A DNA stretch of 64,000 nucleotides, taken from the NCBI GenBank assembly GCA_000934665.2, contig KZ537960.1, forward strand, positions 62,001 through 126,000. The letters run 5' to 3'. Positions 1 to 64,000 of the stretch are shown here, piece by piece; position 1 is the stretch's first letter; the number at the start of each line of letters is the position of its first letter. Origin of the DNA: Catajapyx aquilonaris (lineage: Eukaryota). The notes under the pieces were generated by a model that worked only from the letters and a program-made list of their open reading frames with translations, had not been told where the DNA came from and searched no databases. The translations under genes were made by a program, and so were the position numbers.

Positions 1-671
1 TTTTCAGGAGAGCAAGGGGCACAGTAATATTTAAGAAATCGCATTCCTGGGCCAACATTTCGCTCTTTTTCCACGGCTTGAACTATACATGCTGGTATAC
101 GGCCAGAGAGCGGCCTTGTTGGGCTCTAGCACTCAAAAACTTAAGAATGTGGCCATAGAATGGAGGTACGCTACCTTAAAGAGTGGACATCTGTAGTCCG
201 CCATCATCAGAGCAGGGGACAAGTGAACTGGTGTGAACACTTGGTCCAGTCCAAGAAGTCCTGACAACGGAAGAGAAGCAAGGCCACCACCTTCCTAGCC
301 CCGTTCAGTCGCCAGAATTATTCACACCAAATATTTCCAGTCAGACGGTCCTTTCCGAACCAATAGTGTGATTCAGAAGTCGTTCACTTTCATGCTGGCC
401 TACTGGTTTTCCCTTTCGTTAAGACTCTTATCTTGGGACACCCCGGAGGCACCTCTTTGAGGTTTGAGCCGACTGGGGGGAAGAAAAGATATAGGCTGTC
501 CAAGAAGGCTAGAAAAGGCAAAGGCAACCCAAAAATAGGCAATATACCCGTGTTGAAAAAAGATAGCCTCATCCTTTCCTCCGGTGTTCAACACATTGGT
601 GGGAGGGTTGGACAGCTTCTTCAACTAAAAGGAAGTCTTCTTCAAGCGGCCGTGGTGCCTGCGCCGTCCTA

Positions 672-700
672 GGGGGGGGGGGGGGGNGGGGGGGGGGGGG
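672..700. other. Poly-G run containing an N (probable assembly join)
   Basis: G at 672-686, n at 687, G at 688-700. Confidence 0.8.
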
Positions 701-1506
701 CTGAGTCGCATATGAATAATTATTTTTTCAAGATTTTATTGCAGTGTCACATTTTCGACAATAAGCTTGGAATTGCTCAATGTAGTCGATGATGTAGTCC
801 AAAATGAAGTCCTTATGATGGCCAAGACATTTTTCTGCTGGAGCAAGAACAGCCTCTTGGAGAAACGTCTAGCAAAAATTGAAGCCTCGTTTTTGGGAGG
901 CGAGCCCAGGTAACCTTCACATTGTAGGTGGGTCAGGGGTCATCTCATTGAGCGATAGGCAAACGGAATGTTGTAGACATGAATTGGTAACCCTGAGCGA
1001 CAATATAATTCTGCATGAGCGGTGAACACCGGATGGTCAGCGCCTTCCAAATTTAGAGTGGAGGTGGCTTACGAAATCTAACTTATAAGTTAGTTAAAAT
1101 ATCGTTTTTTCAAGGCATGTATTTGGGGAAAAAAGGGTATTATCTTCTCTTTGAGACCTTTCCGTTTAACAATATTTCAAAGAAGCCCAATCACTTTATT
1201 TACCTATCGTTCGTTCAGCTCTCTCTATCTCCTTCCCTCCCTCAGGCTTTACGTCCCTTCCCCTGCGGAAATCCTGCGTCGACACTGAGCATATCAACTA
1301 GTCAGACCCTGTAAAATGTAAATGCAGATTCAGCATAAAGACTAAAGTTGGAAAGCAAACAATAGAGTGGGAAGTTGTCCTGCTCTATAGGCCACCCCGC
1401 CGGACAAAAACTTCGGAAGAGCCAAATTTACGAGCCTAAATTAAATTTGCATATCCACAGTTTCTCTTCAGAATCAGTGTACCCATTTTGTGGTTTTTCT
1501 GTTGTA

Positions 1507-4500
1507 CTATGCACTCCTGTTGTCACCACCCATCGTGGTGACCACAGTCACATTGCCTGAACTGCTTTTCCTGGACACTGAGATCCTAAAACCAGAGAGC
1601 ACCGAGGACTTTGGCATTTTGTTCCTAAGCCACCCACACCGACTCCTAATCCCCATAAGAACCTTCGCCTTACACACGAAAACAATGAAGATGAATAGCC
1701 CTTGGAGGCTGTTGATTATGTCTGTAGCATAAAAGTAATAGTCCGGCACACCCAAGAGAGATTGGCATGCCCACGACACCACTTCCATGATCCACGACAG
1801 CCCCATTATCAGGAACAGCTTGATGTAGAGGACGAATCTGAGGGAACATAAGCATTAACGATTTGGTGTGTCATTAACTGGATACGTACCGGCTCTTTTG
1901 GCGCGTCCGAACGTGGCGGTAGTTGTCGCCTTGCCGGTACATCGACCGCGTTTCCAGCTCAGTACGGTAGATGACTCGGGCTGTTAGGACGAACCACACG
2001 CCGTTTGCGGTCAAGAGCATCGATACTGGTCCGTAGAAGTATATCAAATTCCCATAACGGCCTGTAGGTAGTACAAAACATGTCAGTGGGCATTAGGGGA
2101 ATTTTGTAACATGCTGTACCATTGAGTCCGCATGTAGGTTCGCCATATTGAGGTCTCAGCATACCAGCTGTTGTAGTTCCAGGCTCTGTGGTGTAATTGA
2201 TGGCAACGGCGGCAGCGACAATAACGACTGTTCCTCCCCAAGCCGTAATGCAATAGTAATAAAACATTCGGTTTCGTCTCAAGTGACCCTCTAGCGGAGG
2301 TTGTAGTCTTCTGCAGAAAGTTAAATATGTTTACATCTGATACGTATTGGGGACGATAAAACTAAAAATCAGCAGCCATCACCGTAATGTGTCCCTGAAC
2401 TTTTGATTCTAACGAGTAGCTGGAGTCAACAATCTCATAGCTTACACAATGACGCCCCTTGAAGTGTGGATGTGGGACGTGCACCACCCCAATTGCTGTT
2501 GACAAGTTTAATGTGACCTGATTGTTAATTGGTTGCTTTCATCAGCTGGTTGCTGGGGATAAACAACTCATAACCTCTTTTCATCTCACCCTTGAATTTG
2601 GGGGGACAATGCATCATATTTATTAGCCGTCTAAAAGGGCCAATTGAATTTTTAGCATATGCCAATTTTTTTTCTGAAATAGAGATTTTTAAAAAAAATG
2701 GCTCGAGTTAAGACTTCGACCCAAGTCCCCACTTTCGAACCCACATCAATGGGGGTATTTCTGCAAGTTCTGAGACCATCTGGAAAAAATCAGTGGAGAG
2801 TCTCTGTTCTGACCCTACTTAACTTGGAGTGGATTGGGACAGCTGTTGAAATTTATGGGCGCCTTTAATAGCAGGCTGTCAAAATCTGGTTAAAATAATT
2901 TCAGTCCTTGTTTTATATATAGAATAATATATTCTCCCGTTAATAATAACCGTTCCTTACCCAATATTCCACCACATGTCGAAGCACATCACAGTCAGCC
3001 ATGCAAATGCAGACAGGAAAAAGAAATGGTTGAAGATTCCTTGAAAAAAAAAAGCGATTAAGGTTTAACCAGTTGAATCCCACACTTGTTTTTGAAGGTT
3101 ATCATCCAATTTAGAAAATGACACTACGTGTTGCGTGACGGCAAGCATTTTGGCTAGGAATTGCACGCTACATGTCATCCGATGGGACGGGGACTGCTTT
3201 TCAAGTAGCCGAACCTGTCTTAACAAAGGACACAACCTAATCGACATGAAAATGTTGTTGAGGAAGAGAGTTTGTCCCTATTTAAGTTCAGGGAGGTCAA
3301 GGATATAGCCAGACCGACAGTAAATGTGAAGGATGTCCTCGCCTTCAGGGTGAGCTTTTGTTTCGCATTCTTGCATTTACATACGCCACACCCTTACTTC
3401 AATTGCTATGTCCACGAGATTAAGCCGTGATTACTGTGATGTAACGAAAAAGGATCATTATTCAGAATACAGTAATGCTATACGCCAGCACCACTCCTCT
3501 AGAGCAAGACAATGCGGTAGGTACCGAGAAAATGTGTCCAAACGGTAATATTATCGAAATTGGACAGAGGGTCTTCCACTTTACAATGATTTTTAGGACC
3601 TTGCATTTGCATATCTGCGCCGTATCGTTCCACCTCGTAGCTAGAAGGCCTAATGGGCGAAGCTCGGTATTCAAATCCTGAACAAACGCCGTATTTTCCC
3701 GTGGAAAGCTAAATTTAACTTTATGCAGGTCGTGTTACCATACGACCCACCCACTGTGACAAAGCACACCATGATGTAATAGAACATTGTAGGTATAGTA
3801 TAGGAAAGGGGAAGCAACTATTGTTTTCTGTGATACTCGTTAGTCTGACATAATCATTACGAAAGGTTTTCGCTGTTTCTCTGGATCATAATGATGCCCC
3901 TAGAGACCTCAACAGACCAGCAGTTGTGTGGTTCAATTATTGACATATCGTGAAACCAATATCGCGCCATTGTGTGATAAAATGCCTGTTTGTCATGCGA
4001 AAAACTATATATCAAATCCGGCAAATGGCAGACATTTCCATGACTAGACTTTCCATCAAAATATGGCTATTCTTCTTCGTATAACACTGTCATAACAAAT
4101 TGACTTACCGACTACATGGCACGTCACTTCTGTCACAATGCGCCATCCTAGCCGCCATATACTCGCTGACACAAAGGCTCCAAGGAGACTAATGACATGA
4201 CACAGCACTGTCTTACCATAAATATTCGTCAAGTCCGGTAACGCCACGTACACTAGGAATGTTAACAATAAAAACACTGCAGAAATAAGTATAACCACTG
4301 TCATAATCGTCTGAAATGTTTCGTTGTCTTTTTCGGTACTGTCCTTCTTAAAACACACGTAAAACCTAGGGTAGCTAATATTTTGTGGATAGTCCAAACA
4401 GTATTCATCACTCTCCTCATGCTTGCCATCAAACAGCAGCTGACCACTGTCCAGCAGACAGAAGATGTCCTGGGTAGTCTTCAGCACATAACTCCTACAC

Positions 4501-4679
4501 GATTCAGCCACCGGTCGTAGTACAGCCGGAATGACCCTCGGAGGGTCATCACATGTCCGGCTATGAAATGTCAAATTGGGCCATTCAGCCTCCTCTTGGT
4601 AACATCCCCAAGTTTTGTTACTCCAAGCATACGCACTACCATGAGGACAGCATTTGGGCACCCTGATGACCTGTTCCAT
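1507..4679 (-). CDS. Methuselah-like GPCR, tandem copy 1 (5 coding exons)
   Basis: Exons ~4679-4109, 3039-2961, 2310-2120, 2061-1890, 1837-1507 join in frame at GT-AG sites. Cys-rich ectodomain (VPKCCP...WGC...EYCLD...FYVC) followed by 7TM motifs NIYGK, FFFLSAFAWLTVMCFDMWW, YFYGP, LYIKLFLIMGLSWIMEVVSW, NSLQGLFIFIVFVCK. Confidence 0.88.
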
Positions 4680-4981
4680 ATCCCAGTCAGCATGTCACAG
4701 AACACGCTTGATGCACCGCTGCTTGACTACTGACTACGTTTCGGAGGATGTGGTAGAGGACATGATTTCGAGGACACAGGGAGGCTGGGGATGGGGGCCC
4801 GTTGATGTACACGTACAGTACTTACTGATGGGTTTCTTATGGAGAGATGCCAGGGACACTTGCGGACTATTTTGAGGCACTCAAAGTTAGTGTCTTATGT
4901 AAGAGCTGATATCGTATAATAAGATGGCGATAATGCAGGGTGACACTTTGCATTTATTATTGAAATAATACATACTATATA

Positions 4982-6748
4982 CTAACATTTTGCAGAGTCA
5001 TGACAGGCATCCAGTACGGGCACGGTTGAGATACTTCGTCCAAATGTCGATCGTGACGGGTGTATGGTCATCATGATTGACGTACGTGTTGGGGCGCTTG
5101 TTACCGAATTGACCGACTCGACAGATATGCGATTGAAAGTCTTAGGACCACGTGATTGAATAAATGCGACAGTTTTGGTCCGAATTAATTTGCAGGTGTT
5201 AGGCTTACATATGAACAGCAACATGAGAAACACGCCATGTAAGGTGTTGATGAAATCAGTGAAATAAAAATAGTGTTGAGGGCTATGTATGACACGCTCC
5301 AATACCCAGGATACGACTTCGAACACCCAGAGCATGCCCATTACAACGAAAAGCTTGATGTACATGATCAACCTGTTGACAAAAATAATGGTGGTTAGTG
5401 GCCACCCTTTTTTGGGGGAATAACAATCGTCACCTTCGCTTATATTCTTCAGCTTCCTTTTTTCTCCACAACATTTTTGTTTGTCGAGCAACTTTACAAA
5501 CGCTGATCATGGTCAGTATGAAGAAGATCATGTTGGCGAATAGCAGTACGGCTACGGGGCCGTAGAAATAGGCGAAGTTGGAAGCAACACCTGTAATGTG
5601 AAAGATTTCACAATAATTATACCTATCAACCGTATAATAATATTGTCATATTTAAATTAGATGATGTGTCATACATACCCTGCAACCAACATGATCCTTT
5701 TCCATATGAAGGCCTGAGAACTGATGTTGGAATTTTGGGAGCATATTCAAGAATAAGGGCAATCACCACAGCCACAGTGGGGCTTCCAAATGCGAATGCA
5801 GAATAACTCAAAAAGAATTGCATTTCTCTCTTCTTGTCATTTTCTGGGGGAAGTTGGATTCTGTAATATTTGATCCATATTTGAGTCGTGCTACATTCAA
5901 TAATATTGATCATTTTAAATGGACTCACTTTAATTTGTACCACACATCGAAGCACATGACGGTTAACCAGCAGAAAGCAGACAAGAAGGAATAATGCATC
6001 GATACAGCTGAGAAAAAAATTAGTGGTTATAATATGGAGGAATGGATAAGGCCAACAACGTACCTAGTATCTGGCACCAAGGGCTTGGCAAACGAAGTCC
6101 TCGCAAATGTATGCAAGTAAGAAACAAGTACGCCAAAAAGAAGGTGACCATATTACACAATAAAATTTTCGTGAAGAGGTTCCGCTTCTGCCCGAATATG
6201 ATAATTACCCCTGTGATCACAAATGACACATCTGACAGTATCAGACCAATAGGATACAACACCAGAGGTAATGGATGCTGCCTGGTTCCTTTCATCAAAA
6301 AACATATGTAAGCATTGGGATCCATTTTATATGCACCTCCTTCATCTGATATGTCATATTCCATGCAGTAATGTGAGAAATAGTACACTCCAGTTTCCCA
6401 GCTGGGTGGTATCCGTCCGTACTCAGGTACTATCAGTGCACCAGCATAGTTCAGGTAATATTGGTCCGAAGTAAACTTGATAGGATCCAGTCGAAGTAGG
6501 TTGCATTTTGGGACCCAAATTTTGATTTTGAATTTACTTGGGGACAACGTCACACCCGGATCTGTCTGATTGCTTTGAAATGTGAGGTTCCAGTTCCATT
6601 TGCCAGGGTTATGTATGCAGGACCACGTGGTCACGTTAACACCGTACGTGTACCCTAATGGGCAGCACTTTGGGATCACGATGGTTCGGTTTCCTCCTAG
6701 AACCAGATGCACTAAGCTAATAGCCAAACACACTCTTAAGATACACAT
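4982..6748 (-). CDS. Methuselah-like GPCR, tandem copy 2 (5 coding exons)
   Basis: Signal peptide MCILRVCLAISLVHLVLG, then IPKCCP ectodomain. Exons ~6748-6064, 6007-5929, 5860-5679, 5590-5433, 5372-4982. Motifs YSFLSAFCWLTVMCFDVW, YFYGPVAVLL, MYIKLFVVMGMLWVFEVVSW, NTLHGVFL. Confidence 0.9.
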
Positions 6749-7754
6749 TATAACAGGTCAAAATTCAATCCAAAACTGCATTATGCTGTACCGGTACTCA
6801 AAACAAATACAAAGTCAGGCGGATACATATTCGAAGGATACGTGTTGAATTACTAATTACAATGCAAAATTGCCATCTGAACCGTGGCCATATTAGAGGG
6901 GAAATGTTCTGACTGACATAGGAAGGTCGTTGTTTGCATTTGATAGCCCAAGAAAATTTGCTGTTAAAAAAGCTAATTAGTACCCGTAAATCCGGCTTAT
7001 GGTATTAAGTAGATTTCCCAGGAGTCTAGTTTGTAGATATACTTTCATAATGGCTACTTAGCTCGCAGCTGTTCGTTTATATACGGACCTGAGAAAAATT
7101 GAGGCTCATTTATATCCCTGGCAAATAAGGACAGACCTCGAAATTGGTGTTGGTTGACAACTTTACGGGCTAATAAGGTCTTCCCAAGTTGCAACGACAC
7201 CTCCCGCTGACCAAACATGCATCGTGTGTACGTTCATTTTGTTGGGCGTTTGTTTGTGAACATGTGATGACCTTGAGACACATTACAGGTTAATTATTTG
7301 CTTTACCTTATCAAGTTCAGATAATTATTTTGAAATCATTCATCGATTTCTTGCTGGTTATTGCACTACGTTTTATGGTACCTGGTACTGGCACCATCTG
7401 CTACGAATTTTAGTTGAAATATTTGTTTTAATCACATGCCTATACAGCAGGTGCGCAGTGGTTTAATTTATACACCTTGGCAGACCACAACTGCTGACGT
7501 CATACAGGACAAGTCATGCATGAGAGCTGATAATATGTGCATATTGTTTATTATTCTGACAGTCTGGCAGTATTATACTGCAACATTAATTCCATAGTTT
7601 ACACGGTCTTGGGGAAATTCCCGGACTAGACGAAGAAGCGTGATTGACATAGTCTTTTCCTCCTTTACAGAATCAACACACAGGTACAATATTAATGAAC
7701 ACAACACGTATGAAAAAAAACACCTCATTTTTAAATTTGAAATAGTCTACATGT

Positions 7755-10568
7755 CTATTGAACCGATTCCACCACCTGTGACGCAGGTACATTTCCACTA
7801 CACTGACGTTTCCTTTTCACGCTAATCCAGGTGCTTATATCCGTCATAACAATACTTGGTGTTACGTTGGTACATCGCGCACTTCCACTACTCTCTTCCC
7901 TAGAATTGACCATAGACGTGCCTATGAATCCTTTGGTGAGCACTGCCAACTTGCTTCGTATTTTAAGTAAAGTCTGTCTCTTGAACAGGGTCACCACAAA
8001 GATTAAGACTCCTTGAAGAGTATTCAGGAGGTCAGACACGTAGAAATAGTGGAGTGGTGAACTTAAAGTTGAATGGCCAAACCACGATATGACTTCGCAA
8101 ATCCAGGGGATTCCCATGACTACAAAAAGTTTCAAGTACATTATGAATCTGGAATTAAAAACACTGGATTAATTTGGGTATAAATTCTGGCGAAGGAAAT
8201 GAGGTGCATACTAAATATAAAACTTTCCGTCACATATTGTGACGAACTGACATTAGATTGTTTGTCCAAAAGTGACATGAACAGTGATGTCACAATATGC
8301 TCGGGAGTTGTGACATTGAACTAACTAAGACCTTTGCCTGTTTTGTCGCTGATGAAATTGCGTGTGACGACCATTGTCCACACCTCTCCATGTGGACTGC
8401 CCATCTCTTCTGGCCACACATATGTTGACCGAGGTCAGCACGAACAACACCAGGTTGATCACCATCATAACTGCTACCGGTCCATAGAAATAAGCCAAGC
8501 CAGAGTCCCATCCTGCCATACAAAGTAGCTATTATTAAACAGCACATTTGCATTAAAGTTTGATGACATTTCCTAGAGTAATTAGTCGTGACAGAACAAA
8601 GTAAGGTGTGACATATTGACTCACCTTTCAGCCAACATTGAAAGTCCTGACCATAATTCGGCTTAATTACAAAGTCCGGTATTCCTGGCATGTAATCGAG
8701 GATCAGTGACAAGGTGAGAACCACGAGTGGTCCTCCCCAGGCAATAGTACAATAAATTATGATCAGACGAGATGTCAAGGTTCTACCAGGAGGAGGAAGT
8801 AGTTTCCTGTAAGAAATGTGTGACGTCATAGGTGTTGTTATAAATTTAAAATTTACTCAACGTAACCCTAAACTCATATAAACTCAACTAGAAACTGGCT
8901 CGCGAGTTTATAGTTAACGTTAGCGTATCGTTGACGGCAGACAGTCTCCATAATCAAATTAGATATTACAAGGTGAGGTCAGAGTACGATAGGTGAAATG
9001 GGAAGTAGGCGTGGCCACTGTTTCCTGTCTTTTTAATCATGTCAACGTGTCATGCTGGGTCGCTTTAGGTACGGTATATATAATATGGTGCAAAAAAACT
9101 TGGACACTAAACCTTATAGCGTACACTTTCGGCGGTATGACAATGCATATACTGTAGTTGAAAAAGTGTCTCAATTTCATACACATAGGCCTACCTAGCA
9201 TAAATTACAGTTTACTACTTCCCAACAGCAGACCACTAATTAAAGTCACATAAATTCATTAACAGTCCCACGCATAATACCCAGAACCTAAATTAGCCCA
9301 TAATAACGCCCCCGTAAAAGCTACACTACAATTACTTCTGCCCACCTGAACTTGCGCCACATGTCGTAGCACATGACGGTCAGCCATGTAAATGCTGACA
9401 AAAAGAAGAAATTGACCAGTATTCCTGAAAGAGCAAAAGAAACATTTAGTACACATCCAAAGAGACAATAATTGATGGGGAATGGAAGCAAGTGGCTTGT
9501 GTCAAACTGATGTGGTGTTAATCTAGGGGTTAAATTTGGAACTCATCTCGCAGGAAGAGCTGCGAGACTTGATGAGCGATAAGAGCCATGTTGGCAATGT
9601 AGAAAATTGTGCCAAAATTAATTTTTCACACCCTGAATTTTTTTTGCATTATAATTTTAGCCAACAAATGCGTGATAGATCAGGCAGGAAATTTCCAGTG
9701 AATTACAAGAATGTTCTAATGCCATTAACCGTACTGTAGTTCAACAACACTATTTGGCAACACGCGGTTTCAATTTTAGACCACTTGGATGTTTGCTCAT
9801 CCGTACATTACACCCTCCGTTTCCAACACAACATCCCGGTATAGAACACATCCTGTAGTTTGACAAATGCTACATACTAACAAGTACAGTACCTGTAATT
9901 TGGCAGGTGAAATGATGCGGAACAGGCTTTCCAATCTTTCCAACACTCAAGGCCAGGTATCCCAAGAACAAGCTGGTCACGTGATTCATCAATATCTTTC
10001 CATACAAATTCCTCATACCAGGTAACACATACATCAGAGCCAGAGTTATGAACAGGCTGAGGTCAGAGGCCACCAGGGCAACAATGGTGCTGATAGTGTA
10101 CCACTCGGGAGTAGGTCGCTCCGGATCGTCGTGAAAGCACAAGAACAGAAAAGGTCGACCACGACTAGATTGTTGCGAGAGGTCATTGTCAATACAGTAA
10201 TCACCAGAACGATAGAGACCATGAGGTGGGTCAAAGTTCACCCAAGCTGGCACAAACGCACTCCCATCTTCAAGCAGATACGCCTGATCTTCCTCCGGGT
10301 TTTCATGGTTCAGAAGAAACTGGCTGCATCCCGGATTCTGATGAACAACAATGTAATCCAAATCCGCAAGAGACAGATCCCTCTTATGAAAGGTCAAGTT
10401 CCACTCCAAGATGCTCCCATGTGGATGACACGTCCAGGTTCCATTTCTGTAGTCGTAAGTAGAGTCCAATGGACAGCACTTGGGCACAGTGACTGCCATG
10501 GTCAAGTCCAAGCCACGTGTGAGGATCCCCACTTCTTCGTATGTCCTAAGGGCACCAGTGGCCTTCAT
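7755..10568 (-). CDS. Methuselah-like GPCR, tandem copy 3 (5 coding exons; start uncertain, ATG at 10568 or 10499)
   Basis: VPKCCP ectodomain and RNLYGK. Exons ~10568-9893, 9424-9346, 8806-8625, 8512-8332, 8148-7755. Motifs FFFLSAFTWLTVMCYDMW, YFYGPVAV, MYLKLFVVMGIPWICEVISW, NTLQGVLIF. Same intron positions as copies 1 and 2. Confidence 0.88.
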
Positions 10569-13052
10569 ATAACTCCGGCGCAGAAGCAAGAACCAGATGT
10601 GACCAATCCCTGATCAGGGCGATTCGCGAGAAAAGGCGGTTCATTTACGCGTTTCAGCTCGGGGAACAAATGATTCAGGCCTATACAATCAGCCAGGATT
10701 TGGATGCTCCTCTGTGGAGCCAACGAACATAAACAAATGTGGAGGATGGTCTTATTTAGGATTTTTGGAGCTAATTCGTCTTGTGTTTCAGATTTCAGAT
10801 AATGATAGGATTAGTGCTAATTGGCTTTATTTGTAATTGTGGTACAGATGTGAACAATCCCTCAGATGCGCACTTCTTCGGTTTGTTTACACTGGAAGGA
10901 AGTGGTAATGACATTTATATTGTTGCTTTGATGTTGACAGATATGTGCATGCGTAGACCATAAATCGACTACACATTTCGCACTTAATTTACATGCGAAA
11001 AGTGAAGCGTCGTAAAAAAGTTTAATAACTTACTCGTACTTTGAACCCTCCCTTACAACTAAAGGAGCATTTCTGGTTGTACCAGTATTGTTTTTATTTG
11101 CGTATACAGTATAACATTTCGGTATTCTCCACAGGGTGACGAAAGTGCTGTCGTGTAGATGACTTCCTCTTGAAAATAATAAAAGAAAAACAAGGCGCAC
11201 ATCTTTGTGAGATAAGGATGGTGCCGATGGGGGTTGGGGATAAGCTTCTTTACATTTTTATTTACAGATTATTTTCCCCTTTTTTGGGGGAAAATTCAAT
11301 CTCGTATTATACGAAAGTGCTTGGTTTTATGTGCGTTTTTTTTTCTTCGCTTTGTTACTATCTGGGAGAAGGTAGGGCGATTAATTGACCCCTGTCCATT
11401 CCGTGCAAGACATAAATTTTTGTTGTACTGTCAATAAAGTTGTAGTGATGTCCATGAATGGCATGGTACTTACAGATGACCAGCTCGGTTAACAGTCTTC
11501 CAAACGTATTTTCTGCCCAGTGATGGTTACCCAGCCATAAATGAGTATGCGTAGTTGTGCATATTAGAGATTTCACATACTTGGGAAAAAATGAGTGACG
11601 TATTGATTAAGTATACTGTACAAAATATTATTGCAAAGGCCAACATAACTTATCCCCATCTCAGGACAAAATCGATATTTCTTCACCCACCTAGGTACAG
11701 TACAGGACGTGGGATGTGCTGCCAATCAACATGTTATTGTAACTGGACAAGCTGGTACACTTAATAAATAATAGACAACAATAGAAGGATTGTGTCATAT
11801 GATATTGTGATTTCAAGTTAATGCTCACCCATTTTTTCACACCTTCAGGCTCGTAATCCGATCCTGAGGAAACGTGCATATACTCTAAACTTTGATCCCA
11901 TTTGAAGGACAATATAGATGACATCTTGATAGGATTTATTAGCCTGAGGTTAAAAATATTGAGATTCTCTTTGCTGCTGAAAGCTTTGTGAGTGCGCACA
12001 GGAGGCGGGGAGAGCATAGGCTGTGAACCACGGTTGCTGTGGTGATGATTTGCATCACTACTGGGTGCAAGCTCCAGACATTCGTGTGTGGTAGTCTTGG
12101 ACCACTGGTACTGGACAGCAACAGTTGGTGAGTATTTGCATCTTTCTTCCACCAAAGGTCCCGTCTGTTTTGTATTAGATAAAAAAAAGTATTCATTTTC
12201 ACTATATCAGAGGAATCTGGCTTGAAAACAATGGGGTTCTACCCTTGACCCTGGAAGAACAATGATGATATACTGCAAATGTGATACAGCGTCTAGGATT
12301 TTTATCACCAGACGTACTGCAGCCATGCAATTAAGAAACAGTTGGACCAACGCTTTTTACCTTAGAGCTAAAATTGGAGTTTTTTTTGAGTTGTTTTCAA
12401 CTTATTATTATAGACAAGTTTGCATGGTTTGTTACACGCTAATGCTGATTTATTTTAAAATGACTTAATTTGAAACCACTTCCAGCATTTTATGGTTTTT
12501 AAAATAACCAACCGTCAGCTTATGATTTATACTTATGGTGTATGTGTAAAAAATGCTGGAGCTTGGCCCTGGCTGGACAATGACACCTTTGTTCAACCGC
12601 GTGCTGCGCAGTTGTACAAACAACCCAGGGTGGTACTTGTAACCCTGACTTTTGAACCACTTAAAAAATGACATAACTTTTACCCGAAAAACACATCCAT
12701 ATAATTATATTGCCCATAAAGTTGTGCATATTTATGTACCATATGCGACCATCTTGCTTGTAGTTATCATAAACTATATTTTTGCTGAGGCCCTCAGGGT
12801 ACTGTAATAGGCTTACAAATGACCAATCATGCAGTCTGGGCTGCTTATCACTGATGACGTGACTGGTCTCACTATTACCTTCTCAGCTTGCACCTCTTCC
12901 TTCGATGTCGCAGAGTCTGGTCGTGCAGTGATTGTGAGTCACTCAGTCAGGATCTGGCGACGTGAGAAGAAGCGAAGATATTCATTCCCTTTAATTACGT
13001 GTAGATCAGTCACAAATCAAATAATTAAAAATCGAAGTTTGGGGTTGATGAA

Positions 13053-14599
13053 ATGTATTCGAATTGGCTGGTGAAGCAGGAGCCACCTGACTTGGAAGAT
13101 GACCCAAACATGGAAGGTATGGCTCAACAGTGCCCAGAAGAGGAGACGAGGCGAGAAGCACAAGCTGTGACCAAGTCAGGCGACCCAGAGGACACTGTCA
13201 ATTTGTACCAAGTAAGTGTTTCAATTTCTTGACATGCCCTCTGAACTATAGAGGTTCACTAATTCCTTTCTTCCTTCATGCTTCTTTATCTGTGGTTGGT
13301 CTGCACTGTACAGTACCCACTTGGATCGCCCACAAGGGCTTCCTTTTACAGTACCCTCTTTCATTTAGAGAAGCCCACGTGTGCACAGGAAAAGTAATCA
13401 ATATCAAGTTATATTCGTCACCATATTTTCCGGGAATTCTTTACTCAGATTTTTTTCCGGGTGATAAATCCAGGGAAAAGAGAGGAAGTAGACCAGCTCG
13501 TACATTATGAGTCTTAATCTCATTTGAGCACGAGATATGCACAAGAAAACTTATTTTCCCTTCAGACGACTTCATGATATTGGTGTCTACTTTCATCTTA
13601 CTGTGCTGCGCATCCTGTTTATCAATGCCACCGACCCTTTTATTGATATAACATTGTTACAGCATCCATCTCTCTCCATCTTTTATAGATTGATTAGATT
13701 TGGATGTCCATTTCCGTGGTAGTGCCTTCTTCTTCCTTCCGCATTATTTGAAAGATTTCTGCCCTCCTCCTTGTAGGTAATAAAGAAAAGGCAATATCTC
13801 ACTTCCCAAAATTGAAAATTTCCCCAACTTAACTGCTAAGCTACGCCACGCATTTGAAACGTATAATATTGGGGTCAATGTGTTTCTTGCACGAGTTAAA
13901 GCCGAAGTGACCCATAGTTATAACTTTATAAGAGTTATTTGATATGGCCAGCGTCACTTACAGTCATTTTCTCGCTTTTAAAAGGCAGGAGATGCTGCAA
14001 AAAATACTTGGAGTCCGATACAGGATATGTTAACGGAGGTGTACGTCTCAGAAGAAGTAAAGAACCTTGGGACGATCGAAATCAAAGAGGGGACAACTTC
14101 AATTTCTCGCTTCGAAAAGGCAGGAGATGCTGCAAAAAATACTTGCAATGCCATACCAAATATCACAACGATGCTGGAAATCGGAAAACCAATGGAGATG
14201 ACAGAGGAGCCTTTACTATTTGAGGATGACACTACTTCAACTCTACAATTGGACCAAGAGTTGCAGGGGTACAACGAGGGTTCATCTCCACAATTAAAAG
14301 AAGAGTTGCAGGGGTACGACGAAAAGAAGGTCGTATTACCTCCACAATTAGATGAAGAATTGCAGAGTGACGACGTAAAGAAATTTGTTTTATACCCACC
14401 ATTGTACCCAAAGTTACAGGGAGACGACGAAAAAATAGTTTCATCTCCACAATTAAAAGAAGAGTTGCAGAGTGACGATGAGAAGGTCCAATTATTACTA
14501 CAATTATTAGAAGAAGAGTTGCAGAGTGACGACGAGTTCGTTTTACCGTGTCATACCGTCGGCTCTAAATTGGCAAGTATGCGCCATGGTTGTTGGTGA
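13053..14599 (+). CDS. Candidate acidic repeat protein of unknown function, possibly 5' exons of the drosha transcript
   Basis: ATG 13053 reads MYSNWLVKQEPPDLEDD...NLYQ to a strong phase-0 donor CAA|GTAAGT at 13212. A pyrimidine-rich acceptor (ttttctcgcttttaaaag|GCA, exon from 13985) is in frame with the 190-aa acidic ORF 14027-14599. Confidence 0.5.
14243..14540 (+). repeat. Degenerate tandem repeat (~6 units of ~40-55 bp) within the ORF, encoding xQL(K/D)EELQ(G/S)(Y/D)DE
   Basis: Recurring ccacaattaaaagaagagttgcag(g/a)g core. The reading frame stays open through all units. Confidence 0.85.
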
Positions 14600-14793
14600 T
14601 CTAACTAATTTTTGTGATGTTTTGTTGAGCTGCTGATTCCATTTTTTCGTAGTTGGCGCCAGGCCCGAGTCAGCCACAGCTGTCCGAATGCGACCCTCAG
14701 TTCGGAAGCGGAGGTAGCAACGCGCCCAAACATAAGGGGAAGAAGAGGGCAGAGCACACGGTCGTGTGTGGCCATCCGTCGCAGGGCTGGAAG

Positions 14794-17700
14794 ATGCCTC
14801 GATGTCCTCCTCCACCTGGGGTGGTCAGGCACCAGGCGGCTATGATGAGGGGGGGCATGGGGCCTGAGTTCTTCGGGAGAGGCCCGCGCCCGATGGGACC
14901 CGCGGTGCAAGGAGGGCCGGGGTTCGCCCCTGGGCCGCCCCCTGGAATGCAGCCTGGTGGACCACCCGGTGTGCCCATGCCTCCTGGCATGCACTGCCCG
15001 CCGCCGCCTGCTTGGGGCTCCATGCCTCCGATGTACTCTCCGCAATGGGGACAACCACTGCCACCACCACAAATGGTATACTCAACATATGGTATCGCTT
15101 TTAAGTTGGGCTCATAATGCCACTGGTGCTAAACTTCTCAGCAGCAAACTACACCTGCAGAATTAACATGGCAACTCTGATTGTACAAAAGCACATATCT
15201 TTATCTAAAATGTATGGCTTGTTTCAGCAGCCTGCAATGCCATTAGGAAATCATGGCTTCAACGTGCAAGGCTCCAACATGCCTGCAATGCAGTGCCACT
15301 TCCCGTCGCCAGTGCCACCGACCCTGCGTCCACCTCCAAACATGTACCAAAATGTTGTGCCCATACAGGGACCACTCCCAGTACCATATATGCCACCACA
15401 ACCCCAGACCCAACCTCAAAATCCAGGGCAAACCCAGCCCTGTTGCTACATGCCAATTCCTTTCCCTCCCCCTGTCAATCTCCCACCCCCACTGCTTCAG
15501 GTGAACAACTCGGCTACATCACCAGCAGTGGCTTCTTCTGCTGCTGTCAGGGAATCGCAGGATGATGCAGGCACCAGGGACCCACACTCATCCAGCCCAG
15601 CAACTGATCACAGGAGGTCTCATAGGCGTAGATACAGATCCAGGTCTGGGTCCCGAGGACGCGAAGATGACAGGAGACGCTCTCAAACACCTGTCAGGGA
15701 TCGGACAAGGTGAGGGTAAATCTCAAGGGCCACTGAACTGACTGACATGAATTCTTGTTGCAGTGAGTCTAGAGAGAGGAGGTATTCTTCTAGTCGAGAC
15801 AGGGATCGTGAGAAGGACTCGGGAAGGTCAAGATTAGAATCAAGGACCTGGGACAGGCAGTCCTGCAGTCGTGAGAGAGGTAGGGACAGACGGTCACCAC
15901 CCAGGCCTAGGAGAGAGCGATCAAGTAGCAGAAGTCAGAAGAGTATGTATCGGCCAAGACGATCTGAACACAGAAGCCCTGATGATCAGCCGTGAGTTAT
16001 TAATTATAATGTTACCCCTCTGTGTATTATGACTGAAGTGTTGAGATGAAATAAGCCTGAATGCTTGAGTAATTGAGTGAATGTTAAAGCCAAGGTTAAA
16101 GACATTGCCAGCTTTCACAGAAGGTGCACAATGGACATATTTTCAATTTTGGTTGCTCATAGATTTTAAAATTTAAATGTTTGAATGCTGCTCCCTTTCC
16201 AATACCGTAGTACGTTGCTTTATGACACTTTGCTTTGCAGTGCTTTGATAATGCAAGACTTTTCAATGATATTAATTAATTTTATTTTTGGAGCTTGCCT
16301 TGCTCTTGGAGTGTACATTCACATTAGCTGAGTCCCAGCCTAATTGACCAAATTAACCAGGTCCATTTTAAATGTGTTTTTTTTTTCCTGGTATAGCACT
16401 CCTGCACACTAAATAAAAAATGTAAACATGTTTCGAGGCTTCCATATGGACTAGGAAGTTTAAAAAGTCTGTGATTCACTCTATTGTGACATTCACTTTA
16501 TGTCAGTGGTCTGGAACGTAAGCCACTGTATTAGCGAGGCATGCCTATATCTGGATTGTGTAATTCAGTAAGGGTAATAATATTTTCTTGCTTTTTCCAG
16601 ATCAACTTCTGCTGCCACAGATCCAGCTGAACCCAAGGGAGAGTCTGCCAAGCTGCCACAGATGCTTCAGAAATTGACTCCAGAAGAAATGCTTGAGCAG
16701 GAGAAGAAGGTTTGGGTGAGATCTGCACCTGCTGATCTCCACTACATACGGGATGAAGAGTAAGTGGTATTCCTTTCCACTCATCTTTCTTGTTGGCAAC
16801 TAAAGCAGCACATTGGCAAATAATGTTTTGCTGACACCAGTAATTATTATTATTATCAATTGCATTATTACAGGAACACCAAGATAATGAGAGCAACTCC
16901 CAAGTTGGAGGCACTCTGCAAACGTTTTGAGCATGATCTCTTGAAACGTGCTGAACGTGTCCGGGCAGCTAAGCCGAAGTTTGAGTTACCACCACGCAGG
17001 CAGAAATTGCGGATCAGCAAACACAGAGGTATTTCATGGTACTGGCAGATTTTTTTTTTGCTTTATTAATGCCTGCCTTTTGGAACAGCAACATGCTCCC
17101 CCTGCGATAGCAGTTCAGACGATTCCAGTTCAGAGGAGGATGAGAGTGACTTAGCTTTGGAGGAGCTGGAGAGAAAGAAGCAGCATCCAGACCGCCTTCA
17201 TCCAGAGCTTTGGTATAATGATCCTGGTGAGATGAATGATGGTCCGCTCTGCAGGTGCTCCGTTCGAGCTCGGAGGTCTGGAATTCGACATGGTATTTAT
17301 GCTGGTGAATCAGGACTCAAACCATGTGACCTACTTACCAACAATGCACATCGATTGCATCACTACCGGATCACTATTTCACCTCCTACAAACTTCTTGG
17401 TAGGTTAATATTGAAAGAAACAAAATTAAAGACAAACATTAATGACTATTTTATTTGACAGACTAAAACTCCTACTATAATCAAGCATGATGAACATGAG
17501 TTCATCTTTGAGGGTTTCTCCCTTTTGTCACATCATCCTCTGGAGAAGCTCCCTACCTGCAAAGTTATTCGATTTAATATCGAATACACCATTCTGTACA
17601 TTGAGGAGAAATTGCCAGAAAATTATGTAGTTGAAGAATTGGAACTGTTTGGTATGTGATTAGTAACTCATTGGTTTTTTGCTGTCCATTACCTGAGTGC

Positions 17701-20700
17701 TTCCATGTTTACAGGCAAGTTTCTCTTCACTGAGTTGTTGGAATTGGTTGATCTGGACATTCATGCTGCAGGAGACAAAGATGGCTGCCCTCGCTTTCAC
17801 ATTATGCCCCGTTTCGTAAGAGAGCTTCCTGGTAAGTAATTAATAGGTGTTATTTTGCATCATGTTCTTATGGAATATTGCTATGCTTTTCAGATAATGG
17901 AAAGGAAATATTGTCCATGAATGTGGTTATGGCATACTTGTTGGAGAGCAGCAAACCGTTGATCAATGAGTCAGAACTTCCCCACCTGCTGCAGATGCCT
18001 CGGTTTGATTGGCACAATTATGTAGATGAGATTAAGGGCATGATTGTGACCTACCCTGGAATGAAGCCATGTTCTATGCGAGTTGACCAACTCGACAGGG
18101 AACAGGAGTCACGCAAGAGGAATGAGCAGCAACTGGAGAAGGAAGGGACAGGAGAGGAAGGAGAAGACGTGAAGGAGGGAGACAAAGAAAAGGTGGCAGA
18201 GAAGGATGAAGCACCTCCTGAAGGAAGTCATGCCTATCCTGAGATTGTTCACTTTGGAATCAGGCCACAGCAGCTGAGCTACGCTGGCAACCCAGAGTAA
18301 GTTGAACAGAAACTCATAAGTCACTTGAGAAGTTGTATAAGCAACTGGTGTATATGTTTTGAACATAACTATTAAGATTCTATTATGGTTGCATAAACTT
18401 ATTAGAATGTGTTAGTGTCATGTTTATTAATTTTTCTGCTAGAATTTCATATTGACCACTTGAACTATAATATGAATAATTTGACGACCTGCAGGTACCA
18501 GAAAGCTTGGCGAGAGTATGTGAAATTCCGGCATCTCTTGGCAAACATGCCCAAGCCATCTTTTGAAGAGAAACGGAAGCTGGAAGCCAAAGAGAATCGT
18601 CTCCAAGAGATGAGGATGCAGAGCAAGATGAAGCGAGACGTGACAGTAGCTATATCCAGCAAAGGATTTTATCGCAGCGGGATCATGTGTGATGTGGTGC
18701 AACATGCGATGCTCATTCCTGTGCTGGTTTGCCATCTGCGCTTCCACCAGTCACTGAACATTCTTGAAGATAGCATAGGATACAAGTTCCAAAATCGATA
18801 TCTGTTGCAGCTGGCATTAACTCATCCTTCTTATAGGCAATGATAATCAGTAGTATCTATGGAGGTGTACTCGGCCCTCTGCATTGACCTGGTCAAAGAT
18901 GCATGTACTTTTATCAGTAACTTTGTTTCACAATTCATAGAAGTTGTCCTATTTCCAGGGAGAATTTTGGAACAAATCCTGATCACGCTCGCAATTCTCT
19001 GACGAACTGTGGAATACGTCAACCTGAATATGGTGACCGGCGGATTCACTACCTGAACACTCGCAAGAGGGGCATCAACACTTTGATCAACATTATGTCC
19101 CGATTTGGAAAGAAGCAGGAGACTGAGTCCAACATCACTCACAACGAGCGACTGGAATTTCTGGGTGATGCAGTGGTTGAGTTCCTCTCATCCATTCATT
19201 TGTTCCATATGTTTCCGGACCTGGAGGAGGGTGGATTGGCCACGTACAGGGCTGCAATTGTGCAGAATCAACATCTGGCAGTGTTAGCAAAGGTAAGGTT
19301 GCTTTCAAGTGAATTCAATATCATCGATTAAGTCAATAAGTTCTTGAGATGCATTTCCAAGAAGACTTGATTGATGGTTTGCTCTCAGTGTGGTGTCTAC
19401 TTCCTCTTTATATCTCTAAATTTCTAGAATTTGAAGTTGGACCAGTTCATGCTCTATGCTCATGGTTCTGATTTGTGTCATGATCTGGAGTTGCACCATG
19501 CCATGGCAAACTGCTTTGAGGCCTTGATGGGAGCTCTGTTTCTGGATGGAACCATTCAAGAGGGTGACAAAGTGTTTGCCAAAACATTGTATGGGGATGA
19601 CAAGGATCTCTTGGATGTGTGGGTCAACTATCCACCCCATCCCCTTCAAGAGCAAGAGCCCAATGGTGATCGCAAGTGGATTGATTCCTTCCCGCTTCTG
19701 CAGGTAGCACTTGCATTTGTTGTATTGTCATCACTGGGTACACTCTGAATCACATAAGTGTGAACCTTTCTGGATATCCATATGCCCAAGGGGTCGGTGA
19801 GCTGCCGCGCCGCAAAATTAGTCGTCCGTATCTCTGGCTTTCTCGAAGATACAGTGCTGGTATCAACAGTTTTTGAACTGATGATACATGTAATTCAAAT
19901 GCCTAATTATCATGGGCAGCCCATGCAGTAGCTGCAGCGCTACACAAACTGCACATTTTGTTGTGATGAGCGGTAGGACCCGGCATGTTGGGCACTACTT
20001 TCGGGCGGTTCACCGACCCCTCGGGCATATACATATCGAAAAAGGTTCACTCTTATGTGAATCGGAGTATATCTAGTGGTTGGACAATCAAGCCACTTCC
20101 ATGCAATTTATTGATCTTGTGTTGGTCTTGTTTCATTCTACAGAAACTGACAAAATTTGAGGAAGCGATTGGAGTTGAGTTTACTCATATCAGGTTGTTG
20201 GCACGTGCATTTACCGATCGAAGCATTGGATACAACAATCTGACACTGTAAGTAGTGGCGATTTTTGTTCCGATCATCGCCTAGTTTCTCCAACATTTGT
20301 TTAAGCTTTAAGGTATATGCTAAGTGTTGTACAACTGCATGCATGGAAAGTAGAGGTTTTGACAGCAGTGCCAGAATATTTATTTGTGCCTATTAGTACT
20401 GTAGGTTGAATTTGGGATAAAATTTAACAGGATTGCATTGTGGAATTTGAGTAAGGAATGTCATGAACTCCTATACTAACCATCACAACATACATTGCTT
20501 ACAGGGGTTCCAATCAAAGACTGGAATTTCTGGGTGATACAGTTTTGCAACTTATTGCTTCTGAATACCTGTACAAGTTCTTCCCCGAGCATCATGAAGG
20601 CCACCTTTCAGTGAGTGATGTTCGATTTTGTGTTTTAATTTCGGTGGTTTGACGATGGCTTTGTTATTATAGTTGCTACGGAGTTCATTGGTGAACAACC

Positions 20701-21380
20701 GTACTCAAGCTGTGGTCTGTGATGACCTTGGCATGACTGAATATGCCCTCTACTCCAACCCCAAAGCTGAACTGAAGACCAAAGATCGTGCAGATCTCCT
20801 GGAAGCCTTCTTGGGCGCCCTGTATGTGGACAGGGTTAGTGCGGCATGAATTAATGGAAAAGCAGTTGGTAATTAATTTTTTATTTGCAGGGCTTGGACT
20901 ATTGCCATGTTTTTTGCAACGTTTGTTTCTTTCCTCGACTGCAAGACTTTATCCTCAACCAAGACTGGAATGATCCAAAGTCAAAACTGCAGCAGTGCTG
21001 CCTAACCCTGCGAACAATGGATGGTGGAGAACCAGACATTCCTGTGTACAAAGTAATTGAGTGCAAGGGTCCTACAAACACCCGTGTATACACAGTGGCA
21101 GTATACTTCCGGGCAGAGAGGCTTGCTAAGGCATCAGGCCATTCCATACAACAGGCCGAGATGAATGCTGCCAAAGAAGCACTGGAAAGATCTCAAGGTA
21201 GGAATTACTGGAGCAGTTGATAGACTTCAATACTTTCCATGGATTGGTTGTGTATCCTTAATGCCTTTTTCAGATCTGTTTCCTCAACTGACCCATCAAC
21301 GTAAAGTAATTGCGAAGAGCATGAAGAAGCAGAGGAAACCTCAGAAGTCACCAGCATCCAGTAAGGGAAGGAGTCGGTGA
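14794..21380 (+). CDS. drosha: Drosha (class 2 RNase III, Microprocessor catalytic subunit), multi-exon; true N-terminus may lie further upstream
   Basis: Pro-rich N-terminus (14794-15709) and RS-rich exon (15764-15991). Conserved [79 protein letters not shown]. Two RNase III signatures, [14 protein letters not shown] and [15 protein letters not shown]-terminal ds[17 protein letters not shown]...[10 protein letters not shown]. Last exon 21274-21380. Confidence 0.97.
19751..20059. mobile_element. MITE with ~55-bp imperfect TIRs in a drosha intron; CAC...GTG termini and 3-bp AAT duplication (CMC-like superfamily is inferred)
   Basis: Left aat|CACATAAGTGTGAACCTTTCTGGATATCCATATGCCCAAGGGGTCGGTGA pairs with right TCACCGACCCCTCGGGCATATACATATCGAAAAAGGTTCACTCTTATGTG|aat. 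No ORF. Confidence 0.8.
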
Positions 21381-21870
21381 AACTGATGATCTTCAAGTTT
21401 TGGATGAAGGGTAGATGCCGACTCCTAACTGTTTCTCACTGATCCTCCCTTAAGCAAAGGTACTCTAAGACTCCTTGTGCTGAATCACAGAAAGCAGCAA
21501 GCACTGGTAATTATGATCTCATCTCATTATCCTGCTGAAGGCTGTGATGTAGTGATTAGATTTTATGCTGCTGGGCAGGGACTTCTGTGTTCTATGTGAT
21601 CTGCGACATTAACCACTATTCCACGGCACGCCCGCGCCCTGACTACCAGTAACTGACTGGCAGCCGGCAGGTGACATCAGCATTATGCAATGACCAAAAG
21701 AAAGCAGCATAGCTCTAGCACCAAACTATCTGTATATCATCAGAGAATGGGGAAGGCCCTGCCCAGCGATAAAAATTATCAACACTATTTCACTGCCTTG
21801 AGCTGAATAAATTTGTGGGACTAACTTGCTGGGGCTTGTCTGGGTGCATGGTCTTGGAATACTAAGGTCT

Positions 21871-22205
21871 GGGCACTCCCTCTTATCACCTGCCGGGGCG
21901 TTTTGCATGAGGTGCTCACTTGAGAGGGCCATGAGACAGCTTTTCACTGCAGTATTATGTGGCGACCCTACTGGACTAAGCTGAACTAAGGTAGAAGATA
22001 AGCCGCTACATGTGGGTCCAACATGGCCACCGGCAGCCATGTTGGGTCCCCCAATGTGGCACTTCCCTTTTGTACCTATAAAGTTCAGCGTAGTCCGGTA
22101 GGGTAGCCACATAATACAGCAGTGAAAAGCTGTCTCATGGCGCTCTCAAGTGAGCACTCGTGCAAAACGCCCCCGGCAGGCGATAAGATTGTAGGGGAAG
22201 TGTCC
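21871..22205. repeat. Long fold-back inverted repeat (~120-bp arms plus an inner hairpin)
   Basis: 21871-21987 is nearly the reverse complement of 22082-22205. Inner stem ccaacatggc/gccatgttgg at 22018-22045. A 13-bp direct repeat tgtctgggtgcat lies at 21837-21849 and 22212-22224. Confidence 0.92.
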
Positions 22206-22955
22206 GGGGGCTGTCTGGGTGCATCATAAGGCCCTAGACATGTCAATATATTATGTTTGTGAAAGTCCTTAATGTGACTGTGTGTCCTGCTGCAGATCTC
22301 TGCAAATGTCAAGTGTCATTCTTTATCTGCAGGTTTTGTACCTGCAAATTCAATCAACTGCTGACTGGAAATATTAGAAAATAACAGATACACATGAGCA
22401 GTTCTGAAAATGAAAACTTTTTACATATGATTTTATTGTAATAGGTGTCATACGTGATCTAGAGAGGATAAAAATTTAAAAGCATTCAGGACAATGTGTG
22501 TGTATTTTATGTATACAGTATACTACCCCATGTACTTGAGCATCCAAGGATTTTGGTGTTCACTTAACTTCCCGAAACCAATCCCTCCACATCTGTGTAA
22601 CCTCAATTTTAAAATATTTTGCCGATGAATGATTCATTAATGTGACCATCAACCAAAAATCTTTCTGCTGTCCAACTGTGCTTGGGTATACTCGCCTTTG
22701 CAGTCATAAGTTGCACTCGTGCATTCCCTTGTTTGTACTCTCTGATGGTCCAATAAATGATGGTGTAGGAGCTAGATTGAATGGAAACGATGCACAAAGT
22801 ACTCAAATCATTTTAATGGCACTTTTGGTTCCAAACATGTTCAACCTGTCAGTCCCATGTCATCAAAATGCTCCATTTGTACGTCATGCAGTGTTTTTTA
22901 AAAAAAACCCTGGATCAGTCAGACTCTCTTGAAGTGCAAGAGAGATGCAGCAGCT

Positions 22956-25900
22956 TCACTTCTCCTTCAGGATTGCCTTGATTGACTTTTGTGCTTCCCC
23001 CATCTGCTGGGTCAGCCGTTCCTTCATAGCGGTGGTGGTGGCAGTCTTCTTCTTTTCCTCCAGATCCTGCAAAGCCAACTTGTAACCCGTCACATTGTGG
23101 AAAACACGCACATGCTTGTCCCCTGTAGTCAGCAGGAACTTTCCCATGGAATCAAAGAGAACTGCCGTGATTGGTTCTGTTGGAAAAAGTGTGGATCAGT
23201 AACTTCTGATACACAAATGCCTCATAAATTGTTTACCCGAGTGAGCCTTTCGAATGGTCCTTTCAGAATGACCATTCTTGGTTGAATAGAACCCCACTGT
23301 GGTCCCGGAGGCAATGACAATCACACGGCTGTCAGGTGAGATGGCCACGCATGCAGGGTGCTCTGTTGCTTCATATTTCTCAGTCAGTAGCAGGTATGGA
23401 TCTTGTCCCTTTTCAAATTCAACTAAAAGGGGCATGGGCTGTTAGTGGATTGGTTCATGGAGCAGGGACAATGATGCAGTACCTGCCGTATTAAAAACTT
23501 TCCAGCTGCCATCCTTACACACTGTCACTGCGAGGGAAGCATCAGTGTTGAAGGCAATAGCATAGACACCCGAGTTGTGTCCCTTCAGGTCAAAGGCTTT
23601 GGATACCTTCTCAAATTCGCCCGATCTGCTGTAGCCAACTTTAAACACCTTGACATCTGGAGTGAAGCCTGTGCAAATAAAGTTCCAGTGCTATTTTTAG
23701 TATACCGTACATGTTGACCGCAATCCCCTTGGTCTCATCGGGGTTGTAGGACATGCATGGAGTCCATGCCCAGTGATACATGACAGTATATGAGGTAGAT
23801 AGATGGTATTTGGGCAACATGATGTTTCAAAATAGCATCTCACATGAGCCAATCATATTGGGCTCTTCACCAGTAGAACAGGGAACCGCACTGCATGGTG
23901 CATGCTCAGGAGTCACAGTACCAAATGCAACTACAAACCCAATGCCACTTGCCATTCATCAAATATGAATGAAATGTTACAGCATATCTGGAATCCAAGG
24001 TACTGTACAGTTTTGTACAACCTTTCACAGCATTTGCAGTTCTGTGGCATCTTACCCCAAGCTCCTTACTATCCCCCTAATGAGGTAAAATATTACAGGG
24101 TGACAATTGTTTATCAATGATTCTGAATACCAAAGCTCATGTTTGGTGCAGGCAAGTCCCAACCTCAAGACAATAACGACAATAGCTCTGTCCGGTTCCC
24201 TGTTCTCAGCTAGCTTTGAGGCAGTTCTCGGACTTCCATAGTTGATTTCCTGACTGTTTAGCACAAGTGTTGCTCACCAGAAGTTCCCACAAAACGACAG
24301 CAAGGTGATATGGCGAGACAGTATGTATTGAGGTGGTATGTGTCAAAGGTCGCCAGGACGTCCCCATTAAGATTCCACACCAGCACATCAGTCTTGCTAG
24401 AACATGAGACTGCAAACTTGCCATTGACAGCGACAGCCAGGTGGACAATGTCGCTCTGATGCTTCTGAAAATTCACACCATTTTTATTTTCTGAATTTTC
24501 CACCCACGCATTGTTTGGATGTCATCAGAAGTCTTCATCTTACCTTTTGAAAGGGGAAGGATGGCTCAATATTTCCAGGTGTTCCATCAGGCTTTTTGCC
24601 CACGCTGTACACCTCGAGGCTATTCTCCAATGCCTTGTGTGCAAAGAGGGCCCTTCCATCAGGATGCCACTTCACTTTGGTCGCATGATCGAATTCAATT
24701 TTGGCACGTGTGGATTTGTGGTGGCCTTTCCTCTCAAAGTCTTTAGTGCTCCAAATCAAGATACTCCGGTCTGAAATGACAGGGGCCTCCTTCATTTCTC
24801 CTGATTACGAAGCAAACTGACAATTTCTCCCAAAATGCAAAGCAGAGTGAAGGGAAGTGACTGCGTTCAAAAATTAAGAGCTCTCGTCACAAGTTAGTTA
24901 TAATTTTATTTTTCCATTTCTACAAAACTACAAAATGGACATGTATCAAAATGTGTGGTAATACTATTCATGATGAACCACTTTATTTTGTTTGACCCCA
25001 AAAAGAGGCTAGATATTTAAATGCTACAGTCACACTTTTTTAACAAAGACATTTCTTGAACCATGCTAACAGCATGCGTATGTGAAAACAAGGGGGCTGA
25101 ACAGAGAAAATAAGAACATTGCCCACCGTGAAAATTGTTAAAAGAATTGGCCATGCAAGAAAATGTGCAAAAATTCCACATAAAACATCACAACCATCTA
25201 ATGATCCACCAAATTCATCCTAATGACTACAAAAAAATCACATTGTGCCAAGAGCACAACCATCAACACAACCCTTGAAAAGGGCTGCAAAGTACTGAAG
25301 GTACACATATCATAAATAATAATAATAAACTGATGGCGCTTTTTGGTTTACATCCTTTTCGTTTCAATGGCACAGTGGTTGAAAGTAGAGCTCGATCCAG
25401 TCAAGCACCACCATTGTCCAGGCAAGTTAAAAAATTTATTTTAAAAGATCAGACGACTGTAGATGCGACTTTTGATTTTTTTAAAGAAAGGATTCCTATT
25501 GCTGAAGTCCAACTTGGAATGTCAAGTGTAGCCCACTTGCTATGTTACTGAGCGCGATATGACCTTTTTCCCAACACAAAATGGCTATGAGATCACAAAG
25601 TAAACACTTACGGACAGTATAAATAGTATAAACAACAATGTATAAACAACGGTAAAACACATGCAAACAGGAAGTTATGTACAGAGTGGAAAACTGTGCC
25701 CACAGTTAAACTACCAGACGTCTGGGCCCTTCTTTGCAAATTTATATTGCCTTGGTACAGATTGGCAAAAAAATATGTTACGAAAAATATGGGTGCACAA
25801 CAGTTGAGCATTTTTGTTGATAACCACAACTTTTCAAAACTGAAACACTCACTTTTAGCATGTGAACTGTCCAGAATCCACTGTAAATGTTTTTTGGGCA

Positions 25901-28900
25901 TGCAAAAGTCTCAGAAAAAAAAAATGTCTACATGGCAGCACTTGTGTCCTTCCTCACTTTCCACAGCATGAGCTCCAGGCAGGCACGTGCATCCTCTAGG
26001 CTGTCATGTCCGCCGCCTTCAGTGTCCTGCTGAATATTCCTCCTCAACACTGAGTACACAACGGACTTAAGTGACCGCCGATATGGTAGTCCGTAAAAGT
26101 GTGGAAAGACTACCGAGGTGTCCACTACTGTTGGATGCACCATCCTCAGTGCCCGCAAGTCATTCTCCAGACCATGGCCAACCAGAACTGTATCTCTCGA
26201 GATGAAATCTAGCAGATCACGCTGTACCTCCCGCAGGGTCTTTCGGGCACAGGACAGCTCAGCGGCAGTGATCCCTGAGAACCTAGTGTTGTAATCCACA
26301 ATCTCGCCTTCAGGCTGCACTAGCGTGTCATACACTAGCCGTCCATCAGCCGCTACAAGTGTGGCTTTGACTACCTCCATTCCACGTGTGGTGTAGCACA
26401 TTTCACAGTCCATCGCATAGACTCTATTTGAGTCACGTGATGATGTCTTCACATAACCTTCGTATGGCCCATTCATCCCCGGTCCAACACCGCTCCACAC
26501 ATGTGACGCGGCAATGGTGCACCCAGGTGTATCCTTCCGCTCTCCACAGCACCCGTACACCATTGCAGTAGTAGTCTTTGTCGTCACGCGATGTAGCTTG
26601 CCCCAGTGATACGTGCATGTCTCTGAGGCCACATACTCTCCCCCACTACGCACCTTAAACCCAGAACCGCACCGCACACATTTTTTGGTGTCCTCCTCTA
26701 CCTTGGTGTTACCGTTCATGTCTGGTGTAGGTGAAAACTTCCCATCAATTGCTTTGTACACAACAGCCTTGCCAGGTTGAAGAGTGCTCTCCACAGGGTA
26801 GCCAAGAGCTAGGAGCTGCTCTGGAGGCAGCGCATATGCTTTCATCCAGGCGTACAAACCCTCTTCACTCATCCGCAACCGCTGGAACTGACGCCACACT
26901 GAATTGGCATTGCGTCGCTGTGCACTGTTTTCCTTGTTGCTGCGCTGAGGGCGTGGCCGGTTTGGCTTCAGAAACCCTTGCTGGAGAATCGGCTGGTTGT
27001 TCATCAAGGGCGTGAGTGTGAATGGTGATGACATGTCAGCAAACTGTGGCTCGGCACCTCCAGGGTCTATTTCCTCCATGTCTTGAACACCGTTGGGAAA
27101 AGCAAATGGGACCCGACACGGGTGTGCAGACCACTTTTGCGCCGAGTTGGCTACTGTTCCTTAAGAATAACAGTGGCCAGTTACTGATCTGTGTCGGGTG
27201 CTACAGTTCCCCACTCCCCAAACCAACATGCACAGGAATTGTAAGTCAACCCTGCCACCACCATGAGCTTATATGCAGTCATGCAGCTGTCTAGGAACAG
27301 GGGAGCCCCATTGATGTGCTTATCAACTTCCCAGGAAACTACTCACAACTATTGAGTCAGCCCACTACTTCCTAGACAGCACTTCCTCATCATGAGGTCA
27401 GACCCAGTATGATGTAATCCCCCAGTTGCTAGTAATCAGCTATGCCTCATCAATTCCCTTGTAAGTAGAATTTGTAGTGGGATTATAGGAATCAAGGTGG
27501 GTCTGTTATCAGTAGTATTACACCCATGCAGGATAGCGAGAATTTAGTGACACTCAAGCCCTGCAGTATTGGAAATGATCAAACATTTAAAGCGCCTGAA
27601 AATGCCCCACACATTTATGGTACTGATCACTTCAGAACTACAGGATCCAAGCAACACTAAATCCGCATGAAGCTTTCCAGTAAGTCACTCACCTTCAGAA
27701 CAAGTGGCAAGGTATTTCCCATTGCTGCTAAGGTCCATGTCCAGGATCCGCTCAGTGTGTCCCTTCAGGGAGGTGGCCAACCACGCATGGGAGAAGTTGT
27801 CCTTGTTTTCCTTGCTGCCTTTCCCAGGGAGCTGCTTCTTCTTGGCCTTTCCTGCTTTGGTCGGTGCAGGCTCAGGCACATCCTCTGTTTTCCGCTTCTT
27901 GCCTCCTTAAATAATCAGAATATGTGCTGTGATTATAAGGAACAAGACACATCAATGCCTACAACAATTATTAACAATATGATTCCATCAATGAATCAGA
28001 CTTTCTGGACTCTGGAGAATGTACACCTTGCCTATAATGTGGCTATGATAAACAGGGACTCATGAATGACAAAAGGTACATTTTACTAACACTCTTACAA
28101 GGGCTACTTATTCTTACACTTGTGCAAGGGTACAGTTTATTGACAAGTGATGTATTGAATGTGCTTCTTTATACCCAAAACAACACTTGGCGTTTGGTAC
28201 TGAATACAACAAATTGCAAATATCAAGCTCATACAAATGGTTTCTCCATATGCATGGCAGCAATGCCATGAAGTACAAAAACCTGCTTTCATAAACACAG
28301 CAATACAGCAGCTGCCATTTCTTGCAGCTGCTGTCAGAATTGCGGTACCCTCCTTTGTGGCTGATGTCACCTTTGCTCCCATTGTTACTGTGACTTGCTT
28401 AGGCAGGGTTGTACCACAATGGGTTTTACTTGAAATCCTGGGGTTAACCCTGTTATTAACTGCTCTCTGACAAATAATAACAATGGTAATCCCGAGGGTT
28501 TAACAAGTTACAACACCATGCCATAAAAAGCGAGGCAACCTAAGCATCTACCTGGGTAATTATTGTTGTTGGGTGAATTCTCAAGTTCAGTATAATCTGA
28601 TAAGGATCCTCTGGAAACATGCCTTCACTTCAACTGTTAAGGATATCCAGACTGTGCCAGAAATAGTTTCTTTTTCAGATTTGCATGCACATATGCACTA
28701 ACAAAGACGGATGGTGACTCATCCCATTTTCCTTATTTCCATCCACACTCTGTTCCCAGTAGATGGTTGGTAAAAATATCGCTTATATTCCTGGTACCAC
28801 TACTTTGTAAGAACACATGATTCAAATATAGCTACAACAGGCGCATTTAAATTTGTAATAAAGGCCACTAAGGTCTGGTAATATCCACTCTCCTTTAGCA

Positions 28901-30833
28901 GTAATTATTTAACTCGGAATACAGAAGTAGGTTCAAAAGCCCAGGGACCAGCCAGACGCCACTTTAAAAATCCATCTACTGAACAAGCATCCACATTAAT
29001 TTTTCATTCCACTACCAGTCGAGATGCAAATGTTCAACTTTGTATTATTTCACATTCCCATACTTAATGTCCTAACTAGGATGTATGTTGAGAGTCCCTT
29101 TGGGTTTGACAATAATAACAGTGTGTATACTGTACACTGCCTTGTTTACACACATGTCAAGGGCTCATTGTGAGTCACACTGCATTGGGTATTTTTCTGA
29201 AACACCTGCACACACATGTGAGGATGGTGTGACTGGAATGGAATCACAAGTGTCATTGTGCTGCCTTCCTCTTTGGCGCATATCCTCCTGCATCAATAGC
29301 CGAGAGGAATTTCCACCACGTGAGACATCAAGTGCGTGAACTCTTGGAACTGCCCTTCACAAAATGTGTGAGAAGTGGGGAAGGCTGAACCATATGCCTA
29401 CTTTGCAATGATGCAGCCTACCCATAGCCTTGACATAACTTTGGCTACACGTTCTTTCAGGAAACTGCCTTAAAAAACTTTTGCACCACATCCCTTCCAC
29501 TTGATACCCAGTGTTTGGAGGGGAAGGAAAATTTATCTATGTACTATCCTGGGGGTGGATTCGTCAAATGTCGTAAGTCAAATTTTCTCGTCAAGTTAAT
29601 TATTAGTAACTATGGTTACTACTGGTTACGACGAAGATTTACAACATTTGATGAATCCATCCCCTGGTCAGAATGATCCAGATACGATTAATACAACTAG
29701 TTGTCCCGATATTTTTTGTGATGTCAGCAATGTGCGCAATTTCGTCACATATGAGGTCTAATTAACATATTACAATGATTATGTAATCAGTAGCACCATG
29801 TCAATCTTGGTGCCATCACTTGAGAAAATAAATGATGGGCAGCGTAAGGAAAAGTGGGTTAAACCTGGAACCGTGACGTCCCTGAAAGTTACGACAACTG
29901 TGACGTGTGGTCTGTTAGGACCCCATCCATATTTTTATTTTTATTAACTTTTATATAAGACTTTTCAATGTATTGACTATATGCAATCATTCTTCGAACA
30001 ATGCCTAAAATGATGGCTAATTCAAAAATAAACAAGAACTTCCTGTTATATACTTTTTTAAATGGCAAAAGTTCATTGTAATTATCATCTTAATGCATTT
30101 TAATTCCTTTGGGGTCCTAAAAGCCTCCACGTCACGGTTCCAGGGTTAAACATTTTACATGTCTCAGAAATGAATGACAGATTTGTATGTCAAAGCCAAT
30201 GTGAGAAGTTGTCAAGATTTCCATTGGTTCAAAGCTGCAAAGTTAAATACAAGTGTTAAATAGTCAAGTCTGCTTCTCTCCAACACACAAAATCTCTCAA
30301 TTTTCAATTGTACGCTGTCATGTCTGGATCCAACATGCCTTGAGAACTTCAGATTCGTCGCCACATGCCCACAACTCCTATTAGGCAAATGTGCAACCCT
30401 CCAGTGTTAAATTAAATTACATTTTAAAAGGGCAAGTGTCCAATCACTTGTTGCTTGAGCACATATCTGACACAACCCCCCCATTTCAAACTGGACATCA
30501 CCCATCCGGCCACAACCAAATCCATCCATTCTAATGCCCTGCTTTGTTACCAATATCTACATGTCCTGTGGCATGGGACATGCGGTGTCCCCCTCCCAGC
30601 CAGTATGTCTCCTCACCTTGCTTGTTGTTGGCTGTGTTGGCGTCCCCCGCTCCCTGTCCCCTCTTCCCTTTCTTCCCTCTGAGCAGCCCCTTCGCCGATG
30701 CTCCCAGTGCGAGTCTGACCGCCCAGACGACGAATATGATGGCAATCCCCCCGAACAGTGAGACCACCAGAGCCAGGTTTCCCTCTGACTCACTCCGTAC
30801 CGCGAAACCAGCGTGACTCGACTCGGACTCCAT
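22956..30833 (-). CDS. TBL2: Transducin beta-like protein 2 (N-terminal membrane anchor, WD40 repeats), 7 exons
   Basis: Exon 1 (30833-30617) has a hydrophobic segment then a basic stretch. Exon 2 (27905-27693) FSHAWLATSLKGHTERILDMDLSSNGKYLATCSE. Exon 3 from 24770 DRSILIWSTKDF...DHATKVKWHPDG. Later exons GFTPDVKVFKV, KAFDLKGHNSGV, VEFEKGQDPYLL, GDKHVRVFHNVTGY plus a C-terminal coiled coil. Confidence 0.92.
25928..27079 (-). CDS. Intronless REXO1/GOR-like DEDDh 3'-5' exonuclease nested in TBL2 intron 2
   Basis: 383-aa uninterrupted ORF. Cys/His region CVRCG...CTYHWGK...YGCCG...GC...HVW. Exonuclease motifs VYAMDCEMCYT, IVDYNTRFSGIT, LVGHGLENDLRAL, VVDTSVVFPH, GHDSLEDARAC. Confidence 0.93.
   Translation of the reverse strand: MEEIDPGGAEPQFADMSSPFTLTPLMNNQPILQQGFLKPNRPRPQRSNKENSAQRRNANSVWRQFQRLRMSEEGLYAWMKAYALPPEQLLALGYPVESTLQPGKAVVYKAIDGKFSPTPDMNGNTKVEEDTKKCVRCGSGFKVRSGGEYVASETCTYHWGKLHRVTTKTTTAMVYGCCGERKDTPGCTIAASHVWSGVGPGMNGPYEGYVKTSSRDSNRVYAMDCEMCYTTRGMEVVKATLVAADGRLVYDTLVQPEGEIVDYNTRFSGITAAELSCARKTLREVQRDLLDFISRDTVLVGHGLENDLRALRMVHPTVVDTSVVFPHFYGLPYRRSLKSVVYSVLRRNIQQDTEGGGHDSLEDARACLELMLWKVRKDTSAAM
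29551..29664. mobile_element. Small MITE (~115 bp) with ~26-bp TIRs and CTG duplication, Harbinger-like
   Basis: cctgGGGGTGGATTCGTCAAATGTCGTAA pairs with TTACAACATTTGATGAATCCATCCCctgg. Located in TBL2 intron 1. Confidence 0.7.
29863..30145. mobile_element. piggyBac-like MITE flanked by TTAA
   Basis: TTAA(29859-62)-ACCTGGAACCGTGACGT ... ACGTCACGGTTCCAGGG-TTAA(30146-49). Sub-terminal inverted repeat ttaggacccca / tggggtcctaa. Confidence 0.82.
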
Positions 30834-31143
30834 GCTTGTTGGCCTGGCCCAGTCCTGTGCCTTCCTTCCCCAGGTTGCGGTGGTGGGGGTCCGGCTCCCC
30901 CTCCTTGTCTACTTGTCTTCTCCCTCCTTCTCTAGGGCGTCATGGGGGTGAGGGGAGGGCAGCACAAACACCACGCGCGCAACTCCCTCCAACTCACTCT
31001 CTTCCTCACTACTGCCTAACATCGCCACATCAAGGCGCTGATACCCACTCATCACTACCATACCGTATACGACCGTGCTCAAATACGGTCATTGCCAGAT
31101 TTTTATTATATTTTAATTTTTTGGCAAAGGTGCGTCACAGTGT

Positions 31144-31173
31144 GCGCGGGAAGCGGGTATGACTTGGCGCGAA
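31144..31173. promoter_or_regulatory. Possible E2F-like sites upstream of TBL2
   Basis: gcgcgggaa (31144) and ttggcgcgaa (31164) lie in a CpG-containing stretch ~300 bp upstream of the TBL2 ATG. Short motifs, so the match may be chance. Confidence 0.3.
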
Positions 31174-32359
31174 TTTGACCTTCAGGTTGGGGGAGCGCAT
31201 TGGCTCACTTGGCCTGAAGCCATGACTGCCACAGATCAGGGGATGTTTTATTTATGACAGACAGTTCAGATACCCTTTGGAGTAATTTTCAGGGCATGTG
31301 TAAAGAGAGCAGGTGATTTGCCATTGCAACAAGGACTTCACATATATCTCTACATAATAAGCTTATTCGACCGAATATCAAAGGTGTAGTGGGCTCGATA
31401 CCCACATCCATTTACAAGTTAAATTAATATTTCACGCAGCACAAATAAGACAGTTCCTGTTAGACATTGGTTCTTTAATTTTAAAATGTTTAAACTAGTT
31501 TTTGGGATGAAGTTGACTTTAAGCTGGCTGTGGTTATCAAAAGTATTACTTGGAATTACAGTATTTGGTTACTTGGATGCTTCCATTTGAATACCTGAAA
31601 GGGAGATCTGGCATGAAAATAATGGGTTGACATGCCTGTCAATGACTGGAGTTCCAATTGATAATTTCTAATCCAAACTGCAATTAGAGAGATGATCGAG
31701 ATGATTCAGTTCAGCTTAATATTGACAGCAGATACTTTTGATAGCCACTAAACTGAACTGTTCCAAAATAACTGTTTAAAAATTGGCAGCAAAAGAATTT
31801 CAATTGCAACACACACCTCTATTGCGACCTCTGTTGTGACTGTCAGTCAATACATACAAATATTGATTCAATCGCCCCACTTATAAAACTAAACTTTTCG
31901 CACTGTGTAATGCAGGGAGCTACCCAATGCAATGCAACAATGTGTGCAATCTACTTCAGGTGTGCACATAAATCTCAACTTCGGCATAAATACCACAAAG
32001 CCGTACTACACTTCTAGCAACTGTTAGAATATAGAGCAGTCTCCCTCACTCCATGTCAGTAAAATAGTTTCAATGTCACTAACATTGTGAGTGTACAAGA
32101 TGAGCCACTTCTCAGGAACATCCAGCTTCCACAGCAATGCTCAATGATAAACTAAAGACTACAAAGCCACTCTGCACTTTCCCAGCACCCAAAATACTTG
32201 CCTTCAGGAGTTCAGGTTATGCAAGAGCAGTGAATAAGGCAATACCCCAGTAGGTGAATGAACACACTTGGAGTTTATTTTTGAGCAGTCTCCTTATTAT
32301 AACCTTCACCCTGAACACGTGCAGGATTTTGACTTTTACAAAGTTTTGCTTGCTAGAGT

Positions 32360-33869
32360 TCAAAAATCATTCCTTTGTCTCTTGTGGGGTGGTGAACCAT
32401 GACCATAAATGCCATTAACTTGGCTAATGACTTGGTCCCTGATCCCATCAGTAGTAATCTGAAAATACAAATATGCTGCATTGTCATTCAGCTCCACAAC
32501 TATAAGTAATTATCTGACTATACTAGCAGTGTAAAATAAAAGTAATATGGGAAGTTGGATGGACAAATTATATGACAGTACACATTATGATGCATGCTTT
32601 GAATCTTCACTCCATGATGCATCTACCTGAAATGGGGCTGTAGCTACTGGACGATGTATTGCTTTCATCAATCTTGCATATCTTTGAGACCTGTCAGAGA
32701 AGAGCAGCAATCGTATGTTGCACCCATGACCCCAACTCTCCCCAAGGGCAGGAACCAACTGTGATTCTTTTTCATCAAGCCAAGTGGTCATCTGATTGGT
32801 GATCACCATAGCTAGTTTGTACTTGTCTGCCAGTTGAACCATGTCTTGGACCATTCCGCTTAATATTCGGGTTCGTCGTGACGTATTCTCACCATTGTGG
32901 CGGAAGTGAACTGCAATGCTGTCAATCACAATGAGACGGACCTGATTGTGGGAGGCCAAAAAGTCTTCCAATACGTTGATTACAGCCAGTAATTGACTGC
33001 AATCCCTGCAACCAAAGTAGTAGACATGGGACAAGACTGACTCTGTTGTGAAATTATTCACGTCACCCATGTCTGCCATTGTTTCTTCACAATGTTTCAC
33101 GCATCCAGCAGCAATTTCTAGGGAGAGTCAAGAATGGTTGAATAAATGAAATATTCTCCACTGTTTGTGGCAACCTACCTTCCAGTCGACGCATAGTGCA
33201 ACTTCCCTCGCAATCTATCAATATTGCCTCCCCTTCCACTCCTCCAAATTTCGCTGGGATCTGCACATCAACACAGAGCTGTAAGCTAAAAATTACAGTA
33301 GTAGCACAAATTATAAGGAACTGTAATGTTTCATAAATTTTACCACATCTGTGTCTTTCCTATTCCAGGTGGTCCACATATCTCAGTTATCTTCCCCAAG
33401 GGAATACCACCTCCTAATATGTTGTCAATTCCCTCACAAAATGTGACAATGCTAGGTAGATCCCTCTCCTCCTGCAAATACACATGACATATAGGCATTA
33501 TAAAATGTAGCACACTCGTGGTGGAAGAGAACTGTTAAAGAGGAAAACAAAGACCACAAATAGTATGGCAATATACCTGGACCAATTGAAGAAGAGTCAC
33601 TAGCTCCACTACTTCACTGCTTTTTTCTGCCTTTGGAAACACCCCATCGAGAACGTCTAATGCCTCTGCTGCTGAGATGGAGGACACTGAAATAATATTT
33701 ACATGCAGATATGAAACTGTGATGGGGATTCAATATTTCAAGTGTCACCTTTACTGAGATCGTGTGGTGTCAGTCCATCCAAATCTTCAACTGTAATAAA
33801 TCCAGCATCATGTAATTTATCTTGTATATCAGGCGGTATGGGGCAAGTGGTGAGCTTTCTGAACATCAT
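32360..33869 (-). CDS. RAD51C: DNA repair protein RAD51 homolog 3 (RAD51C), 6 exons
   Basis: [90 protein letters not shown] (Walker A), [10 protein letters not shown] (Walker B), [27 protein letters not shown]. Exons ~33869-33749, 33686-33577, 33471-33344, 33286-33179, 33117-32627, 32458-32360. Confidence 0.95.
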
Positions 33870-35749
33870 CTGCTCAAGTAGAGTCTGCAAGAAAGCCTCA
33901 AAATTACTTCAGGAGTCAGTGCTAACAAATAAACTTGTCATTGTGATGTTTGCCACTTCCAAACAATTATTACAATTAAATTTGTTCAATACTGAATAAT
34001 TTATGGTCACGATTTATTTTGGCCATTGGGCAGACACGTGGGCGGTCCGGTGGACACCCAGTGGCCTTCCTGACAGAGGGGAAATCCCTCGCGCCATCGT
34101 AACGCAGATCATCACGCCCACTCTTATCTGCCAGCGAGCAGCAAGCGACCAAGGCGGTGCCGAGACCCTTCCAGTCCCCGACAAAACCCAGCAGTGTCTT
34201 CTCCCAAGGAGTACCAAGGTATAATGTACACGTACGTGTATGACCGTCAGCAGGACAGGTAATCATTAGCAGGAGTCCATCCAAGGCAAGATCCGCCAAA
34301 TTTGCACGGAGGGTCAGCTGTGCCGTGACGTCATCCCACAATATTCAAATCAGTTTGTTTCCCCATGGCCATCGACAGGTTTATATCTCAAAACAGGTCC
34401 CTGAGCGCAAGAACTAAATTTAGAAATAAGTCGCATTGAGCAAGGTGAATAGATACGTGTGCGGGTGGGAATGCACCCGCCGCATTGCCAAATCCCTCCT
34501 TTTTCTCTACCGCCATTTGAATGGATTGCTGGCAACCCCGCCTGTACCTCCCCCCTCCCCCTCCCATCCTGGGGAGCCCTTCTCCTACTCTATAGCCAAG
34601 GAGAACGATTATTTTGTTTGGATGATCCCCGGATAACAACGCACAAATCGTTCCGGGGTGGGCTTGAAGGGAAGGAAGGGGTGATCCATTGATTGATCTG
34701 GTTGCCGGCTGGGCAGGGCTGGGCAGGGAATGGCTCCTTCAAGGGTGGGAGGTCGCTGACTGCCCCCCATACAACCATCGTCCTTTGGGTGAATCTAGCC
34801 CGTGGCCCCCAGGAACCAGCTCGTCGTGATTTACTCCTGCAGCTGCTGCACAACATACTCCAGGTGAATCTTGAACGTTGCTTGTTTAGTATGGTCCATT
34901 TGACTCCCAGTGGCTGTTTGACCAGCTGGTATTGGGCAGATGGGTGGTGCACAGGAGTGCATTTGGACACTTCATTTTGCAATTACATGCATGGCTGAAC
35001 ATATGGGTACTCGGCACTTATTACAATAAAACATGTAACTGCCACCAGCATGACTACTAATTTTCAGCCGTTGATTAATATTAGATGTCAATATCAATGC
35101 CATTAACAGCATTATAGTATAGTGGCCTTTGGAGCCATGAGCAGGCTTTCCTGGTGTGATAAGGACGAGATAGCTAGACCCAACGCAAGGGGAAGGCTAC
35201 TGCATTGCTGCAGTGTTCTCGAAAATTTATGATATTGATAGTGTGCCTAACCAAAGAGGGTCTACATTAGGATTGGTTTACATTCACAACTAAAGGATGG
35301 AAACTATTTGTGCCAAGTAGCCCAAGGTTGTGGCTGGAGATTTGTTGCTTTGCTGCTGCTGCTGCTTCAGGTAATATGAGTCGTGAATGTAAGGGGTGCA
35401 TTTCAAAGGGGAGCCGGAAAAAAGTATCTAGTTTGTTCGAGAAGTAGTAGTGTATCCAAAGTTTTTTTTGTCTGATCATTTTCCTACCACACGATATGCG
35501 AGCAGCCCCATCGTCTCCAACTGGAAAGTTCTGCACGCTTCTCAGGTGGTTCTAGGCAGATGACTCAGATCCTGAGACTACAAATTCACCAGTAAGATGT
35601 GACTTTCCTGTCAGTAAGGATTGTGTGCGATTTTTATAATACAGTAAGCATTGATGCTGCAACATACTGTGGTGTAAGGGATTTCCATGCACAGACATCT
35701 GCTGCTTTGCATTGTCTATCGTATTTTTGCCAGGCAAGGATGTCATTTT

Positions 35750-35777
35750 CACTTCCGCCCTCCTCACTTCCGCCCTC
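35750..35777. promoter_or_regulatory. Tandem ETS-like motif (cacttccgccctc x2) between divergent RAD51C and TRAFD1-like genes
   Basis: Direct repeat containing ACTTCCG twice. A palindromic TGACGTCA also occurs at 34326-34333. Function unverified. Confidence 0.3.
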
Positions 35778-36293
35778 TTATCTCATACCAGATCTGATAA
35801 GGGATTTATATTGTTAATTTCACATTAGGACACAGAATCTATTTAAATTAATAAAGAATAATGATCATCTAAGAGTTTTTATGAAGTAGTCAGTAAAATT
35901 GGACTGAAAGAAGTTTCATGTTAATGAATCAGTTGGGGATATTTTTTCACAAAAAATTCATGTATGGGATATGGTAAAAATATAGGAGGGGGAGAAACGT
36001 GTGACAATGCAAAGCAGTGGATATCTGAAGCAGTAGGTCGCAGCATCCTTGTTAACTGTAATAATAAATTTTGCACATTTTGTGCTAATACATTTGTTAT
36101 AACACAGTTGCCATACAAATATCTCTCTATCCATTCTCTAGGAATACTAAAGATATGTAGAGTTTTCGGTCTCCAGAGGTTTTACTCCAATGAATTAAGT
36201 TTTGGTGTGCAGGGTCATGACACTCATGAGAAGGATCTTAAAGACAAAATTCCAGCTTATGGCACAGTTACTGCACTGATATGCAAATTGTAC

Positions 36294-36595
36294 CGAAGCA
36301 GTTTGGTGGAGTGGATAAGATGTTCGACTGCTAATCGGGAGGTTCCTGGGTTTGAGTCCTGGGGTCGGCAATCCTTACCATGGTTTTCTGGGGTTTCCTA
36401 CGGTCACCCCAGGAGAATTCCGGGATTGCTCCCTAAATAGGCCACAGCCGCTTCCTTCCGTCCCTATCCTATCCCAAAAAGCAAAGTAAAAATGAAAGCA
36501 AAGAGTCCCAGTCAAAACGAAATTGGGGTGAACTCCCCCCCTAAAGAGCCGCCATCTGATAATGGGGTATGAATTATTAATTATTAATTATAATT
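36294..36595 (+). mobile_element. tRNA-derived SINE with 15-bp target-site duplication
   Basis: A box TGGTGGAGTGG, anticodon-arm-like tcgaCTGCTAAtcgg, B box GTTTGAGTCC, a non-tRNA body and an AT-rich (TAATTAT) tail. Flanked by identical atatgcaaattgtac at 36279-36293 and 36596-36610. Confidence 0.92.
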
Positions 36596-37754
36596 ATATG
36601 CAAATTGTACTTGGACTGAAACTACCAAGCATCCTGTGAAGTGACTACCATGTATTGCTACGTAATTAGCAGAAGTTTTAGCACTAGACCATAAAAACAA
36701 TGTAGGAAATATTGTATACTGTAGTCAAGCCAACGAGTCAAGCGCTCCTTTCATCCTGATTGCTGCTAATAAAACATACACTAATTCCAAAAATTTAACT
36801 CCATTTTGCTAACACTAGCCATAAAGTATGACTGTTTTGAATGAGGGATGTTAGCTGTATTTCCTCACATACAACCAACTGGGAAAATAGCGTGAATCAG
36901 CGGAAGAAGTCACGTAGCTGCTGTGGTGTAAAATGCATTTCATGGGCATCACTCCCAAATTAACATCCTGATCTCTGTCTACGCAGTCCATCTAGTGGCA
37001 GAATCAGGAATTACAGCTTCCTAGAGTAAGAGGGAACTGCGTGTCACAAATGAAAATGTTTTGAACTTCTTACATTTGTATTTTTAGCAATGACTATTAT
37101 TATTGATACAGTTTTCAAGTGCATGTTTTGTCGAAGTTTCAAAACGTGTTGTTCACAACATACTTAACCTCTCTAGGAATTTTTTGCTTGCTTTATTGAA
37201 GCTGAACTGGCGAAATGGTATGATTAGATTAAAATTAGATTGTCTTATTTCTTATTATAATTATCAGCTACCAGCTAACAAGGCAAATGATTGTCTGAGG
37301 TGTACGCATGAAGCTTGGTTTGCTCTGGATGTGGCGGTTTGCCATCTGTACTGGACATAAGCCAGTCTTTTTTTTTCACTCCTTTTGAAACCAAAAGGGT
37401 AAAGAAAAAAAAGGTAGAGAAGGTGAGGAGGTGGGGTGAAAACAAAACTCGGCAAAAAAGATCATGGGGTTTTTATCCTCTGTCAGAGACATTTCCGGGA
37501 CTGGGAGGAGTAGGCCTCTCTTTGGAGTGGAAATTGAGCCACTTGGGACCGAAACATTGGTTGTAAACGTGGTTTTAGTGGGGGAGAAACTTCTGGCGAG
37601 TGTCCCATCTGAATTACTATTTTTGTTGGGTTCTGGGTCACTGGCATCTGCGAAAAATGGTGGGTGGTTCCTTGTCTGTGTACACAGTGCCTCTAGAAAC
37701 AATGCATAACAGTGAAATTCATTCCAGGGTCACAGGGGAACCAAGGTGAAGAAA

Positions 37755-40700
37755 ATGGACGACGACACCATCTTTTGTTCGAATTGGTGAGTCGTTGCAT
37801 ATGACATGCACAGGATCCTTAATGTCACCTGTCAATGTTGCAGCAAGCGGGATATCCCCCGCGCCAACTCTGTGATGCACCAGGTCCACTGCCAGCGCAA
37901 CATTGCCATGTGCCCCGAGTGCGATGAGCCCATTCCACGCTCAGAGCTGGAGAGGCACCGGGAAGAGGAGCACTCCTTAGTCGCCTGTCCTCAATGCAAG
38001 GCGAAAGTGGAAAAGAGGCTTCTAGAAGAGCATAAGAAGGATGACTGTTCTCTCCGAATGGTGGTCTGCCGCTTCTGCCAACTGGACCTCACCTCTAAGG
38101 ATATGCCCGAACATGAGAACTACTGTGGGAGTCGTACTGAGAAATGCGAGTGTGGGGAATATGTAATGCTCAAATACCAGCAATTGCACATTGATTCGAA
38201 TCATGGATTCCTCAAGCTTGATGATGGTAAATATCATGTTGTAGTGGTGCTGATTGTAATTTTCAAAAATATGGTTTTTATCAATGTAATCTAAGTCCTC
38301 TGCGCAGCCTCTCTCAGGAATGTATTACTCTTTGCTTTTGTTCTGATTAATTCATTCACAAAATGTTTTAACGATAGACAGAGTGGCATTATCACGTTCA
38401 TTAACACCTAACAACTCAGTTTGCTATATTATCTTGCAAATTAAATTTGTTAGTAAGTGGGGGTTGTAAAGGTGATAGTGACAGGTTGTAACAACCCTAT
38501 CTGGACATAGATAGCTTGCATGTGATTAATGCTTTGAAATCTCCCAGAACCAGGTCCTGCTCGACGTGACCTAGCCAGCCCCCCTCTTCCCCTTCTCACT
38601 GCCATGGCCTCTTCAAAAGGCCAACACCTGCCCTGGGAGCAAAATTCCATTTTACCAGACCCTACTCCAGACACTCCACCCCACCCAGGCCATTCCCCTC
38701 CAAGCTTCCTGCGCAAAATTCCAAATGCAAGCCAGGACTGGTCCCGCCCCACCTCCTCCGCCAATCGGCTAAGTCCTGTGAAGCGCACGAATGACATGCC
38801 TCAAGTGAACCAGCAGCAGCAGCATGGGATGGATGTGGCCAAACGCCTGGAGAAGACCAGCCTACGAGATATGCGGGAAATAGACCAGGTGGACCAAGTG
38901 GACCAGATGACCATGGAGCAGTTGGACCGAATATTGGCATATCATTTGGCCAAGGAAGAGGCTGCCAAAAAGATCGCAGCAGTCAGACGAGACAGGGAAA
39001 AGGAGGAGTTGCGATGGGACCGAGTGACTAATGGAAAAGCCACTGATGTGGGGAGGAGGGAAAGTGATGGGGAAAATGAGGAGGATGGCGAGGTGAAGCT
39101 GCCATGTGAATTTTGTGAGAGACTTATGTGCCCAGAAGAGTTGGTCATGCACCAGGTAAAGATTTTGAATGGTTGTAACTGCTGCCTTATGGGTTACAAA
39201 AAAAAAAAGGCCAACACTCTGCATGGATGTAAGAATCAAAATAAGGTTAAAACACTTGTAATGCAACATTAGATCTTGTGCCATGTGGAGTTATGGTTAC
39301 ATAGGTCAGCAAAACACATGCCTCAACTTTGATGGCCACCGTCACTTAACCTCACATGTTTGTGGTTCTAGGCAGAGTGCATGCTGAACCCAGTTCATGG
39401 GTCCTTCTTCCAGCCGCTAAGGCCTTCTGCTCCCCCAGCTTATCACCGGGCCCCGACCCCACCTCCCCTATCGGACTTGACTCCAACCCCGACACCTACT
39501 CCATCCCCATCTCCACCATCAAGCCCTGTCCTCAACAACCTGTCCACTCACTCATCTGTGCACAACACTGTGATGCTTCCCTGCGAGTTCTGTGGGACTC
39601 CTTTTCTTCCGGATAGTCTAATTGCCCACCAGGTAGTGTGTGATCTCAATGAACATGCTGTGCCAGAATCAGCCCTCCACCAGGCTGCATTTGGTCTGAG
39701 TGGGAGAATCTCTTCTCTGCATCCTCCACCCCCTCTCCCACTTCCACCTGTCTCGAGGTCTAGTAGTGACGATACAGATATGGTCAATTACAACCTGGGG
39801 AATCGGGAGGAGGACAAGGTGCGGAAGGACTTGGGATCCATTGCCCATGAAAAAGGAAGCAGTTATGGCCAGAGACTCAGGAACAGGAATAAGGACAGGT
39901 CAGTGGTGAAATTTTGTTAGGTTATGGGCTAGTTTTCACATTTCACATTTTGACGTTGCAGACTCCAGCTGTTTCCTGACATAGCAGTACGAGAAGGACG
40001 AGGAGACCACGATGAGCCAGTTGAGAGCAGAAGCCAGTACCTGACGGAAATGAGGGCTGCCCTGCAGAACCGCCCTCGTAATAGCCCTCGGAGGCATGGA
40101 GCAGGAGGGGGAGTCAGGATGGGGCAGTCCTCTGGAGGGACACCTTCTGAATCAGACATCCCGCCAGCAGGTTGGGGCAACACCTTGACCTCCCTGGCCT
40201 GCAATGCATTCTCCTTACTGTCTGTCATAATCCTTGCTCGATTTATGCATTCTTACCTGCGTCATTTGTATGATAAAAAGAACTGAAGCAAAGGATAAAT
40301 GCTTTATATAACAGTTGGTGTATTTACTATATGGCTGAAATTCTTTAAACGTCTAAAGCCATACTACAGTCTCTTGAAATTATTCTAATTTGTGATTGAT
40401 AAGTGGTCATACATTTTCATAATTAATTATCAAACATGTAGACCACTGCCAATTTAGTCAGGTTAAAACAAGAAGCCTGGTTTCATGATCAAGGTGAGTT
40501 TGGAAAAAGTGAATAACACTGGCTCACCACTTTTTCTGAATTTAATCTCAATCATACAATCAGCCCTAAGTCTGTTGTACAGCTATACTGTATTATATCC
40601 AAAACTGAGTGCAGTGATGCTCCAACACTACATGAAGAGGCATTTCTTGCAGTCCAGCCAAATATCTCGTGGCACTCCTGTTCCACGAACTTATTTGTTG

Positions 40701-41959
40701 TGTTCTTGCTTATTTGAGTTTTTGTCAGAATATTGATTTGCCAAATGCACTGTTTTGCCTAAATTCACTGTAGCCAAGGATATCCCTTTCCCTGCAGTCA
40801 ACCATTCGTTATAAGGATTCTTTGTTGCTGATGTTAAATAAACCTGGGTCAAGCCTGCAAGTCCTCACTAAGGCACATTAATTGGTAATGCATGTAGAAA
40901 TGTGTGTAAAAATGCAAGGAAGTTGACGTGAAGCCAGGTTCATCAATTTACTGCAGGAGAGCAATTCGCAATTAATAGTGCATGTAGAAGGAAGCTCTAC
41001 ATGTGCTGATGTGACAGTAGCAGATAAACAGTAATTGCAAGGAGTAGATTGTATAATCTTGGAAGTATTCCTCTTGTTAGCATAAGGCTAGATGATCTGA
41101 GTACTTTGCTGAGAGCTACTTCACTGTGGATGCTTTCAAGCTAGTAATTTAGCCTTGGCCTGCGTGAGAGCGTGCTCGGAGCTATTATCTTCGAGGACCA
41201 TTACTTGCTTGTGGTTGTACTGTGATGCAATACTTTACTGGATGTGGCATTGTGATAGCGATGCATTATTTTCTATAAGTTATTTCATGTCTGCTGTGAG
41301 AACCACACAAAGAACATACTTAAATGCTAGAATTACTGAAATTGCTAATGTATGTGCACGTACATCACAGTTAGTTACATTTAGGAAAAATGTACCACTC
41401 CCAGTTGTGACTTCTATGAGCCCATCAATGACTTTGTAATCAGTTCAGCAAGATTCCACGAACAGGATGCAAATTATTCACCATACCAAAATTAAGCCTG
41501 TTTGTCCTGGTCCATTTCGTTAGTGAATGTAAATTGAACTGCCTTACCATTTGACTTAGGAGCCCGGCCTAAGCACCACCATCACCATCGCAATGCCCTG
41601 GGTGACACCCGGCTGGATGCATCGGAGTCCAGTCCTAAGTACCCCCACAAGTCAAACAATGATGTGGGAGATGGAGGGAGTGGCAGGGAGTTACGCCTGC
41701 CCCAGAATAGGGGACCACCCCGAGCAAGGGTTGGTGCCAGCCCACCTGCTGGAAGTGGGTCCCAGTACCGGGTACTGGACACAGTTAACTCCTGGACTGA
41801 GGTCAATATCCCACCGGGAGCTGTCCCTAAGCACAAAGTGTGTTTGTGATTGTTGAAGTCCTTGTAAATCCATGCATTTTTAATAACCTTCCTTTTCTCG
41901 TTCAGGGCCACTCGCCAAAGAAGAGGAAAGCACCACTCCCACCTGTGCATTTTAAATGA
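37755..41959 (+). CDS. TRAFD1: TRAF-type zinc finger protein (TRAFD1/XAF1 family)
   Basis: MDDDTIFCSNCKRDIPRANSVMHQVHCQRNIAMCPEC...HENYCGSRTEKC, plus two further LPCEFC...HQ..C fingers. Exons 37755-37786, 37844-38226, ~38548-39155, ~39372-39898, 39962-40170 (or read-through to the stop at 40286), 41560-41837, 41906-41959. Confidence 0.85.
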
Positions 41960-43324
41960 AGCCTGAAGTTTTGCAGATCCAGTAAACGACAAGCTGCAGC
42001 CGTAGCAGTTATTCAGAACTCGTGTTTTAATAAGTCTGTGCCTTTATATTCCCGAGCTGCCGTGACATTAGGGTGGCTCTCAGGAGAAGCAAGTCGCCTG
42101 CTTTCCAGATGTACTCGTATCTTCTTTTTTTGTAATCAAGCTTTAAGCAGTCATGTGATTTTTCCCTCCCTTGTGTTAATAATCATGATTTGAATGTGTT
42201 CTGAGTGATTTATGGTATTGTGTCATTTTTAGAGTGCAAGTCAGTTTGTATCATAATGAGGAGGTGCAAATAAAAATTCAGAGTTCTTAGCAGTGCCTTG
42301 TGTGTGCGAGATCGTGTGAAGATCCCTTCACAAATGCAATGTTTTTATTATTCACAGCTGTGTCATGTACAAGGGAACAAAAAAAAAAAGTTTCCAGTAC
42401 AAAAAGAAATGGCAAATAACATGGATCAGATCGAAGAAACAAAACGCCACTTTTGCCTAATGCATAAGAGATTGCTTGCAGATCGCATTCACTCACTCAT
42501 GCACTCGTTCCATATGTACATAAATTACACATTCACTGCCACGCAACAAATATTGCCCTGTACATTATTTACATCTTGCTGTACAAATAACGTGTGGCAG
42601 TTTGAAGGGCAACGAAATTATTTCCATGTTGCAATCTGTACAGCATTACATTTCAGTCAACTTTGATTTTCCGACTCCCGAGCATTAGTCCTCGAAAGCT
42701 TGTATGCCTTTTAAAATCGTCATAATGAATTTTTGAAAAAACATGACATAAAATAAATAGTGGGACCAGCGTCTTTAAAAATCCCTTGGTGGATGCAAGA
42801 AGTGACTAGATAAATATTAAAATAAGAATGGGTTTGCTGTCCCATCTACATCAAGGTGGAAAAATGCCTGAGCGCAAAAAATATATGTTCGTCAATGCAA
42901 GTGAGCAAGAACGTCTCCTTTTAAAAAATGATTGTTTTCAATGTTGAGACCCAGTTGAAATTTTACATGGCGGAAGACGAATCCCTTAGTCGCAATTGGT
43001 GCGTTTTGGTCTCCAAAATTGTTTTTTTGGCGTCACAAATGAGCATTTCGTAGAGAGACATGGTTTGTACGAGTGAGCGGTAAATAAATTATGGCAATTG
43101 CTTCCTCAGTAATAATTTTTTAAAATATAAACCAAGTCAGGTCCCAACCTCGTGTCAAAAACATCTAACGGGCCCTTCCTCTCACAGGACCCTCCTCATG
43201 TGGTGACTACTACAGTACAATAAGTTAAAAACATGGGGTGGAATGGGTGGGTAAATGAAGTGTGTTGTGGGAGGAGTGGGGGTGTCAAACAGTAAAATGA
43301 GAGCGCAGGCATCTTCTTCAACAA

Positions 43325-44780
43325 TCAGTTGAAGAGCGGCAGGTGGTAGAAGTCATAGCCACGTTTCCCCTTGACTGCAAGGTATATGTAGATCACATGG
43401 TAGGCGCCTGGTATGAAGCAGATGGCGCCAGCGATGAAAAAGACAATAGCTTGAACTCCGTGGATTGGGAGGCTGACTACTATGATCCCTGTCACAACTA
43501 GACCTGTCAAAATACCAGTACATAATTTTAGTTAAATTGAATAGGGAGAGCGAATAACACTTGCATATTTTCCTCATTTGCATTCATTCAACAACATGGA
43601 TTCAATATTGGAGATTACCATTAATTTTCTTTCAGACAATCAGCCTCATGAGTCAATCAGGTGAATCTTTGCAGATTTAAAATGCTTTACAAATGCCATC
43701 TGCCACTTTCACATGACAAAACGAATCATATATGCTGATCAGTATGCATACTTGAAACACTTGAAAATCACTGCAACATCTATGACTATTAGTGAGTCAA
43801 TGACCACAATGACCTTGCATGCGCTGGAACCTTAGTCACAATCACATTATCTTATGAGTCACCAGGTAAATATTTGTTACAAAATGAGGAATTAATGTCT
43901 TTCCACATTAGTTGAAACATGACTGAAAATGTTGAAGTACAGCCTTTTACTTTAGTAAGAAATGTGTAAGGAAATCGTTACTGACGGAGATATTTACAAA
44001 GACATGATATATGCAATTCCTTGCAATAAGTAATTGTGGCCAAAACAATGCTCACATTTTTTTTTGTTTGATGGTCTTGTACCATGACAAGATCCATGTC
44101 AGTGATAACATACTGGATGGAACCCACCCTTCACCTATTCTATTGTGTGCCATTGTATACCAAACATACCGACTCCGATAGTGAGCAGGATGAATGCGGC
44201 CATCACCATTTTCCAGTTCTCCCTGATCTTGGGATGCTGCCACCAGGACTGGGAGGGGTCAAACATGTTGTACGATGCGCTGCTCTCCTGAATCAGGGAG
44301 TCGCTGTCCTTTGACGCGGTCTGGACGGAACAGATGGGTGAAACAAATCCCTACGGTTTGCAAACAGGATCTTAGGTCAAGTCCGGTTCAGGCACAAAGC
44401 ACACCATTGGGGGAAGCAGTGCATCAGCGCAACATTATTACAACAATACTTACATCGTCGGTGAGCTTGAGCTTGACAGACCCTGTCAGAGAAGAGTTTG
44501 GGGTGGACACACTGGCACCAGCAGACGCGCCCCTGGGGTCCTCTATCCTGACCGCCGTGGGGTCGTCCCCCTGAGCATGAGCCGCCGACCCATTGGAGGT
44601 CGCGCTGCCCGGGGCGGACCCATTGCTGGATGGAGGACCAGCCCTGGTCTTGGGCTTAAGCGGGGACCTCTCCGTAGTGGACCCATACACCCTGATGGCG
44701 TCATCATGGTCCTCCTCGAACGCATCATCGATGCTGAACTTATTCCGAGGGGACATGGACAATGAGGAGCGGGCAGACAT
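43325..44780 (-). CDS. TMEM134: Transmembrane protein 134, 3 exons
   Basis: N-terminal KFSIDDAFE motif. Exon 2 (44320-44170) WWQHPKIRENWKMVMAAFILLTIGV. Exon 3 (43503-43325) FIPGAYHVIYIYLAVKGKRGYDFYHLPLFN. Start at ATG 44780 or 44756. Confidence 0.92.
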
Positions 44781-45109
44781 GGCTTCTGGGCAAGGACACT
44801 CACTCCACCCCCAGTCACTGACTGTCGCCCCCGAGCCTGCCCGACACACGGTCGTAATGGCGGCCACTAGCAGCAGCAGCAGCCATCCAATTCACAGATG
44901 GCTCACAGATGGCGCCACTGCTCTCATTTCCGTATGACCCTACCGTATTCTTCAAGTACTGTACAATTTGACCATAATCTGCCATAAATTGCCCATTTGA
45001 TGGGATCAACTTGGTAGTAAGCCGAAGATTATGGGCCGTATTCAGAGTCAACAACAAGAAGTTAGTGCAGTGCTTTAAACCACGTGACCCAGTTCACTAC
45101 ATTCAGAGT

Positions 45110-45188
45110 CGCGCTTTAGGACTAGTGCGGGCCTAGTGCGGACTTAGTGCGATCCTGTTAAAGCGGTGCACTAAGGCAAAACTTAGTG
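45110..45188. repeat. Short tandem (c/t)tagtgcg repeats between divergent TMEM134 and SLC6-A
   Basis: actagtgcgg gcctagtgcg gacttagtgcg ... gcactaag ... acttagtg. Confidence 0.55.
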
Positions 45189-45895
45189 AAGGGGGACCTA
45201 TATGTTACACAACTGCCCTATTTGGCAACAACATTTCTAGAAAACACCCCGCGGCCCGCTTTAATGACACCTCCAGTTTGTCGTGCTGGCGACTCCGATG
45301 TTGCAATTAAAATGACGCTTCGATTTGGGACGCCCTCCAGATACACTCTGGCATGCAGCGTGTCGTTGCCTAATGCCTCTGTATGTCATCAGTGTGGGGG
45401 AGGCTGATTCGAACCCAAGGTGAAGTATCATCCTGACCGGTATGCAACCCACATGCCCAAAGAAGTACCACTGAAGAGTGTCCTCCAATGTGTGCAATGA
45501 TGATTAATAACCGGCGCATGAGTATACATCCGTAAGGTACACGCCTACAGCCTCCCTTTTCTCCCCGCCTCTGCCAGCCCCTCCTTTCCTCATCCCCCGC
45601 CTACTTCCCCGCAGCTCGCTATATTTAATTCCGGTATGGAGAGCGTCCAGGAAACAACTCTGTGGTAGTGTCCAGTGGAACTTGGGACGAGGATGAGTGT
45701 TCTTCGAGCGAGCACCTGTTGACTTCGTTGACACCATACCAGGTATGTCCTAGTGTACCGGCCAACTTGATTAGATACAAAAAGTCACTTTATGAAAATG
45801 ACCTTCACGCATTGCCCTTTGACATGCCAAGACTGTTTCACACCAGAACCTTCGAAGGTGTTTCACAGTGTGTACCACTGTATTTTCAGATCAAG

Positions 45896-48800
45896 ATGAA
45901 CTCGGCTGTGTACTACTTTGAAGAGGAGTGCACCCGAAATGGTGCTGAAGACCAACAAGAAAATGGTTTCATCGAGTTTGCACCACCTCCTAGGGAAAGT
46001 CGAGTTAAGATACTTCGTGATAAGCTAACGTCGTCGTTGTCTCGTGACGATACGCAGGTGACAGACAATGGACAGAGCCATCAACCTGAAGATGGCCAGG
46101 AGCATCGGCAACAAAGAGGCGGTTGGGGGAACCAACTGGATTTTCTCTTCTCTTGCATCAGCGTGTCTGTTGGTCTCGGGAATGTATGGAGGTTCCCATA
46201 CCTTTGCTACAAGAATGGTGGAGGTACGTACTTTGTCAGCCTTGAAAAAAAATGTGTATTCGCAGAATTTGGTGATAACATGCGAAATGCTGTACCAGTC
46301 ACGAGGAATTCTAGACAAAAATTCTTGCGAATCCTCATAGTTTGGTCCAATCTGAGGCGCCTAGAGGTTGCTGACCCTATTTATTTTCCGACTTTTTGGA
46401 ATGCGATCCAAACACAAACAGGTGGAGGTGGCCGACCCAGACATAGACGCTTCTTAAGATTTTTTTTTTTTTTTACTGGTTTCTTCCTTCGCCCACCTGG
46501 CACTTGGCCCATTTTGTATGAATGCTGGAGGAATTCCCAGGAAACTTCGTCTTGTGATTTAACACATAGGAGGCCACAGATAAACACATGTCTCTCAGGG
46601 TCACTGTCATTGACATAGAGTGCATCAAGTCGTTAGTGATTTTTTTTTTCATCCAATACAATTTTTTGCTCGTTTATTAGATAAGGATTTGTGACACTGA
46701 TGTAGAAATTAACAGTCAGGGTCATTTTGCTCGGGTATATTTGGGTCGAGATCCTTGGAACTGGTTGCTGTAATCAGCTGCCCATTTATATGATATCCTT
46801 TGATCATGACTTCTTTGGGCACGATTCAAATGGGGGGCAAAGATCATAATTAAAATACAAACTTTGACCTTTTGATTATTTTCAGGTGCTTTCCTGATCA
46901 CGTACACCATTGCTATGCTCCTATGTGGCATCCCAATATTTTTTCAAGAAGTGGCAATTGGACAGTACTTGGGCTCCGGTGGGATGACCCTTGTCGGACA
47001 ACTATGTCCTCTTCTAGGAGGTTAGTATATACGAATGTTATGCGTGAAAAAAAATAATTCCATCACTACGTGATTGCTTGTCTCCGCACATCATCCGACA
47101 GTCCTGAGAATTGACAAGCTAGGTCATCGAACTGCGCTTCCTACGCAAACAAGTTTGTCTAAAAAGGCCCCCCTTTTTTTCACCATTTTTGGAAAAATCC
47201 AGCTTTGACGCCGCCTTTGAGAAACTCATTCACAAAATGCAATATGAGCGGAAAAAAATGGGATTGATTTCTCAAGATGTTGATAGCGTGTATCTATTGA
47301 CTGCGCAATATTTGCGCCTGATTTCTGACCTTTCTCAATGGCATATCTCTTTGTCCGCTATTCTTTTGTGTCCTCTTAAGCATTTCCGGTGCTTCCATGG
47401 AAACGGAGCCGCTTTGAACAAGGCCTTTTGAAGGTTTCTAAAGGGACTCCAAATAGTGCGTAGGTGTCAGTAAATGCGTTCTCAGTGACACAGCCAGTAT
47501 TGAATATTATTTTACCACCTTTTCTAAAAACTTGAATTGTCTTTAAGGTCTGTCCATGTCACGCCATATCCCTGAAGACCTCCTTTTTTTTTGCTATAGA
47601 CATAGTCCATCTCTCCCAGACCTAACGAGAAGGAGACAAATGGATCGTCGTGACTTATAGACACGTACGTCTCTGCAGGGGGTTTTTCGACTAGCGCAGT
47701 ATAGTGAAGTGGTGGGCTTTTTATTCCTTCCATCCGCACGAGTTGTTTCATCTCGTCAGCTGTTTGTCCTTCGGCAGTGCGCGTCCGCCCGTGAAAGAGA
47801 TGCTGACGGAGGCCGCTCTCGACGCAGCACAAGCAGCGTCAACAAGTGGCCGCCAACACCAAAATGAATCCAGAGGAGAATGTCCTCCTCATCTGATTTA
47901 ATTTAGTCACCGGTTACAACTAGCACGGACTTTTTTTTCATAATGGAAAGGCAGATATTAGAGCGGGGGAGGACAAAGCGCCTGGAGGTTATACAACGGG
48001 TGTGACGGGGTATGGTACAGTATACATTCTAGGCGTATGTTGACGAAACGGTGTCATACATTGACGTTGAAAGAAATGTAGACTATATACTGCAGGTTGG
48101 GTCATAGACGAACAATCACACTTTTTGGTACGGTAATAAAAATGCGGTTTGACAATGCGGTCATGTTGTTGTCGGCGTATGTCTTATCGCGAATTTAGTG
48201 TAAACTCTCTTTAAAATGGTTACTGGGCCATCAACTTCCTGCCATGAACCGGATGATTGTGAAAGCCACCTTGTATACATTTGACTTCCTATAGTGCTGT
48301 GAACTCTGGCCATGGCCATCAAAACATACTGACTGTGCTCCATGTCGTTCAGGTGCAGGCTATTCCACGATGACCATCGTGTTCTTTCTGGACACCTACT
48401 ATTGCATCATCATTGCGTGGACATTGTTCTACCTCATCAACTGCTTCGTGTCACTTCCTATGCTGCCGTGGGAAGACTGCGGTAGGAACGCATTGTTGTG
48501 TCTTCCACCAAGATGGACACTGTGCGCTAACTCTTTGACCTCTGACTCTGTGTAGGTAACTGGTGGAACACGGCCAGCTGCTTCAAGGGGTCCGAAAATG
48601 AAAATGTCACCTTCATAGCAAACAGGACTACCACCACCCCGGTTGAGGAGTATTTCAAGTAGGTACACTCCATGCCCTTCCTAAGTTCTGGTGTTTCAGT
48701 TCGACATCATTTTCAGTCATCGAGTGTTGGGAATCACAGATGGACTGGAAAATATGGGAAGTATGCAATGGGAACTTGTTGGCTGCCTATTTTTGGGATG

Positions 48801-51800
48801 GATCCTGGTCTATCTCATTATCTGGAGGGGTCTACATGCCAGTGGGAAGGTGGGTCAACCATCCTGCCCATGCCAGCATCTATATAAAAAATGTGCTCTC
48901 TCTACAGATCATATGGTTCACAGCCATATTCCCTTATGTCATCATGTTGGTTCTTCTGGTCCGGGCCGTGACCCTGGAAGGTGCCGCTGAAGGTCTAATG
49001 TACTACATCACTCCAAGATGGGAAGAATTGGGTAAAGCATCGGCTTGGATAGACGGTGCGACGCAGATATTCTTCGCGTACAGTATTGGCACCGGTGCAT
49101 TACCAGCACTTGGATCCTACAACGACTTTCATCACAATTGTTACAGGTCAGTCGTCGTAACTCTTCTTGACTGTGAGTGTTGAAACGAGTCGAGACATGC
49201 TTCCCTAACGGAATTGGGGGCACTGTATAGGGACACATGAGCCAAACGAGGATGCTATACCAGTATTCGAACCTGCCAAAGCCCTAAATACCACGCTTTT
49301 ACGCACTGTCCCCATTCTTGTAATTGCTCTTTTGTTGGGCTTAATTAGCTTCAAAAAGTGGACCGTATTTGTGTAACTCACGCTAATTTTGATCGCGTTT
49401 GATGTGGTATTGTTTGAAAATTAAGCGTTGTGTCAGTACAATTAAATTGCGACTAAATGATTTTATTAAAAATGTACAGTACGTGACACTAGGGGTAGCC
49501 TCCAGGAAAGAAGAATAAAACGTTACCTAACGTGGTTATCGGAAGTCGTAGGATGTTACAGCATATTGTACACTCGTGATGCCAACTCTGTTCGCGTACT
49601 CCGGCACGGAAAACAAAATTGCTTGGCTGTTCGCCATTTTTTGCAAACCCAGTCGACAGATACGACCAGACCTTTACTCTCATGAATGTCGGCTGCTGGT
49701 ATAGGTCATGGTCCTCACTGGTATTAGTTATAATAAGGTGGGGGCTAAAAAGAAACATATCATTTTAGCTTTAGGTTATAGCACCTTTTTTTCAGTGGGT
49801 AGGATTTGGCGCTAGAAAAAGGAACAGAAAGAGATGTCCTTGGAGACAATTAAGTGGGTTAGTAACCGCTTCCAAAACCTTCTTTTCATGCACCTCAAAT
49901 AACCCATAGGACACTGCGCACTAAGTAGGACGCTGAACTGTAAATCACTCATTTAAAAATGAAAATAAATCAAAAGTTACGAGTTGAATTCCTCTGGACT
50001 TCACAGAACACTTGAATTCCATGGTATGCAGTAGGAGAATGTGTACTTTTGACCCCCAAAATTTGGGCAATGATCATGCATGTAACGGTGCTATTCATTT
50101 CACCTAGGAGTATACAATGTTGCAAAGGGCTATTTTTGCACATTTTGTGGAAAGACGCCAAATGTGACGTCATCAGTATTCGTTCAAGCGACTGATTATT
50201 TCTCGAAAAAAAAAAATTAGAGTGACAACAGCTATTTTACAAAAAGGCAAAATGATTTTCACCGGTCTAATTTGGAATATATTATTTTAGAATTTTGAAA
50301 TGTGCAACAAAAATATTACTGTAATATGCTCTGCAATTGCATCAGCTATTGGCATCTCTGTTGGTCTTATGGTCCAAATCAGCTAAAGGCATTTTGTGAA
50401 GAAGGTAAAGTATGAAGACCTTGCTAAGAAAATGTCTTTTCTACATCATCGCAAATTATTGTCAAATGAGGCACCCGACATGAATTCCAAATATTGGCAG
50501 TTTGTCAATTAAAGGTTGAATGGATATTGCCCCAGATGTGCGTCAGTCTGGAAGTGGCGATGCCAAGCCACAATTATATCAAGCATCCAGGAGGGACGAG
50601 GAGGTCATGGTCCATCCAATTGCTTCTACTGCCGACTTTGACATAATTATAGATCATAAATATATGGAATCTTCTTTTTGCTACATTGTTCAAGTCTCCC
50701 AGACAATTTTTTTTTTGGTCCGTTTCTTTCGTATGTTGACATTGACCCCAAAGTTATGTTCCATCAAACACACCCTGTACTAAGTGAGTCACTCTGCCAG
50801 CCCAAGTGACGACAACTCCCGAATGTGATGCAAATAACGCGAACTGACAAGTGAGTTGGAGCAGTATTTTTACCACGCCTTAAACACGTGGCTACAGTCC
50901 CACACAAATCCTTTTCCATCCGAGTGATCCTGTACTTCTAATAGCCCAGTAGAGTCACATCGAGTCACATTTCTACAAATATATTGGCAAACCTGGGTTT
51001 ATGAGCGTGTCTGGATATTTTTGCGGTTGATCAACCTGGGTTGGCAACAGCAATAATGGTGGAAGAAAATAGCAATGGCACATCTCCAGTTTTAAAACAA
51101 ATCTCAAGATTTATTCTAGCGCCCTGCTGTCGAGTATGCAGTCTCTTTGCGACACTTCAGATAGTGCCAGCTGGTACTTGTTCATGCTCTAACAACAGTA
51201 CTGGAACCGGTCCATTAGAGTCAAGTTCATGCAACTCATTGAGGCTATTGGAGATCAGTTTTCAACTTAGCAACTGTCTATCAGAATTAAGACTTTATGT
51301 AAAGAAAAGACAAGGAACTAGGACATTCTGCCAAATGCTATTTTTTTTGGCCTGACTATTTGTGTGTCTATTGTGTCTCTGTTCACACGAGCTGAACCAT
51401 TATATTTTTAACTGATTTCAGAGATGCGGTGATAACTTGCATAGTGAACACTCTGACGTCACTGTTGGCTGGGTGCATCACCTTTTCCATTTTGGGATAC
51501 ATTGCACATATCCAGGCAACTGAGGTGTCTAAGGTGGTGACGAGTGGACCTGGATTGGTGTTTCTAACATACCCAGAAGTGGTGTTGCTGTTGCCAGGGG
51601 CGGCTGCTTGGGCCATCATCTTCTTTGTCATGCTGGCGGTGAGCAGCAAATGCGAATTTGAATAAAGCAGATTGGATGATATTTTGGAGCTATTTTCAGG
51701 TGCTGGGAATTGACAGCGAGTTTTGCAACGTTGAGTCTTTCATCACAGGAGTGGTGGACAATTGGCCTGAGCTGCTGAGGCCACATAGGAAGATATTTAC

Positions 51801-53045
51801 CATTGGTGTTTGCTTCCTCTTGTTCCTTCTGGGGTTGCCCATGGTGTCGCAGGTCAGACACATTTCAACACATCTACTGGTAATCAGTAAACAAAAACAA
51901 TCAACTTTCAGGGAGGAGCCTTCCTGTTCCAACTGATGGACTTCTATTCCGCCAGTGGCATGTCCCTCTTATGGGTTTGCTTCTTCCAAACCATATCCAT
52001 TTCCTGGATATTTGGGGCCACCAGATTCGGCGATTGCATTGAACAGATGACTTCGATCAGGCCCAACAAGTTCTGGTACATCTGCTGGGTGTACCTGGCC
52101 CCATCCGTCATGATGGTAAGCTCTGGTCCAAATTCATCTTATTGTATGTAACATATTTAATATTTTTTTGTAGGGCATCTTCATATTCTTCTGCTTCCAA
52201 TACGAGCCTGTGAAGTATGGGAACACATACGACTATCCCTGGTGGGGTGAGCTAATGGGATTAGGGATGTCTCTCAGCTCAATGCTATGGATTCCTTGCT
52301 ACGCCCTTTATTACGTCTTCACCGGATCGGGGTCCATCATGGAGGTAAGCCTTTTATCCGAGTAATTCTTTTATGCGCAGTTCCACGAGTGGTATTGGAG
52401 TTGGCTTGATGGCAAAATCTAGGTCTAACTGAAGGCCACCTGTGGGCGTGATAATTGACGGAGATAATCATGGGGGTCGAGACGCCAACATCTATAGGCT
52501 TAGACAGCTGTCTAATTCAATCGAAATAATTGCATTCTTGCGTAGTTCGAATTGCTATTTTACAATGGAAATTTAACCGGATCAAGACGTCATAGCCCAT
52601 AAAGAGGCTATCCAAGAATGAGCATTCATTAGGAACATAGTAGCCTTGAGGATTGTAAAGTGCGATTGTTAACAGTTATCTTTTGATGAGAAGTCAGCTT
52701 CAGCCAGAGGCAAACCTGCTGCCAAGTGGCTACAAAAATAGCTGCGACGCAACTCTAATAATTTAATGCAGTCCCACAGACACGTGCCTGAAATAATCTT
52801 CCTAGCATATATCGCAATGCAGCATTTCAGAAATTCTCAGAAAGCCCGCGTACCGGTACCGGTACGTGCATACAACCCATTATGATAGTCTTTCATATAG
52901 TAACTATGTACTCTGTCCACAGAACATTCGCACCGGATTGGTACCCAGCATTGACAAGACGAGGGGCAAACCATTGGACAGCGAAAGGGCAGGGGCCATA
53001 CCACTGTCCGAGAGTAAAGCTGCCCTCGTCTATTCTCACATGTAG
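45896..53045 (+). CDS. SLC6 Na+-coupled neurotransmitter/osmolyte transporter (GABA/taurine-transporter-like), paralog A, 11 coding exons
   Basis: [91 protein letters not shown]. Exons ~45896-46223, 46886-47020, 48353-48481, 48556-48658, 48717-48849, 48908-49146, 51422-51638, 51700-51852, 51911-52115, 52174-52344, 52923-53045. Confidence 0.94.
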
Positions 53046-56000
53046 ACGGCCTTCTTCATCAGTTTCGGTGCAGTCTAGTCACATATTTTATTTTTGAATG
53101 AAATATTATTTTTGTGATGGGCGGACCATCCAGATCGTCTTTCCTGCAACAGGAAGGGATTCAGAGCTACGTACGGTTACAGATCAGTGGCGTCCATCGA
53201 CAGACACGGGTGTGAATCGAGGTTCTCTTGCGACTTTGAATGGACCACATTTTTAACCCTTTTAAGACTGCATCCATCTGCATATGATAAGCAGCACAGT
53301 AGCTCACTCTCGAGCTGATGAAACCCCATACTGGTACCGTTTAATGTTAGATTAGCTGGTAGGGTCGCAATCAGTGTAGTTTGCTTCGTAAAAGTGTCAG
53401 AATTTGACTTTTGATAGTGTTGTGAAGGAGTGAATTATTAGTCGATGCTGGTTGGCTAATAATGGATATGATATTTACGATTGATATTGGCGATTATTTT
53501 CGACTTCAGACACTTTTGATTTTACATGAAATTTTTAGTGACTCCTGTATGTTTTCGTGACTGTACTATAGAGAGGAGCTGTCTGCATGTGGTAATTACT
53601 GTATGGTGTGACAAATGGATGTACTCAACATAGAAAAAAAAATGTTTATGATAACTAGAGATTTTATAAGTGTTTCTTGAGTGGACATTACTGCAGAATT
53701 TACAGTGAGACAATGAGCGATGGCCTTTCAAGAAAAAAGTCATCGACTGTGCAATTAATAATGCTACTCTGGAAAGAACTATTTTTCTGCTCTTATTATC
53801 GGATCCGTCGTAAATGAAATCCTATTTTGTGCCAAACATGCAAAGAAAATAATGATAACAGGTTACTGAAGAATCATATACCCAGATGGAAGGAAATATG
53901 TTGGAACGTGTTACACGAATTTGTACAAATCATATCCAGAGTATATTAAAATGGTGAAATATTGGCTTGATTTTAAACTGCATGTATGTAATGAAGATGT
54001 CAAAAACCTATTGCAATACCACAACTTTCCTCGGAACAGCAGTAAGTGTGGTGAGGTCATGATCGTGTCATATGCATGGGTATAAGTTAGATGGTGACAG
54101 GTGTGTTTAAATAAGAACAGCTTGATCATATTATTGGCTTTTAATGGGAATACCCTGTTTTTTTACGCCAGCAGTTAATTACAACAGAGTTGACATAAGC
54201 TTTGCGCTGTATCAGCGCCTAATGATTACATACAGTCATTATGGTCATCAGCACTTCTTTATTTAGGCTTTAGACCACACATAAGTAACACATGTGACAC
54301 CATACCTTAACTCATTTCTGGCAGCTATATGTGCCAGGGATGCTCCACATTAACCCAGGATTCCGACGGAATAATTGAGACTGTATTCTCTTCATTTTTT
54401 GAGCAAAATCATTGCATCGTGTTGAAACTGTCGAGGAATATTATTATTATTATTGTTGATTTAGTTATTGCCAAATAGGTCGGCCTTATATCTTAGCCTA
54501 TGAGGCTAGAATTGATATTCCGTTTCATCCGAGTTAATGGGAGCTCACGTAACCCTCACTAATTCCGTTGCACAGCAACGAAAGGTTTAGCATTATCTCC
54601 GGGATTCGGATACATGCTCTTTGACACAGGCTCAATCTCCAAATGAGACGAGCGTACGTCGTTTGCATCACCAAGCTGTCCATTAGAAAAGTGAGTGTCT
54701 GGAAAGGAGGCTGGAGATTTTCAGATACAAGATTCAGGCCTACTTTTAAGTGCTTGCTGTTTTGCGGCCACACTTTAGGCCATTGGCACAAAATTCATCA
54801 CCTGAGAACATGTTGTGACATGCAGCATGGGGAAATGGGAGAAGCAGTTGGCACGCCTGTGTCAATATAGGAAAAAGAGCCAATCAGTGTTAGCGTCCTT
54901 TTCTCTACCAATAAGGTCTCATACTTCCTTCCAACCAATCAAGTGCTATCACTTTCTCCAGGAGCTATTCCCCCATGCTGCAGATCACAACTTAGCTGCC
55001 ACACATTATTCACAGGTAGGCCACATCTCTTTCCAGACTGATGTTTTAGAAAGATGCGGGAGAGTTGAGAAAACCGAAGCTATAAAATAGGCAGCAATAG
55101 CACAAGGTCACGATATTCTTACAGCTATAGTTGTGACACTATACACACAATATGTACAAAGAAAAGAAAGTTATACATGTCAATAATATATTATTATTGG
55201 TAGTTGGCACTTGGAAGATGCAGTGCTTCGGAGAAAGTTTCCTATGAGATTCTTGTCAAAATGCTGTGCTGTTTATTCTAGGAAGACTTTATTGCTATTA
55301 ATGACTTTTGTTGTAGTTATGCGTGTGTAATAATGTGCTGGAAATGCCAAACTAATAATGTTTCAGGAATGTTTTTTTCCCACGTATTTGGCGAAGGTTA
55401 TTTGTCAACAAATATTTGGGTACAGTGAAATATTATAACGTAATATTGTTATCGATGAATTTAAATGCATAGCAAGATATATTGTGAAAGTAAATCATGT
55501 ACATTTCGGACTGAAGTTGAAACTGAAAGAATTACTCGCAGGTCAAAATTACGAAAAATAACGGTTTGCCAAGCAGGTCAACTTTGCTGGCTTTCGAGGC
55601 TAAAATCCTGGCATTTTTTGTGCATAAAAAGTACAATAATTTTGTGAATGTGAGCTTTAAGTCTGTAGAATATATTGTCTTAGGTCCACAAGTGGAAAAT
55701 GAGGGTTATCTGCACTACTCCTTAATCCTTGTAAAATGCATGTTGTTCAATTACATTTTCCATATCCAAGGAGAGTTAAATACTTGCTGAGATATCCTCC
55801 ATATAAATAATCTGTCTATAAAATGTACACGTCTGCACCAGGAAACTCTGTCCGAAGCACTGCTGAGATTCACTATAATGAAATAGACTCTTGCAAAAAT
55901 TATCCAAAATGATTGCTCGTCAATCACATGCCAGTCGACCATTCCTTTGATGGAAATTCCTCACTGCAACATGATCGACCTGTTCTGATATGCCACTGGT

Positions 56001-57612
56001 CGATGTCAGACTTTTCACAATTTCGTACAAGATCTGCAAAAATTTTACCAGTGGTAGCCAATACTAACATGTAAAAAGTCATCCAGGCTTGAAAAGACCA
56101 GTGTAATTATTTTTTTTACCCTATGTCCAAACTAATATTGATCCTGTCCATGAGCCTGGTAGTTATGATTGAAAAATGTTCAGCCAGATGCAATGGTGTC
56201 CCAATATTTCTTTGTCAACTTGCGATATTATATGAGATACTTTTTTCCTCGCTTGAGGTGACAGCGACATATGGGTCTTGAGATGGCCTATCCTACTCAC
56301 ACTTTGTAAGCTGTTACTTTTTCAAAGTATCTGTCTCACTAAATGCTTATGTAACTGCTTATTTATTATTAGTGCTTTATTTTCCTCCTACAATAAGTGT
56401 CAGAGTGGAATATTGTTAATCAGCAATTGTATGTGCCATGACAAATACTTCTAAAAAAAAGTAACTGCTTGCAAATGTCTTGCTACAAATGATATACAGT
56501 GCAGCATGATGCGACCCCCTTTGAATAGTTGGGTACACCAGTGATCAAAAGAAAATGCAATGCGAGGAAGTAGTACTTTTGGTCAGCAGTCTTAAAACAG
56601 TTTTGAAAATAATTGCTATTTTTTTATATTACATGATTTTCGTTTAACTTGCGTTTACCAAACAATGAGGCAATAAGACTCAACAACTTTGCCAATTTTT
56701 TCTTTCTTAGGCACATCAGATGGGCACCGTATCACAGCACCAACTTCAGGTAGCCTACGAACGTTGTCTACAGACGTCAGCAAATCCATGCTCGTAAAAA
56801 TTGGGTGTTTTAAAATTGTGAGACTGGTTGCATATGCTGACGTCTGGGATCATATAATAGCATTTATTTTGAGGGTGGCCTGAAACACCACTGCAAGAAC
56901 CTGTGTGAGCTAAAACACTCGTCTTCTATACCCATTGTAGGAGGTGTATCCTGCACCTGCATCTTCCTTATGCACCAACTGAACTTTGAATATATCAATC
57001 TATCAATTATTACAGCTGGTTTCCAATTTTGACAATGCCAAATAGCCACGGTGAATCAGACTCATACTTGTTCATATAGGAATTGGTGCATAAGAGTAGG
57101 TGCAGGAGCAAGGTCAGAACGCAACTGGATGCACAGAAGGGTCAGCAAATCCAATTTCTCAGTGCAAGACTTAAAATAGTGTGTGGTGATTGGTAGATGC
57201 AATTTATATCTCTGGCAGTGAAAAGCGTTTACCTATTAATAAAGATGCAGCAAGGAAGCTGCGTTTGCAATTTTTGAGAGAGAGAGAAAAATAGGACTTG
57301 TTGGCCACCCTGCAACACACTTGCCAACCAGACCTGTCTTTCAGTGATTTCGCCCATAGTTGGGGCCATCTCGAGCATAAATAATAAGACATAAAAATAA
57401 CAAATGGTTTCTAGGCATTCTACAGCACAACTACTCACTCGTGCTACACAGGGACTCATGTGACCCTTCCCCGAAAAACTAGAAACCTGCTGGGGGTTAT
57501 CCAATCCAGCCTTGGGCAACTGGGGGGCCTCTCTTCTCTCATTCTTCCATGCCACTGAGTGCCACGTTGCTGGATCTGATGAGGTGACAGGTGGTGAGGG
57601 GCAAGGAGACAC

Positions 57613-60600
57613 TTATGGAGTGAAGAAGGAGTTGTTCTTGGCTAGAAGACCAGCACTGCTTTCAGACATCGGGATCTGGGGTACCTTGATGTCGTTCTTT
57701 TGGGATTTTGTGCGGTTAGCACATTTAATATTGGGGGTCAATCCTTTCCGAAGATTCTGTAATCAATAGTGTTGATGTTAGGTCCTCATTTTATAGTCAA
57801 AAAATTGTAATGTGTTATTGGAGTAATCGTACCTCCTTGAATGTTCCAGGAGTTGTGATGAGATAGTAGATGGCATATGCGGGAATCCATATCATGGATG
57901 ATATGCTCATTCCGAATCCCATAACTTCAGCCCAGGCCGGATACTGATATTTGTTTCCATAGGTGATGGGCTGATATTGAACACAGTAGAAGATAAAGAT
58001 GCTCTGAAGAAGAAGAGAGTCATGTAGCCCTGTAACATTGTCCAACCATATCAAAAAATAGACTCGGTTATTGTCCTTACCACCATGACCACTGGAGCCA
58101 AACACACCCAGCAAATGTACCAAAACTGGTTGGGTCTGTTTCCTGTCATCTGTTCTATACAGTCGCAAAAGTTCTTGGCTCCGAAGAACCATCCGATAGC
58201 AATGGTCTGGAAGAAGCACACCCACAGGAGGGACATCCCACTGGCCGAGTAAAAGTCCATCAGTTGGAACACATAGGCACCTCCCTAGAAACATCAATTG
58301 ATCATATTACTATCACATTCATAGCCTTCAGTCAGAAGTGTGAGCCTGGAAATTCACAGTACCTGAGTAACCATGGGCAACCCCAACATGAACATGAAGA
58401 CACAGATCGCAAAAGTGAACTTCTTGCGGTGAGGACGAAGGGTTTCTGGCCAGTTGTCCACCACTCCGGTCACAAAAGACTCCACGATGCAGAACTCACT
58501 ATCAATTCCCAGAATCTGCAAGTACAGTGTCACAATCAGAGCTCTGGTCACACCTTTCCAGTGTAACAGTTCAGACAAGTGCACTTACCACCAGCATGAT
58601 GAAGAAGATGACGGCCCAGGCTGGGGCCCCAGGGAGTTTGAGCACAACCTCTGGATATGTGAGAAAGACCAGTCCAGGACCACTCTTGACCACGTCCTGA
58701 ACCTCTGCTTCTTGTATGAGAGCGATGTGTCCCAGGATGGAGAAGGTGACACACCCGGCCAGTAGGCAGGTGAGTGTGTTGACAACGCAGGTGATCAGGG
58801 CGTCTTTGTAGCAGTTGTGGTGGAATTTGTTGTAGGATCCCAGGGCAGGAAGAGCGCCGGTACCAACACTGTAGGCAAAGAAGATCTGTGTGGCTCCGTC
58901 AATCCATGGGCCAGGTCCCAGGAGCATTTCCCATCGGGGGGTGATGTAGTAGAGAAGACCTGTAGACGCACCTTCCAGGGTCACAGCACGACCCAGGAGG
59001 ATGAACAGCACCACATACGGAAACAGGGCAGTGAACCAGATGATCTGTAAGTAACATTGAAAATTGTATGTCCAATGCTGAGTGAATGCTTAGTCAAATG
59101 AATCTAAGCAATATTGGAGAACTTATATGGAGGCACCCTTCAATAACACTTTCTGGAGAGAAAATGAAGCTCCTAAAGAGAAAATGTAACCAATAAAATC
59201 AGGTAAAAATGTTTCCCAATTACTGCGAATCATAAAGTCTTCAACTGCTTTAAAAGTCAGTAATGATTTTACAGTGATTTTATGTGTTATTTTAATATAT
59301 TCTGTACCATGTGATTCTGAATGTTTGTTGCTTTTTAAAAGGATAACAAAGGATTGTTCACTGTGTACACTACACTTCACGAATTGCATAACTTAATGAC
59401 TGAATTGATTCATGAATGTTTGAAATTCCTGTCAGATTTTGATCATGCTGAATTGAAAAACAGTGTTATGTTTTGGTTGATAGAGTAAGCCATAAAGCTG
59501 CCAAGGCAACATACATTTCAGCTAGTGCAGTGACATCTTACATTTCACAATGCCTCTATCACAATCATATTCTACAGTATAATTACCCCAATAATAACTT
59601 GACCATTTCTGACACCACCGGTGTCAGTTCAACGTGTCATTGATTCATTCACCATATGCATCTCTAAAATTGGTTGCATATCACTTTTTCCTCTTCCTAT
59701 GATACCTTAAAATATATGGCAGGCCCAATGGTGACATTTGCGATAAAGTGGAACCATCTCAATGACGCACTGGACTTGAGCAACTGTCAGTGATCCATAC
59801 CATGTTGCTGATCACTGCATTCTTAGAATAATTACCGTACTGCAACATTTCCTCCAGATAATCTAGGGATAGGATTATTGAACCACTAGTTTCTGGTGAC
59901 CTCCGTACCATTTTCGGTTTTTAATATTATTATTATCCACATTCCTGTTGGACCTTACCTTTCCACTCTGATGTAGTCCTCGCCAGATGATTAGATATAC
60001 TAGGATCCATCCTAGAAGTAGGCAACCCACCAGCTCCCACTGCATCCCTCCAAGATTCTCGATTCCATTCGTGATGCTCAACACGCGATGGCTGCAAGGC
60101 AACAAAGATGAGCAATAACAAAATCATTTTCAAATCCAGTCAGTACTGGCTCTGTCAAGACACACAGAAAAAAACAGAACCCAATGCTTGGGCACAAGAG
60201 ATGCTTACTCCCAGTATTCTTCCACAGGAGTTGTGCTGTGGTTGGTACGGATCAGTCCTAGAGGGCCGGAGGTCTCGTTTGTCGCAGGGTTGAAGCAGTT
60301 ATTCGTGTTCCACCAGTTGTCTGCACGGAAGGTAAACAGATTTTTTAAAATGGCGATCAAAATATTTTTTCCACAATATTAATTTGATATTTCTTCAAAA
60401 TTAAAGAGATGTTAAGTTGGTAGCACTTATTATACCAACCTTTTCACCGGAAAAAAACATACATTTTACATCCTGCCTGGGGTTATTTCCTTTTTGGTTC
60501 AGATAAAGTTATCATCGAACCAAAAAGTCACACTTTTCTACTAGATCGAAAATATTACACTTACCACAGTCTTGCCATGGAAGTCCAGGTAAATCAACTA

Positions 60601-63600
60601 AAGAGTTGATGAGGTAGAAAAGGGTCCAGGCTATAATGATGCAGTAGTAGACGTCGAGGAAGAAAACAATCACCATTGTCGCATAGCCAACCCCTGCAAA
60701 TCAATGAAACACACATTTTTATCAGAGAATCACAGGAAACTTGATTTCCTCCTGAGTATTGGTTCGACCCAACCCAGCCTGTCGCGTATTCACTATTCAA
60801 CTCTCAACTTCAGGGTGTCACAGACCCCCCCTTGATTTCTTGCAAGCTAAACAGGCAGTAACTTATAAGGAAAACGCACACATGTCACGGTCCCTTTTGC
60901 CATTAGGAATGGACATGCCAGTTTGCAAATCGTATCCTGCTGTTTGATATTTTTTGAAACGCATATGCTTAATTTTTACGAGACCGACGCGACGTGATAA
61001 ACGTTTGCAACCCTGTATGGTATGTGGCATTGGCGGGATTCTAAAAGTGTAATTGGAGCAAGAGTCTGAAACTGTCTTGACTTTTTGTATGTAAATCCTA
61101 AGGCTCCTTTTCATTGTAAGGTTCTGTAAAAAAATGTTACGATATTTACAGTTTTTTTTCGAGTTTCCAAATCACTTGAGTAATTTGGATGCCCTTCGTG
61201 CGCCATTTTTTATTGCATGTGATAAAAATTGAATTGGCTTATGACCCTCCCAGAGGACATTCGCAGCTGAAATTCTTCCGATTGCATGTATCTCTAAGGA
61301 ATTTGCACGCGAGCTTTTCCGGAAGGCTCGAAGACCTCTGTCGCACAGGGTGAAACACCAAAAAAAAAAGTCAGAAAAAAATAGAACCAAAAATAAATGA
61401 GCCTGCGTGCCTCACGCACCCGGTTTTGTACTAAAGGGAAGGGGGAGCTGTGATTGATGGAGGTTTGAGTTAAACAAAATGTCCAGTCGAACTTTGGTTG
61501 GTTCCTATACCCTCTAATGTCGAAATCTTTAAAAAAAATGTAATTATTTAAAACCCGATTTCCCTTTTGCTCGATCCGGTTTACGATTTAGAGTATTGCA
61601 GCAATGCCTTTGTCTGCTGCATAAAAAATTGCGATGGGGATATACACACACAAAAAAAGAGAGAGGCAATAGGTAAAAAAAAATGAGAAGAAAAGCTCAC
61701 CTTGCAGCATTGGACACAGTTGTCCAACTAGGGTCATTCCTCCAGAACCCAGGTATTGTCCAATGGCCACCTCTTGAAAAAAGATGGGTATTCCACAGAA
61801 TATCATGGCAATACCGTATGTCACCAAAAAGGCGCCTGAAAACAAAAACATATTATGAACACATGCCATCGAGTCATAATGTGGCAGATAAGCATTTGGA
61901 GTAATTAGTCTAATTATATCGGTACCTTAGTTTTTTTAAAAAAGTTACGGAGATAGTTGATATATGTATAGAAAAATCATCGTGAACGTGTGTTCGACAA
62001 AGAGTTGGCGCCGGTTCCAATCATGTTATTTTGGGACCTATCTTGAAACCAGACATCTATCTCAAGTGCGTTTTATGGGGCTCTGCAGTCTCAGTCTTTT
62101 TTATCTTTCCTCTCACAGCTAGCCGAAGAATAATGACCAACAAGTTTTCCTCGTTGTTTAGCTCGGTACTCAACACCAAGGGAACAATGCCACAATACGG
62201 TCATTATGATTTCAAAAGCATGGATGCCAAGCTTCTGATGCAACTGTCCCCAAATATCTTAAAATATACCCAGACGCCATTGATTTTTGAGGAATTCGTG
62301 AAACTTGCCTTTGGAGGAATCGCGGTTTTTCAACCCACAGTGAAAGACATTGTTCTTTAGATCCCTCGAGGAATTTGACAAGATGGAATTCCAGGAGGTC
62401 GTTGCCTCTTACTCCCCCGTCCCGTGGGTAGCTATAGGGAGATGCTGGCCAAAAGGGTAATGATATGATCTATCGAGTCATAGACATTTTTGATAGACCC
62501 TATTTTTCCTCCTGGTGTTGTCATTGTCTGGAGTCTTATCTCATTAACGGTTGGTAAACTTCTTGTATACGACCAGACATGATGTCATACATGCAGACGG
62601 ACGATGAAATCACAGGATTGAACTTGTCATACTGATCCGGCACCATTGTTACTGGCACAAGAATATTCCGATAAAACCATGGCCATTTCCAGTCTGAAAG
62701 TGAAACGGAAGTAGGTTTCGAGTGACCAAGTCGTAAAGGTCAGGTCGGCGGTTCCCATCGAGTCACGGCCACAAAGGTGACAAAGGTCATCTCACGTCCA
62801 CTTTTCCTACTACCAGACGGTGTCGTCTTTCAGTATTGCGCTTCGGTGTCCCCAATCGGACCTGCACCTCTTCAGATCAAGAACCTGCCAAAGGTCACCT
62901 TGTACAGCTGTCCTCGTCTCATTTCAAAGTCCAGTACGGTATTGGCCTGTATAATAATATTGGTCTTCCGGAATATACCTTGTGCCAACTTGACCCCGCA
63001 GAAAGGAGGTCAGCGAAAGGCGATTTCGCCCCCTTCTAATTCCTTTTCTTATACTCAAGTGCTACCACCAAGACTGGGCTGTGTTGGCGGAAGTGTGACC
63101 TTTTCAAACACATGCACGTGGGTGGGATTAGCGTACGCCATGCATAGAAGACACGGTTTTTCCTAGTAATAGAATTAGCAAGTGGGCCATCTATCATATG
63201 TGAGGAGCACACACTTGTCATATTTGTACAAGACTAATGATCTCAGGGGTCAAATATTCTCATTATGCATATCTGGATGTCCTCTTTTAGCATCATCTAT
63301 TTTTTTTAATGGTCATCTTGTCTAATATGAAAGTCAAAGACCGATTTTTTTTTTACCAGCCTAGATATGCATGGTATGTCGCTGCACATGCACATCGGTG
63401 TCCTTCAAAGTGCATAATTGACAAGGTAGTTCAACCTACATTTTGATGCAATCTGGATGGCTTCCTTGTACCGTTACAGGGAACGTCAAGGATTTCAACT
63501 CTTGCATGGTGTGGTATCAAGTCACGCCTTATGTCCTTCCATTCAGACCCATAATGCCCACCTTTCATTCATCAAATTTCCGTGATTACTTACCTCCACC

Positions 63601-63981
63601 ATTTTTGTAGCAAAGGTACGGGAACCTCCAGACATTCCCCAGACCAACAGAGACGCTGATGCAGGAGAAGAGGAAATCCAGCTTATTGCCCCATCCGCCT
63701 CTTTCTTCTTCGGCGGCCTCTGGGTCCTCCTCAGCAGTCTTGGTGACCACCGGCCCCGGGGTGGGCACCAACCCATTAGGTGCCGGCTGGGGGGCTTGAG
63801 ACCCATTGGTCGCTTTCCGCTGCTTGGCCTCAGTTGCCTTGGCACTGGGTGAGGCTGATGGTGCCTTGGTCGGTGAAGAAGCTGCGGTGCTCTTGGCCGA
63901 GAACTCGATGAATGCGTCGTCTGGATCCACAGCCTCTTGCTGACGATGCTCCTCGTCCCAGTAGTACACCTTGGAGGACAT
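57613..63981 (-). CDS. SLC6 transporter, paralog B, 10 coding exons, convergent with paralog A
   Basis: Same TM motifs as paralog A. Exons ~63981-63594, 61835-61701, 60693-60564, 60320-60209, 60091-59959, 59045-58589, 58515-58363, 58285-58081, 58003-57833, 57756-57613. Confidence 0.94.
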
Positions 63982-64000
63982 GGCCCTTGAGCTGTCTCCC

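Follow-up and report, generated by a model that had tools for sequence, protein, structure and literature searches.

An acidic repeat reading frame upstream of drosha in Catajapyx aquilonaris and its possible place in the drosha transcription unit

Is the acidic, repeat-containing open reading frame (ORF) that precedes drosha, a gene of microRNA processing, in Catajapyx aquilonaris itself a gene, and is it expressed together with drosha? The two lie on the same strand in head-to-tail orientation. The first-pass annotation had suggested that a GC-type donor at 14573 fuses about 250 acidic residues to Drosha, that a second donor at 14577 instead yields a dicistronic mRNA, and that the choice between them tunes the amount or the isoform of Drosha. 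We analyzed the window computationally, i.e. the whole 64-kb stretch of DNA (64,000 nucleotides), which contains a single N, at position 687.

The acidic repeat ORF upstream of drosha is confirmed as a real sequence feature. All coordinates given for it in the first-pass annotation (ATG 13053, donor 13212, acceptor 13985, donors 14573 and 14577, acceptor 14653) match the sequence, and its stop lies 195 nt before the drosha ATG at 14794, as had been stated. The candidate exons and introns are arranged as follows:

13053..13211, + strand, candidate exon 1: ATG and 53 codons (MYSNWLVKQEPPDLEDD...NLYQ), ending at CAA/GTAAGT
13212..13984, + strand, candidate intron 1: 773 nt, a pyrimidine tract followed by a weak AAG acceptor
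13985..14572, + strand, candidate exon 2: 588 nt, 196 codons, phase 0-0, acidic and repeat-containing
14573..14652, + strand, candidate intron 2: 80 or 76 nt, with tandem donors, CTAAC/CTGAT branch-like motifs, a T-rich tract and TAG

The open frame around candidate exon 2 spans 13982-14599 (205 codons; TGA at 14597-14599). Asp and Glu make up 24.5% of the residues encoded by candidate exon 1 (pI 4.05) and 21.4% of those encoded by candidate exon 2 (pI 4.18). Among the 544 frames of at least 50 codons in the window, the two rank 2nd and 4th in acidity, so that two adjacent frames on one strand share an acidity that is extreme for the window. The antisense frame 13978-14550 is likewise open, over 190 codons. 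Two kinds of repeat are found in this region:

13964-14021 and 14099-14156, + strand, in-frame duplication with a 135-nt period (blastn self-match, 88% identity over 58 nt)
14246..14554, + strand, six diverged tandem units, QL[KD]EELQ[GS][YD]DEK..., with lengths of 45, 54, 57, 48, 51 and 54 nt

The first copy of the duplication begins 21 nt upstream of the proposed acceptor at 13985 and carries TAA where the second copy has GAA.

By its domains and similarity, the downstream gene is identified as Drosha, a class 2 RNase III:

14653..15075, + strand, first coding exon of drosha, with a GC-rich leader of 141 nt, then ATG 14794 (gaagATGc) and a Pro/Gly-rich N-terminus
15228..21371, + strand, remaining drosha exons, covering the Pro-rich and RS-rich part, the central domain, two RNase III domains and a dsRBD

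Pfam searches with the ORFs of the window returned Ribonuclease_3 (1.8e-12) and dsrm (1.7e-12), and in tblastn residues 364-1382 of Ischnura Drosha aligned to 16677-21371 with 45-97% identity, covering both RNase III domains; all 120 protein matches listed are Drosha-type proteins. The protein starting at ATG 14794 begins MPRCPPPPG..., with Pro or Gly at 49 of 94 residues, and an RS-rich stretch follows in the second drosha exon and the next, giving an N-terminus that is Pro-rich, then RS-rich. According to one study, the PRD occupies the extreme N terminus of DROSHA (PMC10270192). Among the matches listed, 98 are full-length (at least 1100 aa), and these begin with a short stretch followed by a Pro/Asn/Tyr-rich region; an acidic repeat start occurs in 0 of the 98, and the first-pass annotation had likewise mentioned no known acidic repeat extension of Drosha. 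A search with 14653-15075, which comprises the first coding exon of drosha together with the 47 codons ahead of its ATG, yielded no relative at E ≤10. The sequence DPQF in the frame of 14653-14793 had suggested an N-terminal motif of cockroach or cricket Drosha, i.e. coding sequence upstream of ATG 14794; we dropped this idea because the 98 Drosha N-termini are highly variable and the search was null.

The internal evidence modestly favours the acidic ORF as a real coding sequence. Each of the six repeat-unit lengths is divisible by 3, and all 10 gap runs in the alignment of the units are multiples of 3, despite a divergence of ~25-30%. In this alignment, which was guided by the frame-0 protein and whose repeat pairs are not independent, pN/pS is 0.45 in the reading frame (0.43 in another estimate), with 15/15 pairs below 1, compared to 0.66 (11/15 pairs) and 1.30 (2/15) in the shifted frames. 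Minimum substitutions at the three codon positions of the repeats (14/11/19) do not differ significantly. The codon log-odds of exon 2 are 0.034 in frame; the other frames score -0.096 and -0.123, and the antisense -0.175. Exon 1, at 0.177, has the top coding score among the pieces tested. The mean is 0.041 (sd 0.064) for coding pieces and -0.053 (sd 0.066) for other ORFs, so that the codon model divides the two by only ~1.4 sd. GC content by codon position in the acidic ORF (0.53/0.30/0.42) resembles that of drosha exons. The length of the ORF is only mildly unusual, as a frame of at least 205 codons occurred in 10 of 100 Markov-simulated 64-kb windows, and the presence of tandem repeats makes long open frames easier.

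Taken singly, these coding signals are weak, and the region might instead hold no gene at all, being a chance or repeat-driven open frame in a 5' intron of drosha or in the intergenic spacer. In one variant, drosha may possess a short non-coding first exon, for example one ending at ATT/GTGAGT (12934), the 5th-best donor of 198, that is spliced to 14653. We consider a non-genic origin unlikely. It would fit the openness of the repeats on both strands, the tendency of stop-free tandem units to remain open upon multiplication, and the TAA/GAA difference within the 135-nt duplication, which is as compatible with decay as with exonisation; moreover, AF2 gave no fold for exon 2 (pLDDT 38.7), and no search returned a homologue. 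However, repeat units and gaps that keep to multiples of 3 at such divergence, a pN/pS that is lowest in the proposed frame, codon use at the coding mean in that frame, and two neighbouring frames of extreme acidity would not be expected of it.

By these searches, the acidic frame is an orphan, species-specific or lineage-specific. Neither exon matched a Pfam family; exon 2 had no match at E ≤0.001 among 1.84 billion (1.84e9) protein representatives and exon 1 no homologue at E ≤10, in databases that contain no protein of C. aquilonaris or of any close relative (the best Drosha match had 57% identity). ESM Atlas held no usable match for the acidic ORF, metagenome loci were found for neither piece searched (the acidic ORF and the first drosha coding exon), and the 64-kb window contains no second copy of the acidic ORF at the DNA or protein level. 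One likeness, between LVKQEP at residues 6-11 of exon 1 and LVKTEP at the same position in the Drosha of one ant (P0051), was judged a coincidence because other ants carry unrelated residues there.

We turn to the sites that would join the acidic ORF to drosha. The donor at 13212 is strong (rank 3 of 198 GT/GC sites by position weight matrix, PWM). Its partner, the acceptor at 13985, reads AAG/G, a type found in 0 of 13 inferred drosha introns, and it competes with a CAG acceptor located 4 nt further on. With that site, the exon would begin at 13989, exon 1 would no longer be in frame, and translation would meet a stop at 14031; the frame of the ATG at 13992 comprises 13 codons. At candidate intron 2, whose length of 76-80 nt lies within the span of short drosha introns (56-135 nt), the GC-type donor TTG/GCAAGT at 14573 ranks 2nd and CAA/GTATGC at 14577 ranks 12th of the 198 sites, the score of the former being inflated because one GC site is among the 13 training donors. 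The acceptor at 14653 reads tttttcgtag/TTG. In an acceptor PWM built from the 13 drosha introns (11 CAG, 2 TAG), which we judged overfitted and did not use for ranking, 14653, with a score of -3.1, is 53rd and 13985 is 14th among 149 AG sites.

Translation of the spliced models gave both products as had been predicted. With the donor at 14573, the model reads without a stop from exon 2 into MPRCPPPP...; with the donor at 14577, the acidic protein ends in ...GSKLAIGARPESATAVRMRPSVRKRR, with the stop at 14715-14717. Moreover, the drosha frame is open from exactly 14653 (ORF 14653..15117), as had also been noted, because the TAG of the acceptor itself is an in-frame stop. The frame-compatible splice sites between the acidic ORF and drosha may look meaningful, but the frame compatibility of donors, acceptor and drosha is within chance: 3000 simulations with the local composition left a 47-codon stretch open in 41% of cases, the interval 14653-14793 is itself open in two of its three frames, and, by reasoning, one of two donors 4 nt apart will fit the acceptor phase two times in three. 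In addition, exon 1 joined directly to 14653 is likewise in frame (159 nt + 141 nt), a combination absent from the first-pass annotation.

We regard the proposed switch between a fused Drosha and a dicistronic mRNA as very improbable. It gains from the outcome of the spliced models, from the fit of GCAAGT to the U1 consensus save at +2, and from the open passage between the two ORFs, which contains no poly(A) hexamer. An inferred GC-AG intron within drosha itself (TAG/GCAATG at 18837) also speaks for it; that intron is inferred because it is needed to keep a conserved protein junction and is thus forced by protein homology, whereas the candidate GC donor at 14573 is backed by frame alone. On the other hand, the in-frame fusion depends on this GC donor, its frame fit lies within chance (0.41 x ~2/3), and the junction between exons 1 and 2 depends on the AAG acceptor with the out-of-frame CAG 4 nt away. 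The fusion would also give Drosha an acidic N-terminus such as none of the 98 full-length matches has. The dicistronic product would require reinitiation after a 270-codon ORF, and reinitiation after so long an ORF is inefficient. Furthermore, the donors are not embedded in structured RNA that could act as a switch: the segment 14530-14680 folds no more stably than shuffled sequences (z = +0.89; 166/200 shuffles fold at least as well), only two weak inverted repeats were detected, and a search of 12000-16500 against Rfam gave one junk match only (E = 0.96).

The direct joining of donor 13212 to acceptor 14653 would, with a start at 13053, extend the Drosha N-terminus by 100 residues and make the acidic exon an optional phase 0-0 cassette. 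The two parts (159 nt and 141 nt) are divisible by 3 and the frame is open, the coding score of exon 1 is the highest obtained, and 14653-14793 contrasts with the AT-rich flanks and resembles the downstream coding exon in being rich in GC and in Pro, Gly and Ser. However, this leader, which is open in the drosha frame and has no in-frame ATG, has a codon score (0.008) too close to that of the alternative open frame (-0.055) to tell the two apart, and the chance of such openness is 0.41. Moreover, neither piece was found in any relative, and ATG 14794 stands in a good context and agrees with the start in relatives. An extension of this kind thus appears highly improbable.

Upstream of exon 1, a regular-expression search detected a cluster of promoter-like motifs:

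12823..12875, + strand, promoter-like motif cluster: CCAAT at 12823, TGACGT at 12855 and GGTCTCACT, motif-1-like, at 12865

The consensus of Ohler motif 1 is YGGTCACACTR and that of the initiator (Inr) is TCAGTY; Inr-like TCAGTC occurs at 12943 and 13006. None of 12 poly(A) hexamer variants is present within 14453-15300, the next AATAAA being at 16412. GC content rises from 0.32 (14600-14649) to 0.64 (14650-14699), a step that falls within a few bases of the T-rich TAG acceptor at 14653. Given the common strand, the hexamer gap, the GC step and the promoter-like motifs, it is plausible that the acidic ORF and drosha share a transcript. A reading of the acceptor at 14653 in terms of spliced-leader trans-splicing and an operon was set aside because the catalytic exons of Drosha are 84-97% identical to those of an insect and, to our knowledge, insects do not trans-splice.

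Alternatively, the acidic ORF could be a separate young gene that terminates at a non-canonical 3' end of its own, next to an independent drosha, whose transcription would start at ~14600-14790; the acceptor at 14653 would then be unused and the frame agreements coincidental. An Inr-like TCAGTT at 14697 would permit such a separate start beyond the acceptor, recognised hexamers are missing from a minority of insect poly(A) sites, the frame coincidences are within chance, and the coding signatures of the acidic ORF suit a gene of its own. Yet only 195 nt would have to accommodate a 3' end and a promoter together, 14400-14700 contains no TATA or DRE motif, the hexamer variants are missing from 14453-15300, and the coincidence of the GC step with the acceptor would go unexplained. 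We consider two independent neighbours rather unlikely.

As the best explanation, with a probability of about 0.4, we suggest that 13053-14599 is an orphan, probably coding two-exon unit in the same primary transcription unit as drosha. Its product would be an acidic, intrinsically disordered repeat protein of ~250 residues. Transcripts would originate from a promoter near 12.85-13.0 kb, pass no polyadenylation signal ahead of drosha and enter its first coding exon via the acceptor at 14653; with this entry, the first coding exon of drosha would be internal and the exons upstream of it a 5' leader. The low PWM score of this acceptor counts against the proposal. Drosha itself most likely begins at ATG 14794, as in relatives, and the transcripts that produce it would either lack the acidic exon or have a more downstream start. 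When included, the acidic frame would serve as a long upstream ORF (uORF) or first cistron and would be no part of Drosha. As a 250-codon uORF would strongly depress Drosha translation, such transcripts would be only a minority or a regulatory form. We infer transcription, splice-site use and product choice at 13053-14599 from the DNA sequence.

Several known systems resemble parts of this arrangement. The donors at 14573 and 14577 share with delta-4 tandem 5' splice sites (A5E-delta4; kin to the GYNGYN delta-3 donors) a donor-like context with two GY dinucleotides spaced 4 nt apart (GCAAGTAT). Such pairs arise naturally because the donor consensus GTAAGT has GT at +5/+6. Depending on which of the two sites is used, the reading frame moves by 4 nt (PMC2423196; PMC1779574). 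The former study treats these donors as a well-established type of alternative 5' splice site, which would favour the switch, but reports that delta-4 shifts mostly lead to frameshifted NMD substrates rather than to two functional outputs, which would speak against it (PMC2423196). The cases described comprise mostly a productive and an NMD form of one protein, whereas the choice here would lie between a fusion and two cistrons, and the upstream member of our candidate pair is a GC donor, unlike in described delta-4 pairs.

GC donors typically match the consensus strongly at +3 to +6, and TTG/GCAAGT shares this feature of GC-AG introns. Dicistronic or read-through gene pairs of insects include Drosophila stoned A/B and Adh/Adhr; like such dicistronic or conjoined pairs, the ORFs here lie on the same strand, separated by 195 nt (77 nt once spliced) that contain no poly(A) hexamer. 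Long uORFs or uORFs encoding conserved peptides are known (PMC2276209), and, as a candidate parallel, the upstream ORF could gate downstream translation as in uORF and dicistronic systems. Among the literature matches listed for drosha and dicistronic transcripts, we found yeast, bacterial and plant RNase III and snoRNA processing, and no dicistronic drosha. The features that the acidic ORF shares with orphan disordered acidic repeat proteins, i.e. lack of homologues, low complexity, a pLDDT of 38.7 and signs of weak purifying selection, amount to a description and not a family, so that no function can be transferred to it.

The N-terminus of DROSHA is a known site of isoform control: in vertebrates, alternative splicing of the N-terminal part alters where the protein localises (PMC4914122), the splicing of the DROSHA transcript is modulated by DROSHA itself (PMC5473138), and the Pro-rich domain of the protein is removed by proteolysis (PMC10270192). 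These vertebrate events alter or remove Pro-rich or RS-rich parts inside the gene, and none of them adds an upstream acidic module or a neighbouring ORF.

At present, the locus poses chiefly a problem of annotation, as gene predictors could wrongly fuse the orphan ORF to drosha or drop it. A far-reaching scenario would have a young acidic repeat gene captured into the drosha unit, with the GC/GT donor pair toggling between a ~300-residue acidic, disordered extension of Drosha and a dicistronic or uORF-like mRNA that throttles Drosha; we hold it to be very improbable. Vertebrates regulate Microprocessor by feedback through DGCR8 hairpins. If the donor toggle were true, it would represent a splice-level control of Microprocessor dosage unlike that feedback. 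Fusion of the acidic frame to Drosha, or its translation before Drosha, would, if real, be a novel means of tuning Microprocessor. It would also provide an example of a young gene absorbed by an essential gene.

The stretch that runs from the acidic open reading frame (ORF) into drosha, the microRNA-processing gene, contains the following candidate elements:

13053-13211, plus strand: exon 1
13985-14572, plus strand: exon 2, the acidic repeat exon (588 nt, phase 0-0)
14573 and 14577, plus strand: tandem donors of GC and GT type, 4 nt apart
14653-15075, plus strand: first coding exon of drosha, with ATG at 14794

The anatomy described in the first-pass annotation was reproduced throughout. Exon 1 opens with ATG 13053 and runs for 53 codons to a donor at 13212 (CAA/GTAAGT). 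The acidic frame (13982-14599) comprises 205 uninterrupted codons and closes with a TGA that ends 195 nt short of ATG 14794. The drosha frame is open starting at 14653, directly behind an acceptor (tttttcgtag/); it opens at exactly this base because the TAG of the acceptor is an in-frame stop. In silico, splicing 14572 to 14653 via TTG/GCAAGT gives a single unbroken frame into MPRCPPPP..., and splicing 14576 to 14653 via CAA/GTATGC terminates the upstream protein as ...IGARPESATAVRMRPSVRKRR followed by a stop. A splice switch between an acidic-Drosha fusion and a dicistron had been proposed from these two outcomes.

The frame relations linking the acidic ORF to drosha are no more than expected by chance. 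When a 47-codon stretch, the length of that upstream of ATG 14794, was simulated 3000 times with local composition, it stayed open in 41% of runs. Across 14653-14793, two of the three frames lack a stop, and a pair of donors spaced by 4 nt gives a two-in-three chance that one or the other matches the phase of the acceptor. The length of the acidic ORF is mildly unusual, frames of at least 205 codons occurring in 10 of 100 simulated windows (the real window holds seven, mostly real exons).

By the searches made, the acidic frame is an orphan. Neither exon matched a Pfam family, exon 2 had no homologue among 1.84 billion representative proteins, and exon 1 had no match in the protein search. Comparison of the acidic frame with the Atlas gave no usable match, no metagenome loci were found for it, and there is no second copy in the 64-kb window at the DNA or protein level. 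The acidic frame is made up of a diverged duplication of 45 codons and, after it, six units of the type QL[KD]EELQ[GS][YD]DEK... (45, 54, 57, 48, 51 and 54 nt). The first copy of the duplication (135-nt period) begins 21 nt upstream of the exon-2 acceptor and carries a TAA at the position of a GAA in the second. AlphaFold run without an alignment on exon 2 returned a pLDDT of 38.7, which is compatible with disorder and otherwise uninformative. In exon 1, residues 6-11 (13068-13085) read LVKQEP, and one ant Drosha (P0051) has LVKTEP equally far from its Met. The two motifs fit the hydrophobic-K-x-E SUMO-type consensus; we judged the likeness a coincidence, as other ants differ at those positions.

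Several independent but weak signatures all favour real coding of the acidic frame. Every repeat unit has a length divisible by 3, and so have all 10 gap runs when the units are aligned as DNA. In the proposed frame, pN/pS among the units is 0.45 (below 1 in 15 of 15 pairs), compared with 0.66 (11 of 15) and 1.30 (2 of 15) for the same alignment one and two bases off; the repeat pairs are not independent, and the frame-0 protein served as the guide for aligning them. Substitutions per codon position (14/11/19) were not significant. A codon log-odds model, trained on 3636 codons from the window and of poor discrimination (known coding pieces, mean 0.041, sd 0.064; other ORFs, -0.053, sd 0.066), scored exon 2 at 0.034 in frame versus -0.096 and -0.123 in the other frames and -0.175 in antisense, and exon 1 at 0.177. 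Moreover, the two exons are the second and fourth most acidic among 544 frames of at least 50 codons and lie adjacent on one strand, which supports the two-exon model of the first-pass annotation. A non-coding, repeat-driven frame within the 5' intron of drosha or in a spacer would be possible but improbable in the face of these signatures; in its favour, the antisense of the acidic frame likewise stays open over 190 codons, so repeat composition helps to keep frames open. On the sequence evidence, the acidic frame probably is, or recently was, coding sequence.

The window is of animal origin. Drosha itself lies on the plus strand: among the window ORFs, Pfam detected Ribonuclease_3 (1.8e-12) and dsrm (1.7e-12), and in tblastn damselfly Drosha aligned with 45-97% identity over 16677-21371. 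Among the matches listed, the closest database relative of its central-domain exon is 57% identical and from Odonata; the database matches to this exon included no same-species or near-relative protein. The neighbouring genes are:

1507-10613, minus strand: three or four tandem paralogous genes, with a Cys-rich N-terminal exon (VPKCCP... motif) and multi-pass membrane exons (…IMYIKLFVVMG..W..EV.SW…)
25928-27160, minus strand: RNase_T/REXO-like exonuclease with an EloA-BP1 match (Pfam)
32585-33127, minus strand: Rad51-family ATPase (Pfam)
37791-38294, plus strand: TRAFD1/XAF1-type zinc finger (Pfam)
45629-49183, plus strand, and 57815-59089, minus strand: two sodium:neurotransmitter symporters (SNF; Pfam)

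The tandem paralogues, which may be 'Methuselah-like receptor' genes, gave as their sole Pfam signal a weak 7tm_2 match below cut-off (E = 0.026). The top codon log-odds in the window (0.12-0.18) belong to minus-strand frames outside the training set (27688-27906, 22959-23195, 51947-52138 and 63589-63999), probably exons of neighbouring genes. The window sequence holds one N, at position 687.

The nearest paralogue is directed away from the acidic ORF, which makes the 10.7-12.9 kb interval divergent intergenic DNA. A scan with promoter consensus motifs found CCAAT (12823), TGACGT (12855), GGTCTCACT (12865) and Inr-like sequences (12943 and 13006) upstream of exon 1; 14400-14700 held only an Inr-like TCAGTT (14697), with no TATA or DRE. 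Of 12 poly(A) hexamer variants, not one is present in 14453-15300, and the next plus-strand AATAAA (16412) lies within a drosha intron. In addition, GC content steps from 0.32 to 0.64 precisely where the 14653 acceptor lies, the kind of change that an exon boundary would produce. The lack of a poly(A) hexamer, the GC step and the upstream promoter-like motifs make read-through into drosha plausible. Independent neighbours, which would call for an unrecognised 3' end of the acidic ORF and a separate drosha promoter, are rather doubtful.

The splice signals point in both directions. Donor and acceptor position weight matrices (PWMs) were built from 13 inferred drosha introns, nine of them short (56-135 nt), a size that the candidate 76-80-nt intron fits. 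Among 198 GT/GC sites, donors 14573, 13212, 12934 and 14577 ranked 2nd, 3rd, 5th and 12th. GC donors are apparently used in drosha, given a GC-AG intron at 18837-18958 (TAG/GCAATG ... atttccag/G), assigned because a conserved 14-residue junction is kept no other way; unspliced reading past 18837 meets a stop after three codons. Counting against a shared transcript, acceptors 14653 and 13985 ranked only 53rd and 14th of 149 AG sites; we considered the acceptor PWM overfitted (11 CAG and 2 TAG in training). The exon-2 acceptor is weak (AAG/G), and an alternative CAG acceptor 4 nt downstream shifts the frame to a stop at 14031. The top of this crude acceptor ranking is occupied by sites in the repeat units (14262-14530), because the six bases preceding the cut resemble a 3' splice site (GAGTTGCAG or GAATTGCAG in five of six units, AAGTTACAG in the remaining one); despite these scores, their upstream sequence is purine-rich.

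The first-pass annotation knew of no acidic repeat extension on Drosha. Among the 120 matches listed, none of the 98 full-length Drosha sequences has an acidic N-terminal module, their N-termini comprising a short stretch followed by Pro/Asn/Tyr-rich sequence. One paper places the Pro-rich disordered domain of human DROSHA at the extreme N terminus and calls it the protein's least conserved region (PMC10270192). At ATG 14794, position -3 is a purine and Pro-rich sequence follows immediately; 14653-14794 contains no in-frame ATG. The 47 codons upstream are Pro/Gly/Ser-rich and GC-rich, so upstream coding via a spliced exon remains a minority possibility; their codon score (0.008) is not separated from that of the other open frame (-0.055). 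The specific form of the first-pass interpretation is unlikely: although both junctions translate as predicted, we give the fusion/dicistron switch very little weight, and about as little to exon 1 spliced directly to 14653, which is also in frame and would give a 100-residue extension.

We favour, at roughly 40%, a young acidic disordered-protein unit that would share a transcription unit with drosha. In such an arrangement, 14653-15075 would be an internal exon supplied by upstream leader exons, and Drosha would be made from ATG 14794, using transcripts without the acidic exon or with a start site beyond it; the acidic frame, when included, would form a long upstream ORF. Drosophila has dicistronic genes such as stoned and Adh/Adhr, and both dicistronic genes and long uORFs are documented there (PMC2276209). 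Donor pairs spaced by 4 nt form a recognised class, reported to yield mainly frameshifted NMD substrates (PMC2423196), GYNGYN donors being their 3-nt counterpart (PMC1779574). For vertebrate DROSHA, splice isoforms that differ at the N terminus and control over the splicing of its own transcript are reported (PMC4914122, PMC5473138). Among the literature matches listed, none describes a dicistronic drosha. The elements of this locus are thus of known kinds, and only their proposed combination at drosha would be new.
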